Source of the DNA: Cyanidioschyzon merolae
Lineage: Eukaryota
NCBI GenBank assembly: GCA_000091205.1
Contig: AP006497.2
Reading direction: 5' to 3' (one strand)
DNA length: 64,000 nucleotides
Both the position numbers and the translations under genes were made by a program. This document shows positions 1-64,000 of this stretch, piece by piece. Every line of letters begins with the position of its first letter. Within the stretch, counting starts at the first letter, position 1. The notes below the pieces were generated by a model. The model ran no database searches. It was not told where the DNA came from and saw only the letters and a program-made list of their open reading frames with translations.

Positions 1-1732
1 TCGACCGTTTCGATGTGCATCACGTCGCGATACATCTCCCTCACCAAATGCATCAGTCCTGACGACGCCTTGACAATACTCTTGGAGTACGAGTCGACAC
101 GTTTTTCGATAGCGTCTTGCAGCCTTTCCCTGTACGGATCCTTGATATGTCCAAGAAGAAAGGTTTTCACCACCATCTCGTTCTACGGTTGTCTTTCTTG
201 TCGCCTTCAACGTAGGGCCTCCCACTTTCGGTCCTTCTTCTCTCCCTTTTCTTCTGGACTCGGCACTGTTTTTCGTTTTTTTCTGGCAGCCGGCGACCCT
301 GGGCCTCCAGGATCGTGGACTTGCTTTTTCATAGCTTTCCTTTTTTAGTTTTTTTTTGAAAAACAACGCTCTGTGAACGCTTCTGTTATATACTGCGAAA
401 AAAACTTGAATACACTTGTTTGAGGTTTGAAAGAAAAATGAACTAAAAAACTGTACTCTGCTAAGACCTTAACGGAAATCCAATTTTTCCAGTACAACAA
501 CACGCTACTGATCAGGATCGCGTTTCCCTTCAACAGCGGCATTCGCATCGTGTCAGTAGACTGGCCGATCTCCGAGGTATCTGGGCGTCGATCTGGTCGT
601 GGTGAGCAAAACCCCGGGTACAAAAACACCGATAACAAAACAAACTAGTCGCAAACTATTTATTAAAGAACAACTATCTTAAAGACTCACATATCACGCC
701 CGCCTTAGAGGTCTAGTTTTTCCGGAGAAGCTCTGAAAGTGGGTTAACGCGGGGTGCTTGGGCGACAGCGAAGGAAGCCCACACCAGGGACCTTAACCGC
801 AACGAACGGAGGGGCGGCGGCAGTAGCACCAGAAAATGTTGACGAAAATCCTGATCAGTCATCCGCCCCTCCCGAATCAACGCTGCAGGTTCCGGCGCAA
901 ATCTTGGATCGATCCTTAAACTCGGGCTCCGGTTTACCTCCTACATTGGGTACCTACCTCAACTTTGGAAACAGTCTCGGCGGATACTTTGGAAGACGGC
1001 TGGCAGCATGTTCACTGTCAAAAGTGGAATAAGCGGCTTGCCCGCCTATGTGTTTGGGGAGCGGATACGAAGCCGCTGAAAGGTTGGTTCATAGAGTATC
1101 CCCTGTGGTTGAGGGTAGCTTCACGCGTCCGGCAAGATAAAGGTCGCATTTGAATCGACCTTGACTAGCGTACATCTGATTCTACGCTAGCGCTGCGGCA
1201 GACACTCAGTGAACGACTGGAATGCAGGAGGCGCTGGAGGCATGTGCGATCACACACGCCATGGAGGGTGCGTCTAAATTGACGACGTATCTCTGGAATG
1301 CCGCAGCGCTATTCCTATTCCCTTACGCGCTACGAATCGGTAGGTATTGCATCATGGAATATTTGTGGGATAGCCTCGGAATTGAGCTACGAAATATCGA
1401 ATTACCAGTAGAGTAAAGAGGAACTTATACAAGTCGGGGACTCTACAATAGGGAAAGAGACCCAACCAGATACGGAAAAGGAGGCACAAAGTCCTCATGA
1501 TCCACGTACCAGAAGAGTAACTAGAGAAAGCAGCTCAGCAAAAAGCCCGAAGAAGAAGAAGACCAACAAGAAAAGACAGAAGAATAGAGAGAAGAACACC
1601 CAAGCGGGCCCATCACAAGGTATCCCCCGAAAGGGCACTCCAGCGGGAACTCAAGAAAGCTGTCAACAAACCGAGTCACCTACTCACAGCGCTGAAGATC
1701 CGAAAAGCCGTGCATGCAAGTCTTTAGACCAA

Positions 1733-3960
1733 TTGGCACGCGAGTTTGTAGATGAGAATCAGAAGATCGCCAGAGAACTGGGACTGCTGGCACCAGAACG
1801 CAACAGTTGCAAACCTCAGTACCTGAAACGACGTAAAAAAGCACAGATTGATGAATGCCACCGACTCAACAAGATCGTCAACCGCACCGCCATACGCGCC
1901 AACGCCGGAGACAAGGAAGCGAAGGCAGCGCTACCGGCGCTACAGGCGCAACATGAGGAAGCTATCAAAAGAAAGAAGAAACTTTCCAGAGAAAACAAAC
2001 GAGGGGATCGAAACCGCAGAATCGCCTCCCTGGCGAAATCTATGCTAGAGAGCACCAACGAAGATGAGACTTGGCGCTACATCCGATCGAGACTGGACCC
2101 ACCAAAAAAGTGCTTGGGGCTCACACCAATCGTTTATAAGGAAGCGCTGAGGACGGAGAGTTCCTCAGTGAATGAGGCCTGGACGGACCACGGGATAGAG
2201 CTGCATGAAGAAGCAACTGGGAACTGCCAAGACCGAATCTATTGGCACCAATATGCTGCAGAACTACCGCGCCTCGACCTGGTACCAGAATGGAACGACC
2301 CAATCTTCTGGCCTGAATCTGTTCGGACCCTCTTAAGGTCATGCAACCGCAAAACACCTGGCTTTAACGGTATCCCTGCGGAGTGGATGAGACTGGCGAC
2401 CCCAAAAGACGGGACAACAGGGACACCATCGATACCAGATGAACCTGACACAATCTTAGGCAAACGCCCTCTGGAGCTCATCCAACGCATGTTTGAAGAG
2501 GCATACATCCCTGATGTATGTAGGAGTGTTGAGGTCGCACCGATCCTCAAAAAGGACTCCCACATACACAGACATGAACAACTACCGGACTATTCGCCTC
2601 ATCCCGTCAATCATGAAGCTACTTTGCGCCATCCTCACAAACCGGATCCAGAGGGGCCTCTAGGAGCGCAAGTTCTTCGCCCCAAAACAGGCTGGACTCC
2701 GGAGCCGCGAGGAGTGCATGAGCCATGTCCTGACCCTCATTGAAGTGGCGCAACGTCGCTTCATTAGCGACCAACAACCAACTTACGTATGCTTCATCGA
2801 CTTCCAAGAGGCATTTGACACGGTCCCGCATGAGGCTCTATTTCTGAAGATGGAACGAGCCGGAGTCTCCGCAAACTGCTTGGCGTTTTTCCGTGCGCTC
2901 TATGCAGACTCGTGGATGCGCATCCGACTGGGCGACGGCTCAAGAACCCCTTGTATAAGAATACGCCGTGGACTGCGACAGGGCGACCCCGCATCCCCGC
3001 TCCTTTTCAACATCTTCATCAACGATCTGCTGAACAATTGCAGACAATACGGGCTTGAGGTGCCGTGGATAGACTGTGGAGATGCTCGGTGAGGAGCCCT
3101 CACGTAGGAACCGCCTCGCAGGCCTTCTATTTGCGGACGATGTCGTGCTGTTGGCACCCGCCCCGGAAACGCTTGCGGCTAGCATGGAACAAGTCAGCGC
3201 CTGGGCCGATCGCTGGGAGATGAGCATAGGAGCATCGAAGTGCGGCGTTATGGCCATCCATGGAGACTCGCAGAGCATTCGCAATCGCTCGTGGCGGTTG
3301 CAGAATCAGGAAATTCCGATCGTGGAAAAATATCGCTACCTGGGGGTCTGTCTCACGCCGACGCTTGACGAAAAGGCACACGTCGACGAGATGATCGCCA
3401 AGATGCATAGACGTACAGCGATCGCACGCCCAGTCCTATCCGACCCTTCTATCCCCTTAGCAATCCATACGAGGGCACTAAGGATGTGTATCATCCAGCC
3501 TACGACCTGGGGTGCTGAATGGTGCAGCATGAAGCACCCAAATGCCTCGCGTCTGCAGACAGCCGCCAACAGGGCAATGCGACTCGTTGTTGTTGTTGGA
3601 TGCTCAGTGCAGAGCAGAGCGACCAACCTGCTGGCACTCGGACTTGAACTCGAAATACCCTCGATAGAAGCGATAGCAGCAGGCTGCTGGGCATGTATAC
3701 GGACCAAAGGGCCCGCCATGCGCACCTCTTTGAGTCGGATTTTCATGCAGACCCCAACGCACCGCAAGAAAACTTGGATGAAATCAGCGCAGATTTGGCT
3801 GATGCGCCTCTTAGGCGAAAACACGCTCCAATCGTTCCCCAGGAATATAGAATTCTCCCGTCGCCTCAAGCGAACGGTCCAAACACCAATATGGGAACGT
3901 ATACACGGTACCAGTCGCGCCAGTAACGCCGGCTTGACCCTATCCGGAACTACAACCTAG
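1733..3960 (+). pseudogene. Reverse transcriptase of the LINE-like element, split over three reading frames (1733-2743, 2718-3092, 3076-3960), i.e. at least two frameshifts
   Basis: The three consecutive ORFs lie in frames 2, 0 and 1 and together reconstruct one RT domain (GIPAEW … FIDFQEAFD … QGDPASPLLF … FADDVVLL). This indicates an inactive copy. Confidence 0.75.
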
Positions 3961-4134
3961 AATACACATGCAAGCACTGATGGGAGGCGCTGGAATTCCC
4001 GGGACTTGCTCGAGGTGCCCAGTAGCTCGCCAAAATCCACGTTGGTGGCTCCTGGCTACCAGCACGTGCTCTAAGCCGTATAGGAACACTGGAATCGCAC
4101 TGGGAATCACACTGTCCCTGCTGTCGAGACGAGA

Positions 4135-4148
4135 CCCCCCCCCCCCCC
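4135..4148. repeat. C14 homopolymer inside the LINE 3' region
   Basis: A direct read of the sequence shows gagacccccccccccccc at 4131-4148. Confidence 0.9.
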
Positions 4149-5355
4149 GAGACGCTGACATATTTAGGCTTACAGTGCCCGCGCTGGAAGCAGGAGCGCA
4201 GCGAGCTCCTTGAAGGACAGCAGCAGCTGGGCATCAGCGTGATAGTCGAAGGCCGGACACTCACTCTGAGTGTAGCACTGGCAACTGATGGTCCGTTAAC
4301 GGAGCCTCAGCGCTCATCAATGGCGAACAAACTCACATGCTACGTTCTAGGCAGAAGGTCCAGCGAATCGGATGCGCACACGGGCCCAGTGCGCTTTCTG
4401 CGCCTACCCACTGTGGTGGGTATCGAGCACAAACCCACGTTGCCAACCGACAACAATGCATTCCATGCATGATCACGAAGGAGAGAGGCGGCTCCCAGGA
4501 TATATCCTAACAACCAAGTTTCTCCAGCGTGTCGTGCAGCGAATACAAGCCTGCATCCGCAGACTGTCCGAGCACAAACTGACGACGAGACCCGATTCTA
4601 CGTCGGGTGAACCACACCTCGAGCCGACGCCCTTTGTGGTACGCCAACGCCGTTCTGTCTCCGTGCAGCGACAGCACCGGCGCTGTAGGCGCTATTGCTG
4701 TCGCTTTCGGCAGGTACTAGGCACACACGATAGGACGTATGAAATGACCAGTATATTCGAGAAGAAGTAGAGGTAATGTAAAATGGAGGTAGGGGGTTGA
4801 TGGATACCTCACCTCGCACTGAAAACCCCAAAAAGAAAAGAAAAATGCGCATAATCGGAGAACGCTGGCCTATGGAAACGTCTTGGCAATGAAAAAAATT
4901 CAGGGCGTCCCTTTCCCACGGTGTCCGCTATGGCGATTCGATGCGCCGCGATCGCCGCCGACGTCGCCCGAGGCGGGTGCCGCGTGCGCGGCGCCGCCTT
5001 CTTTCGCCGATGTCGCGACCTACTCCGCCGACACTTGTTTCTAAGGCGACCACCGCGACAGTGTCGACGGCTTGAAGCTTCGGTTTGTGTCTTGCCAGTG
5101 ACGTTTGGACTATAGTCGCGACACTCGTCTCTCCGTGTGACTCGTTCTAGGAAGATTACTCAAAGCACTAAGCACAGATCTTCAAGCGTCTCTAACAAAC
5201 GAGTGCGTTGGACTTTGGGTTGGACGGCAAGCTCGTGAGGCCCTCCGAGTGAAGTGGAACCCTGTCGAAACGAAAGCGCTGTGGGCTGTTTCTGAAAAAG
5301 CGGTCGCACTGGCGCTTCTCTGAACCGCTGCGTTTCCGTGGCGTGTATCGAGTTT

Positions 5356-5466
5356 ATGCTGATCGAGCAAATTAGCTTGTTCCCGTTCTCGGACGAGGAA
5401 GTCTGGCTGGCCGCTATCAAGTGGAAGTGTGCAGCGTTCACGGACGTGGAGACCGACCCTGGCTAG
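5356..5466 (+). promoter_or_regulatory. Candidate upstream ORF (36 codons, MLIEQISLFPFSDEEVWLAAIKWKCAAFTDVETDPG*) ending 45 nt before the AdoMetDC start codon
   Basis: An ATG at 5356 is in frame to a TAG at 5464-5466; the main ATG is at 5512. AdoMetDC mRNAs in plants and vertebrates are known to carry regulatory uORFs. The transcription start site here is unknown. Confidence 0.25.
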
Positions 5467-5511
5467 CGTTGGCTTTTCGGTGAGGAAACTCACAAGTAGG
5501 AAACAAACTCA

Positions 5512-6843
5512 ATGGGGTCCGTTTATGAGCCAGTAGGGTTTGAAGGCCCAGAGAAAAAGCTCGAAATCGACTTTCAACCAGCAGGTGAGGTAGCCGGTTC
5601 GCCCTGCTCGCCAAAGCATAGCCTTCGGTCGGTTCCGCGTAGCAAATGGGAAACAATTCTGGCGGTTGCGCAGTGTAATATCCTCTCGGTATTGCAGAAC
5701 GCACACTGCGACGCCTATTTGCTTTCAGAGTCATCCATGTTCGTCTTCGATCGAAAAGTCATGATCAAGACCTGCGGGACGACTTCGCTCCTCCGCACAG
5801 TTCCCGAGCTGATGGCGGTCGGCCAGCAGCTGCAATTGGAGATAGGATTTCTGCAGTATTCACGCACTGCCTTCCGTTACCCAGAATACCAGCCCGCGCC
5901 GCATCAGAGTTTCCGCGACGAGATCGCATACCTCCGCCAGTACCTACCTGAAGGCTTCGAGCGCGTCATGGCGGATGACCACGCCATTCCGCCTGCCCAA
6001 CGCATGGCGTGGCATGTCTTCACCTACGATAATCAGCGAATGCCCACGAATGAGCAGAGCCTCGAGGTGTGCATGTTTGATCTAGATCCGATGGCAATGC
6101 GGTGCTTTTTCGGCGATGATTCGTTACACGGAGGCGATCCAGTGCTGTGCACGCATGTGTCCGGCATCGATGATCTCTTGCGCGCCGCAAAGCGCCTCGA
6201 TCAGAATGCAGTGGATGACGACGGCGCCGCGCCGCTCGTCGACGCGCACCTCTTCTCGCCGTGCGGGTATTCCATGAACGCCCTGGACGGATCAACCTAC
6301 TACACGATTCATATAACGCCTGAGAACCACTGCAGTTATGTGTCCTTTGAGACAAACGCCCACTTGGGCTCTTTCGTGCCAGTTTTACGCTGCGTTCTTG
6401 AAACATTTCGGCCAGCGCGGTTTCAGGTTGCATACGTAGGCGATGAGCAGGCAGCAGGGACACACGCGGCGCGCGACTGGCCCAAGCACCTTCACGCTGG
6501 GGAGCAGCGTTTCTCGCGTCGCGACGCTCTACAGACCGGGGGATGCGCAAAACCCAAGTGCTCCCCGATGGTATGGAGAAGGACTGGGCCGTACAATCAC
6601 TGGATGGCGAGCAGTGCAACCTATCAGTGCGTGTTGGGCTGGCCGTCCCTAGCTTGCGATGAGATCGCCGGCGAGAGGGCGCACTGCGGCTACAATGGGT
6701 GGAGTTCACCTGTCTCCGGTGACTCGTGGAGTACCCGGCCGACGCCGTCGCTCTGTTCCGACTCCGAGCGCGACCTCGATGACGTTCCACTGGACTCCTC
6801 AACGACATTGGATGGACAGGCTCCGAACATATCCATCGGGTAG
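5512..6843 (+). CDS. SAMDC: S-adenosylmethionine decarboxylase proenzyme (eukaryotic class II AdoMetDC), 443 aa with a ~60-aa C-terminal extension
   Basis: FEGPEKKLEI (the classic FEGPEKLLEV box). YLLSESSMFV (the proenzyme autoprocessing site, Glu-Ser, which generates the pyruvoyl group). KTCGTT, FSPCGYSMN and YYTIHITPE…SYVSFETN all match human AMD1 in position and order. Confidence 0.9.
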   Translation: MGSVYEPVGFEGPEKKLEIDFQPAGEVAGSPCSPKHSLRSVPRSKWETILAVAQCNILSVLQNAHCDAYLLSESSMFVFDRKVMIKTCGTTSLLRTVPELMAVGQQLQLEIGFLQYSRTAFRYPEYQPAPHQSFRDEIAYLRQYLPEGFERVMADDHAIPPAQRMAWHVFTYDNQRMPTNEQSLEVCMFDLDPMAMRCFFGDDSLHGGDPVLCTHVSGIDDLLRAAKRLDQNAVDDDGAAPLVDAHLFSPCGYSMNALDGSTYYTIHITPENHCSYVSFETNAHLGSFVPVLRCVLETFRPARFQVAYVGDEQAAGTHAARDWPKHLHAGEQRFSRRDALQTGGCAKPKCSPMVWRRTGPYNHWMASSATYQCVLGWPSLACDEIAGERAHCGYNGWSSPVSGDSWSTRPTPSLCSDSERDLDDVPLDSSTTLDGQAPNISIG

Positions 6844-6955
6844 CGAAGCGAAGGCGGTAGCTGCGCTCGCAGACGTAGCGATCAGAATTTCACCAGGACT
6901 GCAACATCACCGAGGGGAACCGAGTTCACTCGATTCATGGAAAGATTTCGATGCC

Positions 6956-7999
6956 CTAGGCTTCACGGTTCGTAAACGATACTTTCAACGAATAATCAAC
7001 GCACTCGTATCCCTGCGATAAGCTCACGCTGATAATGTCCGCAGCAGCACACATATAGCGAGGTGCTGTTTCCAGCGTGATACCACCACTCGCTTCGATC
7101 AGGTACCGACAATGGGGCATGGTTGCGGTCTTCTCACGGAGCCGTTTCGCTGTCTCACAAAAAGTCTCTGGATCCATGTTATCCAGCATAATCACATCGG
7201 CGCCCGCTGTGATGGCGGCAAGGGCGCTCGCTTCCGAACCGCACTCAACCTCGACGCTGACTGAGAAACCAGCACAGTTGCGTGCTCTGCGAACGGCCTC
7301 TTGAATGACGATTGGGTCATCGGGTGCTCGCTGGAGCTCCAGCCCGATGCAGGCCAGGTGATTATCCTTTAGCATGATCATGCCAGAGAGGTCCACCCGG
7401 TGCATGTCAGCACCACCAATGTGCATGCCATACTTCTCAACCAGTCGAAACCCTGGCGTCGTTTTACGTGTTCCCGCGATGACACCATGCCACTGGCGTA
7501 CCCGACAGAGTTGCTTGAACTGGCGAGCACGCGTCGCAACACCCGAACAGCGTGAAAGCAAGTTCAAGGCGGTGCGCTCGCCCTGGAGCAAACGCCGAGC
7601 AGGCCCGCGAACGGTGGCAAGAGGTCGTTTGCCTGCACTCGAACTACCTTCCGCGCCATCCCAGTACTGTCCTTCTAGACTAGTGGTAGAAGTGGTACCT
7701 TCGTCGCGCCAAGTGACGCTGCAGCCGAGTGTTTCGAAGACCGCGTCGAAGAACGGACGTCCCGCCACGACGCCAGCACTTTTCTGCCAGAGCGTTCCAC
7801 TAGCGGGCCGCAGATCTACGAGAGAACCACTGAAATCGAAGGATGGGGCATCTTCAAGGAGCCAGCGCTCTATGTGCGCGTTCAGCAGCAGCGGCAGAGG
7901 TGCGACACGCGCTCGCTCCAGCTGCTTTTCTTTGCTATTCATGCAAAGCGATTCTCGAACGACTGGAGCTTGCGCTGAATAGCGTTTGGTAAATCTCAA
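6956..7999 (-). CDS. QPRT: Nicotinate-nucleotide pyrophosphorylase [carboxylating] / quinolinate phosphoribosyltransferase (NAD biosynthesis)
   Basis: HVIAGTRKTTPGFRLVEKYG, MLKDNH, VEVECGS, ADVIMLDNM and IEASGGITLETAP are collinear with human QPRT, and the N-terminus (WLLEDAPSFDF) also matches. The gene converges tail-to-tail with AdoMetDC, with 112 bp between the stops. Confidence 0.9.
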   Translation of the reverse strand: MRFTKRYSAQAPVVRESLCMNSKEKQLERARVAPLPLLLNAHIERWLLEDAPSFDFSGSLVDLRPASGTLWQKSAGVVAGRPFFDAVFETLGCSVTWRDEGTTSTTSLEGQYWDGAEGSSSAGKRPLATVRGPARRLLQGERTALNLLSRCSGVATRARQFKQLCRVRQWHGVIAGTRKTTPGFRLVEKYGMHIGGADMHRVDLSGMIMLKDNHLACIGLELQRAPDDPIVIQEAVRRARNCAGFSVSVEVECGSEASALAAITAGADVIMLDNMDPETFCETAKRLREKTATMPHCRYLIEASGGITLETAPRYMCAAADIISVSLSQGYECVDYSLKVSFTNREA

Positions 8000-9645
8000 A
8001 CAGCTTGAGCTCTACTACAAGTTATGCTCCGTCCAGAGGGCAACACAGCGGCTAACGCAAAGCAGCCTGGACTCTTGAATGAAGCATCTGGGGCACTTCT
8101 TGAATGAGCGATCGCTCTGCGCCAGACGCCGATGCCCAGCTCGGGTGCACTGGGGTCCATCGCTACCGCTACTTGTCCGTACGCTGAAGCGTAAAGAAAC
8201 GCCCGAGAATCCACCCTGGAAATCACTGGAGAGAAAAGAACGTATGGAGACCGGACGATGCCTCCTGTGAGTCACGGAGACAGGGATGTAGCAGTTGGAT
8301 CACCGTTTGCGGTGAGACGCTGGCATCAGGCTCGGGAAACGTTTGTATGTGCGGTCGTATCCGTGGGAGTGCTGGTGTGCTGTGGCGGTGGTGCTTGCGA
8401 ATCAGACGACACATGACCGCGAGGCATTCAACCAGCTGCGCATGCTAGTGCTGACGCAGGAGCACGTACTATGTCCGAAATGTGTGCTCTAGCTTTCACT
8501 GAAGCTGTGGCGTTGTCGGTGCTAGGCACGGTATCCGTTCTAATGCTGGAGGTTTTGCGCATTCCAGGAATCCCCAGGAACGCTTCGGTTGCCTCGATGG
8601 ACTACATTGCTGCAAATTCTTCTGCTTGGGCAAGTGTTTCCGTTTAGAAGTATTTCGACGAGAAGCGCTGACCACTGCATGAAGCCGAAATCTTAGAGGG
8701 AGCCAGCAGTCCGCGCAGATGCTTTTTACTGGACACAAAGTGTCATCAAGTGCTGCTGTAGGTTTTTCCCCATTTACTGAAGAGGCGTGTCGGTGCCGAA
8801 CTCGGCCCGCTGATCAGTCGTGCAAGCTCCCAGCTTGCTCTCGGAACGCATAAATGCGCTTCGTGCAGACAAGGAATGGAAGCGTTGTAGTGGTTCGTAG
8901 GTTCTTTCTTCTTTCGAGCTGTTCGATAGCGTTCACATAGAACGCTCTCATGCGCTCGCTTATTCGCTGCCATTGTCAGCTGCGGACCTGAACGGTTCCA
9001 CAGGCACTTTTTTTGAGGCGATCGGCTAGCGCACGCACGCCATGTTTTCCAGTCCGCTGCACCGATAAACCAGCGCGGCGTGGGTACTCTCGTCGACGAC
9101 GCGACCGCAGCACTGCTGTTACGGGTTTACGCGGGATAGATTCCAGCCGGAAACCTTCGATAGGCAGTACTGGAAGCGGTTGGAAAACGATCGCCCACGC
9201 TTCACTCGGGAAACCTTACTATAGTCTGTGCTATAGAGAGGAATATGCTCTGCGACCTCGAGCACCGTACGCGGCGTCCGGATCAATATCGCTGAAGCTG
9301 CTCTAGCACGGAACCCGCATTCAAGTTCATGTTTTAAACTGAAACATGCTCTGCGCTCATGAACAGTGTGGAGGCCATTCGAGCTATCTCCGTGCTCCTT
9401 TTCACGCCCTCGCGTGTCATCGAGTTCTTTCCCAAGACGCGTTTTGCGAAAGAAATTCTCCCTGTAAATTCATAAGGCAGAGCAGAGAGCCGGCGCTCAG
9501 CACGCCATGACTTTAGCAGCGCTCGCGTTGCAAGTTGCCAACGCCGTACAATGCCAGGGAGCCTCGGCTTGGTCTGCCACACTCAGGTCAAAATAACGTG
9601 GGACGAACCTGCGTAACTGACTCGGACGTACGTACGAAACCTGGT

Positions 9646-10767
9646 TCTCTTCCCAGTATCATCAGCAACAGCCTTTGCGAGATTCTTCGGCGACTGCTCC
9701 CTTTTCCGGTCTCTTGTCTCTGGCGTGCCATAGCCGATCTCTCCTGTGATCGATGTACTATGTCAGCAGTCAACGGATGCCGATGGCAGCATCGAAGCCT
9801 CGATTTCGCTGCTTCTGGCTGTCGCCGACGCGCTTCATGAACAGACCGTAGATGCGATCTACGCCCCGCTTGGCATGTTCGCCTTCTTCATCATATACCG
9901 CCTCTGTACGCCGTATACAGCGGTGACGCTTCGCTACCGTCGGTTATTCGCGTATGTCGACTGCGCGTCTTCCGCGGGCCGTCCTACAACGCGTGAACGC
10001 TTGCCTCATCGCCCGGCACATGCCCCGCCATGGCACAGAACGCTTCTCTGGGTGCGGTCCTCGGTTTCAGCACGCGGTGCCGTGCACTACGATTACGTGC
10101 TCCACCCGGGCGATCCTCTCGCCATTGTCTCTGTCCTCTGCACGAGCAAGCGCGCGCTCTTCCAATGGATAGATGATTTATGGAACGCGATGTCGTCCAC
10201 GATGAAACTTGTGTCGGAAGGAAAACCAGGGCTGGATCAGCATTCGAGAGATTCGGATGCGTCAACGCTGCCTCTGTACGAATCGATGACGCACTCTGCA
10301 CTAGCCGCACTCGCGGCGATACAAGAAGGCCGGTTCGAAACCTCTTCTACGTGCAACCGGAAGCGTCGTGTGCCTCAGGGAGTACAAGCCATGAGGTATG
10401 CCATGCTCCTGGGGAATGCGGTTCCGTTAGTGGCCTCAGAGAGAGGATAATTTGGCTTTCCGTGAGATTGTTTATTTGATGTGAGTGTCTCAGTGAACTC
10501 TTGGCGTGGACTTGCGAAGAGGTCGATGAGGGTCTTCGATGGGTTTTTCCTATTCAATCCAGATGCGCAGAATGCTGAGCCCACGACTTGCCTACAAAAA
10601 CTGGTTGATCGAAAACTTGGTGAATGCTTATGTTGAGCATGCTGCGCGCAATAAATGGAGAAGCGCGGAGTCTCGTACTTACGCATTGGATAACGATATC
10701 GGTTCTTTTACGGAACCCTGCTGGAGGGCGTCGTGCTTCATCATGATTTCGATAAAGGATCGAATTC
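9646..10767 (-). repeat. Interspersed repeat family X, subfamily A, copy 1 (~1.12 kb, non-coding; minus orientation relative to subfamily B)
   Basis: It is about 99% identical to 20963-22085, and the overlapping ORFs differ by only 2 of 234 aa. It is related at roughly 65-75% nucleotide identity to B, with shared blocks ccgatatcgttatcca and ccgtaaaagaacc versus cctaaaaatacc, and homologous 3' termini (gaaaagggagcag versus gaaaggagcag). Confidence 0.75.
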
Positions 10768-11102
10768 CAGCAGTAAAGCATCCGAGGCGCTACAGCAAAA
10801 TGACGACCGAAAAAGCCACATCTGGCGTATGCATCCGTACGCTCTTGTTGCTGCAGGTCGAACGGTGAGGCTGGTCATCCCATAAAATTCTGACAAAATC
10901 GACATGCAGTTCAGTATGCCACGTTAGCGTTGACATGGATGTCGCGCCTCTGAATTGTGTGCGCAAATTTGCGCACCGCAGTTAACCAGAGTCGCCTGTA
11001 CTCCATGATTGCTCAGGATATTTCCGGCGTGATACACGGAACAGCAAGCCTTGATCATTGCAGCACGCATCGTACCCAATCAGAAGCCGCAGACGAAAAT
11101 CG

Positions 11103-13325
11103 TTAGTCTGAACTCGCGGCCTCGATCGCTGACGAGGCATTGTCGCTGGCATGCGGCGGCTCTGCTGTTGAACGCTGCGACGCTGCAACGTCTGGCGTGC
11201 CTCTGTCTGATATGGGTGTGGCGGTCTGCGACCTCCAGGCCGGGGCCGCCGCAGCTGCTGCAGCTGCTGCAGCCTCGCGCGCAGCTTCCTCCGCCAGGTC
11301 CTCCGGGATGCGGTACCGATCCATGGAAGCGAACAACGTAGATGGCGCTCCCGTCGGTAGCGGCATTTTCAGGGCTGATATCAGCGGATTGCCCGTAGGT
11401 CTTGGTCTATAGAGTGGCTTTTCACCGGGCGATGTATGCACCGATCCGATAATTTGAAGACCGTGGAAGAGGTCGACGCCCAGCTCTGCCTTACAACGGC
11501 GATAGAAATCTTTCGGCGCCAGTTTTCCGCGACCGGTGCCGCGTGCAATCATGCGCTGCGACTTGACCCAGAGCCGCACCGAGCGAAAGCGATCTCGACG
11601 ACAAATAACGCTCGGATACGGATGCAATGGAGTCCATTCATCCGTTTCGTAACGCCATTGGCGGAGCTCGGCAAAACGCTCCTCCAGAGAATGTGTTCGC
11701 TTGTTTCTCTCAGCCTGAGGCGTATCTGCTGGCGCCGTCGATACGCCCTCATCCGAAAGATGATCGCCCTCAGATTGTTCAGTGGATTGTCTGGGGTGAG
11801 CGCGCGGCTGCGTGAAGCTATCGCTGCCAGTCTGGGAAGCCTCTGGTGACTGCTGCTCCAGTTCGTTTTGTTGCGAGCCCGCGTGCGTTGGTGTTGCGCG
11901 CCCCTCACTATCAACCTGAGACGTGACCTGCTGTTCCTTGTCCCGTTGGCGCTCCTCGCGTTTTCGTTGCCGCTCTGCTTCACGTTCTGCTCTACGTTTC
12001 GCAAGCAGCTCCGATTCCCGTTTTCGATAGACCGACTCCAGATCCTTGGCTGTTACACTAGCGTCGTTCACAAAGACAGGATGTTGTTTCAGCTCGGCTG
12101 CGAAAACTTTGAGCATTTTGGAGACGCTGCGGGGTTTCTTGTAGCGAAAATTAGCAGCATTCAACGCTTGAACCTGGTGGACAAAGTACTGGTGCACGCA
12201 ATCAAGAAGCGCTGGCCTCTCGAGCAGGTTCGATTCCGTTGCTCCGTCCGCAGCAGGCAGCTGCTCCGCTACAATGTGGAGCTGATCTCGTATCTGGCGT
12301 AGCTGCTCTTCGGCGTCGCGCTCTACCTGACGCCAGTATCGAGCAGATGCAACCTGCAAAAGCTTCGGCTTGGTTGTTCGCAGGAATGCTAAACGATTGA
12401 AGAGTTCCTCTTGAAAGCGGTACGGGACGGAGCCCTCACTGGTGGGCACCGAAGCAAGTCGAGCAGCAACAGCGCTTTCGCAAAATTCTGCCAGCAATTC
12501 CACGAGTTCTGGTACTTTCTCCCATCCATTCGGCTTCTTGTCTCCGTAGAGGTCACGAATGCGTGCCTCTAGACGCCGTGCCACCTCTTCCACTCGCTGT
12601 GGGAGCACAACTCGTGAATGGCGCCGCGACCAGGCCCATTCCTCAAAGTCATCGTCCTGGGATGGCCCCGAGCGTCCCGTCATCCCCGAAGCGAGCTGAT
12701 GACGCTCCGGCGTCGATGCCGCACTAGCAGGCCGCGGATCCGCCGAAGGAATCCGATTCCAGCGCTGCCCCAGGATGCTGGATAATACGCCAAAACCAGG
12801 CTGCATATCAGCTGCAAAATCCTCGGTTATTTCAGAGTCATCAATAAAGTCGGAGTCATAGTCATAAACGGAGTCGTCGGACTCGTAGTTGCCACGAACT
12901 GCAGCGTTCAGCCGTCGGCGTCGCCGTTTGCGACCTTGACGTTGTCGTCCGGTTGGAACTGTCGCCCTCACAGGTGCAATAGTCTGTGGAATTGAGGCAG
13001 GTGACCCCGGAGGCTGCTCGCGAACGTTTGTTTCCAGATCTCCCTGCTTCGTGGGAAGCCGCAAGCTCCCCGTCGCTTCCAAAGCGGAGACTGGCTTGTT
13101 TGCTTCCGTTTGAGAGGGCTGGGCAGCCTCAGTCCTGAATGCGACACCATCGGACGCTTCTAAAGTTCCTGAAGCGACGACGGAAGCGGTAGCAGTGGAC
13201 GGCGCAAGCACGCGAGTCGCGCCGGCCGTTTCCTCGCGTACGGGAGCCGGAGCAACAGCGCTCTGCCGACGCATGAGCTCCCGAAAGTTCAGTTCATTGG
13301 TCCGCTCAGGATCCAGCCTCAACAT
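11103..13325 (-). CDS. Hypothetical 740-aa protein with no recognisable domain: acidic and Ala-rich low-complexity N-terminal half, poly-Ala run, and an Arg/Glu-rich coiled-coil segment (RRAEREAERQRKREERQRDKEQQ)
   Basis: An uninterrupted ORF of 2.2 kb in a genome where random ORFs above 200 codons are rare. I did not recognise any catalytic motif. Confidence 0.55.
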   Translation of the reverse strand: MLRLDPERTNELNFRELMRRQSAVAPAPVREETAGATRVLAPSTATASVVASGTLEASDGVAFRTEAAQPSQTEANKPVSALEATGSLRLPTKQGDLETNVREQPPGSPASIPQTIAPVRATVPTGRQRQGRKRRRRRLNAAVRGNYESDDSVYDYDSDFIDDSEITEDFAADMQPGFGVLSSILGQRWNRIPSADPRPASAASTPERHQLASGMTGRSGPSQDDDFEEWAWSRRHSRVVLPQRVEEVARRLEARIRDLYGDKKPNGWEKVPELVELLAEFCESAVAARLASVPTSEGSVPYRFQEELFNRLAFLRTTKPKLLQVASARYWRQVERDAEEQLRQIRDQLHIVAEQLPAADGATESNLLERPALLDCVHQYFVHQVQALNAANFRYKKPRSVSKMLKVFAAELKQHPVFVNDASVTAKDLESVYRKRESELLAKRRAEREAERQRKREERQRDKEQQVTSQVDSEGRATPTHAGSQQNELEQQSPEASQTGSDSFTQPRAHPRQSTEQSEGDHLSDEGVSTAPADTPQAERNKRTHSLEERFAELRQWRYETDEWTPLHPYPSVICRRDRFRSVRLWVKSQRMIARGTGRGKLAPKDFYRRCKAELGVDLFHGLQIIGSVHTSPGEKPLYRPRPTGNPLISALKMPLPTGAPSTLFASMDRYRIPEDLAEEAAREAAAAAAAAAAPAWRSQTATPISDRGTPDVAASQRSTAEPPHASDNASSAIEAASSD

Positions 13326-14790
13326 AGTCCACCTTTTCGGACTAGAAATTTGTTCTCAGATTGTGAAGACTGACCAGCGACAGACCCAACTGTTACGTTT
13401 CGTACGGAAAACGTGGATGCGGAGGAGATTGGTGGCGCGCAATGTCGCGCGCTCTGCCCTAGGCGGCGTACTAAGGAGCGGCCGTGCGTCTGGCAGAACG
13501 CGTTTCTGTTGTTGTTGTTGTTGTTGCTGAGTAACACTTTCATTACACTGTAGGTATAAAGCTGCCTCTATCCTAGTCTCATGCCCTGGTCAGGCTGTGG
13601 TATGGTAAAGACGGCAGCGCAACGCGGATCGGCATAGGACGGGTACCTAATGGAGCTCGGACGCTTGCAATCGTCGTGTGTGCGAGACCGAAAGCGCGCT
13701 GCATGGGTCCCAAGTGCAAGCTGCTGACCGTGCTTTATTGAAAAGCGTTGTTGGGATTTCCCATTTCGTTCTTGTGTCCCTACGTGAACGGATTGTGCAT
13801 CAGACGTTGAGGGTCAGCGCATTGCAGACAATGCAAACCGACCGCTAGCACATTTGCATCAGTACAGATTTTTCGTGCTTGCAGCCAGGCAATTCGTTCG
13901 GTGCATCCACGAGAGGGCCGAAACACTCCCCCAAAGTCACGTTTCCTATCAACTCTTACAACAAAAGCAGCGCACAGCTGGCGCGAGATAAAGCCGTCTC
14001 TCAAGTTCGTCACTCCGGGGGCGCGCACACGCGTACCTCTTGCGCACCGATACGATAACAGCGATGCTAAGGCGAAAGCGTCCCATATACATTCGGGATC
14101 CGTAGTGAGCTCGACAACTCGGTGGTAACTGCGTGGATCAAGCCTTTCTTTCCTGACGGACTACTACCCTGACGCTGAGGCGTGGAAATTCCCGCGAAAG
14201 GCATCAGGCAAAGCACGCTGAGGATCGCAGTCTAGCGGCCTGCTCGAGTCGCGAGTCCGGGAGCTTCCAGCTCGATGTAACCGGGCGAGACGATATAGAG
14301 TGTGTCCGCACGAGCGCGAACGGGCGTCGCGACCTCAGCACCCAAACCTCATGACAACAAAAACCACAAGCAATTGCGGGTTCCGGCAAAACTGATCAAT
14401 GGTTCTTTTAGCCACGTTACGTCGTCGAGTCTGGCCAAATGACCCCGCGAATTATCTTCAGACTAGACAGGTCCTGGTTGTTTGGTCAAAGTGCGTGGCG
14501 CGAAGCTCCCCATAGCTGCTTGCAGTTGGTGCTTCTGGTGACGCCGTGCAGGGCGAACGCTTTCGCAACCAAGGCCAGTACCGACCAACACTTCACATTG
14601 TAAATCGGTACCAGTATACTGAGACCTGAGCGGTTTGGTCTGCCGGGGTATCGGTAATATACCTCACCCGCCGATGAGTGCCATTGCGTAACAACGCAGC
14701 AGCGTACACGGTCTTGGTTTGTGTACAAAAGCCTGTGGACTGTCCGCTGGCTGCGCCAAGAAGAACGCTTGTCTTTGCGCTACATCCGGG

Positions 14791-16068
14791 TCAGATGAAA
14801 AAGGAACAGTAAACAGTTCGTTCTGGTCTAGATGTTTGATTTTTTCGGATCTTATGAACGATGTACAGCATCGACACTCAATGACCAAAAGTAGCACTAT
14901 TGGATTCATAAGATGCCTACCGATGCTCGGTCGCCGTTTCGGGATGGCATCTTCGGCGTTTCGTAGCTGGAATCGTAATGGAACCTAAACCATGAGCATT
15001 TATAACGCCCGCGAGCAACGGCTCCTAAAAATACCCGATATCGTTATCCAGTGTATACGGACTGGCCTCCACGCTTCTCTGCTCTGTATGTGCAGCGTGC
15101 CCAAATCGTGCAGTCTTCGAGCCTCTTCGGTTTCTGTTCCGAGGCAACGACTGGGCGCATCAATGCTGGCCACTGGATTCTCGGGGAATCGCGGTCGACG
15201 TTCTCCCTTGACGGCTTGTTTGCATGGTCATCCCGAAAGTCCACGGAGATGCTCATGTCAAACGATCGATTCGGTTCGAAAGACATATCCTGCTCTCTTT
15301 GTGGCCACTGAAGACTCCCGTTTTTTGAACAGCACCGTGATACCTCACTCTCTCACGGAGGTATGCTCCAAGAGGCTCTCCTCTGTCTCCCATTCGCATG
15401 GACAGAGGTCTTCGACTCGGACTTGAGCTGTCGCAGTGAACGCTCCCAGTGCAGCGCTCATTGCCGGTCCGCACCGAGCGATCATAGACAGATCGACGAA
15501 TCTCGACTTCCTCTACATCCTTTACTTGCCGCACGCTACGTGTTTCATCGCGGGTAGCATCGCGCTCCACACATCTTTTTTATCGAATGAAGCAGTGTGC
15601 GTTTGCGTGTGCAACGCATAGAGCAAGTGCCGAGACGATCTCCCGGGAAAAGCACGTCATCGAAGTGCGTCGCACCGGCTGCTGAAGCCGTGCATGGCAT
15701 CGAAAGAGGCGTCCTGTGTCCATCAATAGGGTCTGTCTAGCGACCGAACAAAAGGTCACGGGTTATAGGACGGCGCTCGGTCGGGAAGATGCGTTGGACA
15801 TACCGAAGCACCTGACCACAGTCAAGCGTTATTGCCCGAAAAGGCGCACCAGGCCGTATACAAAGATGAAGAATAGAACGGGCGAGGCGTGGATCGCTGC
15901 TGCTGACTCTACGTTACCTTTTGTCGATAACAGCCAGACGCAGCGAGCTTCAGAAGAGAAAGCTGCCGTCAGCTTCATTCAACAGCTGAAAAAGGATAAC
16001 GATCGCAGAAGAGACCTGAATACGTAAAGCCGGAGAAAACAGACTGAGAAAGGAGCAGAACGGCAGAC
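14791..16068 (+). repeat. Interspersed repeat family X, subfamily B, copy 1 (~1.28 kb, non-coding)
   Basis: It is about 99% identical to 23986-25261. Its 5' 775 bp is homologous, in reverse complement, to subfamily C (shared blocks tcgaaccg[ga]atcgat[tc]g and gtccgtat[ag]aactg[cg]at[ca]acgata), and the rest to subfamily A. Confidence 0.75.
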
Positions 16069-16374
16069 AAAGACCGATGAATATAAATCTAGAGATAAGA
16101 GAGCAGTGTCAGTGTTAGAGAACTCATTCTGACAAGAATCTGATGCGGTCGCAACTAGCTCCAGGCTGCCTACGCGGCGAGTTTGCGACGCACCTGCTGC
16201 GTCCAACGCTGCCGTGCCCCTGAACTATTAAATCCTGAAAAGGGAAAGTTATGTCGTCCAATGTACCGCATAGACTGCTTGATTACAAGGGTAACAGCAC
16301 TATCCGGTTGTGGAGCAATGCTTTCGTGGAGTATCGATTCCAAAATTTACTTGAGTCCGCAAAAAATGCGACTG

Positions 16375-16632
16375 AGCGCTGAGCACGGGTCCCTGCCGCT
16401 GTCGCTTGGTACCCGCGCACGGACACCAAGTGACGACTTGCAACCTCTACACGATCCATACTCAATTATGATCGCTGCCGGTGTCGCTTGGTACCCGCTC
16501 ACTGACGCCAAGTGGCGACTTGCAACCTCTATACGATCTATTCTCAATAATGACCGCTGCCGGTCTCGCTTGGTACTTGCGCACGGACACCAAGTGGCGA
16601 CTTGCAACCTCTACACGATCCATACTCAATCA
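16375..16632. repeat. Minisatellite, 82-83 bp unit x 3 (cgctgccggtgtcgcttggtacccgc…caagtggcgacttgcaacctctacacgatc…)
   Basis: The unit starts at about 16389, 16471 and 16553. It lies just 3' of the UCH37 gene. The overlapping ORFs 16183-16812 and 16481-17062 are repeat-derived. Confidence 0.8.
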
Positions 16633-16793
16633 TGTGTCCAATACAGCACCACAGCAAAGCGCTGTGCCCTTTACATCAGCGCCACCTGCGCTGATCTCGA
16701 CCGCATCATTTCAACAGACGCAGGAAGATTCTTGTCCCGGTTGTCAGCGGCATCAACGTTGGCGATGCGCTGCAATGGCGCAGCGGCGACGAA

Positions 16794-17834
16794 TTATGAG
16801 TGTTCGGCATGATTTGCGACCTGTTGCTCTCGCTTTCGCTTGGCCTCCTCTAGAAGCTCAACAAAGTGTCCATGATCAGCGAACAGAATCAGCAGCCGGA
16901 TCGCCAGCGGCACCAGGTCCATTCTTCGGAGCGTGGTGTCCAGCTGCCATCGTGCGTGCTTGGCCTCCTCCTGGGCCAACAGGGATGCAGCAACTTGATC
17001 ACCACCGCTCGCTCGGACCTGGAGCTCTGGACGAGGATCCCGATGAACAACCAAGACACTGAAGCGCAATTCTTGATTCGATGCTCGAGAGATGCGTTGC
17101 CGAACAGCCCGCAACGCTACGCAGACCCAGGCCAAATCATTGTGATGCTGCGCTTCGGCCGTGGGTAACTGTTGTTTCGAGTCTGGCGTTCCAGGCGCCA
17201 AAAGTGAAGCATCAAAAGTGCCCACTGCCGACGGTCCAGTCTGCAGGCCATCCAACTCGTATACCTTGCCGCCGAGAGGCACATAGGAGACGTAATGGAA
17301 GACATCTTCGCGCGGAAGCAAGTTACGAAGGGATGGATCCTCTTCCAGTAAAATACCCCGCAGAGGGGAGAATGAGTTGTGAACCGCGCAAATATCCCTA
17401 GCATTGGCCAAAAGCTCGCCCCGTGTCTCCGCATCAAGTGCCTGCGCAAACTCCGCGTACTCTGTCAAAAGCGGGCCCAGTTGCAGACCTCGTTGCCGTG
17501 CGTTCAAGAGCACTGCAAGCAAAGCTTGGGTGGCACACGCATTACGAATGACTTGCCGCGAAAAGATTAAATGATGAGGAGTTTCGGCAGTCGAGAGCGG
17601 CTCAGACGCCGGCGCTGCCAATACTTGGTCGTACTTGAAGAGAAAGATGAGGCCGAAAACCGGACACGCGAGGTTGGCTGCAACAAACGCTTCTTCACTG
17701 AGGTCCACGAGTTCGTCCACCTGGACACCTTTCACGCCCAGTTCAGTTATCATGGCAGTAAAGACACCAGGATCCGATTCGATGGTACACCAGCCTCCCT
17801 CCGAGTCAGCGCCGTCATCAACGGAGCTCGCCAT
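16794..17834 (-). CDS. UCHL5: Ubiquitin C-terminal hydrolase UCH37/UCH-L5 (peptidase C12)
   Basis: The N-terminus WCTIESDPGVFTAMITELGVKGVQVDELVDL matches the UCH-L5 signature W(C/L)TIESDPGVFTELI..GV.GVQVEEL. The 346-aa length fits UCH37, which carries a C-terminal extension that UCH-L1 and UCH-L3 lack. Confidence 0.85.
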   Translation of the reverse strand: MASSVDDGADSEGGWCTIESDPGVFTAMITELGVKGVQVDELVDLSEEAFVAANLACPVFGLIFLFKYDQVLAAPASEPLSTAETPHHLIFSRQVIRNACATQALLAVLLNARQRGLQLGPLLTEYAEFAQALDAETRGELLANARDICAVHNSFSPLRGILLEEDPSLRNLLPREDVFHYVSYVPLGGKVYELDGLQTGPSAVGTFDASLLAPGTPDSKQQLPTAEAQHHNDLAWVCVALRAVRQRISRASNQELRFSVLVVHRDPRPELQVRASGGDQVAASLLAQEEAKHARWQLDTTLRRMDLVPLAIRLLILFADHGHFVELLEEAKRKREQQVANHAEHS

Positions 17835-18280
17835 TGTCGTCGGTCAGTGCTGAACTTTTACGCTTCGCCAAAGGTGTACCCGTTGCGCTGCGTCTTTTCG
17901 ATACGCCTTCCCGAACTGATACCACGATCTATCTGGACTGTGAAACTCCGCAGGTAGACGCACAGACGGCAACCGCAGCCGAGAAGTTCTCGCCACCCTC
18001 AGGGCTGGATGTAGAGGCGTTGTTGACGGCTTGCGCGCGGCGGCCGCTGCGGTCGTGAGCATCCGCTCATGCCATTGGTGTACCATAGGTGACGTCGCTT
18101 TTACCGCTGCGTTGCGCCGACGCGGTGACTGTTCAGCGTCCGCGGAGGCCAGGTCTCTGGTCGCTACGGGCACCGGGCACAGGTTTTCTCAGTACGAGTG
18201 GCGCGGCAGCTTCTGGACTCGCGCATCTGGTACCAGTCTGTGCACGAACGGGACTGTTGCGTCTCCGTTTCCCGCGCGCA

Positions 18281-19554
18281 TGGCAGGGAAACGAGCGAGC
18301 GACGGTGCAGCGGCGAGCAACCCGTATAACTCGCTGTTTGCCGACATTCTTACGTCAGTAATATCCGTCACAGCCTTATTCATTGGTGCAAACATTATTC
18401 GAAAAAGGCTGGACCCAGCATTTGAATCGAAGAAGGAGCTTGAACGACGTCGCAAGGAGCTCGAGGAGCGCCTCCGGAAGCAACGCAGCAGCTGTGGGCG
18501 GCCACCGCTGGACCTTTCGGACTTGACCCCTAACGAAGAGGTTGTCGCGCACTATCTGGTCGATCCTGACGAACTTGATGTGCAGTCATTGGATGATGTT
18601 GGCGGCCTAGAAGAAATCAAAGAGGAACTGCGCGAACTTGTGATCTTACCGTTCCATCGCCCCGAACTCTTTCCTCCCGGCTCGCTTTTGCAACCGCCAA
18701 AAGGGATCCTTTTATATGGACCGCCAGGAACTGGGAAAACGATGCTCGCGAAAGCACTTGCAGCTGAGTCAAAGGCGTGTTTCTTAGCTATTTCGCCAGC
18801 GACGCTGTTGAGCAAGTGGGTTGGCGAAACGCAGCAGCTCACCCGGGCAGTCTTCTCGCTCGCGTACAAAATCCAGCCGTGCATCATATTCATCGATGAG
18901 ATTGACGCGCTGTTCCGCACGAGGAGTGCGCAGGATCACGAGGTATACCGGGATTTCAAAGCGGAGATGATGCAGCTCTGGGACGGATTGACGACGGACT
19001 CCAGCGCCCAAGTGCTGGTACTGGGTGCCACGAACCGTCCCTGGGATGTCGATACAGCGATACAACGTCGGATGCCGAGGAGCTTCCTGGTGGACCTCCC
19101 GGGCGTGGAACAACGCAAGCGCATTCTTGATGTCATTCTCCGGTCCGACAGGCACCGCTTGGAGGCATCTACCGAAGAACTCGCGAAGCTTACCGAAGGT
19201 TATTCGGGAAGCGATTTGCGCGAGCTCTGCAGGGCCGCTGCGCTTCTTGTCCTACGAGATGCAATGCGCGAAGCCAAAAAGTGCGGCGTCGACGTTTCCC
19301 AAGTGCAGCTGCGCAGCATGCGACTTGAGGATTTTGAGCGAGCGATGGAGCGAGTAGCACCGACCGGTGCCCATGCTGAAATTTTTCGGTACCGCCAAAC
19401 TCTGGAACGTGTGCGGAAGCTGCGCGTCGCGCAAGAAAACAGTAATGTAGAGTCCAGAGAACCCGATGAGCAAACATTGGTTGCCGGAATCGAGGAGGCG
19501 CTCCTGGTAGAGGCTAATGAGTTTGTGGAGCGCGTTGGTCGTCGGCTGGGCTGA
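18281..19554 (+). CDS. ATAD1: ATAD1/Msp1(Thorase)-type membrane-anchored AAA-ATPase. The likely start is the Met at 18281 (MAGKRASDG…); the ORF is open upstream to 18031
   Basis: N-terminal TM helix ADILTSVISVTALFIGANII. LQPPKGILLYGPPGTGKTMLAKALA (Walker A), CIIFIDEIDALF (Walker B) and LVLGATNRPWDVDTAIQRRMPRSF are near-identical in order to human ATAD1. The gene is divergent from UCH37, with an intergenic region of about 450 bp. Confidence 0.85.
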
Positions 19555-19647
19555 GCGGCAAACCCGCGTAAGGCAATGGCAATTGTTTCCAGCAAGTGCT
19601 TCTCGTTGATCGAGGTGCCTGACGCAGCGCGGTCCAGAATGGAGCAT

Positions 19648-19648
<1 letters not shown>

Positions 19649-19740
<92 letters not shown>
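19649..19740. repeat. (CGCA)n tetranucleotide microsatellite, ~23 units
   Basis: A direct read of the sequence, about 95 bp after the ATAD1 stop codon. It generates the poly-RACV/THAR artefact ORFs on both strands. Confidence 0.95.
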
Positions 19741-20962
19741 TGTTCCTGTGACGTGTCCACCAGATCGGGGCGCACGCATTGCCACAGGCAGCGTTTAATG
19801 CGCGGATCACTCGTTGGGAAGCGCGCGTATAAATGCAGCGCGCGATCTCATACGATGCGTGTGACGATACGCAAGGCACGTTCAAGCTGCACAGCTGATG
19901 CAGTGTACCTCTGGATACAGAGCAGGATTGCGTTGTGCTCCTGCCTAGTATGGGTTGTGTGTACGGCGGGCACCTGCATCTTTGCGTAAAGACACCAGCG
20001 AAGCTTCGCAGCCGATACTATCTACCCGTAGATATGTCCCTGAATTGCGTTGTGCTTCTGCCCGTCATCAATGTGTTATGCGAAGGTTCTACCAGACGCT
20101 GCTACGCAGGAATACGCTTGCAGATCACTTCGCGCGCCGTGATTTGAGCAATTCTTGTTGGTGAAGCGGACAGACGTTGCACGCCGCGCACATCAGGCAT
20201 GTGTGCACGCGATCCGCTCGTCGCTGCGTGCTGCATGAGGAAGCACAACCGTTTGACTTTGTGAGTCTTATTCGAGCCTGCCTGCTAGTTTCAGGATGGG
20301 CTTGCACCTTCAAAAGCAAAATATGAGCCAGCAATAATGATCATGTGAACCCCCAGTGCTTCCTTTCGTTCGAGGCAGGACAAACCCGGTTTCATTGGCA
20401 GAATTCCTTTCTGATTCGCAGATACCAACTTTTACCGTTTTCCTTGCAAAGCGTTGCAAGAATGAAATAAACCTCTGGCGGAGCGCTTGACACGTTCAAC
20501 TGCTAGCATGCTTGCCAAACGCCACTCGAATCCCGGAACACCGAAATGAAACCCAGTTTTTCGTCCTGAAATTCTCATCCTAGAGACGCCAGCAAGATGA
20601 GCATGGATGCTGTGGGCTTTGAGCCCTGCAGCGTGCTGCGACATGCTACCGCCCACGATCGCACCTCCGAGGCTAAGAAGGCATAGGCTCGTGTGCGATG
20701 GCGCAACGTTCCGTGAATGCCATGCCCCGTGAACAGCTCGCTTGACGTCGATACAATCGCCACCGTACTGGAGCTAAGTTCGCCGTAGCGTCCAATGCAG
20801 CACCCGCTTGTTTTCGACGAGCACGACGATATTTCGTCCTGTGGAGCGGCCGAAACATGTCCAATACCATGGCCACAAAAAGAAACGTTGATCCTCTCTA
20901 CTTTCATGTCAGAATATAATTTCAGAGGTTGTCTACCAAGGTCGTTCACCGTGAAGTTTTGG

Positions 20963-22085
20963 TCTCTTCCCAGTATCATCAGCAACAGCCTTTGCGAGAT
21001 CCTTCGGCGACTGCTCCCTTTTCCGGTCTCTTGTCTCTGGCGTGCCATAGCCGATCTCTCCTGTGATCGATGTACTATGTCAGCAGTCAACGGATGCCGA
21101 TGGCAGCATCGAAGCCTCGATTTCGCTGCTTCTGGCTGTCGCCGACGCGCTTCATGAACAGACCGTAGATGCGATCTACGCCCCGCTTGGCATGTTCGCC
21201 TTCTTCATCATATACCGCCTCTGTACGCCGTATACAGCGGTGACGCTTCGCTACCGTCGGTTATTCGCGTATGTCGACTGCGCGTCTTCCGCGGGCCGTC
21301 CTACAACGCGTGAACGCTTGCCTCATCGCCCGGCACATGCCCCGCCATGGCACAGAACGCTTCTCTGGGTGCGGTCCTCGGTTTCAGCACGCGGTGCCGT
21401 GCACTACGATTACGTGCTCCACCCGGGCGATCCTCTCGCCATTGTCTCTGTCCTCTGCACGAGCAAGCGCGCGCTCTTCCAATGGATAGATGATTTATGG
21501 AACGCGATGTCGTCCACGATGAAACTTGTGTCGGAAGGAAAACCAGGGCTGGATCAGCATTCGAGAGATTCGGATGCGTCAACGCTGCCTCCGTACGAAT
21601 CGATGACGCACTCTGCACTAGCCGCACTCGCGGCGATACAAGAAGGCCGGTTCGAAACCTCTTCTCCGTGCAACCGGAAGCGTCGTGTGCCTCAGGGAGT
21701 ACAAGCCATGAGGTATGCCATGCTCCTGGGGAATGCGGTTCCGTTAGTGGCCTCAGAGAGAGGATAATTTGGCTTTCCGTGAGATTGTTTATTTGATGTG
21801 AGTGTCTCAGTGAACTCTTGGCGTGGACTTGCCAAGAGGTCGATGAGGGTCTTCGATGGGTTTTTCCTATTCAATCCAGATGCGCAGAATGCTGAGCCCA
21901 CGACTTGCCTACAAAAACTGGTTGATCGAAAACTTGGTGAATGCTTATGTTGAGCATGCTGCGCGCAATAAACGGAGAAGCGCGGAGTCTCGTACTTATG
22001 CATTGGATAACGATATCGGTTCTTTTACGGAACCCTGCTGGAGGGCGTCGTGCTTCATCATGATTTCGATAAAGGATCGAATTCC
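20963..22085 (-). repeat. Interspersed repeat family X, subfamily A, copy 2
   Basis: It is about 99% identical to 9646-10767. Confidence 0.75.
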
Positions 22086-22924
22086 CGCTGCAAAGAGTCG
22101 AGGAAGCCACTTGGAAAATACGACCGAGACTCCCAGAACTACCTAAGAATCCGTAAGCCGCCATTGTTGCACGTCCTTTTTCGAAGCTGTTCATCTAGAA
22201 AATTTCGGAGAATTCGAAGAGCAGGAATATGGCGAGCGATTCTGCGTCCCATTCTAAGCTGGCACGGGCCTAGAAGAAATGATATTTGAAGCTGCATCAG
22301 CATGCATTATTCGTTTGCTCGCAGCATCCGACAACTGTAGAATGACTCGATAGCCTCGAATCCACCCGGTAGGAGCACCAGCCTCCTTTCGATACGCATG
22401 CCTGTTCAAGAGCATCCCAGAGAAATGACCTCGGAAGGTACGGGACTCGACAGTGTGATATCGCAGAAGCATTGGGCTACTTCAGCATGTTCACCTACAA
22501 CGGCGCACTTGGTGCTGTGAATGTCATAGGGCGCCATGTGTACGATTGCCCCGCCCGATTCAGGGCTTGTATCTTTCCAGCAGGAAAAGTTATCCTCAAT
22601 TCGAGTGCTCCTTCCTGGAAGCGGTCGTGTAACAATGTGCTTTGAGGAATCACATGCCGCGCCTAGTCTAGACTTGAACGATGAAAGCGCCGCGACGATC
22701 TCGCTCGCTGCCTCACAGACGTCGGGCTCCGAGCGAAACCTAGTCGTTGCGGAGACCTCTTCTGCATGTCTGCAGCATAAATCGGATTTCTCTCGGGTGC
22801 ATCTTTTGAGCACTTCATGGAACGACAATCACAACGTTCCAATCGAGAGCCCTGGTTGTGTACTGCAATACCTCCGATTAGATCATCGAAGCCGGATTTC
22901 TCTGCTGTACCTCGTACGAGCATC

Positions 22925-23734
22925 TCAAGGGGCATAGATCACAACGTCTCCATCAAGAGCACTTGTCGAATGCTGCAATTCTTCCGGGTAGACGATGGAA
23001 ACGAGCGCATTCACTGTATTCCGATAATGTGCAAGCATCTCAACTGTCCCCAGTCGGTTCGCGACATGGAAAAACCCAGTAACGTGGAGTACCTGAGCCT
23101 TTGGATAGCGTTCTAAAGCTTCCGCGATACTGAAAGCCATTGTTGCGTCCCAGAGAGATTGCGCTTGGAGCATTCTCTGCATGCGCTCCTGTTGAGCTTG
23201 TGCAGAGCTCGGATCCGGTCGCATTACCTGCTGCATGATGGCCTGAAAGGCTTCGCTGTAGGCGTTACTGGGTGCAGGCCAGGGCGTCGGTGCGCACCAC
23301 GCACGTTCCTTCGGTGAGAGCGTCTCCATAACCGCTTGCTGGCCTTGTTTTGCCACTCGGCTTGTGATACTGCGAGGGGCGTTCGCGGCGAGTACAGCAA
23401 GGTTATTGGTGCGGGCGAAACGCACCAACGGCACGTACGGTTCGGGAACCACGCTCTCTATCTCGTCACGAAGCATCGCCTCGTTGAGTACATGTTGTTG
23501 GGATCGATCTAGGAACTCCAAAGAGAGCAAAAGTTGTCGATTCTGTCGTTGACTACTTAGCCACAGAGCTTCCAGAATACGAAGTTCAAGCTGCTGCGCG
23601 ACCGAGTGCTCGTGATTTTCACCAATAAACACGACTTGTTCACAAACTTCAGAGGCGAAGATGCTCAAAAGTTTTTCAAGGGATACCGACTGCCCACGGA
23701 AAAAACAACGGTGCACACCCGACGGAACCGCCAT
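22925..23734 (-). CDS. ChaN/Tiki/TraB-superfamily-like protein (haem-binding uptake ChaN-like, PF04187-type), 269 aa
   Basis: The N-terminal VVFIGENHEHSVAQQLELRIL resembles the GE(N/Q)H(D/E) motif and following helix of ChaN-like proteins. A second half carries VLHVTGFFHV. This is a motif-level call only. Confidence 0.4.
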   Translation of the reverse strand: MAVPSGVHRCFFRGQSVSLEKLLSIFASEVCEQVVFIGENHEHSVAQQLELRILEALWLSSQRQNRQLLLSLEFLDRSQQHVLNEAMLRDEIESVVPEPYVPLVRFARTNNLAVLAANAPRSITSRVAKQGQQAVMETLSPKERAWCAPTPWPAPSNAYSEAFQAIMQQVMRPDPSSAQAQQERMQRMLQAQSLWDATMAFSIAEALERYPKAQVLHVTGFFHVANRLGTVEMLAHYRNTVNALVSIVYPEELQHSTSALDGDVVIYAP

Positions 23735-23985
23735 GAAAGCAATATATCGTGAACCGGTCTATCGTGTGGATGCTTTCAAGTTTCAAGCGCCGCGGCTTGC
23801 CTCGTGCCGTCGTATCGGCTTTGAGGCGAGCGCTCGAGTTTTGAACCGTGTAATTGGTACTCACAGGAATTCATCGGTCATTTTCGTAACATTAGGAAGG
23901 AAACGCAACTTGCCGCGCTCGATGGGCAAGAGATAGGGAGCATGTGCCGAGAAAACGGGTACAGCAGTGCCATGCTAGAAGCGAA

Positions 23986-25261
23986 TCAGATGAAAAAGGA
24001 ACAGTAAACAGTTCGTTCTGGTCTAGATGTTTGATTTTTTCGGATCTTATGAACGATGTACAGCATCGACACTCAATGACCAAAAGTAGCACTATTGGAT
24101 TCATATGCTGTTTACCGATGCTCGGTCGCCGTTTCGGGATGGCATCTTCGGCGTTTCGTAGCTGGAATCGTAATGGAACCTAAACCATGAGCATTTATAA
24201 CGCCCGCGAGCAACGGCTCCTAAAAATACCCGATATCGTTATCCAGTGTATACGGACTGGCCTCCACGCTTCTCTGCTCTGGATGTGCAGCGTGCCCAAA
24301 TCGTGCATTCTTCGAGCCTCTTCGGTTTCTGTTCCGAGGCTACGACTGGGCGCATCAATGCTGGCCACTGGATTCTTGGGGAACTGCGGTCGACGTTCTC
24401 CCTTGACGACTTGTTTGCATGGTCATCCCGAAAGTCCACGGAGATGCTCATGTCAAACGATCGATTCGGTTCGAAAGACATATCCTGCTCTCTTTGTGGC
24501 CACCGAAGACTCCCGTTTTTTGGACAGCACCGTGATACCTCACTCTCTCACGGAGGTATGCTCCAAGAGGCTCTCCTCTGTCTCCCATTCGCATGGACAG
24601 AGGTCTTCGACTCGGACTTGAGCTGTCGCAGTGAACGCTCCCAGTGCAGCGCTCATTGCCGGTCCGCACTGAGCGATCACAGACAGATCGACGAATCTCG
24701 ACTTCCTCTACATCCTTTACTTGCCGTACGCTACGTGTTTCATCGCGGGTAGCATCGCGCTCCACAAATCTTTTTTCAAATGAAGCAGTGTGCGTTTGCG
24801 TGTGCAACGCATAGAGCAAGTGCCGAGACGATCTCCCGGAAAAAGCACGTCATCGAAGTGCGTCGCACCGGCTGCTGAAGCCGTGCATGGCATCGAAAGA
24901 GGCGTCCTGTGTCCATCAATAGGGTCTGTCTAGCGACCGAACAAAAGGTCACGGGTTATAGGACGGCGCTCGGTCGGGAAGATGCGTTGGACATACCGAA
25001 GCACCTGACCACAGTCAAGCGTTATTGCCCGAAAAGGCGCACCAGGCCGTATACAAAGATGAAGAATAGAACGGGCGAGGCGTGGATCGCTGCTGCTGAC
25101 TCTACGTTACCTTTTGTCGATAACAGCCAGACGCAGCGAGCTTCAGAAGAGAAAGCTGCCGTCAACTTCATTCAACAGCTGAAAAAGGCCAACGATCGCA
25201 GAAGAGACCTGAATACGTAAAGCCGGAGAAAACAGACTGAGAAAGGAGCAGAACGGCAGAC
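23986..25261 (+). repeat. Interspersed repeat family X, subfamily B, copy 2
   Basis: It is about 99% identical to 14791-16068. Confidence 0.75.
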
Positions 25262-25714
25262 GAATCCATCAAAGGCTGGTGCTTATGATACTGAGAAGAG
25301 ACCCAGACGCTACAGTGTCCGCACGAGTTCGTAGACCCGTCCCTTTTTCCTGGCAGTGGTGTAGTACAGTACACGGACTCTGGATTTCACTCGTTCAAAC
25401 TAAGAGCTCGATACCCCCGGATTCTCGACCGCTCATGCTCCTGGATACGTCGGTAATGCTCCAGACTGATCTACGCTGTTTCACTTCAAGAGCCGCAGCA
25501 ACGAGAACAAGCTCAATAGCGATAAACAGTTGTCGCTCGACGACCTGACGCCCGCCGGTGACGCCCACCGTAGCGACGCGTGCCCACCGGCGACGGAGCC
25601 CTGCAGAGCTCTATATTCTTCCTCGTTGACCTCAAGTAAGCCTTGGAGCGCACTGCAGTCCGCTTCTTTATAGATTGATAGATCGAACGATACAGGTTAG
25701 CTAGAGCTAACGAT

Positions 25715-28700
25715 ATGGAGGTTGAACAGGCGGCAACAATGCCCCAAGTTGCCAATGGAGGGGATTTTCCTCGAGGTAGAGACGATGATCTGCCGGTTAC
25801 CGCAGCTGCCGCCGTCACCTCTGACAGGCGGACTCGACAAACCGGAACGAAACGGAGTAAAAGAGCGAGCACCAGCGTGATCCGCAAGCCACAAAAAATC
25901 AACTTGTCACCGTTGGTGCGCTCTGAGCGGGCAAAGGTTCCCGCGTGGCTACAGGTCGGCGACCTCCAGCCAGGGACACTGCTGCTGGGTTGCGTCGTCA
26001 CCGTTAGGCCCGAAAGAGCAGTTATTCTCTTGCCTTACGGCATCTGGGGCACTTGTCCACTTGCCGGCACAGAGGCGCTGGAACGGAGCGCCTCGGGAGC
26101 TCCGACTGCAAGCGTGGCGGTTGCTGCCACCTTGAAGCTCCAACCGCAAACAATCGTGCGAGCCTGCGTTCTCAGCCGGCCACTTGCGTCCCACGAACTA
26201 GAGCCGGAGCGCAGAGCAACACATCAGAGTGGTAAACGCGAACGAAGCATCCATCTGAGCGTGGATCCGCGTCACGTGAACCGCGGGTTAGGTCTGTCGG
26301 AGCGGCTCGCGGACTATGGTCCCATTCAGGTGCGACTGTCGCTCCCGTTAGATGACGCACAGAAGCGTTTCACTGTCGAGGCGCTGGCAGAGGACCCGTC
26401 GCAAGATCGGCGTCTTGCGTTGCAGGTCAGCGGAGCGGGTGCAACTGCTTCGAATGATACGGGAATGGTGTGTTGGGCGTCGCTCGCATCATGGAACGAG
26501 CAACGACGTACAGGCATCCTACAGAATGATCCGAAAATGGTCGCAGAAGCGTTCACACGAGGCCATTGGACGCTCGAGCAGCTGAGTCCCGGAATGCTTG
26601 TGGAGGCACAGGTTCTATCACGTGACGAGCGCTTCGCCATCGTGCGCTTCCTCCAAGTCTTTGAAGGCATCCTTGAATGGTTCCATTTGGATCAGTGGGA
26701 AGACTTTGCTCGACTCGAGCCGGACGCCATTCTTCGTGTCCGCCTGATTTACATCGATTGTAGGCGTCGTCGGATCATGGTGACCGCCCGTACTAGTCTC
26801 GTGAACACGCTGACTCTGCCGCTATTGGTGTCTGCTGCCCGCAGGTATCACCGCGGCTCTTTCGTTGAAAGTCTTCGTGTGTTCAAAATAGAAAACGGAC
26901 GCGGAATCTGGCTCCGCAAGGACAAGGAGGCGATTTACTTTTTCGCGGATCGCAAGATGCTCAGCGATGAGCGATTTTCTCGAATGGAAAGGCTGTTTCC
27001 GCTGGGCACAGTCGTACCCCGCGCCCGAGTCGTGAGTCACATGGCGATGGAAGGCATCGTGCGCGTGAGTCTGAAGCCGTCTCTTCTTGAACGAAAGTTT
27101 ATGGACGTTTCAGAGTTGGAGCCTGGTGCCTTGGTGCGCTGTCGGGTCCTCGGATGGATATCCGTGACCCCGGCGACAGCGACTCCTTCACTGCGCGTCT
27201 CCATTGAGGACTGCCTCTCCGGTGAAATTCCTCTGGAGCTGCTCACCGATGTACCGGTCCAGTGGCGGCGACTAGAGAAGAAGTTTCCACCGGGCTCGCA
27301 ACTGCGATGCCGGGTCTGGCTCGTCTACCCCAAGCGCAAACAAGTGCTTTTGACAGCTCGCCGATCGCTCGTGGACTCGGACCTGCCGATTCTCGCTGGC
27401 TGGGATACCATGCAGCAGGGCCAAGTATACGCTGGTATCCTGGGGCCGCGCGATCCTTCAGGCGCATACCGTGTGCTTTTCTATCAACGCTTCACAGGTA
27501 TTCTGCCAGCAAATCTAGGAACGGAAATGGCCTCGTTCAAGTCCGGCCAAGTTATTCGCGTCCGAGTGGAACGAATCCATTCAAGGAGGGCGAAGCAACT
27601 GCTGGTGAGTCTAGATAATAGTGCAGTCACTGCGACGCCGATGGCGGCAGCAGCAGCAGCAGCAGCATCAGAGCAGCAGAGCGATCAAGGCAGGTTACGT
27701 CCAGGCACCCTTGTGCGTATTCAGAGCGCCTTTCGCGACCAGGTAGGGCGCATCCTGGCTCTCGTGTACATCGACGAGCCCCGCGCGAAAGACGCTGGTG
27801 CGCAGTCTGCGAAGAGAACTTGGCTTGTGCTGCTTCCTCGCCAGCATCTCACCGATTATCCGATGTTCCAGAAATCTTGGGCCGCTGATGCCGGTCTAGC
27901 CGCACTCTGTGACGAAGTTGCGCTAGTGATCGATGCTGGTCACACTGGAGACAGCTCTCTGCCGCTCATCTCGCATCGCTGGTCGCTCTGTCGAGCAGCA
28001 GCTTGTGGACTGCTGGATGACGGGGCGGTGGAGCGATCTGCACCTGGTTCCATCGGAGTCGGGTATGTGGAGCGGATAGGTGCCGCTCAGGCCTACGCTG
28101 TAGTGCGTCTGGGGCTATCGTCGCGACGGGTTCACGTCCAGCGAGCCCTGCTTGCCGATCGCTTCGTGGATCAATCCACGAGCGTGCTTCTCGAAGGCCA
28201 GCTTGTTCTCTACTCCGTTCGAAATGGATCTCGGTATAGTTTGCGCTACAGCGACGTCCAGCCTGCGCTCGAAACAGAGCCGTATCGCGAATTCTTCCAA
28301 GAGATGCGCTCTCTGGTGCCGCTCGTTCGAGAACTAGCGCGACTGTGGCGAGCACATGAAGCATCCCAATCCCTGGGTCTGAGCTTGCCGCTACCCGGCA
28401 CGCTTGTTCGTGGTCGCGTGCTTTACAGTGGCGACGATAGAATGGATATGGAGGTTCAGCACGAGCAGGTCATCTATCGGGGAGTCGTTGGATCGTACCA
28501 TTTTGTGGACACACAGGCTGGCGAGCAGGCTCCAACTGCCAGCCGAGAAACATCCACAACTCGTGCCGCAGTGGGGCAACTCTGCACTGCTTTGGTGCTC
28601 TGGATGGATCCACTTGCCAAAACAATGGTATTATCACGCAAAGCGAGCCTGTTGAAAACAGCACCGTTGCCATGGAGCGACGCTCAATGCCTAACTGCGA

Positions 28701-31700
28701 CCGATAGCACTGTATCGTCGTCACTAGGCGGATGTACTCGAGTTCAAAAGGCGCAGGTCTTGGCTGTCTATGGCCAAGTTGCTGTACTTTTGGCCCAAGC
28801 TCGCCTCGCGTTCATGAGTACCCTCGATATCAATGGACGCGGAACAGAGCGGCCTGTCCATGTCGGACAGCAACTCACGGTAACTGCTAGAACGGCGAAC
28901 GCAACAGCACGACCGCCTCCTGCACCTGCTGCTTCGACTCCTGCTGCTGACGACGAGAATAACGGAGCCAAGAACGGTGACGACGCTGCAGAGTGGCCTG
29001 CCTGGATGCGCGCCATGTTGCGTGCCAGTGTGCGACCTGCTGCTCCTAGTACAGAGACTGCCGCTCAGAGCGCGGGCGTTCAGACGAAACGGCAAGTGCC
29101 ACAACCGCTATCCAGACCGCCTGTACGTATCGGTGACGTCGTTACGGACGCCGAGGTGACGGCTGTGCACTCGTTTCAGGTACATGTGCGCTGGTCCGAT
29201 GGCCAAACAGGTCGCGTGCACATTATCAACGTAGAGAACGAGGGCGCCTTTCGGGAGCTTCAGGTCGGCCAGTTGCTGCCGCCTGCTCGCATTGTCGCTC
29301 AGCGGCGGCCGCGGCAGTGGGAACTCTCGCTGCGTCAACGCGACCTCGAAGCCACCGATGTATTGTCGTTGGACTCGCTGCCTCAAACTGGCGACCTTGT
29401 CGAGCGAGCAGTGGTGAAGACCACCGACCTCAATGCACAGGGTGACGTTTTGGCTGTATGGCTCTACGTTCGACCGGGGCTCGTTGCCCGCCTCTCACGC
29501 CTGGAGGCTACACCGCGAGTGCTCGATGAAAGCTGGGTACCCGGACGCTTTGTGCAGGGTCTACGCGTTCTCCGCGCGGATGCTGATCGCAAACGATATG
29601 ACTTGACCACAACGGACCCGCTGCTTGCTGGCCAGTGCATCACTGGGGCACGAGTACGGTCGGTGCATCCAGTGGATGGTATCGTGCGGGTGCAGCTTCC
29701 GCGAGGGCAAATGGGGGTCCTTTTTATCGGCTGTCTGCCCTATGAAGACCCCAAGGATCCATTCCGAACGCTGCAAGGTATTCAAAAACTGGATGTTTAC
29801 CTCGTTGAAGATTGGATTCCTTCCAAGCAAGTGCCGGTTACCGCGATACCGGAGCGTCAACCGCTCCGCTGGGCGCAACTCCACCGCGGTGATGTCGTCG
29901 GTGCTTTTGTGCGGCACGTTGACCAGGCGGGGGTCTTTCTGAACCTTGCTCCAGGGCTAGTTGCCAGGTGCCTATTGCGCGATCTCGCAGAGGGCTTTGT
30001 GCCCGACCCTGTCCAGGTGTATCCAGTCGGTATGCACGTGCAAGCGATGATCACCGACTGCGGCGGCAGTGACGCACGCCACGTACGCGTCTCGTTGCGA
30101 GCAGCGCAACAACAACAACAGCAGCAGCAGCAACGGGCCGTTGCAGCGGAGCAGGCACCAACGTCAGCGGTTCACATCGGGGGCGTGTATTTGGGGCGCG
30201 TTCGTCGCGTCGTTCCGTTTGGTATCTTTGTGGAGCTGCTGACAGATCGTACAGACGAGGGCGATGCACAAGTGCTCGCTACGGCGCTCTGTCATCGAAG
30301 TGAGCTGGTAGAGCAGGGACCATGGCCTCTGCCCGAGGAGCTTCCACAAAGGTTTCGGGTCGGTCAGCACCTGCCGGTGTTGGTGGTAGCGAGAGACGCT
30401 GCTGGTCGCTTGTCACTATCAGCGAAGGCCTCTTTGATAAAGGAGGCGTTGGCTACGCAATGCGCCTCTGCGAAGTCCATCGATGAGGTGGACTTGGGTG
30501 CTGGTTTCACTCCAGCGCTCAAGGACGTCATCGTGTCCGCCACAGAGGACGAGAATGTCGCGCACGAACCGATCTCTAGAAGCGGTAACTGCGACTCGCC
30601 AGCATCTGCGGCTACCAAATACGCAGCTTCATCTTTGATGGGGAGCGAACGATCTCCTCAGCAGAGGGATGCGATGGCGTGTCTGGGATCGAACACAACA
30701 GCACTCGATCATCTCGAGGAGAATACGGAGACGGAGGAGATGGAGCACACTGCGCACCAACCGAATGGCGTCTATGCAGCTGTGAACGGTGCATCGGCGG
30801 GTACGCTTCCGTTCCTCGCGATACCAAGCGAGACAGAACTGGTACGCGAGGACGCGGACACACATGCATCCAAAGATTGGTCACGGTCTGTCGATGAAGC
30901 ATCTGGGGCTGCAAGAGCACCTCTCGACGATGAAGCGCTAGAACGTGGCGAACGTGCGCTCGTAGAATCGTTGCACAAGCCACAGACCGCAGCAGACTTT
31001 GAGCGCGCGCTACTGGGGCGCCCCAACGATCCCCAGCTCTGGATCGGCTACATGGCCTTGCATCTCGCTACCGGGAACGAGCTTGAGGCAAGAGGCATCG
31101 CAGAGAGAGCTCTGCAAACAATTCACTACCGCGAGTACCAGGCTCGCATGCGTGTGTGGATTGCGTACCTGAACCTGGAGCGTTCCGCAAACGCTGCCGC
31201 GGATCCACTCGAGAGCGACATCTTTCGCCGAGCGCTTCAGAACTGTGATAGCTTGCAGCTGCACCTGCGCTTGGCGCGTTCCCTAGAGGCAGCTCAGGAA
31301 GTCAAACTCGCTGGCCGAGTCTACGAACATGCATGCCGACGACACGGTCACCAGACGGCGTCTGTTTGGATAGCGTATGGCGCATTCTGTTTCCTTCGAA
31401 GCTCACAAGAGGTCCTGGGGCGCACGCTTCTAGAACGAGCGCTACGAGCACTGATGGACCCCGCTCAGCACGTTCAGTGCATCCTCAAGTTCGCTACGTT
31501 TGAGTTCAAGGGTTCCGGTGAACCTGAACGCGGGCGAACGCTATTGGAGAACCTGATTCAGGCGTTCCCCAAACGATTAGACTTTTGGAACGTGTACTTG
31601 GATATGGAGCTGATGCTTTTACGCCAAGAACGCGGCAAACTCGAACTCGTTCGCAGATTGTTTCGTCGATGCACAGCGCTTCCCAATCTTAGTCTGAAAC

Positions 31701-31831
31701 AGGCCAAACACTTCTTCAAGCGATACTTGGAAGTGGAACGAGCATTTGGCGACGCGTCTTCCGTCGAGCACGTGAAGCAGGCCGCGCGCGCCTACGTTGC
31801 CCAGCGCACGGGCGAGGCGCCGCAGCGCTAA
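25715..31831 (+). CDS. RRP5: rRNA biogenesis protein RRP5 / PDCD11 homolog (multiple S1 RNA-binding repeats plus C-terminal HAT/TPR repeats), 2038 aa, single exon
   Basis: The C-terminus ADFERALLGRPNDPQLWIGYMALHL…ARGIAERALQTI…RMRVWIAYLNLE…FPKRLDFWNVYLDME…KHFFKRYLEVE is collinear with the PDCD11 HAT-repeat tail ([24 protein letters not shown]…LNVWVALLNLE…KFFFKRYLDYE). Upstream there are repeated about 70-aa segments with S1-like G-x-V pattern. Confidence 0.9.
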   Translation: MEVEQAATMPQVANGGDFPRGRDDDLPVTAAAAVTSDRRTRQTGTKRSKRASTSVIRKPQKINLSPLVRSERAKVPAWLQVGDLQPGTLLLGCVVTVRPERAVILLPYGIWGTCPLAGTEALERSASGAPTASVAVAATLKLQPQTIVRACVLSRPLASHELEPERRATHQSGKRERSIHLSVDPRHVNRGLGLSERLADYGPIQVRLSLPLDDAQKRFTVEALAEDPSQDRRLALQVSGAGATASNDTGMVCWASLASWNEQRRTGILQNDPKMVAEAFTRGHWTLEQLSPGMLVEAQVLSRDERFAIVRFLQVFEGILEWFHLDQWEDFARLEPDAILRVRLIYIDCRRRRIMVTARTSLVNTLTLPLLVSAARRYHRGSFVESLRVFKIENGRGIWLRKDKEAIYFFADRKMLSDERFSRMERLFPLGTVVPRARVVSHMAMEGIVRVSLKPSLLERKFMDVSELEPGALVRCRVLGWISVTPATATPSLRVSIEDCLSGEIPLELLTDVPVQWRRLEKKFPPGSQLRCRVWLVYPKRKQVLLTARRSLVDSDLPILAGWDTMQQGQVYAGILGPRDPSGAYRVLFYQRFTGILPANLGTEMASFKSGQVIRVRVERIHSRRAKQLLVSLDNSAVTATPMAAAAAAAASEQQSDQGRLRPGTLVRIQSAFRDQVGRILALVYIDEPRAKDAGAQSAKRTWLVLLPRQHLTDYPMFQKSWAADAGLAALCDEVALVIDAGHTGDSSLPLISHRWSLCRAAACGLLDDGAVERSAPGSIGVGYVERIGAAQAYAVVRLGLSSRRVHVQRALLADRFVDQSTSVLLEGQLVLYSVRNGSRYSLRYSDVQPALETEPYREFFQEMRSLVPLVRELARLWRAHEASQSLGLSLPLPGTLVRGRVLYSGDDRMDMEVQHEQVIYRGVVGSYHFVDTQAGEQAPTASRETSTTRAAVGQLCTALVLWMDPLAKTMVLSRKASLLKTAPLPWSDAQCLTATDSTVSSSLGGCTRVQKAQVLAVYGQVAVLLAQARLAFMSTLDINGRGTERPVHVGQQLTVTARTANATARPPPAPAASTPAADDENNGAKNGDDAAEWPAWMRAMLRASVRPAAPSTETAAQSAGVQTKRQVPQPLSRPPVRIGDVVTDAEVTAVHSFQVHVRWSDGQTGRVHIINVENEGAFRELQVGQLLPPARIVAQRRPRQWELSLRQRDLEATDVLSLDSLPQTGDLVERAVVKTTDLNAQGDVLAVWLYVRPGLVARLSRLEATPRVLDESWVPGRFVQGLRVLRADADRKRYDLTTTDPLLAGQCITGARVRSVHPVDGIVRVQLPRGQMGVLFIGCLPYEDPKDPFRTLQGIQKLDVYLVEDWIPSKQVPVTAIPERQPLRWAQLHRGDVVGAFVRHVDQAGVFLNLAPGLVARCLLRDLAEGFVPDPVQVYPVGMHVQAMITDCGGSDARHVRVSLRAAQQQQQQQQQRAVAAEQAPTSAVHIGGVYLGRVRRVVPFGIFVELLTDRTDEGDAQVLATALCHRSELVEQGPWPLPEELPQRFRVGQHLPVLVVARDAAGRLSLSAKASLIKEALATQCASAKSIDEVDLGAGFTPALKDVIVSATEDENVAHEPISRSGNCDSPASAATKYAASSLMGSERSPQQRDAMACLGSNTTALDHLEENTETEEMEHTAHQPNGVYAAVNGASAGTLPFLAIPSETELVREDADTHASKDWSRSVDEASGAARAPLDDEALERGERALVESLHKPQTAADFERALLGRPNDPQLWIGYMALHLATGNELEARGIAERALQTIHYREYQARMRVWIAYLNLERSANAAADPLESDIFRRALQNCDSLQLHLRLARSLEAAQEVKLAGRVYEHACRRHGHQTASVWIAYGAFCFLRSSQEVLGRTLLERALRALMDPAQHVQCILKFATFEFKGSGEPERGRTLLENLIQAFPKRLDFWNVYLDMELMLLRQERGKLELVRRLFRRCTALPNLSLKQAKHFFKRYLEVERAFGDASSVEHVKQAARAYVAQRTGEAPQR

Positions 31832-32045
31832 GCCACTCCGACGCGATGCACTTGCGAAAGACGCGCCCTTCTCTCGTTTCCATAAAGCATACTCACGAGG
31901 CATACAAGCCCAGCATCAAGGTTTGAGGAGCCTACAGCGAATTCATCGTGCTTTTCTCGCTCAAATACATCAAGCGTACTTGTTCTCGTTTTCATAGAGC
32001 GAACCCATGGAACACGCACGCTCACGAACAAGGTTCAACGGTCGT

Positions 32046-32243
32046 TCAGCGAAGTCGTCGTGCTTCGCGTTCGCTTTCGAGGAGCGTGAGGATGTCGCCC
32101 TCGCGCACTGGACCCTTCACGTTGCGGATGATCGAACGATTCTGATCATCCAGAAACTCCACCCGAACTTGAATGACACCACCCCGGGACCCAGTTCGCC
32201 CAAGAATCTGTTTCACTCTTGCAAGTTTTACCGGTTGATCCAT
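32046..32243 (-). CDS. RPS28: 40S ribosomal protein S28e (65 aa); true start at the internal Met of ORF 32046-32372
   Basis: [65 protein letters not shown] is near-identical to eukaryotic eS28, including the invariant C-terminus [22 protein letters not shown]. Confidence 0.9.
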
Positions 32244-33268
32244 CGCAAACACAAGCGAACTTGGATGCAAACGCAGGCACACAGCGCTCAACAAGAAACA
32301 ATGCGAAACAGCGCGTCCTGAATGCGACAGATGCGCACGCAGCGTCGTCGCTGCGGCGCGCCGCGATGTCACGCGCCTAGCCCGATGTGACGTTCGCGGT
32401 GCGATGCGCCAAGCACCAGCGCACGCCGACGGGCGGCGGCGTAACCGCGGGATGCTTCACCTGCAGTATCCCTGGATGTGCGAATTCGGCGTGGAACTCG
32501 GGGAAAGGAACCTCAAGTACCGCAGAGCACTGAAGACGCTGCGTCAAAATTCTGACGAGTAACGCATTGAGGACGAATCGGTCGCGTGATTTCCACAGTG
32601 CCGAGCGCATTCGTGTCGTTCAATGGGGTGAACTTGGGGCATTCTTCCACATGGGTCCAGATGTTTATAGGGTGCAAGTAGTTAGCAAATAGGCCGTTGT
32701 TCATGTACAGGCACTTTCGCAAAACGCCAGATTCAGAGGACGCTTGCGTATGGCCTTAGTAGCGAGACCCTGCGATGATGCTGGTGGCGAGTCGGGCGCT
32801 GGTGCTTACTGCAGCACCAGATGCACAGCCCAGAAGTGTGTCGCGAGAAGGAACGGTCACGCGGTAACTGCCTCTGCTTTTTGGTTTCACACCTGCACTG
32901 TCCACGTTTCTTTCTCTCTGTCCAACACTTGATGATCGCCATCATGGTTCAGAGCCCGTCGCATGGAAACTTCAGCGGGATGCAATTCCATGACAACGGA
33001 TGCGCTGGATTCGTGCTGAAGCCCACGCACGCTCAGCGATGTTGTTCTGTCTGGGAGGAAACGAGACGACGCTGGAACATCCACCATCGAAAAACTTGCC
33101 TACAGTCTGCTCCGCGTCAACAGAGTCGCTGGATGGACTGATCTGTGGCTCGTGCGCAGCGTCCTCACATCCGCTAAAAACAAGTGATGATCGCTCGTCT
33201 GGTTTTGGGCGGCAACTGCACCTTTAGTGGACTACTGTGCGACGTATCCATCAAACTGCATGAAGCGA

Positions 33269-33562
33269 GAAGCCGACGCCCTCTGTGTGTGCTACGGCAA
33301 CGCCGTACTGTCTCCGTGCAGCGACCGCACCGGCGCTATAGACGACATTGCGGTCGCTTTTGGCAGGCACTAGGCACACACGATAGGACGTATGAAACGA
33401 CCAGAATATCCGAGAAGAAGTATAGGTCATGTAACTTGGAGGTAGCGGGTTTGATGGATACTTCACCGCGCACTGAAAAAACACAAAGAAACAGAAAGAA
33501 AAGAAAAAAGCGCATAATCGGAGAACGCTGGTCTATGGAAACGTTTTGTCAATGAAGAAAAG
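33269..33562 (+). mobile_element. 5'-truncated copy (292 bp) of the LINE 3' end, flanked by a perfect 18-bp target-site duplication tcaaactgcatgaagcga (33251-33268 and 33563-33580)
   Basis: The element aligns to 4622-4888 and ends …caatgaagaaaag. An identical 18-mer lies immediately on both sides, which is the hallmark of target-primed reverse transcription. Confidence 0.8.
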
Positions 33563-33752
33563 TCAAACTGCATGAAGCGAAAAGGCGCCGCCGCCGCCGC
33601 TGCCGCCTGCTGCGCAACGAAACATCGCGCGACGTCCAAGTCCGATACAAGCTCTGCTGCTACACATCACGCCTGTAAACGTACTCGCCGCGAGTCGCGT
33701 CGTTCTTCTGTACTTTGTGAGAGCGCTTGGGAGCATGCCTGGTTGAGCACGA

Positions 33753-34370
33753 GTGCTCATGCGATACCTGCGATCAAGCGCATTGACTGCGCGACTGATC
33801 AAAGCCGGGTGTTTGCGTGAACCAGCGTGGATGTCGGCGCTCCGGGGTCTGGAGGCTGTACGCGCACAGCCCGTGCTTGATCCGGACGCTCGGGTTCCGA
33901 AGCCTGGAACCCGGACGCGTACGGCGAATGACCACACTTCACGGGTATCGCTGCTGCAACGACTGCGCCGCCGACTTGCGGAACGTCACCCCGAGTGGCT
34001 ACTCCACGTTGTGGTTGACCTCAATGCACCAACGAGAGCAGAGCGCGACGTGATCGAAAAGTTTGTTCGTATGCAGGCGGAGCTCATTCAGAGGGAGCAG
34101 TTGTCCGAAGAGGAAGCTTATGAACGCACGCTGGCCGTGCTACGCAGCGAACTACCGCGGACGTCGCAGCTGGCGGCGCTGGTTGAACAGCAGCAGACCG
34201 CGTCAAAGAGTGTCGGGTTGTCTCAGGTTATGGTGGCCGCACCGTCGCTTTCCGTTGCTAGTCCCGAGCGCCCACTCCAGGATCCAGAGGCCGTTTTTCT
34301 GGCAAGTCTCCAGGATGCACAACGTGATCGCTGGTTATTCGAGCAGTTTAGTAGACGTTTAACGAGTTAG
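33753..34370 (+). CDS. Hypothetical 205-aa protein with a presequence-like, Arg/Ser/Ala-rich N-terminus (MLMRYLRSSALTARLIKAG…)
   Basis: An open 618-bp ORF with a coiled-coil-like, acidic C-terminal half. I recognised no domain. A mitochondrial targeting prediction would be needed to test the presequence idea. Confidence 0.35.
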   Translation: MLMRYLRSSALTARLIKAGCLREPAWMSALRGLEAVRAQPVLDPDARVPKPGTRTRTANDHTSRVSLLQRLRRRLAERHPEWLLHVVVDLNAPTRAERDVIEKFVRMQAELIQREQLSEEEAYERTLAVLRSELPRTSQLAALVEQQQTASKSVGLSQVMVAAPSLSVASPERPLQDPEAVFLASLQDAQRDRWLFEQFSRRLTS

Positions 34371-34550
34371 AGACGAGGTTTCCGCGTGAACACTGCGAAC
34401 GAGTCTGTCGATGTGAACGAGCAAGATCTACTGGGCAAGCGTTCGCGGAACAGCGTTGGGGCGTTATTGTGTTCCGTGCTGGTCACGCGCGAGCATCCCA
34501 GAAACTGAGCGTGCATCAGTAGGCGGCACGCCTCTGTGTCAAAGGCGTCG

Positions 34551-34568
34551 CACACACACACACACACA
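34551..34568. repeat. (CA)9 dinucleotide microsatellite
   Basis: A direct read of the sequence. Confidence 0.9.
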
Positions 34569-36239
34569 AGTACGCACGATATGAATTTCAGCGGTGCTTG
34601 GTATCGTTGCACAGGATACCGCCGGCATTCGCTTTCCAAGGCGGGCTCCTCATACCATGTATCGATATCATGGCTCCTCCGCAAAACACGGATGATCGCC
34701 AACAGCAACGAAAACGGTTAGACAAGTCTGATGGAATCCGTGAGACAGCATTGGTGTAGCGAGCTTCGTTCAAGGGGTGCGCTATCGCATACTTCGTCGA
34801 AACAGATCGATATGATGCGCTGGCGCTCAGCGAGGCAGTATGCACCAAGAAACAAGGGAGAGACGCTGACGACCATACGTCTTTGATCGTGTGTGCGAGG
34901 TAAATTACGAACAGGCACGGGCTTGTAGAACGGGTTCATCGCTGGCGAGCTCTCGTCGAGCATGCGTCTCATGTACGTGATACCGACATAAACAGCAAGA
35001 GACACGACATTCTTGCGGTGAGCATTTCTGAGTACAGTGTAAAGAGGCCATGGGCGCAGTTAGAGAGGAAGCATCCTCGACAGATCGCCGATGGTACCGG
35101 TTGGTGTCATATATGCGCATATGTTTCGTAAATGACCCGCTTGCAAGCGAGCTCGCTTCTTTCGTATGAACTTCGAAGCCTGTTGGTCATTCAGGGTGGC
35201 GCTGAAACCCGCTCCATCTCCCGAGACATGTTTCTGGGGTGCAGCATCATTCACATGAAAAGAGGATCATCGAATCTACCGCGAGCACCGTCACGGGCGC
35301 TCCGACAGTTTCGTGCTGTGCTAAGCGACTGCAGGTGCTCCACTGGTGCAACTTGCCCCAGTGTCTGCTGACCGCATCTCATCCCCGAAACCCGACATAC
35401 ACCAGCTTTACCAGTGCATCATCGACAGATGTAACCAATCGTGCGCGTAACACGCAACACCAATGCCCGTATAAACATCAGAAGACCTCCGGTAGGAGAC
35501 CTCGAATCTGATGCCTCAAATATGATCCGTAAACCAAAAAATATCGCCGGATCATGAAGCGTCCATTGATACCTACTCAGTGGCGCTGCCCAGCTTTTTC
35601 GGACCGGCCGCCTGCAATCGGTCTCAGTTTACCCAAACACATTTCGAGCTTGAGAGGCTGCCGTGCGATTCTAGATCGCTTCAGTTCCTCGGGCATCGTC
35701 TTGATCAGCACAAGTCTCATGATGTTGACGGCCGGTGTTGGAGTATCGGCTCACAAACTCCGTGCGTTTCTTGCCGCTGGCGGATCGCATCGATGTACGG
35801 GTTGCTAGTACTCGTGCCGTCTCTGCCACTGCAGTCTCGTCATCGTCCTGTCGAGCAAACACCTTTTCCCGCCGATCTCCTCTCTTCTTCTTGTTCTTCG
35901 TGACTTGCTCTTCTTCACTCGATATTCGACGACGAGACGATTTTTTCGTTGTTTTCCGGTACCCGGCGATGCCAACCCTCTAGGATCCTTGACTTCCATG
36001 TCCATGCCTTGCCATGAGTTCTTTATTTCTTCAAATGAACGCACTTGGAACACGTCTGCTATAAACCGCGAAAAACCTCTTCATTTCCAGTCGCCTCGGT
36101 ATGAACCAAAATGAACTCGAAAGACTCGGCAGGGCACCCGTCTGTGCCAGGGTGTTCGGCCAGATTTTGCCGCCCCGCGGATCAAGTCGCTACCCAGAGA
36201 CGCCACTGTTCTTGTCCCAACTTCGTCTGAGAAGGGGTC

Positions 36240-36863
36240 GTGCGCCAACACAGTGTTTCGAATCAGACGTATATGGACTTGAGCAGCCCGCAGGAGACCT
36301 TGCGTCCTCGCTATAACGCGGTAGCGTGGTCGGTGTTGCTGGTGCGGCGTCCAAGAACGCTGTTGGCGACGGCTGGTCAAGCTGCGCTGCGCCCAGCGCT
36401 GATGGTTCGTGGATTCAACGTCAGGGTCGGGATCGTGTTGCATCAGCTACCTGATGCACCGATCCGTGCTAGAAATTACCTATACTGTCTTTCTGAGAAA
36501 CAACCGGACTCTAAAAAGCCGACGGACCGGAGCCGGCGGGACGCTTCGCAACCAGTGCCCAGAGACCAGTCCGTTGAGCAACGCCTCGCACGAGAAGCCA
36601 CTCAGCACGGGCACGGATCAGAGGAGGAAGCGCCTGTCTTTGATGAGACTGCCGCACGGGCTGCTGAGATTCTGGAACTTTTGGAAGGTCTGCGCGCATT
36701 CCGGCAACGAATTATTGATGATGCGCAAGCCATGGCGAAGCAGATCAGAACCCCGAAGGAGCAAGTTGATGCGAGTTTAGCGAAACATCCCGATATCGCT
36801 AAGATTGATGCGAGCATCCGCCGACTGGAAGCGGAGCTGAAGGCGATCAGCGATAACGTGTGA
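36240..36863 (+). CDS. Hypothetical protein (at most 207 aa; the true start is probably at an internal Met) with a helical, coiled-coil C-terminus (…LELLEGLRAFRQRIIDDAQAMAKQI…IRRLEAELKAISDNV)
   Basis: An ORF only, with no family recognised. It is placed between repeat-free flanks. Confidence 0.3.
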   Translation: MRQHSVSNQTYMDLSSPQETLRPRYNAVAWSVLLVRRPRTLLATAGQAALRPALMVRGFNVRVGIVLHQLPDAPIRARNYLYCLSEKQPDSKKPTDRSRRDASQPVPRDQSVEQRLAREATQHGHGSEEEAPVFDETAARAAEILELLEGLRAFRQRIIDDAQAMAKQIRTPKEQVDASLAKHPDIAKIDASIRRLEAELKAISDNV

Positions 36864-37149
36864 GTTGCGGATCTCGGGCAGAGGCGCTCCGATACGTGGC
36901 CATATGCCACGTCAGTAGGAGTAAGAAAGCGTGAAGCACCTTCCGGCTGGCTGATCGAACGCAGCCGCCGTGCCACTCGCAAGCCGGTGATGGTGCATGG
37001 AATTCCCGTCAGATTCTGAAGCGACTAGCTATGAAGACGAGGTATATAGGTGGCAGCCAACGCAATGCTAGGATTTGCAACGATAACGGCTCAGCTTCGG
37101 GCCTGTTTGAGACGGAATGGAGCTAGCCGCTGCATTGTACAATTTTTTC

Positions 37150-38430
37150 TCAGCAAAGGAGCTCCGCCATGACGCGCTCTTCATCCGCTGGCGATGCAAC
37201 GATTCGACAGAAACCGATTCCTTCACCAGGTGACGGATTTTCCCATTTGCCTGCAAACGACGTCACCACTTTCACCACATCGTTCTCGGTGCTTTCAAAA
37301 AGAGTCGGGTGATTGGGTCCCCGCAAAAGCACTCTCCGTATGCATTCATCCAGTGGAACCGGGAAAACGAGAACGCCTACGGGGTAGGCATTCGCTTGCG
37401 CTGCAATCGCTATCCAGACCGCTCGTTGTGCGCTATCCACGTTGCACCGGTCGACAATGACGTGGCGAGGAGGATCAGACGTGAGCGCCTCCTGCATCAT
37501 GCGCTCACACTCCTGCCGAGATCCGAGATCATCCTGGCTGACTCGTACCCAGTTTTCACCTCCGTGTTTTAACACGAGTTTCGCGAATGTCGACTTTCCC
37601 GATCCAGGAATGCCACAGAGTAGGACTACGCGGGACCGATGCGCTCTCCCCGAGCTCTGGAGTTGCTCCTCCGAGGACCTGTATTGAAACTCGGAACTGG
37701 CTGCTGTCACCTCGGTCAGCGGCGCAGCCACACCCCAGCGTTGATCAGCTTCGCGGGTGCGCCCGATGTCGCAGTCGTGACCAGCAGTGTCGTCGGTGTT
37801 GCTCGGCGAACACGCAGTCGATGATAGGCAGCTCACGTGCAGCTCTCCACGCTCCTTACTGGCCAGAACCGACTGTTGCGGGCGCAACCGCTCCAGGTCC
37901 GAAGTGCCGTCTGTTCGCGAAAGCAGTGGCGCTCGGACAGCGCTCCGGATCGAAACGAAAAGCCTCTGTAAACGGTGTACCAACTGTACCGTTTGGCGAG
38001 CTGGGTTGTTCCCTGAGGCAGTGCTGGTCCGCATATCGCCAGAAAACAATGTCTGGCGTAGAGGGTGCTCGCTCAGAGCCAGCGTCACTTTGCAGTGTCG
38101 CCGCGCAGCGGGCTCCCTGCTCTTGCAGCAAAGTCGTCGAGCACACGTGTTTGCCGGCGTCGGTCGCTGCTGAACCAGAACCAAAGTTGGACCCACGAAA
38201 AGTCGAGTTCCAAGCTTCCTCTTGAGCATGGTCCTCAGCGACACCGCGATAGCCAGCCAGCTGCACAGTGCATAGTTTTCGGACAGTGCTGCGGCCAGAA
38301 GCTGCCGTTCAGTAGGGTTTACGCTGCGCGAACGGCGCTGCGGGAAGTTTGGGCGTTTTGCGCGCACATCGAATCCCAGGCGCTGGCCGCGCTGCTCCCC
38401 AGACCTGCTACGGTACAACAGGGGATTCAC
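37150..38430 (-). CDS. PNKP-type polynucleotide 5'-kinase domain protein (P-loop kinase only; no HAD phosphatase motif), 426-aa ORF with a low-complexity N-terminal ~250 aa
   Basis: VVLLCGIPGSGKSTFAKLV (P-loop), VSQDDLGSRQEC, HVIVDRCNVDSAQRAVWIAIA and F…NPSPGEGIGFCRIV are collinear with the mammalian PNKP kinase domain (GFPGAGKSTF … NRDTLGSWQRC … VIDNTNPD…RARYI … F.APTLAEGFSAI). No DxDGT phosphatase motif is present upstream. Confidence 0.6.
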   Translation of the reverse strand: MNPLLYRSRSGEQRGQRLGFDVRAKRPNFPQRRSRSVNPTERQLLAAALSENYALCSWLAIAVSLRTMLKRKLGTRLFVGPTLVLVQQRPTPANTCARRLCCKSREPAARRHCKVTLALSEHPLRQTLFSGDMRTSTASGNNPARQTVQLVHRLQRLFVSIRSAVRAPLLSRTDGTSDLERLRPQQSVLASKERGELHVSCLSSTACSPSNTDDTAGHDCDIGRTREADQRWGVAAPLTEVTAASSEFQYRSSEEQLQSSGRAHRSRVVLLCGIPGSGKSTFAKLVLKHGGENWVRVSQDDLGSRQECERMMQEALTSDPPRHVIVDRCNVDSAQRAVWIAIAAQANAYPVGVLVFPVPLDECIRRVLLRGPNHPTLFESTENDVVKVVTSFAGKWENPSPGEGIGFCRIVASPADEERVMAELLC

Positions 38431-38542
38431 CGGCGTTGTCGGTGCTTATGTACTCATCTGGGGTGGCGTCCGACCAGTGGGGCTTGACTGAAATGATATA
38501 TGTTGGAGTATGTTTTGTGTGGAGCGTGCATCTGGGGATACA

Positions 38543-38930
38543 GCACGCGCATGATGCGTGCGTGCTTGGCACCGAACGCAGTAGCCACGACGACTCCTAC
38601 AGAGCGCCTCCTCTGGGTCGTTGAGGGCGTCAGATTCCATGCCACACTTGAGACTGGCAGTGCCCATACACGCACTGGAGCTGAGCGTTGTCATAAATCG
38701 GGACCTGGGGCTGCGAAACAATCGCTCTCAATGGTATTGCTGGCGTGCAACGAATGGACAGCGGGCACCACAACGCAAGTGCCCGCGGAATGCGGTGCGC
38801 TGGATGATTTCCTTGCATCTGTATGCAAGGATGCGCGCTCTGCTTCTTGTGCTGGTGCTGCTGCTTTGGGGAATTTGTGCACGTGCGTCATCCACGCTGA
38901 TGGTTGCTTTTCGAATGGTGACTACTGAGG
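38543..38930 (+). repeat. Repeat E, copy 1 (388 bp); it is the inverted partner of 44305-44692
   Basis: The overlapping ORF translations are about 97% identical in inverted orientation (…TRMMRACLAPNAVATTTPTERLLWVVEGVRFHATLETGSAHTRTG…). Confidence 0.8.
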
Positions 38931-39709
38931 CGCATTCGCGAACATACATACTGATCTTTACCGAGCAGCAAGCGCGAAGCAGTCGCATGTAAGCGATTGT
39001 TGCGACAATCAGCTACCCGCATGCGTAAAGCTCTACCATTGCCAACGATGCTCTCTACTGAAACCGCATCATCCTCGGAAGGCACGTATCACCGATGCGC
39101 TATTATCATTGGACGCAAGCCGCCGAATCATCGTGCCGTTCGGCAGCGCGTGCACCACCAAACGATCAAAAAGCGCAGGTTACACCTGCACCCGTTCGCC
39201 TGCACCGCAGTATCTCGTTCAAGCAGTCGCACGATGATGGGGCTATTGCGCCAATCTGGAAACCGCACCGCCGTCCACCGACAATCCCGCGAACACCCGT
39301 GTCCTTTCCTACCTAACAAAATGTTAACGTACACCGGGGGATTCCGATTGGGCGCCAGCTAGCAGCGCTCTATGTAGCAAACACACGTCCACGTGTCGAT
39401 CGCGCGTGCACCGGAATCCCGCCTCTGCCAGCAGCTGTGCGCTGCGGTGATCGCGGATTCGCGCCAACGACGCCAAGCGCTGCTGCTGGTGCTCTCGGTG
39501 CCCGTAATCCGTTGTTGCGCTCAGACGATATGCGCGCGCGCGCACGCTGGCGGGGGCACTGGCTGCGATCCGCGAACGTACGTTGCCGTAGCGCTGCATT
39601 TTTCGTTGAGGCTGTGCTTGCTCGTAGGTCGAGAAGCGGCCCGGTTGCGGCCGCAAACAAGTTCGAGTCCAAACGGGACCCGCAACAACACGAACAAGTG
39701 TTTTGGTGA

Positions 39710-40573
39710 ATGTTCCTCTTTGCTAGCACGTTTGTGTGTCAGCGAGCCTGGCCGCGAGCGCGCTTTCGGAACGCCCCGTGTCGGCGCGTGACGTTGGACG
39801 CTAGGGGTGACTCAGTGAGTGCAGGTGCCGAACAGCCGACGCGTCGTCCTGAGGCGCCCGCGAAAAGGCGTGGGAGTCGCTTTCTCATCAAGGTCCGAAA
39901 GTCTGTGCGCACCACACGCAAGCACGGTAGCGTCATTCCAGCTGATGTTTGGTTACCACCCGAACTAACAAGTGACGTTTTGCCTTGCGGCGACAGCAAA
40001 CTCTTGGATAATGAGGCGCACTTACCGGCGCTGGTGCTCAACGCGGACTATAGACCCCTTTCGTACCTGCCACTGTCGTTGTGGTCCTGGCAAGAAGCAA
40101 TAAAGGCGTCGCTTTCGGGTCGCGTTCGTGTTGTTGCCGAGTACGATAAAATTATTCGTGCACCGTCGATGAGCATGCGGTTGCCTGCTGTGGTGTGCCT
40201 CAAGCGCTTTCAGCAGAGCACGGTCTCTCGGGCAGCTTTCACACGTTTTAACGTCTTCCTTCGGGACTCGTTCCAGTGCCAGTATTGTGGTACGAGCGGG
40301 CCTATCACAGATCTGACGTTTGATCACGTCGTGCCGCGTTCGCGCGGTGGCAAGACGTGCTGGCGCAATGTCGTCACCTGCTGCACGGCCTGCAATCGAC
40401 GCAAAGGCGGCAAACTGCCCCACGAAATACCAAATATGACGTTGCAACGTCAACCTTATGTACCGCTATACTGTGAATTGCAGGAAGTGGCCCGTAAGTT
40501 TCCCCCGCGATTCTTGCATGAGACCTGGGCAGACTACCTGTTCTGGGATGTGCCCCTGCAACGAGACGAATGA
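39710..40573 (+). CDS. HNH endonuclease (bacterial McrA/COG1403-like HNH nuclease), 287 aa, with a ~100-aa Arg-rich N-terminal extension
   Basis: HNH core FQCQYCGTSGPITDLTFDHVVPRSRGGKTCWRNVVTCCTACNRRKGGK (Cys pairs plus DH…N…N). The N-terminal module LVLNADYRPLSYLPLSLWSWQEAIKASLSGRVRVV matches the conserved VLVLNASYEPL…W(R/Q)A…G lead-in of this bacterial family. The N-terminal stretch MFLFASTFVCQRAWPRARFRNAPCRR looks like an organellar presequence. Confidence 0.8.
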   Translation: MFLFASTFVCQRAWPRARFRNAPCRRVTLDARGDSVSAGAEQPTRRPEAPAKRRGSRFLIKVRKSVRTTRKHGSVIPADVWLPPELTSDVLPCGDSKLLDNEAHLPALVLNADYRPLSYLPLSLWSWQEAIKASLSGRVRVVAEYDKIIRAPSMSMRLPAVVCLKRFQQSTVSRAAFTRFNVFLRDSFQCQYCGTSGPITDLTFDHVVPRSRGGKTCWRNVVTCCTACNRRKGGKLPHEIPNMTLQRQPYVPLYCELQEVARKFPPRFLHETWADYLFWDVPLQRDE

Positions 40574-42893
40574 TGGAGGTTTGGGGTACGAACGTGACTT
40601 GGAAGTGCCCCGCCCCGCGGTTGCGTATCTCGAACGTTTGCCTGTCTGGGGCAAGCCTCGTTAGAATGCAGCACTTCAGTGCGAAGTGAGTATACGAGCT
40701 GCAAGAGCTGTCGACCAATCCACGGAGCGCGCGCTTCGTGGAACCATCTGATTCAGAGGATCCCGGGCAGAGCCATGATCTCTAGGCTTTCGAAGGCGTA
40801 TCGCTGCTTTTGCCGGCATTGGCGCTGTTCGTGGTCCAGATGTATTGGAAGCGAGTCCGACCGAACGCTATGCGCTGTCGAGAGAAACGACTGATTCAGC
40901 GTGTTATTTACTTTGCGATGGAGACGAATCCGCAGGCCACGATCGAGCCCTTTGCGAACAGTGCTTATTTCTGGTCGATCTGTAGATGTGCAGAATGGAG
41001 GTGTCAGGTGCATGGAATGCGCGTCACGATACAACGCGGATCTTGTGGCACGACATGGCATTGCACAGCTGGTACCGAGGAAGCTTCGTCAGAAACCAAC
41101 AGGGAGCTATTCTTTCCGTGTGGAATCGTGAGAAGCGTGCAATCGCTATGGGTTGCCATCCGTCGTGTATTTCAACGCAGCGAGGCCGTTTCATCTAGCG
41201 TGAATTCTAAAATGTGCAGTATCTGCTCATCGGTCAACTGCAGTACACTCGTGTCCGAATGAAGTGGAACCTGTCCACTTGCCTACGACAGGCGCACGCT
41301 CTCAAGTCTGGACAGCTCCCACTGCCATGAACACTGGTCTTTGCGGGCTTTTTATACAACTGATTCTTTTTTCTTCTTGACATCTTCGGCTCTAAACTCG
41401 CCTGGCTCTCCTGCCCGACCAGCTCCATCGTCCGCAATTCAAAGGATTTTGGCGGAGGCGTTCAATTCTCGTGTTCACCGCTTCTGCACGTGATTCACAA
41501 GCACCACGCGTAAGCGGAAAACTTGCGATCTACGCTTCGCTTGTTGCTTTCAATATCTTTTTGTCAGGTTTTGCGCGCCCTTCGCAGCGCTGACGCGTCA
41601 CAATTGGTAACGGTTCCCGAATGCGTCGGCCGCTCCTCGCTCTTCGGTAGACGCCCTGTGGCGCGCTAACGCTCGCTTGATCGCTTGTTTCATGCCCTTG
41701 ACAGGTACAGAAAGGAGGTCTCCGCTGCTTTGCTGTGTTTTGGCTCCTAGTCCGAGCCATGCGAACAACCCCTCGACTGGGAGACGCCCTCGGAGAATAC
41801 TCTGTTCGCTACAGGCGCAAGCGCACGCTGTTCCATTTGATGGAGGAATCGTTGAAAGCGATATTGTCCGGGATGGAAGAAGCACCCGAAAAGGAATTCT
41901 AGGCTCGAGAACACGTCGAGAAATGTTGATCCATCTCCGGCTCCTTGTTTCCAAAATGCTGACGCTTGCTCTATCGGAAGCCGTCGCTTTATGGACAGAG
42001 GTCCATGTCCAAGACACGTGTCCGTGCAAAAACCAGGATGCCGATGCCTTTCGAGGCATATCTCGTGATAGGCTTCGAGCTGGTGTCGCATGCATTTTGC
42101 CGATGGCCTCTAAGAGAGGGGCAATTTGTTTCTTGAGCGGAATCGATTCTTTGAAGTGAAAAGATCGTTGAATTCGCAGCGTGAACCTGTGAACAAGCAA
42201 TCAACGGATGACGTCGAGGTGTTTCCCTTTTCAAGTCAGCGGTGCGAATTCCAACGGCCACGATTTGTCCTGGAACAGAGAGATCGAAATCTTGAAAAAT
42301 GTGAAATTTGAGCATGCTACACGTACAAAAAGGAGAAGCGTGGAAGCCTGCACATGTTAATTGGATGAAGATATCCACTTTTTTAAGAGCTCTTGTTTCA
42401 TTGTGTCGCGAATCATTTCGATTCCGGCGACGTAACGAATTCCAGCAGCAAAGGATCGAAGGAATCGCTGCGAAAAGACTACCAAGAATAACAAACCCCG
42501 TATGCAACCGAACGTTCTTTCTACTGTTCTGCGACCACCAAAGCTCCACGTCTAGAACATCTTCTGAAAAACAATCACAACGCAGGAACAAAGCGACTGC
42601 TTCAGTGTTCCGTGTTTATCCGACACAACTCCAGCGGACGGAAATCTGTCCCTATCCGAGAACAGCGAATAGTTGCAACGCAGGCATGCCCTGCACCCGA
42701 TCGCATCAGGTAAACGGCCTTCTTCGATTGAGACAACGTTTCTCCGCACCGGGGATTCCCGATTTATCCATCCCACAGAGCAGGCAAACCATGGAGATCA
42801 CGTATTCGGTGAAAGCGTTGTCACCAGGTCTCCTCTGGTTGCGTTCAGCGCGATTGCATGCCCATGGACGTTGCCATACGACGCATCGGTCGC

Positions 42894-43733
42894 CTAGGCA
42901 TTGGGCACTTTGACTGGCGATAGACCCATCTGTTCAAAGCGGCCGCTCTGCTCCCAGGCATGAACGCCGCCCTCAATTTCCTCGAGCACACGAGCGGCCG
43001 TCTCCGAGGAAGCTCGGAATCCCTCGAGGAGTTGCTGGAGCCGCGGACGGTTCCGGAACACCGGACGATGATGCCACTTGGGCATGATCGCAGCGTACAT
43101 CGCCAGTGTGGGCGCCAAAGCGATATCTGCGAGGGTCACCATTTGCGTTTCGACGGCATGACGTCTGGTATTGTCCTCAGTGAGCATGGTCTCGAGTGTA
43201 TCGAGATGTAGCTCGATTTGCGAGAGCCCATGCTCTCGCTCCGCAGGTGTATTTGTAGGCCGATACAGCACCGCCTGATTCGTCGTGAGGTACAGATCGT
43301 GCACTCGTACATAGAGACGCGCGCGAGCTCTTTTCTCTGGAGTCTGCGGCCGGTATCGCTCCCCGAGTCCGTATTTGTCGAGGAGATACTCGACGATGAC
43401 GTCACTTTCCCAGATGCTCTCTCCCGTGGGCAGCACTAACGCAGGGAACTTGCCATACTTGTGCACTCTCTGTCGATATTCCGAAGTTTTCAGGTATGAA
43501 CCTGGAGGTTCAATTTTTATGTCCAGGTTGTTATCGTAGATGATATACCGAACGCGAGCAGAAAAGTTCGACACGGGAACCGAGAAAAGCGTAGCAGTCT
43601 GGTTGCTTGTCGTGTCGTTCATCAGCACGCACAAGGTTCCCTTGTTGATAAAGTGACGCCGTTGGGCTCGCGGAAATATTGCTTGGATAGGCGTATGCTT
43701 AGGTCGAACAGGCAGAGCGTGAATGAAAGCCAT
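42894..43733 (-). CDS. Glutathione S-transferase-like protein (thioredoxin-fold N-domain plus helical C-domain); probable start at the internal Met near 43622 (MNDTTSN…, about 242 aa)
   Basis: …KFPALVLPTGESIWESDVIVEYLLDKYG is the GST N-domain motif (cis-Pro region followed by ES..I..YL). The size and the helical C-terminal half are consistent with a GST. Confidence 0.55.
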   Translation of the reverse strand: MAFIHALPVRPKHTPIQAIFPRAQRRHFINKGTLCVLMNDTTSNQTATLFSVPVSNFSARVRYIIYDNNLDIKIEPPGSYLKTSEYRQRVHKYGKFPALVLPTGESIWESDVIVEYLLDKYGLGERYRPQTPEKRARARLYVRVHDLYLTTNQAVLYRPTNTPAEREHGLSQIELHLDTLETMLTEDNTRRHAVETQMVTLADIALAPTLAMYAAIMPKWHHRPVFRNRPRLQQLLEGFRASSETAARVLEEIEGGVHAWEQSGRFEQMGLSPVKVPNA

Positions 43734-43904
43734 CGGTTGTTGCGTAGGCCCCAGAAATACAGCGCGCTCTCTACGTGCCTCTGGGCGGGTCTAAGCGAAA
43801 GGACACAATAGTAATTGACAACTCTGGCTGCAAGCGATGCGATGCAGAGGCCACCGGGCGGCGGCTGCGGAGGCGTCCGGTGCTCGATGGAGCGATTCGC
43901 GAGG

Positions 43905-43964
<60 letters not shown>

Positions 43965-43965
43965 C
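43905..43965. repeat. (CCTG)15 tetranucleotide microsatellite, ~280 bp upstream of the GST-like start
   Basis: A direct read of the sequence. Confidence 0.95.
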
Positions 43966-44304
43966 TTCTCGCTACTGCTGAACAGCGTTTCGCGCCACGT
44001 GTGGTGGATGAGCTTAGGCGCTGCTCGATCAATGTTTACGCCAAGAGCTACCCGCATTGCTCTGTGGCTTGCAAACCCGGATGCTGGCCGACCGCATGGG
44101 TCCAGTACGTGCTGCTGCCAGATGAAGATCGAAGAACGAGTAGTTTTGGTGTTTAGGGTTCTCGGAATGGAGGCTCATTCCTGGTAGCGTTCATTAGAGA
44201 TTCGCAAAAGAAGCCGCCGATGATTTCAGGGCTGGGTTGAGCGTCTTTTGCGCGCTAGATGACAGGCGTATGCAGAGGTATCCACCATCAAGCACCCTTC
44301 GGGA

Positions 44305-44692
44305 CCTCAGTAGTCACCATTCGAAAAGCAACCATCAGCGTGGATGACGCAAGTGCACATATTCCCCGAAGCAGCAGCACCAGCACAAGCAGCAGAGCGC
44401 GCATCCTTGCATACAGATGCAAGAGAATCATCCAGCGCACCGCATTCCGCGGGCACTTGCGTTGTGGTGCCCGCTGTCCATTCGTTGCACGCCAGCAATA
44501 CCATTGAGAGCGATTGTTTCGCAGCCCCAGGTCCCGATTTATGACAACGCTCAGCTCCAGTGCGTGTATGGGCACTGCCAGTCTCAAGTGTGGCATGGAA
44601 TCTGACGCCCTCAACGACCCAGAGGAGGCGCTCTGTAGGAGTCGTCGTCGCCACTGCGTTCGGTGCCAAGCACGCACGCATCATGCGCGTGC
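44305..44692 (-). repeat. Repeat E, copy 2 (inverted relative to 38543-38930)
   Basis: The reverse complement aligns end-to-end with E1. Its 5' end, in the E1 sense, lies 7 bp from the start of the LINE 3'-end copy at 44700. Confidence 0.8.
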
Positions 44693-44699
44693 GCGTACC

Positions 44700-45250
44700 T
44701 TCTAGGCACAAGGTCCAGCGAATCGGATGCGCACACGGGTCCAGTGCGCTCTCTGCGCCTACCCACTGTGGTGGGTGTCAAGCACAAACCCGCATTGCCA
44801 ACCGACAACGCATTCCATGCATGATCACGAAGGAGAGAGGCCGCTCCCAGGATTCATCCTAACAGCCAAGTTTCTCCAGCGTGTCGTGCAGCGAAGGCAA
44901 GCCTGCATCCGCAGACTGTCTGAGCACAAACTGACGACGAGACCCGATTCTACGTCGTGTAAACCACGCTTCGAGCCGACGCCCTCTGTGGTATAGAAAA
45001 GCTATTCTAGCTCTATGAACTATCTGCTCCAGCGGTTCAGGCGCAAAGGCGGATGATTAGGGTAGGTACTAGACACACCCGATAGGGCATATGAGACGAC
45101 CAGAATATCCGAGAAGAAGTATAGGTAATGTAACTTGGGAGTAGGAGGTTGATGGATACTTCACCTCGCACTGAAAAACCCAAAAAGAAAAGAAAAATGC
45201 GCATAATCGGAGAACGCTGGCCTATGGAAACGTTTCGTCAATGAAAAAAA
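44700..45250 (+). mobile_element. 5'-truncated copy (~550 bp) of the LINE 3' end, ending …caatgaaaaaaaa
   Basis: It aligns to 4345-4888 at about 90% identity, with a 3-nt indel and scattered substitutions. No clear target-site duplication is visible. Confidence 0.7.
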
Positions 45251-45429
45251 ATGTGCATGCGCGCCGTCGCCGCGTCGCTGCGTGCGTGCCCCGTCATCGA
45301 TGCCGTGCACGCGGTAGCGCTGAACGCTCTAGCGAGCGAGGCAGCAGCGTCTTCATTCCTTCTTTGTGACAGAGGCACCGCGCTACCTTCATACGTCTTG
45401 ATCTGGTTACCTCACAACGTGCATAGCGT

Positions 45430-46287
45430 TTGAAACTGCACTCGTATCCTACTTACAAAGGACGTGGCGGCGTGAGAGGAAAAGCAGTGGCACGGACGCG
45501 ATCCCGCGAGATGGATACCACCGCCAGCTACCACGTGTTGCTGGTGTTGCTCTCCGTTGAGACTTTTCTCTTCTTTGCAGTTATTGCACAGACAGCAGTG
45601 CAGGAGCCGCTCGCACACGGGAAAATCGCCCGCTTTTTTGGCCTTGCTTTTCTGTCAGAGTCGGTTGCGGGCCTCGCACTTGCAGTTACGCCACTGCTGC
45701 GCGGAAGCGTGTTCCTGCTGGACCTTTTTGCGCTGATCGCTGTTGTGGCGATATGGGCGGGCGCCGCTGTTGCAATCATTGGTGCGGCACACGTTGTTTT
45801 TCCAGAGGATGCGAGACGGGAAGTTCGGGTAGCTCTGGTCGTGCTGTTTGCGTTTGTGTTCGCGTTCGGAACCGCGCGTCTCTATGTCGCAGTAAGTGCC
45901 GCGACACCGGCTTTGCCCCTCTGGTCCACAGACTCGCTGCGGGTGTCTGTTGCGGTTAGCCAGGGCGCTATGGCCAGCGTGGGTGCTGCTTGTGTCCTGC
46001 GAGCGCTGGCTCGACCGAAAATACGGGGCCGGAACGGGGCTTCAGTTTTGCTCCTGGGAACCTTGGTTTGCCTTGTAGGTTCAGTGATTTGGACATGGCT
46101 GTTAGGCAAATGCGAGTTGTCGCAGACGTTGGACAAGGAAGATGTACGGTGTCCGCTTCCACCGGTGTTCGATCACAACGCTCTTTACTGTCTGTTTCTT
46201 ATTGCAGGCAATATTCTGAGTGCAGAAGGCGTCCTGCGTCTTATGGCTGTCGGGGACGGCGCGTTGAACTATGCAGAGATTCCCTGA
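45430..46287 (+). CDS. Hypothetical polytopic membrane protein (about 7 hydrophobic helices), 285 aa
   Basis: Hydrophobic segments such as LLVLLSVETFLFFAVIAQ, FFGLAFLSESVAGLALAV, VFLLDLFALIAVVAIWAGAAVAIIGAA, LVVLFAFVFAFGTARLYVAV, AMASVGAACVLRAL, VLLLGTLVCLVGSVIWTWLLG and LYCLFLIAGNILSA. No family was recognised. Confidence 0.45.
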   Translation: MKLHSYPTYKGRGGVRGKAVARTRSREMDTTASYHVLLVLLSVETFLFFAVIAQTAVQEPLAHGKIARFFGLAFLSESVAGLALAVTPLLRGSVFLLDLFALIAVVAIWAGAAVAIIGAAHVVFPEDARREVRVALVVLFAFVFAFGTARLYVAVSAATPALPLWSTDSLRVSVAVSQGAMASVGAACVLRALARPKIRGRNGASVLLLGTLVCLVGSVIWTWLLGKCELSQTLDKEDVRCPLPPVFDHNALYCLFLIAGNILSAEGVLRLMAVGDGALNYAEIP

Positions 46288-46864
46288 AGGGCATTGCACT
46301 CCGTTCGCCCTCCGGTGATCCTAAGTCGACTGCTTACCGGTTCCATTGAGCGACAGGGTACATCAGCGAACGATAAAAAATGCATCGTGCCCGTGAGTCG
46401 CGCGCTAAAGACGCTTGGAAACTGCGTCGTACATTGTCGCCCAATGGGCAGCTGCTTGGTTTCGACGCTTGACCGACAATTGGAACCGTACCGCGCTGCG
46501 GGCGTGCATGTGGGTACCTGTTTGTGCGGGCCTTGCGTTCGTCTGGAGACAGGCATGCCGAACATGAAACCAGCCTGTTAGCAGGCTACCGTGTGGAGTC
46601 GCTATCGGACTCGCTGCGATTCCCGGACACAACGCGGCCCGTGTTCTTTTTCGCTGCGAATGCGAGGAATAACACAACCGCTTTGAGGCATCGCAAAACC
46701 AGGCTAGGAGAGTCAAAAGCTACTGACTACCGTCCAGGACGCAGTAAACACTCTCTAGTACTCTTTCTGGTAGAACTAGGGCAGATCGCTGCCTAGTTCA
46801 TTAGCCGCCATTAAGAGGCGCTCGGTATGTTCCCCGGGGAGGCGTGCGGGGTAACCCGATGACG

Positions 46865-47639
46865 AAAGCGAATTTTTCCATGATGAAACAAGTACCGGAA
46901 GGAATGCGCAGTTTGCATATACTGTCGAGACATACCGATCGATCTACGCTCCCCTTGTGCAGAGCGATGACCCAAGCTCCTCTGCAGGATATCGCTGGGT
47001 CCACAGCACGCCGTGCTCAAGATGCTTTTCTTTGCAAGCACTGGAGACAGGAGTCTCTGGAGGCACGTCCCGTGAGCGGTTTCGTTCGGCTGTGGACTGC
47101 CGTTTCTTCCACAGCGACAAAGGGATGAGGATTTGTGTCTCGAACCGGATCGATTGCTTGCTGACGTTCCAGGTCCAGGGAGTATGCGGCGCGCGCTCCT
47201 GAACACGTCCTCAAGCCACGTCGTCGAGTTTTGGTCTCTCGTCTATCCAGCGGCGTGCACGACCGCGCCCTCGACTTGCCCTGAACTCGAAAGATCCACA
47301 GCATGAAACATGTGTGATTTGCGCACAGTACACGTCATGACATGGGAAGCGTGGCGGCGTGTCCGTATGAACTGCATCACGATAGCGGTTGGTTAGGATT
47401 CCTTGCTCCAGCGTGTCGAGAATCAGCGTGCCTGCTGTAGCATACCGAGAATCCGGCGGCAAAGAGACGATGGAGCCAGTCCGAAAAGGCATCGAAGCAC
47501 CCTAAATTTACGTATGAACCCGAAAGCCCATCTTGCAGCACTGAGCGTGTCGAGTCTATATACCTACAACATTGGACGGGAGCAAAACAATCGAGTCGCA
47601 GAAACAGTGAGGAGTAGAGCGCTCCACCGTCTTCTGACA
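46865..47639 (-). repeat. Interspersed repeat family X, subfamily C, copy 1 (775 bp; corresponds to the 5' ~775 bp of subfamily B, minus orientation)
   Basis: It is about 98% identical to 54193-54966. The reverse complement is about 70-75% identical to B 14791-15540 (translations ICVSNRIDCLLT versus ICLSNRIDRLT, plus nucleotide blocks). Confidence 0.75.
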
Positions 47640-47805
47640 CGAGAGTTGTTCGCGTTCGCAAGCCCTGCAACGGCGGGTTCTCAGCCAGAACCGGCGGTGG
47701 ATCTTGCTCTTCTGCCATAGCGTACTCGTTCAAGTGACAAAAACACGTGCCAGTTGCGTGCGTTTCTCTGTCGCTTCTTGACAGCGGTGCTTACACCCTG
47801 GACTT

Positions 47806-49194
47806 TTGCTCTGCTTCGTGTTACTCGTGGGTACGGAAAACCAGGGCTGTAACAAGAACGCATTTCCCTACGACCTGTCTGTGTTGGGGAAGCTGCTGGG
47901 CGAGGACGCTGCAGCACCCGGTTCAACGCAGGTGAGCGCTCTCGTCTTGACGCCTTGGAGCATGCAACCAGGCACCGAAGATGATCCGCTTCCGTACTCT
48001 GAAGCAGTAGTTGAGCCACTTACTCTAGAGTATGAAGCTCCAGAGCACGACACTATGCTGGGAAACGGAGAAGCGGCGCGAGCGGGCAGTGCGGGAACCC
48101 CAAGCCGCCCAGCGCATCCCGAGGATGCAGTCAGTTTTCGTTTTGATCCCAAAGTTTGGGAGCAGGTGCACCTGAAGGATGAGAGCAACTTGATTTTTTA
48201 CGAGGGCGGCCTCGACGACGAAAACGACGGCACAGCTGGAGGTTTCGACGAGATTCAGGAGCAGTTTCGGGAATCCGAGGAAATACAGGCCTCTGGGGCG
48301 CATACTCAGTCAAACTCGGCGGAGCACAGTTGTATGAGCGCGCCGTTCTACTTCTTATGGGGTATAATGCTACGCATTCTCCAACCTTATTTCGAAATCG
48401 ATAGTAGCGATGTGATGCTCCGCTTGAGCCGCTCATTCGTACCTATTCGACCACTGCTCGCCGGCGAGCATCACCAGATGAATATGGTATTGCGCCTGCA
48501 CAAAATATGGACCAGGATTCGCCAGTTTTCTCAGGCGCGTTCGCCGGAAACCGCTGAAACTAATGCGACTATCGACAGTGATATCAGCGACGACGAGTGG
48601 ACCTACTCGAGGAGAGCGGACTTGTATGGGCCGTTCTGGATCGCGACCACCTTGATCCTGTTACTCTCGCTGAGCGGGACAGTTTCTCACCTGCTTCATC
48701 GTGCCTCGGTGCATGCTGTACAGACAGCAAAGGCGTCTACAGCTGTGAAACCGGTTTGGAAGACCTCTGAGATTATCCGCCTAACCGTTTCAGCAGCGAT
48801 TATCTATGGATACGAGCTTCTGGCCGCCACTGTGCTTTGGGCGCTGCGGCTTGTTTATCGTTCGCAGGGCCAAGTACCGCCCTGGACTACCATGTTGTGC
48901 GTTGTAGGGTATGCTCAGGGCCCGCTGGTACCGGCGTCATTGCTTGCGCTGTTTCCCTATCAGTTCTTTCAGTTTGTTGTTATGGTTGTTGCTTTTGCCC
49001 TTAGCGTGGGTTTTTTGGCGCGCAACCTGCTAATTGAGCCACTGGCCGGCGCCGATACTAGTCTGGATGCTGGTGAAGCCACGATTACGGAACCTATCTG
49101 GTTGTTGAAGCAGCGTGCACTCGTGCCGGCGCTTGTAGCTGGCTTGCTCCAGATCGGCTTTGCGATCTGGTGCGTACTCTTCATCATTCTGTAA
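47806..49194 (+). CDS. Yip1-domain-like multi-pass membrane protein (hydrophilic N-terminal half, five C-terminal hydrophobic helices); the true start is possibly internal
   Basis: FEIDSSDVMLRLSRSFVP … DLYGPFWIATTLILLLSL parallels the Yip1 motifs (…FDHIWQKTLTVLHP … DLAGPMVF…), followed by further TM segments (AAIIYGYELLAATVLWAL, PLVPASLLALFPYQFFQFVVMVVAFAL, ALVPALVAGLLQIGFAIWCVLFI). Confidence 0.45.
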   Translation: MLCFVLLVGTENQGCNKNAFPYDLSVLGKLLGEDAAAPGSTQVSALVLTPWSMQPGTEDDPLPYSEAVVEPLTLEYEAPEHDTMLGNGEAARAGSAGTPSRPAHPEDAVSFRFDPKVWEQVHLKDESNLIFYEGGLDDENDGTAGGFDEIQEQFRESEEIQASGAHTQSNSAEHSCMSAPFYFLWGIMLRILQPYFEIDSSDVMLRLSRSFVPIRPLLAGEHHQMNMVLRLHKIWTRIRQFSQARSPETAETNATIDSDISDDEWTYSRRADLYGPFWIATTLILLLSLSGTVSHLLHRASVHAVQTAKASTAVKPVWKTSEIIRLTVSAAIIYGYELLAATVLWALRLVYRSQGQVPPWTTMLCVVGYAQGPLVPASLLALFPYQFFQFVVMVVAFALSVGFLARNLLIEPLAGADTSLDAGEATITEPIWLLKQRALVPALVAGLLQIGFAIWCVLFIIL

Positions 49195-49624
49195 ATGGGA
49201 AAACGCTGAAAACCATATCGGAATCCGAGTATGTGACGAAAAGCGGTGTTTGAACGGGTCCGGAGACGATTCAGGAAGCAAGCAATGCAATGCATTTGGA
49301 TGCTAATGATATCTATGTTTTGACATCGTTGGCCTTCATGCACGCACTAGAATTCCGGTGCGAGGAAGCGGCTCGGGGTCCGTTCTCACTGCAGCTGCAG
49401 TGTCGATTGGATCGAGTCCTTCCGTACAAACAGAAGCGACTCATGGCTGCTGGAGAATGCACTGGTCCTCTGAGCGCGGGCGACACCGGCCCCCAGAAGA
49501 AACAACAACAGAAGACAGAGATGACAGGGAATAGCTCCATTAGCTTTTCTAGATTAGAGACAAAACGTATGGAGTGCCTTGCCGCCGTTGTCTTAGAACG
49601 CTGTTCCGCAGGGGCGTCGGCATC

Positions 49625-49835
49625 GACAGCCTACGGCGTCTTCGATGCCCCTTGCAGACCAAGAATGCGTGACCGCCCGCTGGTATAGGGCGCTGTAGCA
49701 ACTACTTGGAGCGTCTTCGATGCCCCTTGCAGACCAAGAATGCGTGACCGCCCGCTGGTATAGGGCGCTGTAGCAACTGCTTGGAGCGTCTTCGATGCCC
49801 CTTGCAGACCAAGAATGCGTGACCACATAACGACG
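49625..49835. repeat. Minisatellite, 75-bp unit x ~2.8 (…cgtcttcgatgccccttgcagaccaagaatgcgtgaccgcccgctggtatagggcgctgtagcaact…)
   Basis: The period is 75 bp (cgtc at 49637, 49712 and 49787). It produces a 25-aa repeat artefact ORF on the minus strand. Confidence 0.85.
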
Positions 49836-50294
49836 GTGGCCATAGTAGCTGGCGACCGGGCGCCAGTGACAAGTAGACTCGAGGAGTTTTCATGAACAAG
49901 CGTCTTGTTCCGGGGACTGCTGCTTCCTATCCCCCATATACATCCGTATTCCGAAAGAAGCTTCCCATTGGTTTTCGATCACCAAACGCATCTATACATC
50001 TATCAAGTCTAGTATGGGACTGTCCCATCGCGCGTCATGAGCATCGGACATTGCGACTTCATCCTGTGTGGTAGAGCGTGAGCGCCAGAGACACAATGTC
50101 CAGATTTGTGCGCTTTCAAAAAACGCAGCGTTTCGTACCCGGACAACGACCACACCACCAGGAGCGTTTCTCGACCAGTGAGTCGAGCGCCTGCACAAAC
50201 TGGGTTACTCTTCGTCTTTGGAAACAAGAGCAATATGTTTTCTGTATCCTAATGGCGTCGAACGCCCTGTCAACGGCTGCTTTCTTATACCTTC

Positions 50295-52787
50295 ATGCTC
50301 CAGACGCTACCGCCTGAAGTGGTGCGCCACCTCACCAGCGCTCCCGTGGTAACAAGTCTAGCCAGTGTTACCAAGGAACTGGTTGAAAATGCACTGGATG
50401 CAGAGGCAACCCAAATCAGTGTCTTTCTCTCTGGATATGGCCTGGAGTTCATCGAAGTAAGCGACGATGGCTGCGGAATCGCCAAACAGGACCTTGAGCA
50501 GCTCGCGCAACTCCACACAACCTCAAAGCTTCGAGCTTTCGCGGAACTATCGAGCATATCTACGTACGGGTTTCGCGGCCAGGCTCTAGCATCACTGGCT
50601 ATGACGGGTCGACTGGAGATTTCATCACGACCGCGAGATCGGGACGCCTCGGCGGTACCTGGCGTCGCTTTTCGTGCTAGGTACCAGGCTGGTAGGCGCA
50701 TCTCTGACCTGGAGCCCGAGGCGCGTCCCTATGGTACGACGGTGCGCGTATATGAACTCTTTGCATCCATGCCCGTTCGTAGACGGGAGGCAGAGTCTCA
50801 GAAAAAACGAGAACTTCAAAAGGCAATTCAAATCCTGCAGACGTATGCGTTAGCGGCGCCCACGGTGCGCTTTTCGGTTCAGTGGACGCCGAAAGGTCGC
50901 GAACGTCCAACGCTCTGCCTAGCCACACAGGGCAAATGCACGCTCCGTTCGTGCTTCAGCCTGTTGTACGGTGCGGAACAGCTCACGAAGCTGGTGGACC
51001 TCGCGGTAATTGTAAAGTGGCCCACACCGCTGCCCGGTGCCTGCACAGAACCTGAACTCCACATGCGGGGCCTCCTGAGCCGATGTTACCCAGCAGCAGG
51101 GCGCTCTGCCCCAGATCGACAGATGTTGCTACTGCAGGCAAAGCGGCCGGTGCAGTGGACCAGAATGCGCCGAATGTTGGACTCGGAGTTTCGCCAACGA
51201 ACGTGCACTTCGCTCTACCCTGTTTACGTGTTGGCCATCGACCTGCCACCAGATACCTTCGACGTCAATGCGAGTCCCGACAAAACCGAGGTCCTCATTC
51301 ACGACGATGCAGCGGTGGTTGCCTCGGTTCGGGAGGCATTGCGTACATCATGGACACAGGTGGCTGACGTCCGCACCAGGGCCCCATTCTCGGTGCAGAC
51401 TGGAAAGTGCGCCGATGCGCGAGCGAAAGCCCCCGACGATCATCTGCGAGCTGCTCAACTAGCGAATCAGCTGGAATGGTCTGTCACCACAGAACAGAAG
51501 CGAGACACTAGTCAGAGGCTTGTCACAGATGCGAGACCCGCATGCGTCAAGGAAAGTGCTACATCGACGCTCGCTGCGTCGGAAACGACGCTGTCGTCGT
51601 CAGGGATGAGCGCGGGAGTTTGCGTCGCCTCGAGAGCTGAAGTAGAGGCTGCGTCCTTCATCGTCGACCATGTGAAGCCGCACACAACCGAACAGCCATT
51701 CCGTGAATCCCTGCAAGCATCCTCGGCGGCGGTTGCGGCGACGACGGGAGCCCATGAACAATGGGAAACAGCTGAGCCACTTGCTCAGCGATGGACGCAT
51801 CACAACGCTGAGGCTGCCTCTAGCGGAACGGAGTCCTCGGGCACGATTCATAGAAGCGCGGATACGATCCTGAGTGGTGTGAGCGGTGTCAACAGCCACG
51901 AGCACGATCGTGTAGTCGCTCGCGCGTCTGGTGCGTCCATGGAGCGCTGGCTCGCAGTCCACGTCGTAATCGATCCTTTCCAGTGGACGTCATCTGCGAA
52001 TATCTCTCGCAGCTCAGGTTGCGCCCGCGATGCCGACTTGCCGCATGTGGAGCCTATCATTCGTGCCCGTGTTGGTGAGCGTTTGCAATTGGCGTGCCTC
52101 TTGGAAGCCAGTACTCCGAATACGACGGAGGATTGCGTCACAGAATCAAGCACTGAGGCAGACCGGGAACTAGAACAGCGATTTCACAAGCATTGGTTCG
52201 AAGAGATGCGTATCATCGGTCAGTTCAACTGCGGTTTCATCCTCGCAACCTATGGTTCCGACCTTTTCATCATCGATCAGCACGCGGCTGACGAAAAGTA
52301 CATCTATGAGTCATTGGCGAGGGCATTGCGTCCGCGTACACAGAGCATGCTCCAGCCACTTTCGATACCCGCTTCGGCCTCGGAAGAGCTCACGCTCTGG
52401 GAACAGCGCGAAAACCTGGCAGCGCTTGGGTTCGAGCTCGAGTTTCGGTGGAGTGCGCCTCCCACGGAGCGTGTCTGGATGTTGGGAGCTCCCACGGTAT
52501 GTCAGACGGTGCTGGAAGCAACCGACTTGCTAGAGATTGCGCATCAAGCACCGCTCACTGGTCGGGTTGCCGACCTGCTGCGTGCCAGTCGAGTGAAGTT
52601 GCTGCTTGCGACTCGCGCTTGTCGTCGAGCAGTGATGATCGGGATGCCGCTGGATCGTACCCACATGCAGAGTATTGTTGCTCGTTTGGCGACGCTGGAG
52701 CAGCCGTGGAACTGCCCACACGGACGACCGACAATGCGTCATTTAGTACGGGTCTCCGAAATCGGGTTCCGCAGGGCGGTCACCTGA
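50295..52787 (+). CDS. PMS2: DNA mismatch repair MutL homolog of the PMS2 (yeast Pms1) type, with the C-terminal endonuclease motif, 830 aa
   Basis: N-terminal GHKL ATPase motifs ELVENALDAEATQISV, DDGCGI and GFRGQALASL. The C-terminus GQFNCGFILATYGSDLFIIDQHAADEKYIYESL matches PMS2 [33 protein letters not shown], the DQHA(x)2E(x)4E metal-binding endonuclease site. Confidence 0.85.
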   Translation: MLQTLPPEVVRHLTSAPVVTSLASVTKELVENALDAEATQISVFLSGYGLEFIEVSDDGCGIAKQDLEQLAQLHTTSKLRAFAELSSISTYGFRGQALASLAMTGRLEISSRPRDRDASAVPGVAFRARYQAGRRISDLEPEARPYGTTVRVYELFASMPVRRREAESQKKRELQKAIQILQTYALAAPTVRFSVQWTPKGRERPTLCLATQGKCTLRSCFSLLYGAEQLTKLVDLAVIVKWPTPLPGACTEPELHMRGLLSRCYPAAGRSAPDRQMLLLQAKRPVQWTRMRRMLDSEFRQRTCTSLYPVYVLAIDLPPDTFDVNASPDKTEVLIHDDAAVVASVREALRTSWTQVADVRTRAPFSVQTGKCADARAKAPDDHLRAAQLANQLEWSVTTEQKRDTSQRLVTDARPACVKESATSTLAASETTLSSSGMSAGVCVASRAEVEAASFIVDHVKPHTTEQPFRESLQASSAAVAATTGAHEQWETAEPLAQRWTHHNAEAASSGTESSGTIHRSADTILSGVSGVNSHEHDRVVARASGASMERWLAVHVVIDPFQWTSSANISRSSGCARDADLPHVEPIIRARVGERLQLACLLEASTPNTTEDCVTESSTEADRELEQRFHKHWFEEMRIIGQFNCGFILATYGSDLFIIDQHAADEKYIYESLARALRPRTQSMLQPLSIPASASEELTLWEQRENLAALGFELEFRWSAPPTERVWMLGAPTVCQTVLEATDLLEIAHQAPLTGRVADLLRASRVKLLLATRACRRAVMIGMPLDRTHMQSIVARLATLEQPWNCPHGRPTMRHLVRVSEIGFRRAVT

Positions 52788-54192
52788 TACCTGGGCAATG
52801 CAGATAGATCGTTTGCAGACGATGTATACGGTATGCATGAAGTAACCCGACTTTAGATGCACTCCAGACGAGTGCTGGTTGTATTGGGTCTGCGTGCGAA
52901 TGCAGTGCGGGTTACGAAGGTAGAATCCTTTATGTTTTGTCGTGAAGATTTTCGCCGGCTCGTCTCGCGATGCGTAAAGTTTATGTCAAGAGAAGGGGAC
53001 GAGCCTCATCGAAATGAGGCGCGAACTACTTCTACTTCTACTGATGCTGCTGCTGCTGGTGGTGGCGGTGGCGGCGGTGGCGGTGCTAGGTGCATTGCAT
53101 TCCGGGCCAGATATCGCTATTTAGAACCCGAGTTTCCGTCCTGGAAACTATGCGACAAGATCTCTGAAGACCATGATGAGTGCTCTGTGCATTGACGCAA
53201 GCCAGAGTACGTTCCACGGATGTCAAGGAGGATTGTTCGACCTCAAAACAAACCGTGCTCTGCGCTTTGAACGGAGCACGCTGCAGTGGGTTGCACGGGT
53301 ACATGAAATCAATGTTGGACCTGAAGCAAAATGTTCTTTCGTGCCTGTAATCCAATTCACCCGGTACGAGCGGAATAAGGCGTCTGGGTCTCAGCCGTCG
53401 TAGAAAGGCAGACAGCAAGCTCGATAACCTCGTCGCAGTGCAGACTATGTATGCGCTTACTTCACAAAATATTTAGCGTCACAGACAAGTCATGCTTTTG
53501 TGCCAAAATCGTAGGAAAAAGTTCGATTGCGTTTCCTAAAGAACCAATTCGAGTATCACGAAACAGGTTTATCCAACGCATCCTCACAATCGTGGCAGAA
53601 TGAAGTGAAACGATTTCAACCAGCCTATTCTGGCGTTCAAATGAGTGGTTGAGTATATCCGGCTGTTACCAAAACTGGTCTTTGCGCGCTCGTTCGGTAA
53701 TGTCTTTCGTATACCTTCGGCAAGCTTCTGCGCTGGGTGTGCAGGTCTCCTGTGTCATTCGAGCTTCGGTTTCAGTAGTGGATGGATATTGATGGCAACG
53801 GTAGTGGTACGATGCCGCAATTTCGAGTTGCTGTCGAGGCATTTCATGCACAGAAGGTAGTTGCGATCAACGTTTTGCTCGCCATGATCATCTTCATTGC
53901 AGACAGCTTCGGTGGGCGCTTTGTACCGCTGACGCATGCCTGTGATAAGGTGCCCCCATATGTCCATCGTGCCTCCGTTCCCGATAGCCGCCCTGGGTCG
54001 CGTCAAGGCCAGCATCATCGCTCAGGAACCGTCCTCGAAGCGTACAGAAGGTGTCAGTGGATACCCGCTCCCGTTTCCGCGCCCGTTGCCGTGCCCTACA
54101 ACCATGTGCTTCTTCTGGGGGATCCACTCCTCGAGTACGCTCTCCACTGCACACGAAAGCGCATGATGTGCTTTGCAGTTGTGGATTTGCAG

Positions 54193-54966
54193 AAAGCGAA
54201 TTTTTCCATGATGAAACAAGTACCGGAAGGAATGCGCAGTTTGCATATACTGTCGAGACATACCGATCGATCTACGCTCCGCTTGTGCAGAGTGATGACC
54301 CAAGCTCCTCTGCAGGATATCGCTGGGTCCACAGCACGCCGTGCTCAAGATGCTTTTCGTTGCAAGCACTGGAGACAGGAGTCTCTGGAGGCACGTCCCG
54401 TGAGCGGTTTCGTTCGGCTGTGGACTGCCGTTTCTTCCACAGCGACAAAGGGATGAGGTTTTGTGTCTCGAACCGGATCGATTGCTTGCTGACGTTCCAG
54501 GTCCAGGGAGTATGCGGCGCGCGCTCCTGAACACGTCCTCAAGCCACGTCGTCGAGTTTTGGTCTCTCGTCTATCCAGCGGCGTGCACGACCGCGCCCTC
54601 GACTTGCCCTGAACTCGAAAGATCCACAGCATGAAACATGTGTGATTTGCGCACAGTACACGTCATGACATGGGAAGCGTGGCGGCGTGTCCGTATGAAC
54701 TGCATCACGATAGCGGTTGGTTAGGATTCCTTGCTCCAGCGTGTCGAGAATCAGCGTGCCTGCTGTCGCATACCGAGAATCCGGCGGCAAAGAGACGATG
54801 GAGCCAGTCCGAAAAGGCATCGAAGCACCCTAAATTTACGTATGAACCCGAAAGCCCATCTTGCAGCACTGAGCGTGTCGAGTCTATATACCTACAACAT
54901 TGGACGGGAGCAAAACAATCGAAACGCAGAAACAGTGAGGAGTAGAGCGCTCCACCGTCTTCTGAC
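54193..54966 (-). repeat. Interspersed repeat family X, subfamily C, copy 2
   Basis: It is about 98% identical to 46865-47639. Confidence 0.75.
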
Positions 54967-55252
54967 GCAGGCGTGTCGCGCAGCCACCGTCGCAGGCGCT
55001 TCGAGTGCAGCAACAACTTGTTGTCTCTGAGCCGAGTTATCGGGCAGTTTCCACAAGCGCTGCTTTCTTCGTAGTGACTCTTTGCAGTCTGTCATCAGAT
55101 ACCTGGTTGACTCCGCAACGAGTAAGCCTACGACACAGCAGTAGTCGACTAAAGTGCACGAGCGCTCTGGTCCAGTGAGACGGTTCGTGAACCAGCCGAA
55201 GGTTGACGTCAGATAAACGCAGATTCCAGAAACGAGAGCCCCACAGGTCGTT

Positions 55253-57406
55253 GTGCTCAGCTCTGTGCTCGACATAGCAGCTGCAGTTTTTGCAATGTTT
55301 GATACGGAAAACGGCATCGTCTATACCATTGAAGAAGCCGATCCTGAACAGCTTTCGTCAACGATAGAACAGGAGAGCGATGCCTCATCAGCTAGTGAAC
55401 TCTCCTTCGCTGCAGAGTTTTTCGACTGGACAGGTCCGGAGGCGCTAGTAGAGAACGCTGCCTCTCGTCGAAGATCGGAGTCTGAACAAGCACGCGTTGA
55501 CCGGGACCCACGCCACGAAACTCCTGAACACAGAGCTAATCACCACGTCACCGATTCTGGTGAAGGCACCAAGCCTGACAGCAACGGCACCGATGCGCAT
55601 ACGGCGCTCGCTACTCATGATCGTCTGAAACCGCTTGAGAAACGCGTTCATGCTGCTAGCGCTACAAAGCATTCCAGCCCAGAGGCGAAAGTTGATACCG
55701 TCCGACAAAGCGAGTCTTGGGCGGCGCTTGCGCTCTCGCCTCGCATGCTACGGGTCGTCGAGTCGCTGGGCTGGATGCAACCAACTCCTATTCAGGCCCA
55801 AGCGATACCGGTTGCACTCGCTGGACGAGATGTGCTCGGATCTGCTGTAACGGGCTCCGGGAAGACGGCAGCCTTCCTGATCCCCATTATCGAGCGTCTG
55901 TATCGGGCGCAGCGTGCCGATGGCGTACGCTTCGCCGCTGATGCCTCACAGACTGCAGCTATACGCGTTCTTATCGTCTTACCGACTCGTGAACTCGCAG
56001 TCCAGTGTCATGCGGTGCTTGAGGCAATTTGCGATCGTACGGCGAGGGAAAGTGCACGCCGGATGAAGCAGGGCGTCGCAAAGTTCGTTGGCACGCCCGA
56101 GCAGACGCGCCTTCGCTCCGTGCTCCTAGTCGGTGGACTAGCGCTGAAACCGCAGGAACTCGCGCTGCGCCATGTTCCAGATATCATCATTGGTACCCCG
56201 GGGAGAATCATTGATCACGCTCGAAACGCTCCAAACTTCACTCTCGATGACGTTGAAATCCTGGTACTCGATGAAGCAGATCGATTGCTGCAGATGGGCT
56301 TCATGGATGAACTGCGAGAGGTGGTTCGACTATGCGCGGCGAGTGCGCCCTATCGACAGACGATGCTGTTCAGCGCGACACTGGACGCTGGTGTTGAGGA
56401 ACTGGCTCGTTTCGCGCTCGCGCCGGATCGAGTTGTAACGGTTCGCGTGGATGCTACGTTTGATCTCGTTGGAACGCTTGTCCAAGAGTTCGTGAAACTG
56501 CAAATGCCCGAAGTTCTCGTGGAGCCGGCACAAGATACGCGCGATACCCTGACGCACGCCGAGCAAGTTGTGCAGACTGAGCGCGCCGCGTTATTGCTGG
56601 CGCTCTGTTCCCGCAGCTTCACCCGCCGAGTCATTGTTTTTTTCGCCCGCAAAAGGACTGCACATCTCTTCAAAATTATCTTTGATCTCGTCGGACTACG
56701 TGCCGCGGAGTTGCACGGGAACCTAACCCAGGCGCAGCGCCTTGATGCATTGGAGGCCTTTCGCACCTGCACCAATGCAGATTTTCTGCTCTGCACCGAT
56801 CTCGCAGCGCGGGGCCTCGATATCCACGGGGTAGAAACGGTGTTGAATTATGAGTTGCCGAAAGATATTCGGGAATACGTCCACCGGGTGGGCCGCACTG
56901 CACGCGCGGGTAAGCATGGTCGGGCAGTCTCGATATTCCAACAGACAGACCGGAAGGAGCGTCATCTGCTGCGACGCTTGCGGGAGCAGGCTCGACGATA
57001 TCGGGTAGATGCTCTCCGGGGAGATGCACCTGTACCCGCTCCTGTTCTCCTTGAACGTCGAATACCTGCAACGGTGATCCGGGAGTGGCGTGATCGGCTG
57101 CATTCCCTCCTGGATAGCGTTCGAGAGAAACTGCGACAGGAACGGGAGCATCGGGAGCTCGAACGTGCTGAACGGCTCGAGCGAAAAGCGCATAATCTTC
57201 TCATCCATGAGCAGGAGATATATGCACGACCGCCGCGAACTTGGTTCCAGAGCAAGGCCGAACGAAAACGTGCGCAGATGGTTGATCAGGAACCTGCCTC
57301 GAAGGAGCGTTCTGAACGTTCTAATTCTCACAAACACGATAAGGTGCGGAAGCGCAAGCTGGTAACAGCGACAAATCGAGGTGCGCACAACCGGAGTAGG
57401 ATGTGA
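55253..57406 (+). CDS. DRS1: DEAD-box ATP-dependent RNA helicase of the Drs1/DDX27 type (nucleolar 60S biogenesis helicase), 717 aa, with an acidic N-terminal and a basic C-terminal extension
   Basis: Q-motif/motif I PTPIQAQAIPVALAGRDVLGSAVTGSGKTAAFLIPIIERL (the GSAVTGSGKTAAF variant is typical of Drs1/DDX27), PTRELA, VLDEADRLL, SAT, LLCTDLAARGLDI and HRVGRTARAG. The C-terminal K/R-rich tail is also like Drs1. Confidence 0.85.
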   Translation: MLSSVLDIAAAVFAMFDTENGIVYTIEEADPEQLSSTIEQESDASSASELSFAAEFFDWTGPEALVENAASRRRSESEQARVDRDPRHETPEHRANHHVTDSGEGTKPDSNGTDAHTALATHDRLKPLEKRVHAASATKHSSPEAKVDTVRQSESWAALALSPRMLRVVESLGWMQPTPIQAQAIPVALAGRDVLGSAVTGSGKTAAFLIPIIERLYRAQRADGVRFAADASQTAAIRVLIVLPTRELAVQCHAVLEAICDRTARESARRMKQGVAKFVGTPEQTRLRSVLLVGGLALKPQELALRHVPDIIIGTPGRIIDHARNAPNFTLDDVEILVLDEADRLLQMGFMDELREVVRLCAASAPYRQTMLFSATLDAGVEELARFALAPDRVVTVRVDATFDLVGTLVQEFVKLQMPEVLVEPAQDTRDTLTHAEQVVQTERAALLLALCSRSFTRRVIVFFARKRTAHLFKIIFDLVGLRAAELHGNLTQAQRLDALEAFRTCTNADFLLCTDLAARGLDIHGVETVLNYELPKDIREYVHRVGRTARAGKHGRAVSIFQQTDRKERHLLRRLREQARRYRVDALRGDAPVPAPVLLERRIPATVIREWRDRLHSLLDSVREKLRQEREHRELERAERLERKAHNLLIHEQEIYARPPRTWFQSKAERKRAQMVDQEPASKERSERSNSHKHDKVRKRKLVTATNRGAHNRSRM

Positions 57407-57672
57407 ACGGGTGCGGTGGTGGTATCCACGGCTTTGTACTCAGTCGCATGGTTGTGTCGATTCTGTTTAAGCAGCTTTGGCAAAAGCCAAAACGAGCGTG
57501 TTCATCGTTCAACCACGATTTCTTAGCCCGCAGCGACTGAAAGCAACTGGGCGCGCTTTAGGTTTCCGCGGCAGCGACGGGCGAGTCGCTTCACGACGCT
57601 TCGTTCAGTTGCAAGTCGAGCATCCTGTGGTCTGTGCACCTGGGATAGACTAACGCCGTGGAGGATGCGGAA

Positions 57673-58715
57673 CCACGCTGCAGCTGGTAAAAAGAGGTAC
57701 CTCCAAAGACGCTGATACTCTCCGCTAATCGAGCTACAAGACATGCTCTGCAAAGAAGAGCTAGGAAGGGCTCTTGCAGTATGCTGCAGCTGGTAAAACG
57801 AGGTACCTCCAAAGACGCTGATACTCTCCACTAATCGAGCTACCTAGACATGCTCTGCAAAGAAGAGCTAGGAAGGGCTCTTGCAGTATGCTGCAGCTGG
57901 TAAAACGAGGAACCTCCAAAGACGCTGATACTCTCCGCCAATCGAGCTACCAAGACATGCTCTGCAAAGAAGAGCTAGGAAGGGCTCTTGCAGTATGCTG
58001 CAGCTGGTAAAACGAGATACCTCCAAAGACGCTGATACTCTCCACTAATCGAGCTACCTAGACATGCTCTGCAAAGAAGAGCTAGGAAGGGCTCTTGCAG
58101 TATGCTGCAGCTGGTAAAACGAGGAACCTCCAAAGACGCTGATACTCTCCGCCAATCGAGCTACCAAGACATGCTCTGCAAAGAAGAGCTAGGAAGGGCT
58201 CTTGCAGTATGCTGCAGATGGTAAAACGAGATACCTCCAAAGACGCTGATACTCTCCACTAATCGAGCTACCTAGACATGCTCTGCAAAGAAGAGCTAGG
58301 AAGGGCTCTTGCAGTATGCTGCAGATGGTAAAACGAGATACCTCCAAAGACGCTGATACTCTCCACTAATCGAGCTACCTAGACATGCTCTGCAAAGAAG
58401 AGCTAGGAAGGGCTCTTGCAGTATGCTGCAGATGGTAAAACGAGATACCTCCAAAGACGCTGATACTCTCCACTAATCGAGCTACCTAGACATGCTCTGC
58501 AAAGAAGAGCTAGGAAGGGCTCTTGCAGTATGCTGCAGATGGTAAAACGAGATACCTCCAAAGACGCTGATACTCTCCACTAATCGAGCTACCTAGACAT
58601 GCTCTGCAAAGAAGAGCTAGGAAGGGCTCTTGCAGTATGCTGCAGCTGGTAAAACGAGGTACCTCCAAAGACGCTGATACTCTCCGCTAATCGAGCTACC
58701 TAGACATGCTCTGTA
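57673..58715. repeat. Tandem satellite, 107-bp unit x ~9.7, with at least three unit subtypes arranged non-randomly (higher-order structure)
   Basis: The period is 107 bp (atgctgcagctgg at 57781, 57888, 57995 …). Variant positions co-vary: gaggtacc, gaggaacc or gagatacc; ccactaat or ccgccaat; acctag or accaag; cagctgg or cagatgg. It fills most of the 1.4-kb spacer between DRS1 and the next gene. Confidence 0.9.
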
Positions 58716-58806
58716 GCGATGATCCAGCTGGCGCCCCTACACCTAACTGTATCCCCAGCTGTGGAGCGGAGCACCGCTCGAGCGACACCAACCTGGAACT
58801 CGCCGC

Positions 58807-61800
58807 ATGCACCTGCCAGCGCATCCCGTGAACAACTTTTATCGGATTCTAGCGCCTGGAGTGCGAACCGACACGTCCTGCTCCAGCCGAACACTTTCGA
58901 GGAGAGGTTTTGCGTTGATGGACGCTGATTTTCCCGAATGGGAAGCTCCAGCGGTCAGCCTCTTCGATTGTTTGCTCCAGGGGTGTCACGAGAACCCGAA
59001 CGGTCGTTGTGTACGCTGCGAGAACAGCGTCGGGTGTCCTGTCGCCTCCGTTTCTTCGGACGGCTGGCTGGCCTACGCACAAGTCAGAGCGTACGTGGAT
59101 CGCCTTATCGCATACCTGCAGAGCGAGCCATTGAAACTGACTCCAGGGAAACGCGTTGCCGTTTATAGCGTGTTTCGGTGGGAGGTCTCGATCGTTCTTA
59201 GCGCGGCGAGCTTTCTGCAACTGCCCGTCGTGCTCATCGACGCACACGAAGACGTCTCCTTTGCTCGTGCGCTACTCAATAACCAATGTGTTTCACTTCT
59301 GTTTCTTGGTCAGGAACAGAACTGCGAGGAACTCCAGAGCTATGCAGGTAGGTGTCTGCTTTTGGGAGCGGCGGCTCTAGACCTGCCGTCGCAGCCGCCG
59401 ACACTATTCTCGGTACTGCAGGTCGACACTGCCCCGGAGGTCGTGACATCTGGGCAACCTCGTCGAAAAGACTCCGTCGCGCTGATCATGCCAACCGCGG
59501 GCATGACAGGTCCACGACGAGTCATCTGCGTAACCGAAGAACAGCTAGCCCAAGCCGCACATGCGCTAGCCCCGTTGCTTCAGTATACATCGTCGGATGT
59601 AGTCTGTTTTCTGACATACTCCATATTTCATCCATTTTTTATTGTACATATCCTGCTGTTATTCCGAGCTGGCGGTGCCTTTGGAGCCGAACTCCAGACA
59701 CTCGACAATATACGAAAAATGCGTACAACCGTGCTTGTTGGCCCAGGTGCTATACTATCCACATTCTATGAGCTTCTCCGCAAAGAGGGTGAAAAGCTTC
59801 GCGGACTTGCGCGTCGCATCTTTGCGCTGCTCGTGGAGCAACCTCCATTGAATCAATGGGACCCAAAAGCGGCGCTGAAGAGCACGCGAACAGGCATCGC
59901 GCGCTCGGTGATGCGCAGCATCCGCGACCTCTTCGTGCCCCAGTATCGCCTGACGGTCAGCGGCATCTCGCGACTCGCCGAGGACACACGACTCTGTCTG
60001 GAGCGGCTCCTTCTGGAACCTGTACTCGATGTATACGGGCCATCGGAGTGGGCTGGCGTGTGTCTTGCTCGAACGCGCAAACGAGAGCATGACGAATGGT
60101 TCTGTATCCTGAGCAGTCCCTTCAACCGTCTGGGCCGTCTCTCGACACTCATGCGTCAGGGCGAACATACGGCGTACGGCGAGCTGCACCTCCATATCAA
60201 CGGAAAATGGACAGCGACGGGGGATCTCTTTCGTTTCATCATGAACCGGGGTCCAAGTGACCCTGAAGCACCGCAATGGCGAGCGCTCGCATTTGTGGAT
60301 AGGATCTCGAAGATCGTGCTTTGTGCAGAGCACGGTGCGAACGAGTTGGATACCTCTTTGGTGGAGCCAATTGAGCTTTCTCCACATGAGAAACAACCGC
60401 CGTTTCTCTCACTGAGTCTCATGGAACGGGCATCACAGCGCAGTGCCTTTGTTCGACAGTGCTGGATCTCGTTTGAGGCACCACAGCGTCTCATGGTTCT
60501 TCTGGTTCCCGTCCGCGACATGGTATGGAAATGGCTACGAATGCGACAATCCGCGAATGGCACTGCACTCGTGCCGTCCAGAGACGCGCTTTCGGTCGAG
60601 CCGATGCGAGATGTCTGCAACGACGCCCTGTTCCAGGAGGCTGTTGTGTGCGACCTGCGGCGCGTGCTCGTCAACTGTCGTGCCATCAGAGACGAATGGT
60701 TTGATGCGCTCTCCTGGGAAATCTATTTTGAGCCACAACTCGATGCGGGCTGCTTCGATTTGGGCTTCACTCCGCGCAACCGCCTCTTAACACCGTCGTT
60801 CGAATTGAGAACGAAATCACTTCGTGCCTATTATGGGAAAGAGCTTGGTATTCCGGTGCCGAGGGCCTCGCTGGAGCGCGGTGCGTTACTCGCAGAGCAG
60901 CTTGATGAGGAGGGCAGGCTCTCGGAATCCTCGAATAGCGACGAATTCGAATCAGACATAGGCGACGAGCCGGAGACTGCAACCGCTTCGAGTCTACAGC
61001 GATGGCTTTTGACGCTCTGGTCGGCTTTGCGCGCTGACCTCGTCGATCCTGTTTTGAATGCTGATGAAGAATGCATCGAGCATCGCTCGTTTTGGGGACG
61101 CATATTTCACCGTCAGCTAGTCACGTCCGATTCCGCCGAAAGGGCAACTACGCGAAGCACGCGAGAGACCTCAGCTGGTGAAGCTGCATCCACCAGCATA
61201 CCTCGCACAGACCCCGATCCAGATGGTGCTTCAAAAGGCCCAGCACCCGCTCAGGAGATAGGCTGGATCGCACGTTTCTGGCGATCAGCGGGCGATCCTG
61301 GTCTCAGCGAGCGTCCCCCGGTGCATTTGCCACGCTTCGCGAGCCTCGATGCTGACCTGCCCGATGGTGCTTGTTTGCCGCTGTTGCATTCGACGCGAAA
61401 TACTGGTCGACGACAAAGACAAAAGGCGCACGATGGACGGCTACGTAGCCGTGATGGTGGTGCAGCTTCAGGGCACTCGCGATGGCGCCTCGGTCGATTG
61501 TGGAACACGTTGGTCCATGAATCGCCAGATCACGACTGTGTGGATGCTGGTGCTGCTACACAAGTTGATCGTGGAGCGGGCGACGGGGCGGATATGGTGG
61601 GAGGCCTCACGGCATCGGGCGCCTCAGAAGCTGCAGCGCAGATGCCTCGATGGCGGCGCTGGTTGCACGTCCCGAGAGTCACAGCGTCAGGCGTGTGCGG
61701 TGCTCCCCAAATGAACGAGCACATGAGAACGATTCGGAAAGGGCGTAAGCGGAACCGCTATGATCACCACTCTGCCGAGTCGCTTTCCATATCTGATTCT

Positions 61801-62085
61801 GAGATAGCACGGCGATTTCAGCGCCCGTGGCGGAAGTTTCCTGTACAGTTCCATGCAGCGGCTGCCGGTCGCATTCGGCAATGGTGGACGGGCCGCGACT
61901 CCAGTGACCGGCACGTGAACGCGAGCGTCACTAGCATTCGAGAGCACAGTGATGATCACTGCATCGCAAGTGCTTCAAATGCCACTGAGCAAGGAGTTTG
62001 TACAGAGACGAGTTCGAATGTGAGCGCGGTAGATTCGCTTTCAGAGAACTACCAGGGATCCATGCGTATTCAAGGTCTTCCATGA
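58807..62085 (+). CDS. Acyl-CoA synthetase-like (AMP-binding/adenylate-forming) protein with a variant P-loop and a ~400-aa low-complexity C-terminal extension, 1092 aa
   Basis: Collinear adenylate-forming motifs: IMPTAGMTGPRRV (in place of [ST]SGTTGxPKG), DVYGPSEWAG (YGxTE), WTATGDLFRF (TGD) and DRISKIVLCAEHGANELDTSLVEPIE (DRxKD…GE.V.P..IE). The ORF continues about 1.2 kb past the last motif without a stop, which is unlikely by chance at this GC content. Confidence 0.65.
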   Translation: MHLPAHPVNNFYRILAPGVRTDTSCSSRTLSRRGFALMDADFPEWEAPAVSLFDCLLQGCHENPNGRCVRCENSVGCPVASVSSDGWLAYAQVRAYVDRLIAYLQSEPLKLTPGKRVAVYSVFRWEVSIVLSAASFLQLPVVLIDAHEDVSFARALLNNQCVSLLFLGQEQNCEELQSYAGRCLLLGAAALDLPSQPPTLFSVLQVDTAPEVVTSGQPRRKDSVALIMPTAGMTGPRRVICVTEEQLAQAAHALAPLLQYTSSDVVCFLTYSIFHPFFIVHILLLFRAGGAFGAELQTLDNIRKMRTTVLVGPGAILSTFYELLRKEGEKLRGLARRIFALLVEQPPLNQWDPKAALKSTRTGIARSVMRSIRDLFVPQYRLTVSGISRLAEDTRLCLERLLLEPVLDVYGPSEWAGVCLARTRKREHDEWFCILSSPFNRLGRLSTLMRQGEHTAYGELHLHINGKWTATGDLFRFIMNRGPSDPEAPQWRALAFVDRISKIVLCAEHGANELDTSLVEPIELSPHEKQPPFLSLSLMERASQRSAFVRQCWISFEAPQRLMVLLVPVRDMVWKWLRMRQSANGTALVPSRDALSVEPMRDVCNDALFQEAVVCDLRRVLVNCRAIRDEWFDALSWEIYFEPQLDAGCFDLGFTPRNRLLTPSFELRTKSLRAYYGKELGIPVPRASLERGALLAEQLDEEGRLSESSNSDEFESDIGDEPETATASSLQRWLLTLWSALRADLVDPVLNADEECIEHRSFWGRIFHRQLVTSDSAERATTRSTRETSAGEAASTSIPRTDPDPDGASKGPAPAQEIGWIARFWRSAGDPGLSERPPVHLPRFASLDADLPDGACLPLLHSTRNTGRRQRQKAHDGRLRSRDGGAASGHSRWRLGRLWNTLVHESPDHDCVDAGAATQVDRGAGDGADMVGGLTASGASEAAAQMPRWRRWLHVPRVTASGVCGAPQMNEHMRTIRKGRKRNRYDHHSAESLSISDSEIARRFQRPWRKFPVQFHAAAAGRIRQWWTGRDSSDRHVNASVTSIREHSDDHCIASASNATEQGVCTETSSNVSAVDSLSENYQGSMRIQGLP

Positions 62086-64000
62086 AGAATCGCGTTGACA
62101 GAGAGGCATGGAGGCAGACAGTGGTGCATTTCGCTATGGCAGCCGATCCTAGTGCATCCAGATTCTGGGCACGGTTTGCAAAGGGACCTACTTGGGCGAC
62201 AAGTCGGGTAGATGCCATTATTCATCTTTCGCATGGTTGCGAGTATTGCATTCCAGACGGTCTTTATGATCGTATGAAACGAAATGTTAATGTGACGGTG
62301 GCAAAATCTCATGGCGTCCTACAGTGTACGCAGAGCAGTGCTTTTGGATACACATGTGTGAGCGCGCTCCCTTTTTTGTTGTTGTTTTTCGAGTAGGTAT
62401 TCAACAAAATGGGTGTATCCATAATATTCGAGAGACGTGGCCGGAACACGTGAAGCTACCCCTTGAAGCTTGTGGAAAATGGATTCACTTGCTCTAGAAA
62501 GTTTTGTCTAGGCTTAATAGGTGGGTGAACCATGTCTCTTTCAGGTCTGGTTGCGAGCGTCATGGACCTAAACAGACCATGTCAAACATAATTCACGCAA
62601 TTGGCCCCTGGTCAGTACGTATCACTCCCGATATTCTCTACGACCTATGACAAAACGCCACAGGATGTGAGGTTCACACAAGGATCATACTTATAATCAT
62701 GCATAGACACAGATGGAGGGAACAAAGCATGCCTTGATGTGCGATTCGTGCATATTGAACAATACACGATCGATTCGGGAGTGAAATGCGAACGCCTGAT
62801 ACAAGAGCGAAAAGCGTTCGTCTCAGTTGATGAGAATGTCCTCACGCGAAATGATAGATATGGATATGGGGATCGAATGGATGACAAAGCGCTGTTCCTA
62901 AGGAAGAGACAAGCCAGCATAATGACATCTTCGGTAATAGCGACGACTTAGCCGTGTGAAGGCCTACAAGACGCGTCAAACGGAAGATATCGCTCAACAC
63001 CAGAACCGTCGTTGAAGCAGTTCTTGCCTGCATTGTCCCGTATTCGGCGGTCATGCTCCTGCTCAGCGCGACTTCCCGTTGTTCCAAAGCGGTCGAGGTG
63101 TACGCAGCTGACGTTGGTTTTGCGATACTGCACTTGCGAACATCTCCTCCCTGGTTCCGTTCAATCGACGGCGTATGCTGTCTTGTCGAACACCATCTCT
63201 ACGACGGCGTATACGTAGACGAGTCATTCGCATCTGGAACATCAAAGTTCTTCGAGGAGTCGTACGCGACCTTCACCAGTCCTGAACGGGCCTGTTGCTC
63301 CTCTGCACATGCGTAGGAGCGGACGGAGCGGCGCGCTTCGGTACGTGAGCGTGCTCGCGACAGCAAAGGCCTAAACCGTACATGAGGAATTGTGTTCACT
63401 GATGCATCGAAGAGAAGGGCACCATTGCCAACGTCTACTCAGGTCGTCTGATTTCCGTTGACTCAATGGGCTTGGAGTGGAGCGCCCACGCCTACGCAAA
63501 CCTGAAAACTCACGGAGAAGGCGAAGCGGTAGAAGGGGAAGAATGTCACCTCACAAGCAACAGTCAGTTGCTTTCGAAAACAGCACAAGGAGAGATCGGA
63601 AGGAAAACTGGTTGTTGCGGGGAGGTCACTCTGGACGCAGTGTCAACGCCTCGCTATGACGACACGTCAACGGGGAGGATCCTCCAAAAAACGAGTTTCG
63701 GGACGCCATGAAGTCTCTCGAAGCTTTCCTCATCTTGATGCGCATCGTCAAACACTTGTGCTTAGGCGAACCGGACGCACGATTTCGGTCTCCCGTACAC
63801 TTCTTGGGATTTGCTCTATCCATCCGGCATGCGGCAACACAACTGATACCCAGGCCAGAAGATGCAACACCGCCTGATTGTAGGATAAGAACGTTGAAAA
63901 CGCGCTCTCGAGGATAGCTTGCGGCGTCGCCGTGCCACCTCGGCGATGAGCGCGTCTACGACGCGTTTGCGGAAACTTGTGAAACTAACCTCCGCATCCA

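Follow-up and report, generated by a model that had tools for sequence, protein, structure and literature searches.

The window analysed here, a 64,000-nt stretch of DNA taken at its full length, contains at about 590-4898 what we read as a dead, essentially full-length non-LTR retrotransposon, and the two related sequences at 33.3 kb and 44.7 kb as independent retro-insertions of its 3' end; we give this reading a probability of about 0.85. The window is part of chromosome 15 (902,900 bp) of Cyanidioschyzon merolae 10D, and six of its ORFs match 10D proteins exactly (CMO015C to CMO037C). Searches of the window for prokaryotic readings with Rfam (gathering thresholds) and ARAGORN returned nothing.

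Extent and surroundings of the full-length element

590-4898, plus strand: degenerate non-LTR retrotransposon, full-length copy of ~4.3 kb (blastn and alignments to L001, L105, L123, L124 and L125)
579-589, plus strand: candidate upstream TSD of the full-length copy, ATCTGGGCGTC (weak match to 4898-4909)
4898-4909, plus strand: candidate downstream TSD of the full-length copy, ATTCAGGGCGTC (weak match to 579-589)
1-578, minus strand: separate interspersed repeat of ~3 kb, X, truncated at the window edge so that its 5' end is present, and lying outside the LINE (many loci, fixed terminus)

The initial annotation placed the element at 1733-4888. Homology to independent 5'-complete copies moved its start some 1.1 kb further to the left, giving an actual extent of about 590/643-4898; the homologous core begins at 634-643, position 643 being AAACTAGTCGCAAACTATTTATTAAAG (blastn and alignments), and the upstream flanks of two of the compared copies, L105 and L123, are unrelated to those of the window element. 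The segment 590-642 is probably a variable leader, with the start of the element at 590. At the other end the previously described A-run was found at 4892-4898, within the terminal sequence GTCAATGAAAAAAA (also read as GAAAAAAA). A repeat search of 400-5200 revealed neither LTRs nor TIRs, direct or inverted. The candidate TSD pair is imperfect, matching at 9/10 positions over TC(T/A)GGGCGTC plus a shared AT (10/12 overall), and is the only such match between the two ends of the element.

As the locus L001 aligns with the window from position 1, the region 1-1733 was considered as 5' sequence of the LINE; this was rejected because 1-578 belongs to a different repeat, which has a terminus of its own. 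Repeat X constitutes its own family, present in many loci with a fixed terminus, and the minus-strand ORF that it encodes begins near position 170 (MVVKTFLLGHIKDPYRERL). A Pfam search of this ORF gave no match, and more complete copies of X carry the RuvC-like motifs GADPGNTNI and RDFNAAINIR. Published reports describe a ~3-kb Fanzor1 element present in about 150-253 copies in C. merolae (PMC3627910, PMC1955436). Judging by its size, copy number and RuvC-like motifs, repeat X is most likely the Fanzor1/TnpB-like element CMe-1A.

Coding region and affiliation

1169-4507, plus strand: remnant of one large ORF, which spans ~1,110 aa in the consensus (consensus, tblastn against the window)
2370-3350, plus strand: reverse-transcriptase domain (Pfam RVT_1; motifs PGFNGIP, NYRTIRLIP, FIDFQEAFDTVPH, GLRQGDPASPLLFNIF and LLFADDVVLL)
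4113-4178, plus strand: C-terminal CCHC-type zinc knuckle, CPCCRDE..ETLTYLGLQC, with His changed to Tyr (translation)
4508-4898, plus strand: 3' UTR with terminus GTCAATGAAAAAAA (consensus stop at ~4507)

A family consensus, built as the majority of 12 non-redundant copies, opens the ORF to 524 + 678 aa. When this consensus was compared with the window by tblastn, at least four frameshifts (near 2570, 3085, 3943 and 4400) and five in-frame stops became apparent, which, together with the LINE-type RT and the CCHC knuckle, bears out the earlier description of a dead LINE-like copy. The RT ORF had been described as split over three frames; it is indeed broken, but the count was wrong, since relative to the consensus it passes through frames 2, 3, 1, 3 and 2. 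As for the ~930-bp 3' region, the greater part of it is coding: the consensus ORF continues past the CCHC knuckle and ends at ~4507, leaving a 3' UTR of ~390 nt.

Pfam RVT_1 was matched in the window ORFs at 2718-3092 (E = 4e-14) and 3076-3960 (E = 7e-6) and in the L001 ORF (E = 2.9e-22), and the RT motifs NYR..., F.DF..AFD.V.H, G.RQGDP.SPLLF and FADD are visible in the translation. The closest PDB structures are the R2 RT (4e-19) and human L1 ORF2p (7e-13), E-values that do not discriminate between LINE clades. The nearest named homologues of the window RT are C. merolae proteins labelled 'retroelement, alive' (P0004 and P0008, 82-86% identity), and both share with the window the premature stop WIDCGDAR* at position 3090; relatives are also found in Galdieria and Pylaiella. 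In relatives the knuckle reads CPFC..ET..H....C, with weak zf-RVT Pfam matches. On sequence grounds, this zf-RVT-like CCHC and the existence of relatives carrying an APE (Pylaiella P0015 and Orpinomyces P0233) hint at an APE rather than an R2/RLE lineage. A literature search for LINE clade names found nothing specific to the C. merolae element family.

Copies of the 3' end in the window

33251-33272, plus strand: upstream TSD of the 33.3-kb copy, TCAAACTGCATGAAGCGAGAAG (target CC|ATCAAAC, a one-off variant of CATCG)
33271-33562, plus strand: short copy of the 3' module, ~290 bp, '285 class' (84.7% identity to 4622-4902)
33563-33584, plus strand: downstream TSD of the 33.3-kb copy, TCAAACTGCATGAAGCGAAAAG (flank comparison)
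44696-45251, plus strand: LINE 3'-end copy, 555 bp, '555 class' (86.7% identity to the parent)

Self-BLAST of the window aligned 4341-4898 with 44696-45250 (86.7% identity over 558 bp) and 4622-4902 with 33271-33565 (84.7% over 295 bp), each at E <= 1e-90, so that chance can be discarded. Both recurrences had been recognized before, with slightly different limits. The terminal 545 bp said to recur at 44700-45250 are the last 555 bp of the element, at 44696-45251, and the terminal 292 bp at 33269-33562 are its last ~290 bp, at 33271-33562. The 18-bp TSD claimed for the latter copy is real: TCAAACTGCATGAAGCGA, at 33251-33268 and 33563-33580, is exact over 18 bp and extends to 22 bp with one mismatch. 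The 44.7-kb copy starts with TACCTTCTAGGCA, equivalent to LINE position 4341 within the C-terminal coding region; a clean TSD was looked for at its flanks and not found, and the edge of a younger local duplication of 388 bp (44305-44692) lies 3 bp from its 5' end. Because the flanks differ and one of the copies bears a TSD, we regard the short copies in the window as independent retro-insertions.

Insertions across the family

At least 120 tail-bearing loci were retrieved from metagenomes and collapsed by their flanks to at least 53 distinct insertions. Metagenome contigs may be chimeric at repeats, and the TSDs present at both junctions argue for real junctions. Among these loci the readable 5' ends extend from 3628 to ~4830. 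The long or recurrent ones lie at 3628, 4253, 4340/4341 (3 loci) and 4603-4622 (~15 loci), and the ragged ones at 4639, 4643, 4664, 4674, 4680, 4698, 4710, 4722, 4727, 4728, 4738, 4754, 4767, 4778, 4789, 4821 and beyond. Within the pile-up near 4614 (~15 loci) at least nine insertions begin exactly at CCTCGAGCCG, each with its own TSD, and two independent insertions outside the window (clusters 8 and 10), again with a TSD each, start at the 4341 base. Of the two patterns that the initial annotation set against each other, ragged ends for LINE truncation and a pile-up for a SINE, these loci show both, the pile-ups lying at 4614 and 4341. A further pile-up at 4833 was an alignment artefact: the copies concerned carry an A-rich insertion absent from the window copy, and their true 5' ends differ. 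Likewise, the possibility that L105 represents a 285-class unit inserted at an internal CATCGAT of a LINE was rejected, the target not being repeated in the 3' flank; L105 is an internally deleted copy with 2437 joined to ~4609, and no TSD was established at its flanks.

TSDs were identified in 29 independent loci, with a median length of 14 bp, and the majority of the complete loci have one. The motif CATCG opens the TSD in 15 of these 29 loci, where the background frequency is 1.4% (binomial p ~1e-20); the insertion sites of long copies also read ATCG or ATGC.

A conserved RNA fold at the 3' end

4614-4898, plus strand: structured 3' module of 285 nt (alignment A3 of 27 independent copies, RNAalifold)

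The 3' module, which recurs as the unit of ~15 independent short insertions, is modelled as a conserved RNA fold common to the LINE and its short passengers. The predicted structure comprises two 5' hairpins, one of them the inverted repeat 4667-4683/4689-4705 (repeat I3), and a long-range helix in which CCAGAAUAUCCGA pairs with the near-invariant UCGGAGAACGCUGG, with another hairpin inside. In this fold 93.7% of the cells were paired, compared with 33-40% when the partners were slid, one helix having been proposed by eye from the same alignment. There were 40 double-sided (compensatory) changes against 15±3 in shuffles, none of 500 shuffles reaching 40; they affect 8 base pairs and come mostly from two subfamilies, hence represent few independent events.

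Origin of the short copies

We favour the view that the recurrent ends reflect short RNAs with defined 5' ends. A somewhat unlikely alternative is that every short copy is a plain 5' truncation and that RT stopping or strand transfer had hot spots at 4614 and 4341, which would produce the pile-ups. About half of the complete loci do have ragged, unique 5' ends, and the first conserved hairpin follows directly after position 4614, where the structured module has its upstream edge; close to the same boundary fall the 2437/~4609 junction of L105 and, at 4624, the end of homology of L125. However, 5' ends that coincide to the nucleotide in at least nine independent loci are sharper than usual RT pausing would produce, and neither upstream of 4614 nor at 4341 was a structural block identified.

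We consider it unlikely that the 285-bp and/or the 555-bp unit is a true independent SINE family, with its own masters and only a borrowed LINE tail. Both units are short and co-linear with the LINE 3' end. Such a family would explain the sharpness of the recurrent 5' end (at least nine loci exactly at CCTCGAGCCG, ~15 within 4603-4622), and most 285-class copies are mutually closest, at distances of 0.07-0.12 versus at least 0.10 to long copies, and group largely together in an NJ tree, as a self-propagating short lineage also would. Yet neither an A box nor a B box could be matched in the 285-nt consensus with up to 2 mismatches, and the check for pol III signals that had been suggested for 4345-4450 gave no clear site, 4341-4620 being without a B box and offering a single A-box-like site that needs 2 mismatches. 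ARAGORN detected no tRNA-like sequence in the units, Rfam gave no match, and the flanks upstream of the short copies do not cluster, which leaves no shared non-LINE head. Lacking A and B boxes and a tRNA-like head, the short units are not classical SINEs. Moreover, indel markers that split the 285 class (CTC---- versus CACTAGGC, and an AAACCCC variant) are shared with long copies. The three 555-class copies fall into two tail subfamilies with different stem variants. Separate LINE subfamilies must then have given rise to this 5' end on two or more occasions, which argues for repeated production from LINE RNA instead of descent within one SINE lineage. The original case for a SINE relied on the copies at 4345 and 44700 starting at the same nucleotide; within the window this is circular, as one of the two is the parent element itself, although the two further insertions do share that base. 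The SINE proposal is half borne out: the 5' ends are discrete and recurrent, but there is no A/B box, tRNA-like portion or shared foreign head.

The missing endonuclease

1340-1480, plus strand: possible APE N-terminal remnant, IASWNICGIAS...GKETQ (pattern resemblance to the APE N-termini of P0062 and P0064)

HMM and tblastn searches for an APE against six-frame translations of all loci and of the window gave no match, a Pfam search of P0043 at E<=10 produced no Exo_endo_phos, and none of 30 proteins with the common N-terminal/linker region has an APE Pfam domain. As for an RLE, the ~100-aa C-terminus following the CCHC shows no PD-(D/E)xK pattern. Neither enzyme was found in six 5'-complete copies or in ~1 Mb of family-bearing contigs, which implies that the sampled members are not autonomous LINEs as they stand. 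An APE-bearing member was also sought more widely: the contig of a second family (L126) is 5'-truncated, the gene models of the Galdieria relatives are short and contain RVT_1 only, and contig ends interrupt most of the other relatives. The segment 1340-1480 is a possible APE remnant; this reading also draws on where the linker sits in comparison with Pylaiella P0015, which keeps GDFN...SDHYP, and a Lys-rich low-complexity stretch follows it where the rest of the APE would stand.

Since all sampled long copies lack an endonuclease, nicking would have to be ascribed to a lost or unsampled APE-bearing master or to something unrecognised. Quite improbable, in our judgement, is integration without any endonuclease of the element's own, at pre-existing nicks or with a host or foreign nuclease, CATCG then representing pairing of the target with the 3' end of a read-through RNA. 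The absence of APE and RLE from the six 5'-complete copies, the ~1 Mb of contigs and the 30 proteins is in its favour, and the TSD that follows each insertion tends to begin with ATCG, so that a slight read-through transcript would end in ...A7UCG. Against it, regular TSDs of ~14 bp and intact 3' ends are a hallmark of endonuclease-dependent TPRT, whereas endonuclease-independent L1 insertions are usually 3'-truncated and devoid of TSDs; furthermore, P0015 and P0233 carry an APE, and the loss of an APE-bearing master is simpler.

More doubtful again is the proposition that a LINE lineage devoid of APE across the sampled Cyanidioschyzon nevertheless inserted at CATCG, with ~14-bp TSDs, through a nicking activity other than a canonical APE or RLE. 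If it were true, the candidates would be an unrecognised domain in the N-terminal region of ~350 aa, a host enzyme or another mobile element, such as the abundant Fanzor/TnpB-like repeat, whose 5' terminus repeatedly adjoins LINE ends. The missing nuclease is the sole point that might surprise a transposon specialist, and its most economical explanation is that the autonomous master was lost.

Age of the insertions

The family had been described as recently active, a view that our data do not support. The three window copies differ mutually by 13-15% (self-BLAST), paralogues by 13-18%, and independent copies by 7-25% overall. All three window insertions are present in environmental strains at 99.1-99.7% identity, with flanks mostly at 98-99.9%: orthologues of the 33.3-kb copy in L048 and L099 are 99.7% identical (flanks 98-99.9%), and those of the 44.7-kb copy in L020, L063 and L113 are 99.1-99.5% identical. 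Paralogues 13-18% apart next to orthologues ~99% identical indicate that the insertions are old and fixed. The family is apparently old and extinct in the C. merolae genome, which the absence of an endonuclease from the sampled members fits. An origin of the three window copies by segmental duplication or gene conversion has a practically negligible probability: the window does hold several young local duplications, one adjoining the 5' end of the 44.7-kb copy, but these are 97-99% identical while the three copies have diverged by 13-15%, and the latter have unrelated flanks in place of the shared ones that the initial annotation had contemplated, the same terminal A-run, a TSD of 18-22 bp at 33.3 kb, and 50 further loci of the same anatomy, with TSDs in 29 independent loci.

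A proposed model for retrotransposition

We propose the following sequence of events. The element RNA bears the structured ~285-nt 3' module, ending in GUCAAUGA7 and conserved in silico, which the family RT probably recognised in cis or in trans, as the RTs of 'stringent' LINEs do. A bottom-strand nick at 5'-CGAT^G, that is C|ATCG on the top strand, would account for CATCG at the TSD starts, and a second nick ~14 bp downstream for the observed ~14-bp TSDs; the nicking activity may have been supplied by the APE-bearing master now lost or unsampled, or by a source so far unrecognised. cDNA synthesis by TPRT would often halt early, giving the ragged 5' ends observed. The recurrent ends at 4614, which delimits exactly the 3' module, and at 4341 are most simply read as the result of short RNAs with defined 5' ends, arising by internal initiation or by processing, having been copied as well; such RNAs would be SINE-like passengers that lack both autonomy and a pol III head.

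Comparison with known systems

As a model alga, C. merolae is prized for a genome that is among the most transposon-poor of free-living eukaryotes. The window locus is no new kind of element, as non-LTR-like elements of C. merolae have already been reported: the text searched of PMC1955436 counts 26 class I non-LTR-like elements in strain 10D, about 0.7% of the genome. The window element, which belongs to the same genome and protein family as these retroelements (Matsuzaki 2004 / Nozaki 2007, PMC1955436), is almost certainly one of the 26. In that searched text their description consists of the count and a BLASTX assignment, and the ends, TSDs, target motif, 3' module, short classes and missing endonuclease were not found described. 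The count as given there covers RT-related elements and so probably misses short tail-only retro-copies, of which related environmental genomes hold at least 53 distinct loci. Our results suggest that insertions of the C. merolae LINE family followed a defined motif, CATCG, and that the 3' module of 285 nt is structured; annotators could use the 285-nt consensus together with the CATCG/TSD signature as a simple means of masking and dating fragments.

Three groups of elements invite comparison. The eel pair UnaL2/UnaSINE1 reportedly consists of a 'stringent-type' LINE and a SINE sharing a 3' stem-loop tail (Kajikawa & Okada 2002). The C. merolae family resembles it in its short tail without a long poly(A), its conserved terminus and a 3' structure common to the element and its passengers; it differs in that its short units have no tRNA-derived pol III head, and its RT is only presumed to recognise the tail. 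RIME/ingi, NARTc/L1Tc and EhSINE/EhLINE are protist systems with LINE-derived, headless non-autonomous retroposons. Like the C. merolae units, these retroposons are short and built solely from pieces of the partner LINE; they are mobilised in trans, as the C. merolae units would be, with TSDs of ~12 bp and, in ingi/L1Tc, a conserved insertion-site pattern. In contrast, RIME and NARTc retain the 5' end of the LINE and its Pr77 promoter, whereas the C. merolae 285-nt unit is purely a 3' module, and the RT clades are, so far as testable, unrelated to that of C. merolae. Finally, some APE-type LINEs prefer short target motifs, among them L1 (TTTT/A) and the Tx1/R1 lineages, which are site-specific. 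The C. merolae family shares with them a nick-site motif at the start of the TSD, a regular TSD length and 5'-truncated copies, but its motif is CATCG (bottom strand CGAT^G) and its sampled copies carry no APE domain.

The element and its coding capacity

The element is of an ordinary, already reported kind, a dead LINE accompanied by two retro-copied tails, and the initial annotation of it was correct in its main lines. The account of the finished 10D genome (Nozaki et al. 2007, PMC1955436) lists 26 class I elements, all nearest to non-LTR retrotransposons by BLASTX, three of them with an intact RT ORF. As these elements are published and the window RT has its best named homologues in 10D proteins annotated 'retroelement, alive', the family was already known in kind; a literature search, outside which Repbase lies, found no published account of its ends, targets or derivatives.

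Features of the window
1-578, minus strand: 5' end of X, a separate ~3-kb interspersed repeat
~590-4898: degenerate LINE
4113-4178: CCHC knuckle of the LINE, CPCC..ETLT[H>Y]LGLQC, after the thumb-like region
5512-6843: S-adenosylmethionine decarboxylase ORF, exact C. merolae 10D match
9646-10851 / 20963-22170: direct duplication, 97%
14791-16071 / 23986-25264: direct duplication, 98%
33271-33562: LINE 3'-end copy (33.3-kb copy)
44696-45251: LINE 3'-end copy (44.7-kb copy)
46864-47638 / 54192-54966: direct duplication, 99%
Other exact 10D matches: CMO015C, rrp5-like protein, PMS2, CMO037C

The initial annotation placed the LINE start at 1733, which is too far to the right since the metagenome contig L001 aligns over window positions 1-4880. 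The LINE proper begins at 643 (AAACTAGTCGCAAACTATTTATTAAAG) in L001 and in three other contigs, L105, L123 and L124; the upstream DNA of L105 and L123 is unrelated, and a variable leader beginning with GATC is common to the window (590-642), L105 and L123. On the basis of this core start, the leader and a weakly matching candidate TSD pair, 579-589 (ATCTGGGCGTC) and 4898-4909 (ATTCAGGGCGTC), the element was placed at ~590-4898. Neither LTRs nor TIRs were found at the LINE.

Pfam RVT_1 matched two ORF fragments of the window. In a majority consensus built from 12 non-redundant long copies, the reading frame comprises 524 aa (1169-2740) and 678 aa (2460-4507), with one frameshift left near 2570 that the annotated 10D protein P0004 reads through, which implies a putative ancestral ORF of ~1,110 aa. 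Its order is an N-terminal region, a helical linker, the RT, a thumb-like region, the CCHC knuckle and ~100 more residues, and the 3' UTR measures ~390 nt. Relative to this consensus the window copy has at least four frame changes and five in-frame stops, in agreement with its initial description as a dead copy.

Tail copies: truncation and discrete short classes

Self-BLAST recovered the two extra 3'-end copies of the initial annotation, pairing 4341-4898 with 44696-45250 (86.7% over 558 bp) and 4622-4902 with 33271-33565 (84.7% over 295 bp). All three window copies share the 3' terminus GTCAATGA(7-8). The 33.3-kb copy belongs to a class of short copies starting at 4614 (285 class) and has the 18-bp TSD first ascribed to it, TCAAACTGCATGAAGCGA, at 33251-33268 / 33563-33580 (22 bp if one mismatch is allowed); the 44.7-kb copy is of a class starting at 4341 (555 class). 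The latter copy begins only 3 bp away from one edge of a young inverted local duplication of 388 bp (38543-38930 / 44305-44692, 98%), which may be the cause of the missing clean TSD there.

A 22-nt tail motif that does not vary among the three window copies (with C at the pattern's Y position in L001) was used to scan metagenome contigs and yielded at least 120 tail-bearing loci. Many of these are orthologues, since the source is about seven hot-spring metagenomes; flank clustering left at least 53 distinct insertion loci. The initial annotation had asked whether the 5' ends pile up or are ragged, and the signatures of both discrete ends and ragged truncation are present. Among the listed loci, complete 5' ends lie at 3628 (one), 4253 (one), 4340/4341 (three) and 4603-4622 (about fifteen), and a ragged series runs through 4639, 4643, 4664 (2 loci), 4674, 4680 (2 loci), 4698, 4710, 4722, 4727, 4728, 4738, 4754, 4767, 4778, 4789, 4821, 4830 and beyond. 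An apparent pile-up at 4833 was an alignment artefact.

The alternative put forward initially, an independent 545-bp SINE, is half right in pointing to a SINE-like unit. Nine or more independent loci, all flanked by TSDs of their own, start exactly at CCTCGAGCCG (position 4614), and TACCTTCTAGGCA, where the 44.7-kb copy begins, is likewise the start of two more independent 555-class insertions, whose TSDs are ATCGATCGGTGCAT and ATCGGAAAGAGAAT. However, the stronger class is 285 nt and not 545 bp long, no common non-LINE head was found upstream of the short copies, and a pol III head is missing, as the discrete short classes showed no A box or B box within two mismatches, tRNA-like fold or Rfam match. 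These classes are not classical SINEs. As to lineage, the signals are mixed: the 285-class copies are mostly mutual nearest neighbours (0.07-0.12) but are divided by indel variants found in long copies too, and the three 555-class copies fall in two different tail subfamilies. Judged from these relationships, the pattern looks less like a single independent SINE lineage than like recurrent production, and we read it as short templates made repeatedly from LINE RNA, which might involve a start inside the element, processing of the RNA or a strong stop of the RT.

Other derivatives of the tail were observed in the metagenomes. Tandem arrays of its last ~100-136 bp form a small tail-derived satellite in L022 (655-1187), L046 (1-356), L069 (1921-2205) and L088 (2813-3376); in the first three the period is ~150 bp, with a 14-bp spacer, TCCGAGACCTTCTT, per unit. 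A second, divergent LINE family is present in the same metagenomes (L126, 9956-12141), and in the RT its representative protein P0010 is 62% identical to the consensus. Possible members of this second family are tails with 67-76% identity to window 4591-4822 that occur in L062, L018, L037, L125 and other loci; their homology begins at about the 4600 boundary, as for the 285-nt module.

Target site and endonuclease

For the 29 independent loci that have a TSD, its median length was 14 bp; 15 of these TSDs begin at CATCG, the C itself lying immediately outside the duplicated sequence. This motif occurs in 1.4% of random 12-nt windows (binomial p ~1e-20), most of the remaining starts are one-off variants (CATCC, CATCA, CAACG, CATGC), and the long copies use the same target motif. 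The geometry of TPRT is well established for LINEs and, together with the motif, would place the first nick on the bottom strand at 5'-CGAT^G. The CATCG preference with 14-bp TSDs goes beyond the published description as far as checked.

Exo_endo_phos was absent from P0043, the longest N-terminal protein (Pfam, E<=10). An HMM trained on four APE domains from distantly related proteins, with every filter disabled, found nothing in the window or in any of the 126 loci translated in six frames, and tblastn for APE over the same sequences gave nothing below E=0.06. A database search with the N-terminal 395 aa of the consensus returned 30 proteins, all of the Cyanidioschyzon type and none longer than 501 aa, with an APE domain in 0 of the 30. 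The pattern of a restriction-like endonuclease was not found in the LINE C-terminus. This absence of a recognisable endonuclease appears to be family-wide, and likewise exceeds the published description as far as checked.

An APE is present in relatives: P0015 from Pylaiella (35% identity) retains GDFN...SDHYP just upstream of the linker that aligns with the C. merolae LINE linker, and P0233 from Orpinomyces combines Exo_endo_phos with RVT_1. The Galdieria relatives are short gene models. In the window, FASWNICGIAS...GKETQ at ~1340-1480 precedes a Lys-rich stretch of low complexity and resembles the initial ~45 residues of an APE that would have lost the rest by deletion. The simplest account is that an APE-bearing master was lost, leaving only deletion derivatives and passengers behind; that the nicking activity was non-canonical is unlikely.

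Age of the insertions

The initial annotation took the family to be recently active, a view that the data do not support. The window paralogues differ by 13-15% and independent tails by 7-25%. All three window insertions occur in environmental contigs at 99.1-99.7% identity, with flanks mostly at 98-99.9%, and are therefore older than the divergence of these strains. All long copies examined were degenerate, and the 10D 'alive' proteins are 348-aa fragments ending at the same stop as the window copy.

Genomic setting and the neighbouring repeat

Six long window ORFs are exact matches to C. merolae 10D proteins of a 902,900-bp chromosome. By the 'CMO' prefix of the locus tags this is presumably chromosome 15, and since the CMO numbers are low, the window lies near one chromosome end. 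The G+C content is ~55% all along, and ORF-based analysis is usable here because introns are almost absent in C. merolae. The three direct duplications (0.8-1.3 kb) within the window are low-copy, do not belong to high-copy families, are unrelated to the LINE and are present too in orthologous metagenome contigs. Directly upstream of the CMO037C ORF (58807-62085), about ten 107-bp units with 96-98% identity are repeated in tandem (57677-58713).

The repeat X has a minus-strand ORF at window 1-578, and its terminus (...GGTGCGCTCACCGAGCGCGAT) is fixed across many loci. More complete copies, which lie in L079 (8800-11571) and L045 (~8500-11987), carry the motifs GADPGNTNI and RDFNAAINIR of a putative TnpB/Fanzor-like protein; X had no Pfam match. 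CMe-1A is a ~3-kb element of unknown class with ~150 copies, a Fanzor1 (TnpB-like) protein and no TIRs (Bao & Jurka 2013, PMC3627910), and X, which fits this description, is probably this element. If so, it would be the repeat of ~3.2 kb that the genome paper counts at 253 copies and whose truncated ORF has weak similarity to WSSV WSV486 (PMC1955436). Across loci, LINE ends adjoin the 5' terminus of X in four or more types of junction. The reverse complement of the terminus begins ATCGCGC, and inverted LINE tails abut that terminus exactly in L019 and L079, which the target motif would explain in part; direct-orientation junctions between X and the LINE recur in the window, L001=L124, L058 and L125.

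The 3' module

The 285 class corresponds exactly to a 3' module. Two variant long copies have breakpoints adjoining its boundary: L125 (2968-6793) lacks the module, its homology ending at window 4624, and L105 (12038-14166) has lost an internal segment, so that 2437 is fused to ~4609, with ACCA microhomology at the junction. Two sequence variants with compensatory differences occur among 27 aligned independent tails. Folded with RNAalifold, with one helix added by eye, the alignment gives a predicted structure of two 5' hairpins, a long-range helix, in which CCAGAAUAUCCGA pairs with the near-invariant UCGGAGAACGCUGG, and a hairpin enclosed by that helix. Paired cells amounted to 93.7%, against 33-40% with the partners slid by 1-3 columns, and both sides changed in 40 cells, a number attained in 0 of 500 shuffles (15±3). 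The covariation score was 0.206 vs 0.128, a signal that comes mainly from two subfamilies and includes one helix drawn from the same alignment. By analogy with stringent LINE/SINE pairs, in which the tail is recognised, we infer that the 3' module may serve as the recognition element of the RT.

Follow-up and report, generated by a model that had tools for sequence, protein, structure and literature searches.

In IsrB, a protein that lacks an HNH domain, the PLMP domain contacts hairpins of the ωRNA, and most of the ωRNA and TAM contacts are made by RuvC, the bridge helix, and TID; in its structure, the PLMP domain resembles the N-domain of IF3 (PMC9581776). A layout of PLMP plus HNH within approximately 180 amino acids is described for IshB in three reports (PMC10734217, PMC11610941, PMC13284715), and a role of IshB as an RNA-compatible ancestor has been put forward as a possibility (PMC13284715). 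Two characterized HNH enzymes also serve as points of comparison. EcoKMcrA (5-methylcytosine-specific restriction enzyme A; PDB 6GHC) reads modified cytosine with its N-terminal domain and acts in defence, and Gme HNH of Geobacter metallireducens (PDB 4H9D) is a small stand-alone enzyme whose PDB title describes it as a Mn-dependent nicking endonuclease. In plants, At3g47490 has been listed as a plastid HNH endonuclease (PMC13533914). The gene of Cyanidioschyzon merolae analyzed here encodes, in our assessment with somewhat better than even confidence, the precursor form of a small nuclease that acts in an organelle, which would be imported from outside into the plastid and be of alphaproteobacterium-like origin.

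Gene Structure and Nuclear Setting

Within the window, which is the whole stretch of 64,000 nucleotides that was analyzed, the gene and its parts were delimited as follows.

39710..40573, + strand: complete intronless CDS with ATG start, 287 amino acids plus stop (ORF listing)
39710..39796, + strand: putative targeting-peptide core, residues 1-29, MFLFASTFVCQRAWPRARFRNAPCRRVTL, Phe/Arg-rich, of the red-algal Phe type (composition, orthologue motif)
39797..40021, + strand: basic, poorly conserved spacer, residues 30-104, predicted to be disordered (AlphaFold2 pLDDT, alignment)
40022..40219, + strand: N-terminal core domain, residues 105-170, beta-beta-alpha-beta-beta, PLMP-like in prediction, bearing the LVLNADYRPLSY motif
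40220..40432, + strand: extended HNH (beta-beta-alpha-metal) nuclease domain, residues 171-241
40433..40570, + strand: C-terminal helical tail, residues 242-287, kept across the family (invariant columns, model helices)

An exact-sequence look-up identified the product as C. merolae 10D BAM81423.1 (XP_005537459.1; UniProt M1VJE5), which is annotated as "hypothetical protein, conserved" and whose gene is carried by a contig of 902,900 bp. The HNH gene is surrounded by genes of eukaryotic type (RRP5, Yip1, MutL, and a DEAD-box helicase), and together these observations confirm that the gene resides in the nuclear genome, as had been claimed. The gene order RRP5/AAA_33 (-)/HNH (+)/GST (-) is common to C. 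merolae and Cyanidium caldarium. The HNH gene has a GC content of 0.568, a GC3 of 0.611, and an RSCU correlation of 0.65, and its neighbors are alike, so that the comparison suggested earlier as a guard against contamination excludes it. Contamination and recent transfer were both rejected because the composition is host-like, the synteny extends to Cyanidium, and orthologues are widely distributed among algae. The literature searched on HNH proteins in conjunction with Cyanidioschyzon, or on plastid-targeted HNH proteins, contained no study of the BAM81423.1 protein, in agreement with the statement that such genes are poorly characterized.

The HNH Domain and the C-terminal Tail

The HNH domain was recognized by Pfam HNH_5 (PF14279; 2.1e-15, 56.8 bits versus a cut-off of 27.5) and HNH (PF01844; 2.4e-13, 50.5 bits versus a cut-off of 21.4), both over residues 190-241, and these matches are far beyond chance. 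In an alignment of 60 family sequences the core has more than 60 invariant positions. Among the invariant residues are the putative zinc ligands C190, C193, C225, and C228, the pair D205-H206 with the predicted catalytic His, N220 and N229, which complete the HNH motif, and the lead-in motif LVLNADYRPL (L108 to L117). Every motif named in the original prediction (the lead-in, CxxC, DH, N, and CxxC) was thus located in the reading frame. By its sequence, the protein displays the characters of the HNH superfamily, namely a beta-beta-alpha-metal motif, a DH with the predicted catalytic His, the Asn positions, and two CxxC pairs.

The tail retains P249, P252, L257, R262, P266, L269-H270, W273, D275, and W279-D280 as conserved residues, and helices were modeled by AlphaFold2 at 254-261 and 266-273. 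These helices, which follow directly after the HNH core, align with the same region of small Cas9/IscB proteins, and the profile match to 8w2z/8zq9 reaches profile position 169/188. The best NCBIfam matches were partial ones to IscB and Cas9d (44-47 bits versus cut-offs of 175-375), that to IscB (43.9 bits versus a 175-bit cut-off) being confined to model positions 171-238. No Pfam match to RuvC or RRXRR was found in the 287-amino-acid protein. As judged from these profile comparisons, the HNH part is best matched by IscB and Cas9.

The N-terminal Core Domain and a Possible RNA Partner

The domain that carries the lead-in motif (pLDDT 84 in the AlphaFold2 model) is predicted to adopt a fold like that of PLMP in IscB and IsrB. 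At the sequence level its homology to PLMP is not significant: an hmmsearch of the N-domain profile against the PDB returned nothing, and hhalign of the domain against the DtIsrB seed or a four-sequence PLMP profile built from PDB alignments recovered only "D-x-RPL" (E = 0.1-0.2). Since IsrB has no HNH domain, the element that it shares with the N-domain would most likely be PLMP. With a PLMP-like predicted fold followed by an HNH domain best matching IscB/Cas9, the core would therefore have the layout described as IshB, the N-domain being assigned by predicted fold.

This layout, in about 180 amino acids, is what an RNA-partnered nuclease of the true IshB/OMEGA lineage would have, in which the targets are selected by an RNA that is guide-like or structured and possibly encoded in the organelle; the ωRNA hairpin contacts of PLMP in IsrB (PMC9581776) and the proposed ancestral role of IshB (PMC13284715) point in the same direction. 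Such a partnership is nevertheless improbable, as RuvC, the bridge helix, and TID, to which most ωRNA and TAM contacts in IsrB are due, are missing from the protein, and the Rfam HEARO/ωRNA models had no match in the 64-kb window or in 18 bacterial loci. The median intergenic gap next to the bacterial HNH genes is 143 bp on the upstream side and 94 bp on the downstream side, and an ωRNA of about 200-300 nt would not fit into spaces of about 100-150 bp. Neighbor clustering of 80 bacterial loci also revealed no recurrent transposase-like family, and TnpA was absent from five Pfam-annotated bacterial contexts. The contigs of two divergent members, P0272 (627 bp) and P0223 (phage-like), had no TnpA either but were not informative. 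It would be a long shot that the protein is a eukaryotic descendant of the IshB lineage that was fixed as a core enzyme of the plastid in algae of the red lineage and still has an RNA partner or an RNA:DNA hybrid substrate; if true, an OMEGA-type nuclease would have been recruited to organelle genome maintenance.

Bacterial and Phage Relatives

Core residues 105-287 are 58-64% identical to single-copy proteins of approximately 186 amino acids in Alphaproteobacteria, which are the nearest bacteria overall (55-64% identity), and the best bacterial matches listed were all alphaproteobacterial with the exception of one MAG labelled Bdellovibrionales. Mean core identity was 58% between red algal and alphaproteobacterial proteins and 60% among the red algal proteins, versus 42-48% to other bacteria and phages. 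Full-length relatives also occur in large phages (jumbo and T4-like), where some are annotated as "homing endonuclease"; PHROG 16726 matched residues 100-278 with E = 8e-34, and Rhizobium phage proteins are 44% identical to the C. merolae core. The divergent bacterial member P0189 is phage-borne.

In Alphaproteobacteria the gene lies in a conserved block of the order GluQ-RS/HhH-GPD glycosylase/Abhydrolase_2/HNH/DsbB, COQ7. A GluQ-RS-like gene is located divergently upstream in 40 of 80 bacterial loci, a gene resembling HhH-GPD DNA glycosylases directly upstream on the same strand in 21 of the 80, and a tRNA gene downstream in 9 of 18 loci. This neighborhood may represent inherited gene order and not shared function. 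The GluQ-RS-like and tRNA genes would suit a nuclease of RNA processing (tRNA/rRNA maturation or decay) that does not act on DNA. The same holds for the RNA binding of PLMP in IsrB and its resemblance to the IF3 N-domain (PMC9581776), and for the cyanidiophyte AAA_33 P-loop gene head-to-head with the HNH gene, which in C. merolae also matches a tRNA-ligase kinase domain. However, gene order alone is weak evidence, the glycosylase-like neighbor points toward DNA, and the characterized close HNH relatives (Gme HNH and the Cas9/IscB HNH domains) cut DNA, which leaves an RNA-only function with a slim chance of being correct.

The protein had been called McrA-like, a description that stands as a COG1403 label but not beyond it: the match to EcoKMcrA covers approximately 30 HNH residues (E = 0.27) and the N-domain is PLMP-like in prediction instead of a base-recognition domain, so that membership in McrA was ruled out. 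Known defence systems were likewise rejected, PADLOC giving matches at the level of the HNH motif only (≤27 bits). That the gene is a selfish or defensive nuclease (McrA-type or free-standing HNH homing), a recent horizontal acquisition, or a bacterial contaminant could be argued from the label "McrA" given by JGI to members of the cluster and from the full-length relatives in large phages. We consider this extremely unlikely in view of the short McrA match and low PADLOC scores, the strong conservation of the core, the host-like composition and Cyanidium synteny on a 0.9 Mb contig, and the occurrence of orthologues across the sampled red-algal classes, a glaucophyte, and ochrophytes. The bacterial locus, too, is a fixed chromosomal block, and a conserved housekeeping setting of the alphaproteobacterial orthologues is not the defence or mobile context of McrA-type genes.

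The N-terminal Leader and Its Likely Destination

Bacterial homologues start at about residue 100 of the C. merolae protein. The preceding leader (residues 1-104) must be translated, because the reading frame is closed by a stop immediately before M1 and offers no further Met until residue 154, which already belongs to the conserved core. The region of residues 30-104 is present in eukaryotic sequences only, where it varies in length and sequence, and is absent from all bacterial homologues in the alignment; the AlphaFold2 pLDDT is below 50 across nearly all of residues 1-95. Residues 1-29 comprise 6 Arg, 4 Phe, and no Asp or Glu (net charge +6), and over all 104 residues of the extension the counts are 20 for Lys/Arg and 10 for Asp/Glu. 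The presequence-like extension described earlier is thus real and specific to eukaryotes, but it is free of acidic residues in positions 1-29 only and not over the approximately 30-100 amino acids that had been stated.

Orthologues were detected in all sampled red-algal classes, a glaucophyte, and many ochrophytes. All named eukaryotic homologues are from plastid-bearing organisms and none is from a non-photosynthetic eukaryote. Cyanobacterial or green-plant relatives were found neither in the homologue searches nor among the 80 best-ranked of at least 600 matches in genomes, and the suggested link to plant HNH-domain proteins was not borne out, as no green-plant orthologue was among the named matches.

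The C. merolae protein begins with MFLFASTFV, and MF[LIV] starts are kept in Cyanidiococcus and two more relatives. Phe is needed for import into glaucophyte, red, and red-derived plastids (PMC2222254). A pattern based on this concept, which was drawn up after inspection of the data (small-F-hydrophobic within the first 30 amino acids), occurred in 21 of 32 red-algal and glaucophyte orthologues, as compared with 3% of control windows and 5.0±2.0 sequences in shuffles. A signal-peptide-like N-terminus was observed in 90 of 193 N-extended homologues and was followed in 73 of these 90 by small-x-small↓F/Y/W/L (the arrow marks the cleavage site), as in Chrysophaeum (RASG↓FAPV), Tribonema (NSEA↓FSTR), and Phaeothamnion (KAEA↓FQPA). 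The sequence features of red-lineage plastid targeting are thus present: red algae and the glaucophyte show a Phe close to the N-terminus, and ochrophytes, which have complex plastids, a signal peptide and then an A-x-A↓F site.

By composition, residues 1-29 would also pass as a mitochondrial presequence: they carry a candidate R-2 site (R26-V27↓T28) and end in RRV↓TL just ahead of the first Asp. Import into mitochondria, either alone or dual with the plastid, of a protein inherited from the alphaproteobacterial ancestor of this organelle would fit this acid-free, positively charged segment and the alphaproteobacterial identity of the closest bacterial relatives. It is unlikely, however, since an amphipathic helix in the leader would be broken by P15 and P23, non-photosynthetic eukaryotes are not represented among the named homologues, the early Phe motif is common to the red-algal and glaucophyte orthologues (PMC2222254), and the ochrophyte signal peptide plus A-x-A↓F is a plastid and not a mitochondrial signature. 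Based on the ochrophyte signals and the early Phe motif, we favour the plastid over the mitochondrion as the destination of the leader.

Phylogenetic affinity was assessed by identity ranking alone. A bootstrapped NJ tree of 175 columns left the deep nodes unresolved (6% bootstrap for red-algal monophyly and 0% for all eukaryotes together), so that the tree does not demonstrate a single eukaryotic acquisition. The expectation of a presequence-like leader held, and the signals of the orthologues point to the plastid and not the mitochondrion. The combination of alphaproteobacterial affinity and plastid-type signals does not lead to a simple scenario in which an endosymbiont gene returns to its own organelle.

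Proposed Role

The preferred reading is that of a plastid-imported nuclease, and the functional statements that follow are all inferred from sequence and predicted structure. The gene would have passed from an alphaproteobacterium-like donor to an early eukaryote with a plastid, and ochrophytes would have gained it along with the red-type plastid. The leader would direct import into the plastid stroma and then be removed, a step proposed because of the Phe-type N-terminus in red algae and the glaucophyte and the signal peptide plus A-x-A↓F in ochrophytes. In the mature protein of approximately 180 amino acids, the PLMP-like beta-sheet domain may bind nucleic acid, and the IscB/Cas9-type HNH domain, with His206 as putative general base and Asp205/Asn229 holding one divalent metal ion, would cut one phosphodiester strand, which would make it a nickase rather than a double-strand cutter. 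What is proposed here on the substrate (DNA, RNA, or a hybrid) and on nicking derives solely from relatives. The probable function is metal-dependent nicking in the maintenance of organelle DNA, and the protein may act as a housekeeping enzyme in repair or on recombination intermediates or RNA:DNA hybrids. It would do so without a transposon or adjacent guide RNA, mirroring its conserved single-copy orthologues in Alphaproteobacteria.

An alphaproteobacterium-like gene hence appears to serve the plastid, its origin differing from its destination. The protein is a candidate for an unstudied nuclease common to red-type plastids, with no green-plant orthologue seen among the named matches. As gene targeting is routine in C. 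merolae, localization and knockout are directly feasible.

Comparison with Known Systems

The alphaproteobacterial proteins annotated as "HNH endonuclease", for example in Vineibacter terrae, Arenibaculum, and Acidomonas, are orthologous over the whole core; they and the PHROG 16726 proteins are products of bacterial chromosomal or phage genes and have no N-terminal leader. Gme HNH shares the CxxC...DH...N...CxxC-N layout, but with 112 amino acids it consists of the HNH motif alone, without the PLMP-like N-domain and the conserved C-terminal tail. The likeness to EcoKMcrA lies in the COG1403 label, and in place of a domain reading modified cytosine the C. merolae protein has an N-domain that is PLMP-like in prediction. 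In contrast to IscB, IsrB, and small Cas9 (Cas9d), it has no RuvC, bridge helix, TID, or ωRNA; the HNH domain of IscB and Cas9 is inserted into a split RuvC domain with a bridge helix.

A close counterpart, compared by description, is IshB, which has a PLMP-type domain followed by an IscB/Cas9-type HNH domain in approximately 180 amino acids, without RuvC or TID. The C. merolae core is of similar size, likewise lacks RuvC and TID, and would share this layout through the predicted fold of its N-domain, so that it looks like a pared-down relative of the forerunners of Cas9; neither IshB nor the C. merolae protein has been characterized biochemically. Unlike IshB, the C. merolae gene is nuclear and eukaryotic and encodes a 104-amino-acid organelle-type leader, its motif reads RPLSY in place of PLMP and has a six-residue insert after it, and its bacterial orthologues occupy a fixed housekeeping block in which no transposon, TnpA, or ωRNA was detected. 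If the fold assignment holds, the new point is a PLMP+HNH core without RuvC/TID in a non-mobile gene. Such proteins would then be more than cargo of insertion sequences: Alphaproteobacteria would have them as the product of a strongly conserved single-copy gene, jumbo and T4-like phages would encode them as well, and in red algae, a glaucophyte, and ochrophytes they would be organelle proteins with genes in the nucleus. This non-mobile setting would be a tractable one for asking what a PLMP domain and a RuvC-less HNH domain do on their own.

Identity and genomic setting of the HNH gene

The ORF listing contained a single ORF at exactly the position of the HNH gene, and its translation confirmed the motifs of the original prediction, a McrA-like HNH endonuclease, with LPALVLNADYRPLSY starting at residue 105 and CQYCG...DH...N...CCTACN spanning residues 190–229. 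Pfam assigned HNH_5 (2.1e-15) and HNH (2.4e-13) to residues 190–241, both well over the curated cut-offs. The protein exactly matches C. merolae 10D BAM81423.1 / XP_005537459.1 / UniProt M1VJE5, which is encoded on a 902,900-bp contig and annotated as "hypothetical protein, conserved".

Features in the window and in the Cyanidium caldarium stretch (L001)
Window 39710–40573 (+): HNH gene, ATG start, 287 amino acids
Window 37150–38430 (-): P-loop AAA_33 gene, head-to-head with the HNH gene, 1.28-kb spacer
Window 47806–49194: Yip1 gene, counterpart missing from the Cyanidium stretch
Window 50295–62085: MutL / DEAD-box helicase / AMP-binding block, 3' of the HNH gene
Window 33753–34370 (+), 36240–36863 (+), 45430–46287 (+): ORFs of 205–285 amino acids without Pfam match
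L001 8598–9467 (-): P-loop AAA_33 gene, head-to-head with the HNH gene, 0.53-kb spacer
L001 14699–21110: MutL / DEAD-box helicase / AMP-binding block, 3' of the HNH gene, with orientation and gene order reversed compared to C. merolae

The original prediction had raised the question of bacterial contamination. Base composition and codon usage of the gene (GC 0.568, GC3 0.611, RSCU correlation 0.65) lie within the range of its neighbors, and the adjoining ORFs are ordinary eukaryotic genes (RRP5, P-loop AAA_33, GST, Yip1, MutL, DEAD-box helicase, and AMP-binding enzyme). The Cyanidium orthologue is 67% identical over the core (residues 105–287), and both algae have the order RRP5, AAA_33 (opposite strand), HNH, and GST (opposite strand). 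Contamination and chimeric assembly are thus excluded by the host-like composition, the eukaryotic neighbors, and the common gene order.

The AAA_33 gene, which in C. merolae has an additional match to the tRNA-ligase kinase domain, and the HNH gene may have a promoter region in common. In Cyanidium, RRP5 and AAA_33 are separated by an unannotated 141-aa gene, and GST is followed by a 411-aa gene lacking Pfam hits; these two and the three Pfam-less ORFs in the window could be chance ORFs or genes specific to their lineage.

Distribution and origin of the family

At the top of the first database search were four eukaryote-like relatives, and after them came thousands of bacterial proteins of ~186 amino acids; all named bacterial matches were alphaproteobacterial, with 59–63% identity over residues ~105–287. 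In a bacterial scan using one genome per species, the best 80 of at least 600 matches had 55–61% identity; 79 were labeled alphaproteobacterial or unclassified-proteobacterial and one, a MAG, Bdellovibrionales. When 1.84 billion representatives were searched exhaustively with phmmer, 308 clusters scored E <= 1e-30. Many have lengths of 250–430 amino acids and a C-terminal conserved core, as would be expected of leader-bearing eukaryotic proteins. By cluster look-up and in two additional searches, homologues were named in red algae (Cyanidiococcus, Cyanidium, Galdieria, Chondrus, Porphyridium, Rhodosorus, and Timspurckia), the glaucophyte Gloeochaete, and ochrophytes (Chrysophaeum, Rhizochromulina, Phaeodactylum, Tribonema, Phaeothamnion, Leptocylindrus, and a truncated MMETSP label that would fit Dinobryon). 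The named matches included no green plants, cyanobacteria, or non-photosynthetic eukaryotes, which does not prove absence from these groups since only part of the matches carry names.

Mean identity over the core was 58% between red algae and alphaproteobacteria and 60% among the red algae themselves. Alphaproteobacteria shared 58% with the glaucophyte and 51% with the ochrophytes, and other bacteria or phage 42–48% with any eukaryote group.

Alphaproteobacterial proteins also scored almost as high as eukaryotic ones against a eukaryote-only profile. Since a bootstrapped neighbor-joining tree left the deep nodes unresolved, the ranking of identities was relied on and no topology is claimed; judged by sequence similarity, the source of the HNH gene appears to resemble the alphaproteobacteria.

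Two homologues have unusual structures, P0005 (216 aa), in which the CxxC...DH...N segment is duplicated in tandem, and P0247 (318 aa), with a ~60-residue insertion within the HNH motif that resembles an unspliced intron; errors of assembly or gene calling may account for both.

Leader and targeting

An in-frame stop directly precedes M1 and the next methionine is residue 154, within the conserved region, so the 104-residue extension must be translated for the conserved N-domain (residues 105–170) to be made. The extension had been described as acid-free over ~30–100 residues; this holds for residues 1–29 (six Arg, four Phe, no Asp/Glu), whereas the entire leader contains 10 Asp/Glu against 20 Lys/Arg. 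AlphaFold2 pLDDT is below 50 over nearly all of residues 1–95. Bacterial proteins begin ~5 residues ahead of the LVLNAD motif, and the eukaryotic proteins are all extended by 60–230 residues, variable in length and sequence.

A signal-peptide-like hydrophobic start, as in ochrophytes and other complex-plastid algae, is present in 90 of 193 N-extended homologues, and in 73 of these 90 the hydrophobic stretch is followed by small-x-small and then F/Y/W/L, with clear cleavage-site examples (slash) in Chrysophaeum (MPRASG/FAPVVP), Tribonema (NSEA/FSTR), and Phaeothamnion (KAEA/FQPA). A small-F-hydrophobic motif, a pattern devised after inspection of the sequences, occurs within the first 30 residues of 21 of 32 red-algal and glaucophyte orthologues, compared to 3% in other windows of those proteins and to 5.0 ± 2.0 after shuffling of the N-termini. 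In C. merolae the N-terminus reads MFLFASTFV. A Phe of this kind is required for import into glaucophyte, red, and red-derived plastids (PMC2222254). Taken alone, the C. merolae leader would also pass for a mitochondrial presequence, and mitochondrial or dual targeting is a less likely rival reading. Plastid targeting is nevertheless the best reading, because of the Phe and signal-peptide signals and the restriction to plastid-bearing lineages. The protein is thus likely organelle-targeted, and the sequence signals make the plastid its probable destination.

Bacterial gene context and phage relatives

In five Pfam-annotated alphaproteobacterial genomes the gene lies in a block of GluQ-RS-like, HhH-GPD glycosylase-like, Abhydrolase_2, HNH, DsbB, and COQ7 genes. 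Intergenic gaps around the bacterial gene have medians of 143 bp on the upstream and 94 bp on the downstream side.

Neighbor genes clustered across 80 bacterial loci
GluQ-RS-like gene: upstream, divergent, 40/80
HhH-GPD gene: directly upstream, same strand, 21/80
DsbB: downstream, 18/80
COQ7: downstream, 12/80

Among 18 bacterial loci Rfam detected no HEARO/ωRNA, which speaks against the rival reading of an RNA-partnered, OMEGA-like mode, and a PADLOC search for defense systems returned motif-level matches only. Together with the conserved block and the small gaps, these results indicate a fixed housekeeping gene. A selfish or defensive nuclease is a further rival reading; for the bacterial gene, a role as insertion-sequence passenger or part of a defense island was rejected on the grounds of the fixed block and the HEARO/ωRNA and PADLOC results. 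The sole Rfam match was a tRNA gene of 82–84 nt, located 0.75–4 kb downstream and in the same orientation in 9 of 18 alphaproteobacterial loci (L005 6981–7062, L021 4900–4981, L014 4278–4359, and six others). The proximity to tRNA and GluQ-RS genes, which speaks for the rival reading of an RNA-processing nuclease, may reflect either function or inherited gene order. In the 64-kb window itself, neither a tRNA gene nor any Rfam match was detected.

The family extends to large phages, with full-length relatives in a T4-like marine phage contig, Rhizobium T4-like phages (44% identity), Atu_ph07, phiKZ-like Pseudomonas jumbo phages, and some cyanomyoviruses (S-TIM61, S-CRM01), and PHROG 16726 was matched with E = 8e-34. 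The marine contig encodes the full-length member P0189 (L088 10001–10555; also L089), 46–49% identical to the C. merolae core, with PhoH, gp59, and gp32 homologues nearby. By tblastn, 33–43 phage records contained full-length matches.

Core architecture and proposed activity

The HNH active site is intact in sequence and accompanied by a four-Cys zinc site, and the protein is almost certainly an HNH nuclease. Among solved sequences, the 112-aa Gme HNH endonuclease (4H9D) is closest, and its PDB title names a Mn-dependent nicking endonuclease. The best NCBIfam matches are the IscB and Cas9d models, both partial, and positions 67–169 of the family profile align to the HNH domain and flanking helices of small Cas9 proteins of ~746 amino acids.

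A model of residues 100–186 alone had a mean pLDDT of 84, with 92–95 across the sheet. The PLMP domain of IsrB/IscB consists of a four-stranded sheet and one helix (PMC9581776). Since IsrB lacks the HNH domain but shares the N-terminal PLMP with IscB, the PLMP is most likely the element able to match the 60-residue beta-beta-alpha-beta-beta unit. The motif strands of DtIsrB (VPVVGVDGRPLMP), TbaIscB (VFVVDKNNNPLMP), and HfmIscB (FVVDKNNRPLAP) line up by eye with that of the HNH family (ALVLNADYRPLSY), and a 30-residue stretch of a divergent member, lacking the six-residue insert, was set beside them. Formal sequence tests of the N-domain against PLMP were not significant, so the assignment is based on the predicted fold and its specificity, which suggest that the N-domain is likely of the PLMP type.

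In the proposed mechanism, the precursor would be carried into the plastid by its leader, which would then be removed. Nucleic acid would be held by the PLMP-like domain and the C-terminal helices, water activated by His206, and one metal ion held by Asp205/Asn229, leading to a single-strand cut. Cleavage of one strand is suggested by the title of the Gme HNH entry and by the literature on IshB, a predicted target-strand nickase (PMC10734217). The cellular role would be organelle DNA maintenance; on the combined analysis, a nickase acting in DNA maintenance is a tentative proposal.

An annotation of the gene as a hypothetical protein with an HNH domain already exists, and the HNH superfamily itself is well known. 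The literature searched contained no description of a pan-red-lineage family, an alphaproteobacteria-like source, or a non-mobile IshB-like layout. A pan-red-lineage gene family with plastid-type leaders, its source resembling alphaproteobacteria, and the IshB-like PLMP+HNH core layout in a non-mobile setting thus appear to be new. IshB is a lineage named in 2021, with ~180 amino acids, PLMP and HNH but no RuvC or TID, and is still uncharacterized (PMC10734217, PMC11610941, PMC13284715). The HNH core has a similar layout of ~180 amino acids, with a PLMP-like part, as judged from its predicted fold, followed by HNH, and likewise lacks RuvC and TID.

Follow-up and report, generated by a model that had tools for sequence, protein, structure and literature searches.

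A 107-bp intergenic tandem array upstream of CMO037C in Cyanidioschyzon merolae, probably a neutral minisatellite of a single locus

On chromosome 15 of Cyanidioschyzon merolae 10D, a tandem array of 107-bp units sits between a DDX27/Drs1-like helicase gene and CMO037C. Three readings were initially offered: a minisatellite of this locus, a member of a dispersed satellite family, and a set of regulatory sites in a promoter. In the window analysed here, the whole 64,000-nucleotide stretch of DNA, TRF detected the array at 57677-58713 with a period of 107, 9.7 copies, 97% matches, no indels scored, and a score of 1920. It spans 1,037 bp with 49.2% G+C and is by far the strongest among the six tandem repeats that the program reported in the window. 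The original prediction was borne out in presence, place, period, and copy number, and the coordinates it gave (57673-58715) lie within four bases of those of TRF. Sub-sequences of the unit were also counted across the window: a 31-nt sub-sequence (with up to 3 mismatches) occurs 10 times and a 48-nt sub-sequence 9 times, every occurrence lying inside the array, with 0 expected from 100 dinucleotide-preserving shuffles. The array is real and far beyond chance.

The spacer that contains the array extends over 1,511 bp (57407-58917), from the helicase stop at 57406 to the annotated start of CMO037C at 58918. The array covers 69% of it and is bordered by unique sequence, 270 bp to its left and 204 bp to its right, so that the description of the array as filling nearly the whole spacer was overstated. 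The labels given earlier to the two genes, DRS1 and acyl-CoA-synthetase-like, broadly hold. Pfam identifies DEAD and Helicase_C domains in the upstream gene, which is annotated as a “probable ATP dependent RNA helicase”; JGI gives its near-identical relatives the name DDX27, the family to which yeast Drs1 belongs. For the downstream gene, Pfam reports an AMP-binding domain. Three upstream proteins (a Yip1-domain protein, a PMS2-like protein, and the helicase) are identical to BAM81426-81428 of chromosome 15, and with CMO037C, whose 1,055 residues all match BAM81429.1, these four identities establish both organism and locus. The mechanical open reading frame of CMO037C begins at an in-frame upstream ATG at 58807 (1,092 aa), whereas 58918 is the start used in the deposited protein (1,055 aa) and in all wild relatives, and the alignment of the sister-species orthologue begins there as well; 58807-58917 is the stretch between these two starts. 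Derivation of the array from either flank was considered and rejected. The similarity of the left flank to the unit is at chance level (23/107), and that of the right flank, with 15/32 matches and a common CAGCTGG, is suggestive of a decayed unit end and is not significant.

The register of the units was set to begin at CTGCAG (57678), which resolves the array into nine full units and a partial tenth that ends after 75 nt (Table 1). The right junction of this last unit reads CATGCTCTG/TAGCGATG, the slash marking the array edge. Eight columns vary among the units (7, 16, 20, 21, 47, 49, 61, and 62), none of them beyond nucleotide 62; the final 45 nt show no variation across the nine full units of 10D, an invariance that could reflect either constraint or recent homogenisation. 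Units 3 and 5 (u3 and u5) are exactly identical, as are u6, u7, u8, and u9. The variants A21, C49, and A62 travel jointly in u3 and u5, and unit 10 is close to u2 and to the wild-type consensus. The interspersed variants show polarity, with distinct and most divergent units at the edges (u1 and u10) and identical ones inside (u6-u9). At the unit junction there are the palindromes GCTGCAGC and CAGCTG, and interlocking inverted repeats of 5-6 bp lie in the invariant part of the unit.

This anatomy agrees in part with what had been proposed for the subtypes. Co-variation of variant sites within units was confirmed, as A21/C49/A62 occur together in u3 and u5 among the eight variable columns. The scheme of alternating subtypes A, B, C, and B, followed by four C' units and an A-like unit, was roughly right but missed unit 5, and its assignment of the four identical units to a C' type did not stand. 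A single base (C7A) separates these units from u4, and six changes separate them from the C type (u3/u5); for this reason they are considered B-derived. The term “higher-order subtype organisation” was likewise too strong for what amounts to one 214-bp duplication and a four-fold expansion of the newest variant. The pair u3u4/u5u6 is the only such block pair in the array, and u6-u9 are monomeric copies. The resemblance to higher-order repeats of the alpha satellite type lies in the alternation of unit subtypes over part of the array (u3u4/u5u6); in contrast to alpha satellite, there is one two-unit duplication and no periodic multi-unit structure, and the array occupies one euchromatic intergenic site and is 1 kb long, where alpha satellite extends over tens of kb to Mb.

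Table 1. Coordinates of the 107-bp array, its units and neighbours, and of the other long-unit arrays. Positions refer to the window unless a contig is given; L002 is a C. merolae extension and L013 a sister-species contig.
Feature	Coordinates	Strand	Evidence or remark
Tandem array, 107 bp x 9.7	57677..58713		TRF, unit register, G+C
Unit 1, edge unit, 106 bp: A16, 1-bp deletion at column 61, A62	57678..57783		Variant matrix
Unit 2: wild-type consensus + G47A	57784..57890		Variant matrix
Units 3+4, two-unit block copy 1: u3 = A21/C49/A62, u4 = u2 + G20A	57891..58104		Variant matrix
Units 5+6, two-unit block copy 2: u6 adds C7A (CAGCTG -> CAGATG)	58105..58318		Variant matrix
Units 7-9: same as u6	58319..58639		Variant matrix, 0 differences among u6-u9
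Unit 10, partial edge unit: first 75 nt of unit	58640..58714		Unit register, variant matrix
Unique left part of spacer, 270 bp, no similarity to unit	57407..57676		23/107 in-register matches, about chance
Unique right part of spacer, 204 bp, directly upstream of CMO037C start codon	58714..58917		
Upstream gene: DEAD-box RNA helicase, 703 aa	55295..57406	+	Identical to BAM81428.1
Downstream gene: CMO037C, 1,055 aa, AMP-binding domain protein	58918..62085	+	Identical to BAM81429.1
Tandem array 82x3	16393-16634		
Tandem array 75x2.5	49636-49824		
Tandem array 127x2, C. merolae extension	L002 7170-7419		
Tandem array 81x5, sister species	L013 256-655		
Tandem array 84x3.7, sister species	L013 8620-8933		
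Tandem array 79x2.1, sister species	L013 21710-21875		

The distribution of the array beyond 10D was addressed with an invariant 23-mer of the unit, scanned against a metagenome collection, viral contigs, and 185,579 prokaryotic genomes. It matches four metagenome contigs, and all four align to the window flanks of the array at 99.1-99.6% identity; no matches were found in the viral contigs or in the 185,579 prokaryotic genomes. In sample Ga0078972, two contigs end in the array, one of 13 kb that approaches it from the left and one of 81 kb that approaches it from the right, a pair that is as expected of a single locus in a well-covered genome. When the unit was compared by sensitive blastn with the sister-species loci and with the remainder of the window, 11-13-nt chance matches only were returned. 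These searches support an array that appears locus-specific in the data covered, namely closely related wild strains, the window, and the sister-species loci. Among the options first put forward, the locus-specific minisatellite is therefore favoured by the four 23-mer contigs, all from this locus, and the dispersed satellite family is unsupported, with one site of 1,037 bp and no second copy in the window or the sister-species loci.

About 20 hot-spring metagenome contigs cover the locus, and the proteins they encode are approximately 99% identical. All wild contigs share the left junction, GGAACCACG/CTGCAG, and the right junction, CATGCTCTG(T/C)A/GCGATG, in which the first flank base is either T or C. 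The deleted first unit seen as u1 is also present in five of them (L003, L004, L011, L021, and L026). The same variant sites recur in the wild contigs in new combinations, some of which could also have arisen by chimeric short-read assembly, and singletons are seen in the 3' part of the unit. The wild contigs carry 0.7, 1.7, 2.7, 3.7, or 4.4 copies, a spread for which assembly collapse is the likelier cause, because the contigs were assembled from short reads and several of them belong to a single sample series. The metagenome contigs were rejected as an unreliable guide to copy-number polymorphism: 0.7, 1.7, 2.7, and 3.7 copies all occur among contigs of one series, and many contigs stop exactly at the array edge. 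The 0.7-copy form cannot be ancestral, since it is without the 31 nt that complete a unit. The ends of contigs L001, L002, L006-L010, L012, and L028 coincide with array edges, as do those of L017/L018 in the sister species. Metagenome and Logan short-read assemblies either break at the array edges or collapse the arrays to 0.7-4.4 copies, and such arrays are systematic contig breakpoints for this alga.

The explanation that probably accounts best for these observations is a neutral, locus-specific intergenic minisatellite, built and remodelled by slippage and/or unequal exchange together with conversion. Its units are arranged head to tail, it occupies one locus in the data searched, and its interspersed variants show polarity. 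In these respects it resembles the minisatellite/VNTR loci of human and yeast, which likewise consist of head-to-tail units in a kilobase-scale array at a single locus, with divergent edges, with interspersed variants that record the history of duplication, and with variant sites reshuffled between strains. Minisatellite units conventionally measure 10-100 bp. The 107-bp unit differs from these loci in lying at or just above the usual upper size and in being without a G-rich or chi-like core. In its behaviour, which is textbook-like, the array is an ordinary minisatellite.

The variants are most simply explained by the following course of events. There would have been an older array, of which u1 and u10 are the decayed edges, and a stepwise lineage that led from the consensus to u2 (G47A), then to u4 (G20A), and then to u6 (C7A). 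A single duplication of the two-unit block u3u4 would have produced u5u6, after which the u6 variant would have expanded, very recently, to four identical copies. Replication slippage and/or unequal sister-chromatid exchange, with gene conversion between units, are the putative agents of this remodelling, and it may be speculated that slippage is helped by the short inverted repeats and by the palindromes GCTGCAGC and CAGCTG where two units meet. Divergent edges, identical inner units, and reshuffled wild variants form the classic signature of unequal exchange and conversion. Unequal crossing-over or conversion, as initially suggested, is a reasonable view of the array, with which the new combinations of variants in wild contigs are consistent, but chimeric assembly could give some of these combinations. 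We infer this mutational mechanism and also neutrality, while the anatomy, the restriction to one locus in the data searched, the missing coding and RNA signals, and the divergence in the sister species are direct observations. The array is most likely without sequence-specific function.

At 204-1,241 bp before the start codon of CMO037C, and with both neighbouring genes on the + strand, the array sits where an upstream promoter region of that gene would be expected. The units could offer putative binding sites in the CMO037C promoter, with copy number tuning expression, and the 45 invariant nucleotides at the 3' end of every full 10D unit, as well as the palindromes and short inverted repeats at the unit junction, are compatible with such sites. 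Vinces et al. 2009 reportedly described unstable tandem repeats in yeast promoters whose copy number tunes expression. The array is like those repeats in being a tandem repeat upstream of a gene in a compact genome, where copy number could alter promoter architecture, but the yeast repeats are mostly short, AT-rich, and nucleosome-excluding, whereas the C. merolae unit is 107 bp long with 49% G+C. The candidate motifs, moreover, vary between units: the E-box at the unit junction is CAGCTG or CAGATG, a second site is GGTACC, GATACC, or GGAACC, and CCAAT is found in two units only, those of the u3/u5 variant. The hexamers CAGCTG and CTGCAG occur commonly throughout the window (0.59 per kb), the orthologous promoter of the sister species has no similar sequence, and the other arrays in both genomes share no motif and occupy varied positions relative to genes. 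Together, these observations make a cis-regulatory repeat unlikely. A role as RNA, in which the array would be transcribed as a snoRNA-like tandem cluster or as part of the helicase 3' UTR or the CMO037C 5' UTR, is very doubtful. Tandem snoRNA arrays exist in other protists, but a search of Rfam at E<=10 gave three noise hits only, at 12-16 bits and E 3.7-8.7, well under the gathering scores (no more than 15.7 bits where the array begins on its left; 16 and 12.3 bits for those in the flanks). Inspection of the units revealed no C/D or H/ACA box pattern, ARAGORN found no tRNA in the whole window, and two-unit segments folded no better than shuffles on either strand (z of +0.23 and -0.77), so that neither an RNA family match nor a stable structure marks the array as a tandem non-coding RNA cluster. 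Coding signal was also absent, with 10-15 stops in each of the six frames across the array and a longest open stretch of 62 codons. A protein search with a 52-aa open reading frame running through the array yielded no candidates and is uninformative, because the locus itself was missed by that search.

The remaining readings concern the chromosome and the wider genome. The array could be imagined as the centromere of chromosome 15, a replication origin, or a repeat island silenced by H3K27me3, a mark that covers about half of the annotated repeats in C. merolae (PMC5405695). Its 49.2% G+C is near the approximately 48.4% given for C. merolae centromeres, which are described as 2-3 kb long with no other pattern (bioRxiv 10.1101/096016, citing Kanesaki 2015). 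Against this, 47-51% G+C is ordinary for spacers of the window (e.g., 46.8% at 62000-62999 and 50.6% at 53000-53999), the whole spacer is only 1.5 kb long, centromeres are reported to lack repeats, and no counterpart of the sequence is present in the sister species. A chromatin or chromosome element of this kind is extremely improbable. Hardly more credible is the proposal that the array belongs to a dispersed satellite family or forms the internal repeat of a mobile element. The 23-mer finds this locus only, in samples with algal contigs of up to 81 kb, no further copy is present in the 63 kb of surrounding sequence, and no terminal inverted or direct repeats were found flanking the array. 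In addition, the published repeat inventory of C. merolae consists of the telomere repeat, 34 transposons, and 253 WSV486-like interspersed elements (PMC1955436). What speaks for the proposal is the non-integer number of 9.7 copies, which is unlike simple in-place duplication without later deletion and could hint at the insertion of a pre-formed array.

Comparison with the sister species places the array in a broader setting. The sister-species protein, which is the nearest other orthologue of CMO037C, shares 49% identity with it, and the gene order Yip1 - PMS2 - helicase - ACS is kept. No similarity to the 107-mer was found in the syntenic sister-species spacer of 1,364 bp. This helicase-ACS spacer holds an unrelated array of 84-bp units (3.7 copies) at a different position; alignment of the 107-bp and 84-bp units gives a score of 16, against a shuffle mean of 15.2. 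The 84-bp array (L013 8620-8933; also L015 8203-8432) starts 18 nt before the helicase stop codon, so that the end of the DDX27-like helicase gene lies within its first unit. The same spacer measures 1,364, 1,280, or 1,196 bp in different metagenome contigs, corresponding to 3.7, 2.7, or approximately 1.7 copies. The presence of arrays in syntenic spacers was rejected as a sign of conserved function: the units are unrelated, and each genome has a high density of such arrays. Of the roughly six spacers that the two have in common, three are occupied in C. merolae and two in the relative, and at least one coincidence would be expected approximately 80% of the time.

Across the window with its extension and 23 kb of the sister species, all seven long-unit arrays have a unit of 75-127 bp, and none has a unit of 5-74 bp or of more than 127 bp. 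Their density is approximately one array per 8-20 kb. These arrays are intergenic, with sequence-unrelated units that are 96-99% identical to one another within an array, and they hold no constant position relative to genes. A motif shared among six of the array units was sought and rejected, as CTTGCA, present in 4/6, was also recovered in 40/500 shuffles. The 107-bp array is like the other Cyanidioschyzon-like intergenic arrays in its unit range (75-127 bp), intergenic position, and unique sequence, but it is the longest by far (9.7 versus 2-5 copies) and the only one with clear unit subtypes. That it is either a copy-number-tunable element upstream of CMO037C or the largest member of a size-clustered class of intergenic arrays in two species is, for the two taken jointly, quite unlikely.

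Repeats of other kinds were also observed in the window. Perfect tetranucleotide microsatellites are present at 19649-19740, (CGCA)23, and at 43904-43965, (GCCT)15.5. A direct duplicate of 775 bp, approximately 99% identical, lies upstream of the Yip1 gene (46864-47638) and upstream of the helicase gene (54192-54966), where it overlaps a 224-aa open reading frame (53782-54456) that is also called in wild contigs and has no Pfam hit; the duplicate may be a putative fragment of a WSV486-like interspersed element. Dispersed repeats with 72-100% identity pair 9646-9945 with 20963-21262 and 14779-15862 with 23974-25055, and a further repeat occurs in three copies (4453-4798, 44805-45150, and 33288-33451). 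An inverted pair, 38543-38930 and 44305-44692, has 388-nt arms that are 98% complementary and 5.4 kb apart.

In the papers on C. merolae that were searched, no mention was found of this array, of CMO035C-038C, or of minisatellites other than telomeres, and the published descriptions of the genome that were consulted contain no mention of intergenic arrays or minisatellites; generic TRF tracks for the genome are available in Ensembl (PMC11050394). The sequence of the array has been public in the finished 10D genome since 2004/2007 and matters little in itself. Its practical consequence is that it breaks or collapses in every short-read assembly of the locus examined, so copy number is not to be read from them. 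Should the number of copies prove truly variable, wild Cyanidioschyzon populations could conveniently be typed by strain with this array, and if it were a tunable element of CMO037C, its expansion and contraction would lead to heritable expression variation in a haploid, repeat-poor alga. The clustering of units at 75-127 bp, if true, would suggest that sequences are duplicated by a specific, size-selective mechanism in these “simplest” eukaryotic genomes. It may be worthwhile to count, across the whole genome, the many unrelated arrays of 75-127-bp units in an alga whose genome is advertised as nearly free of repeats.
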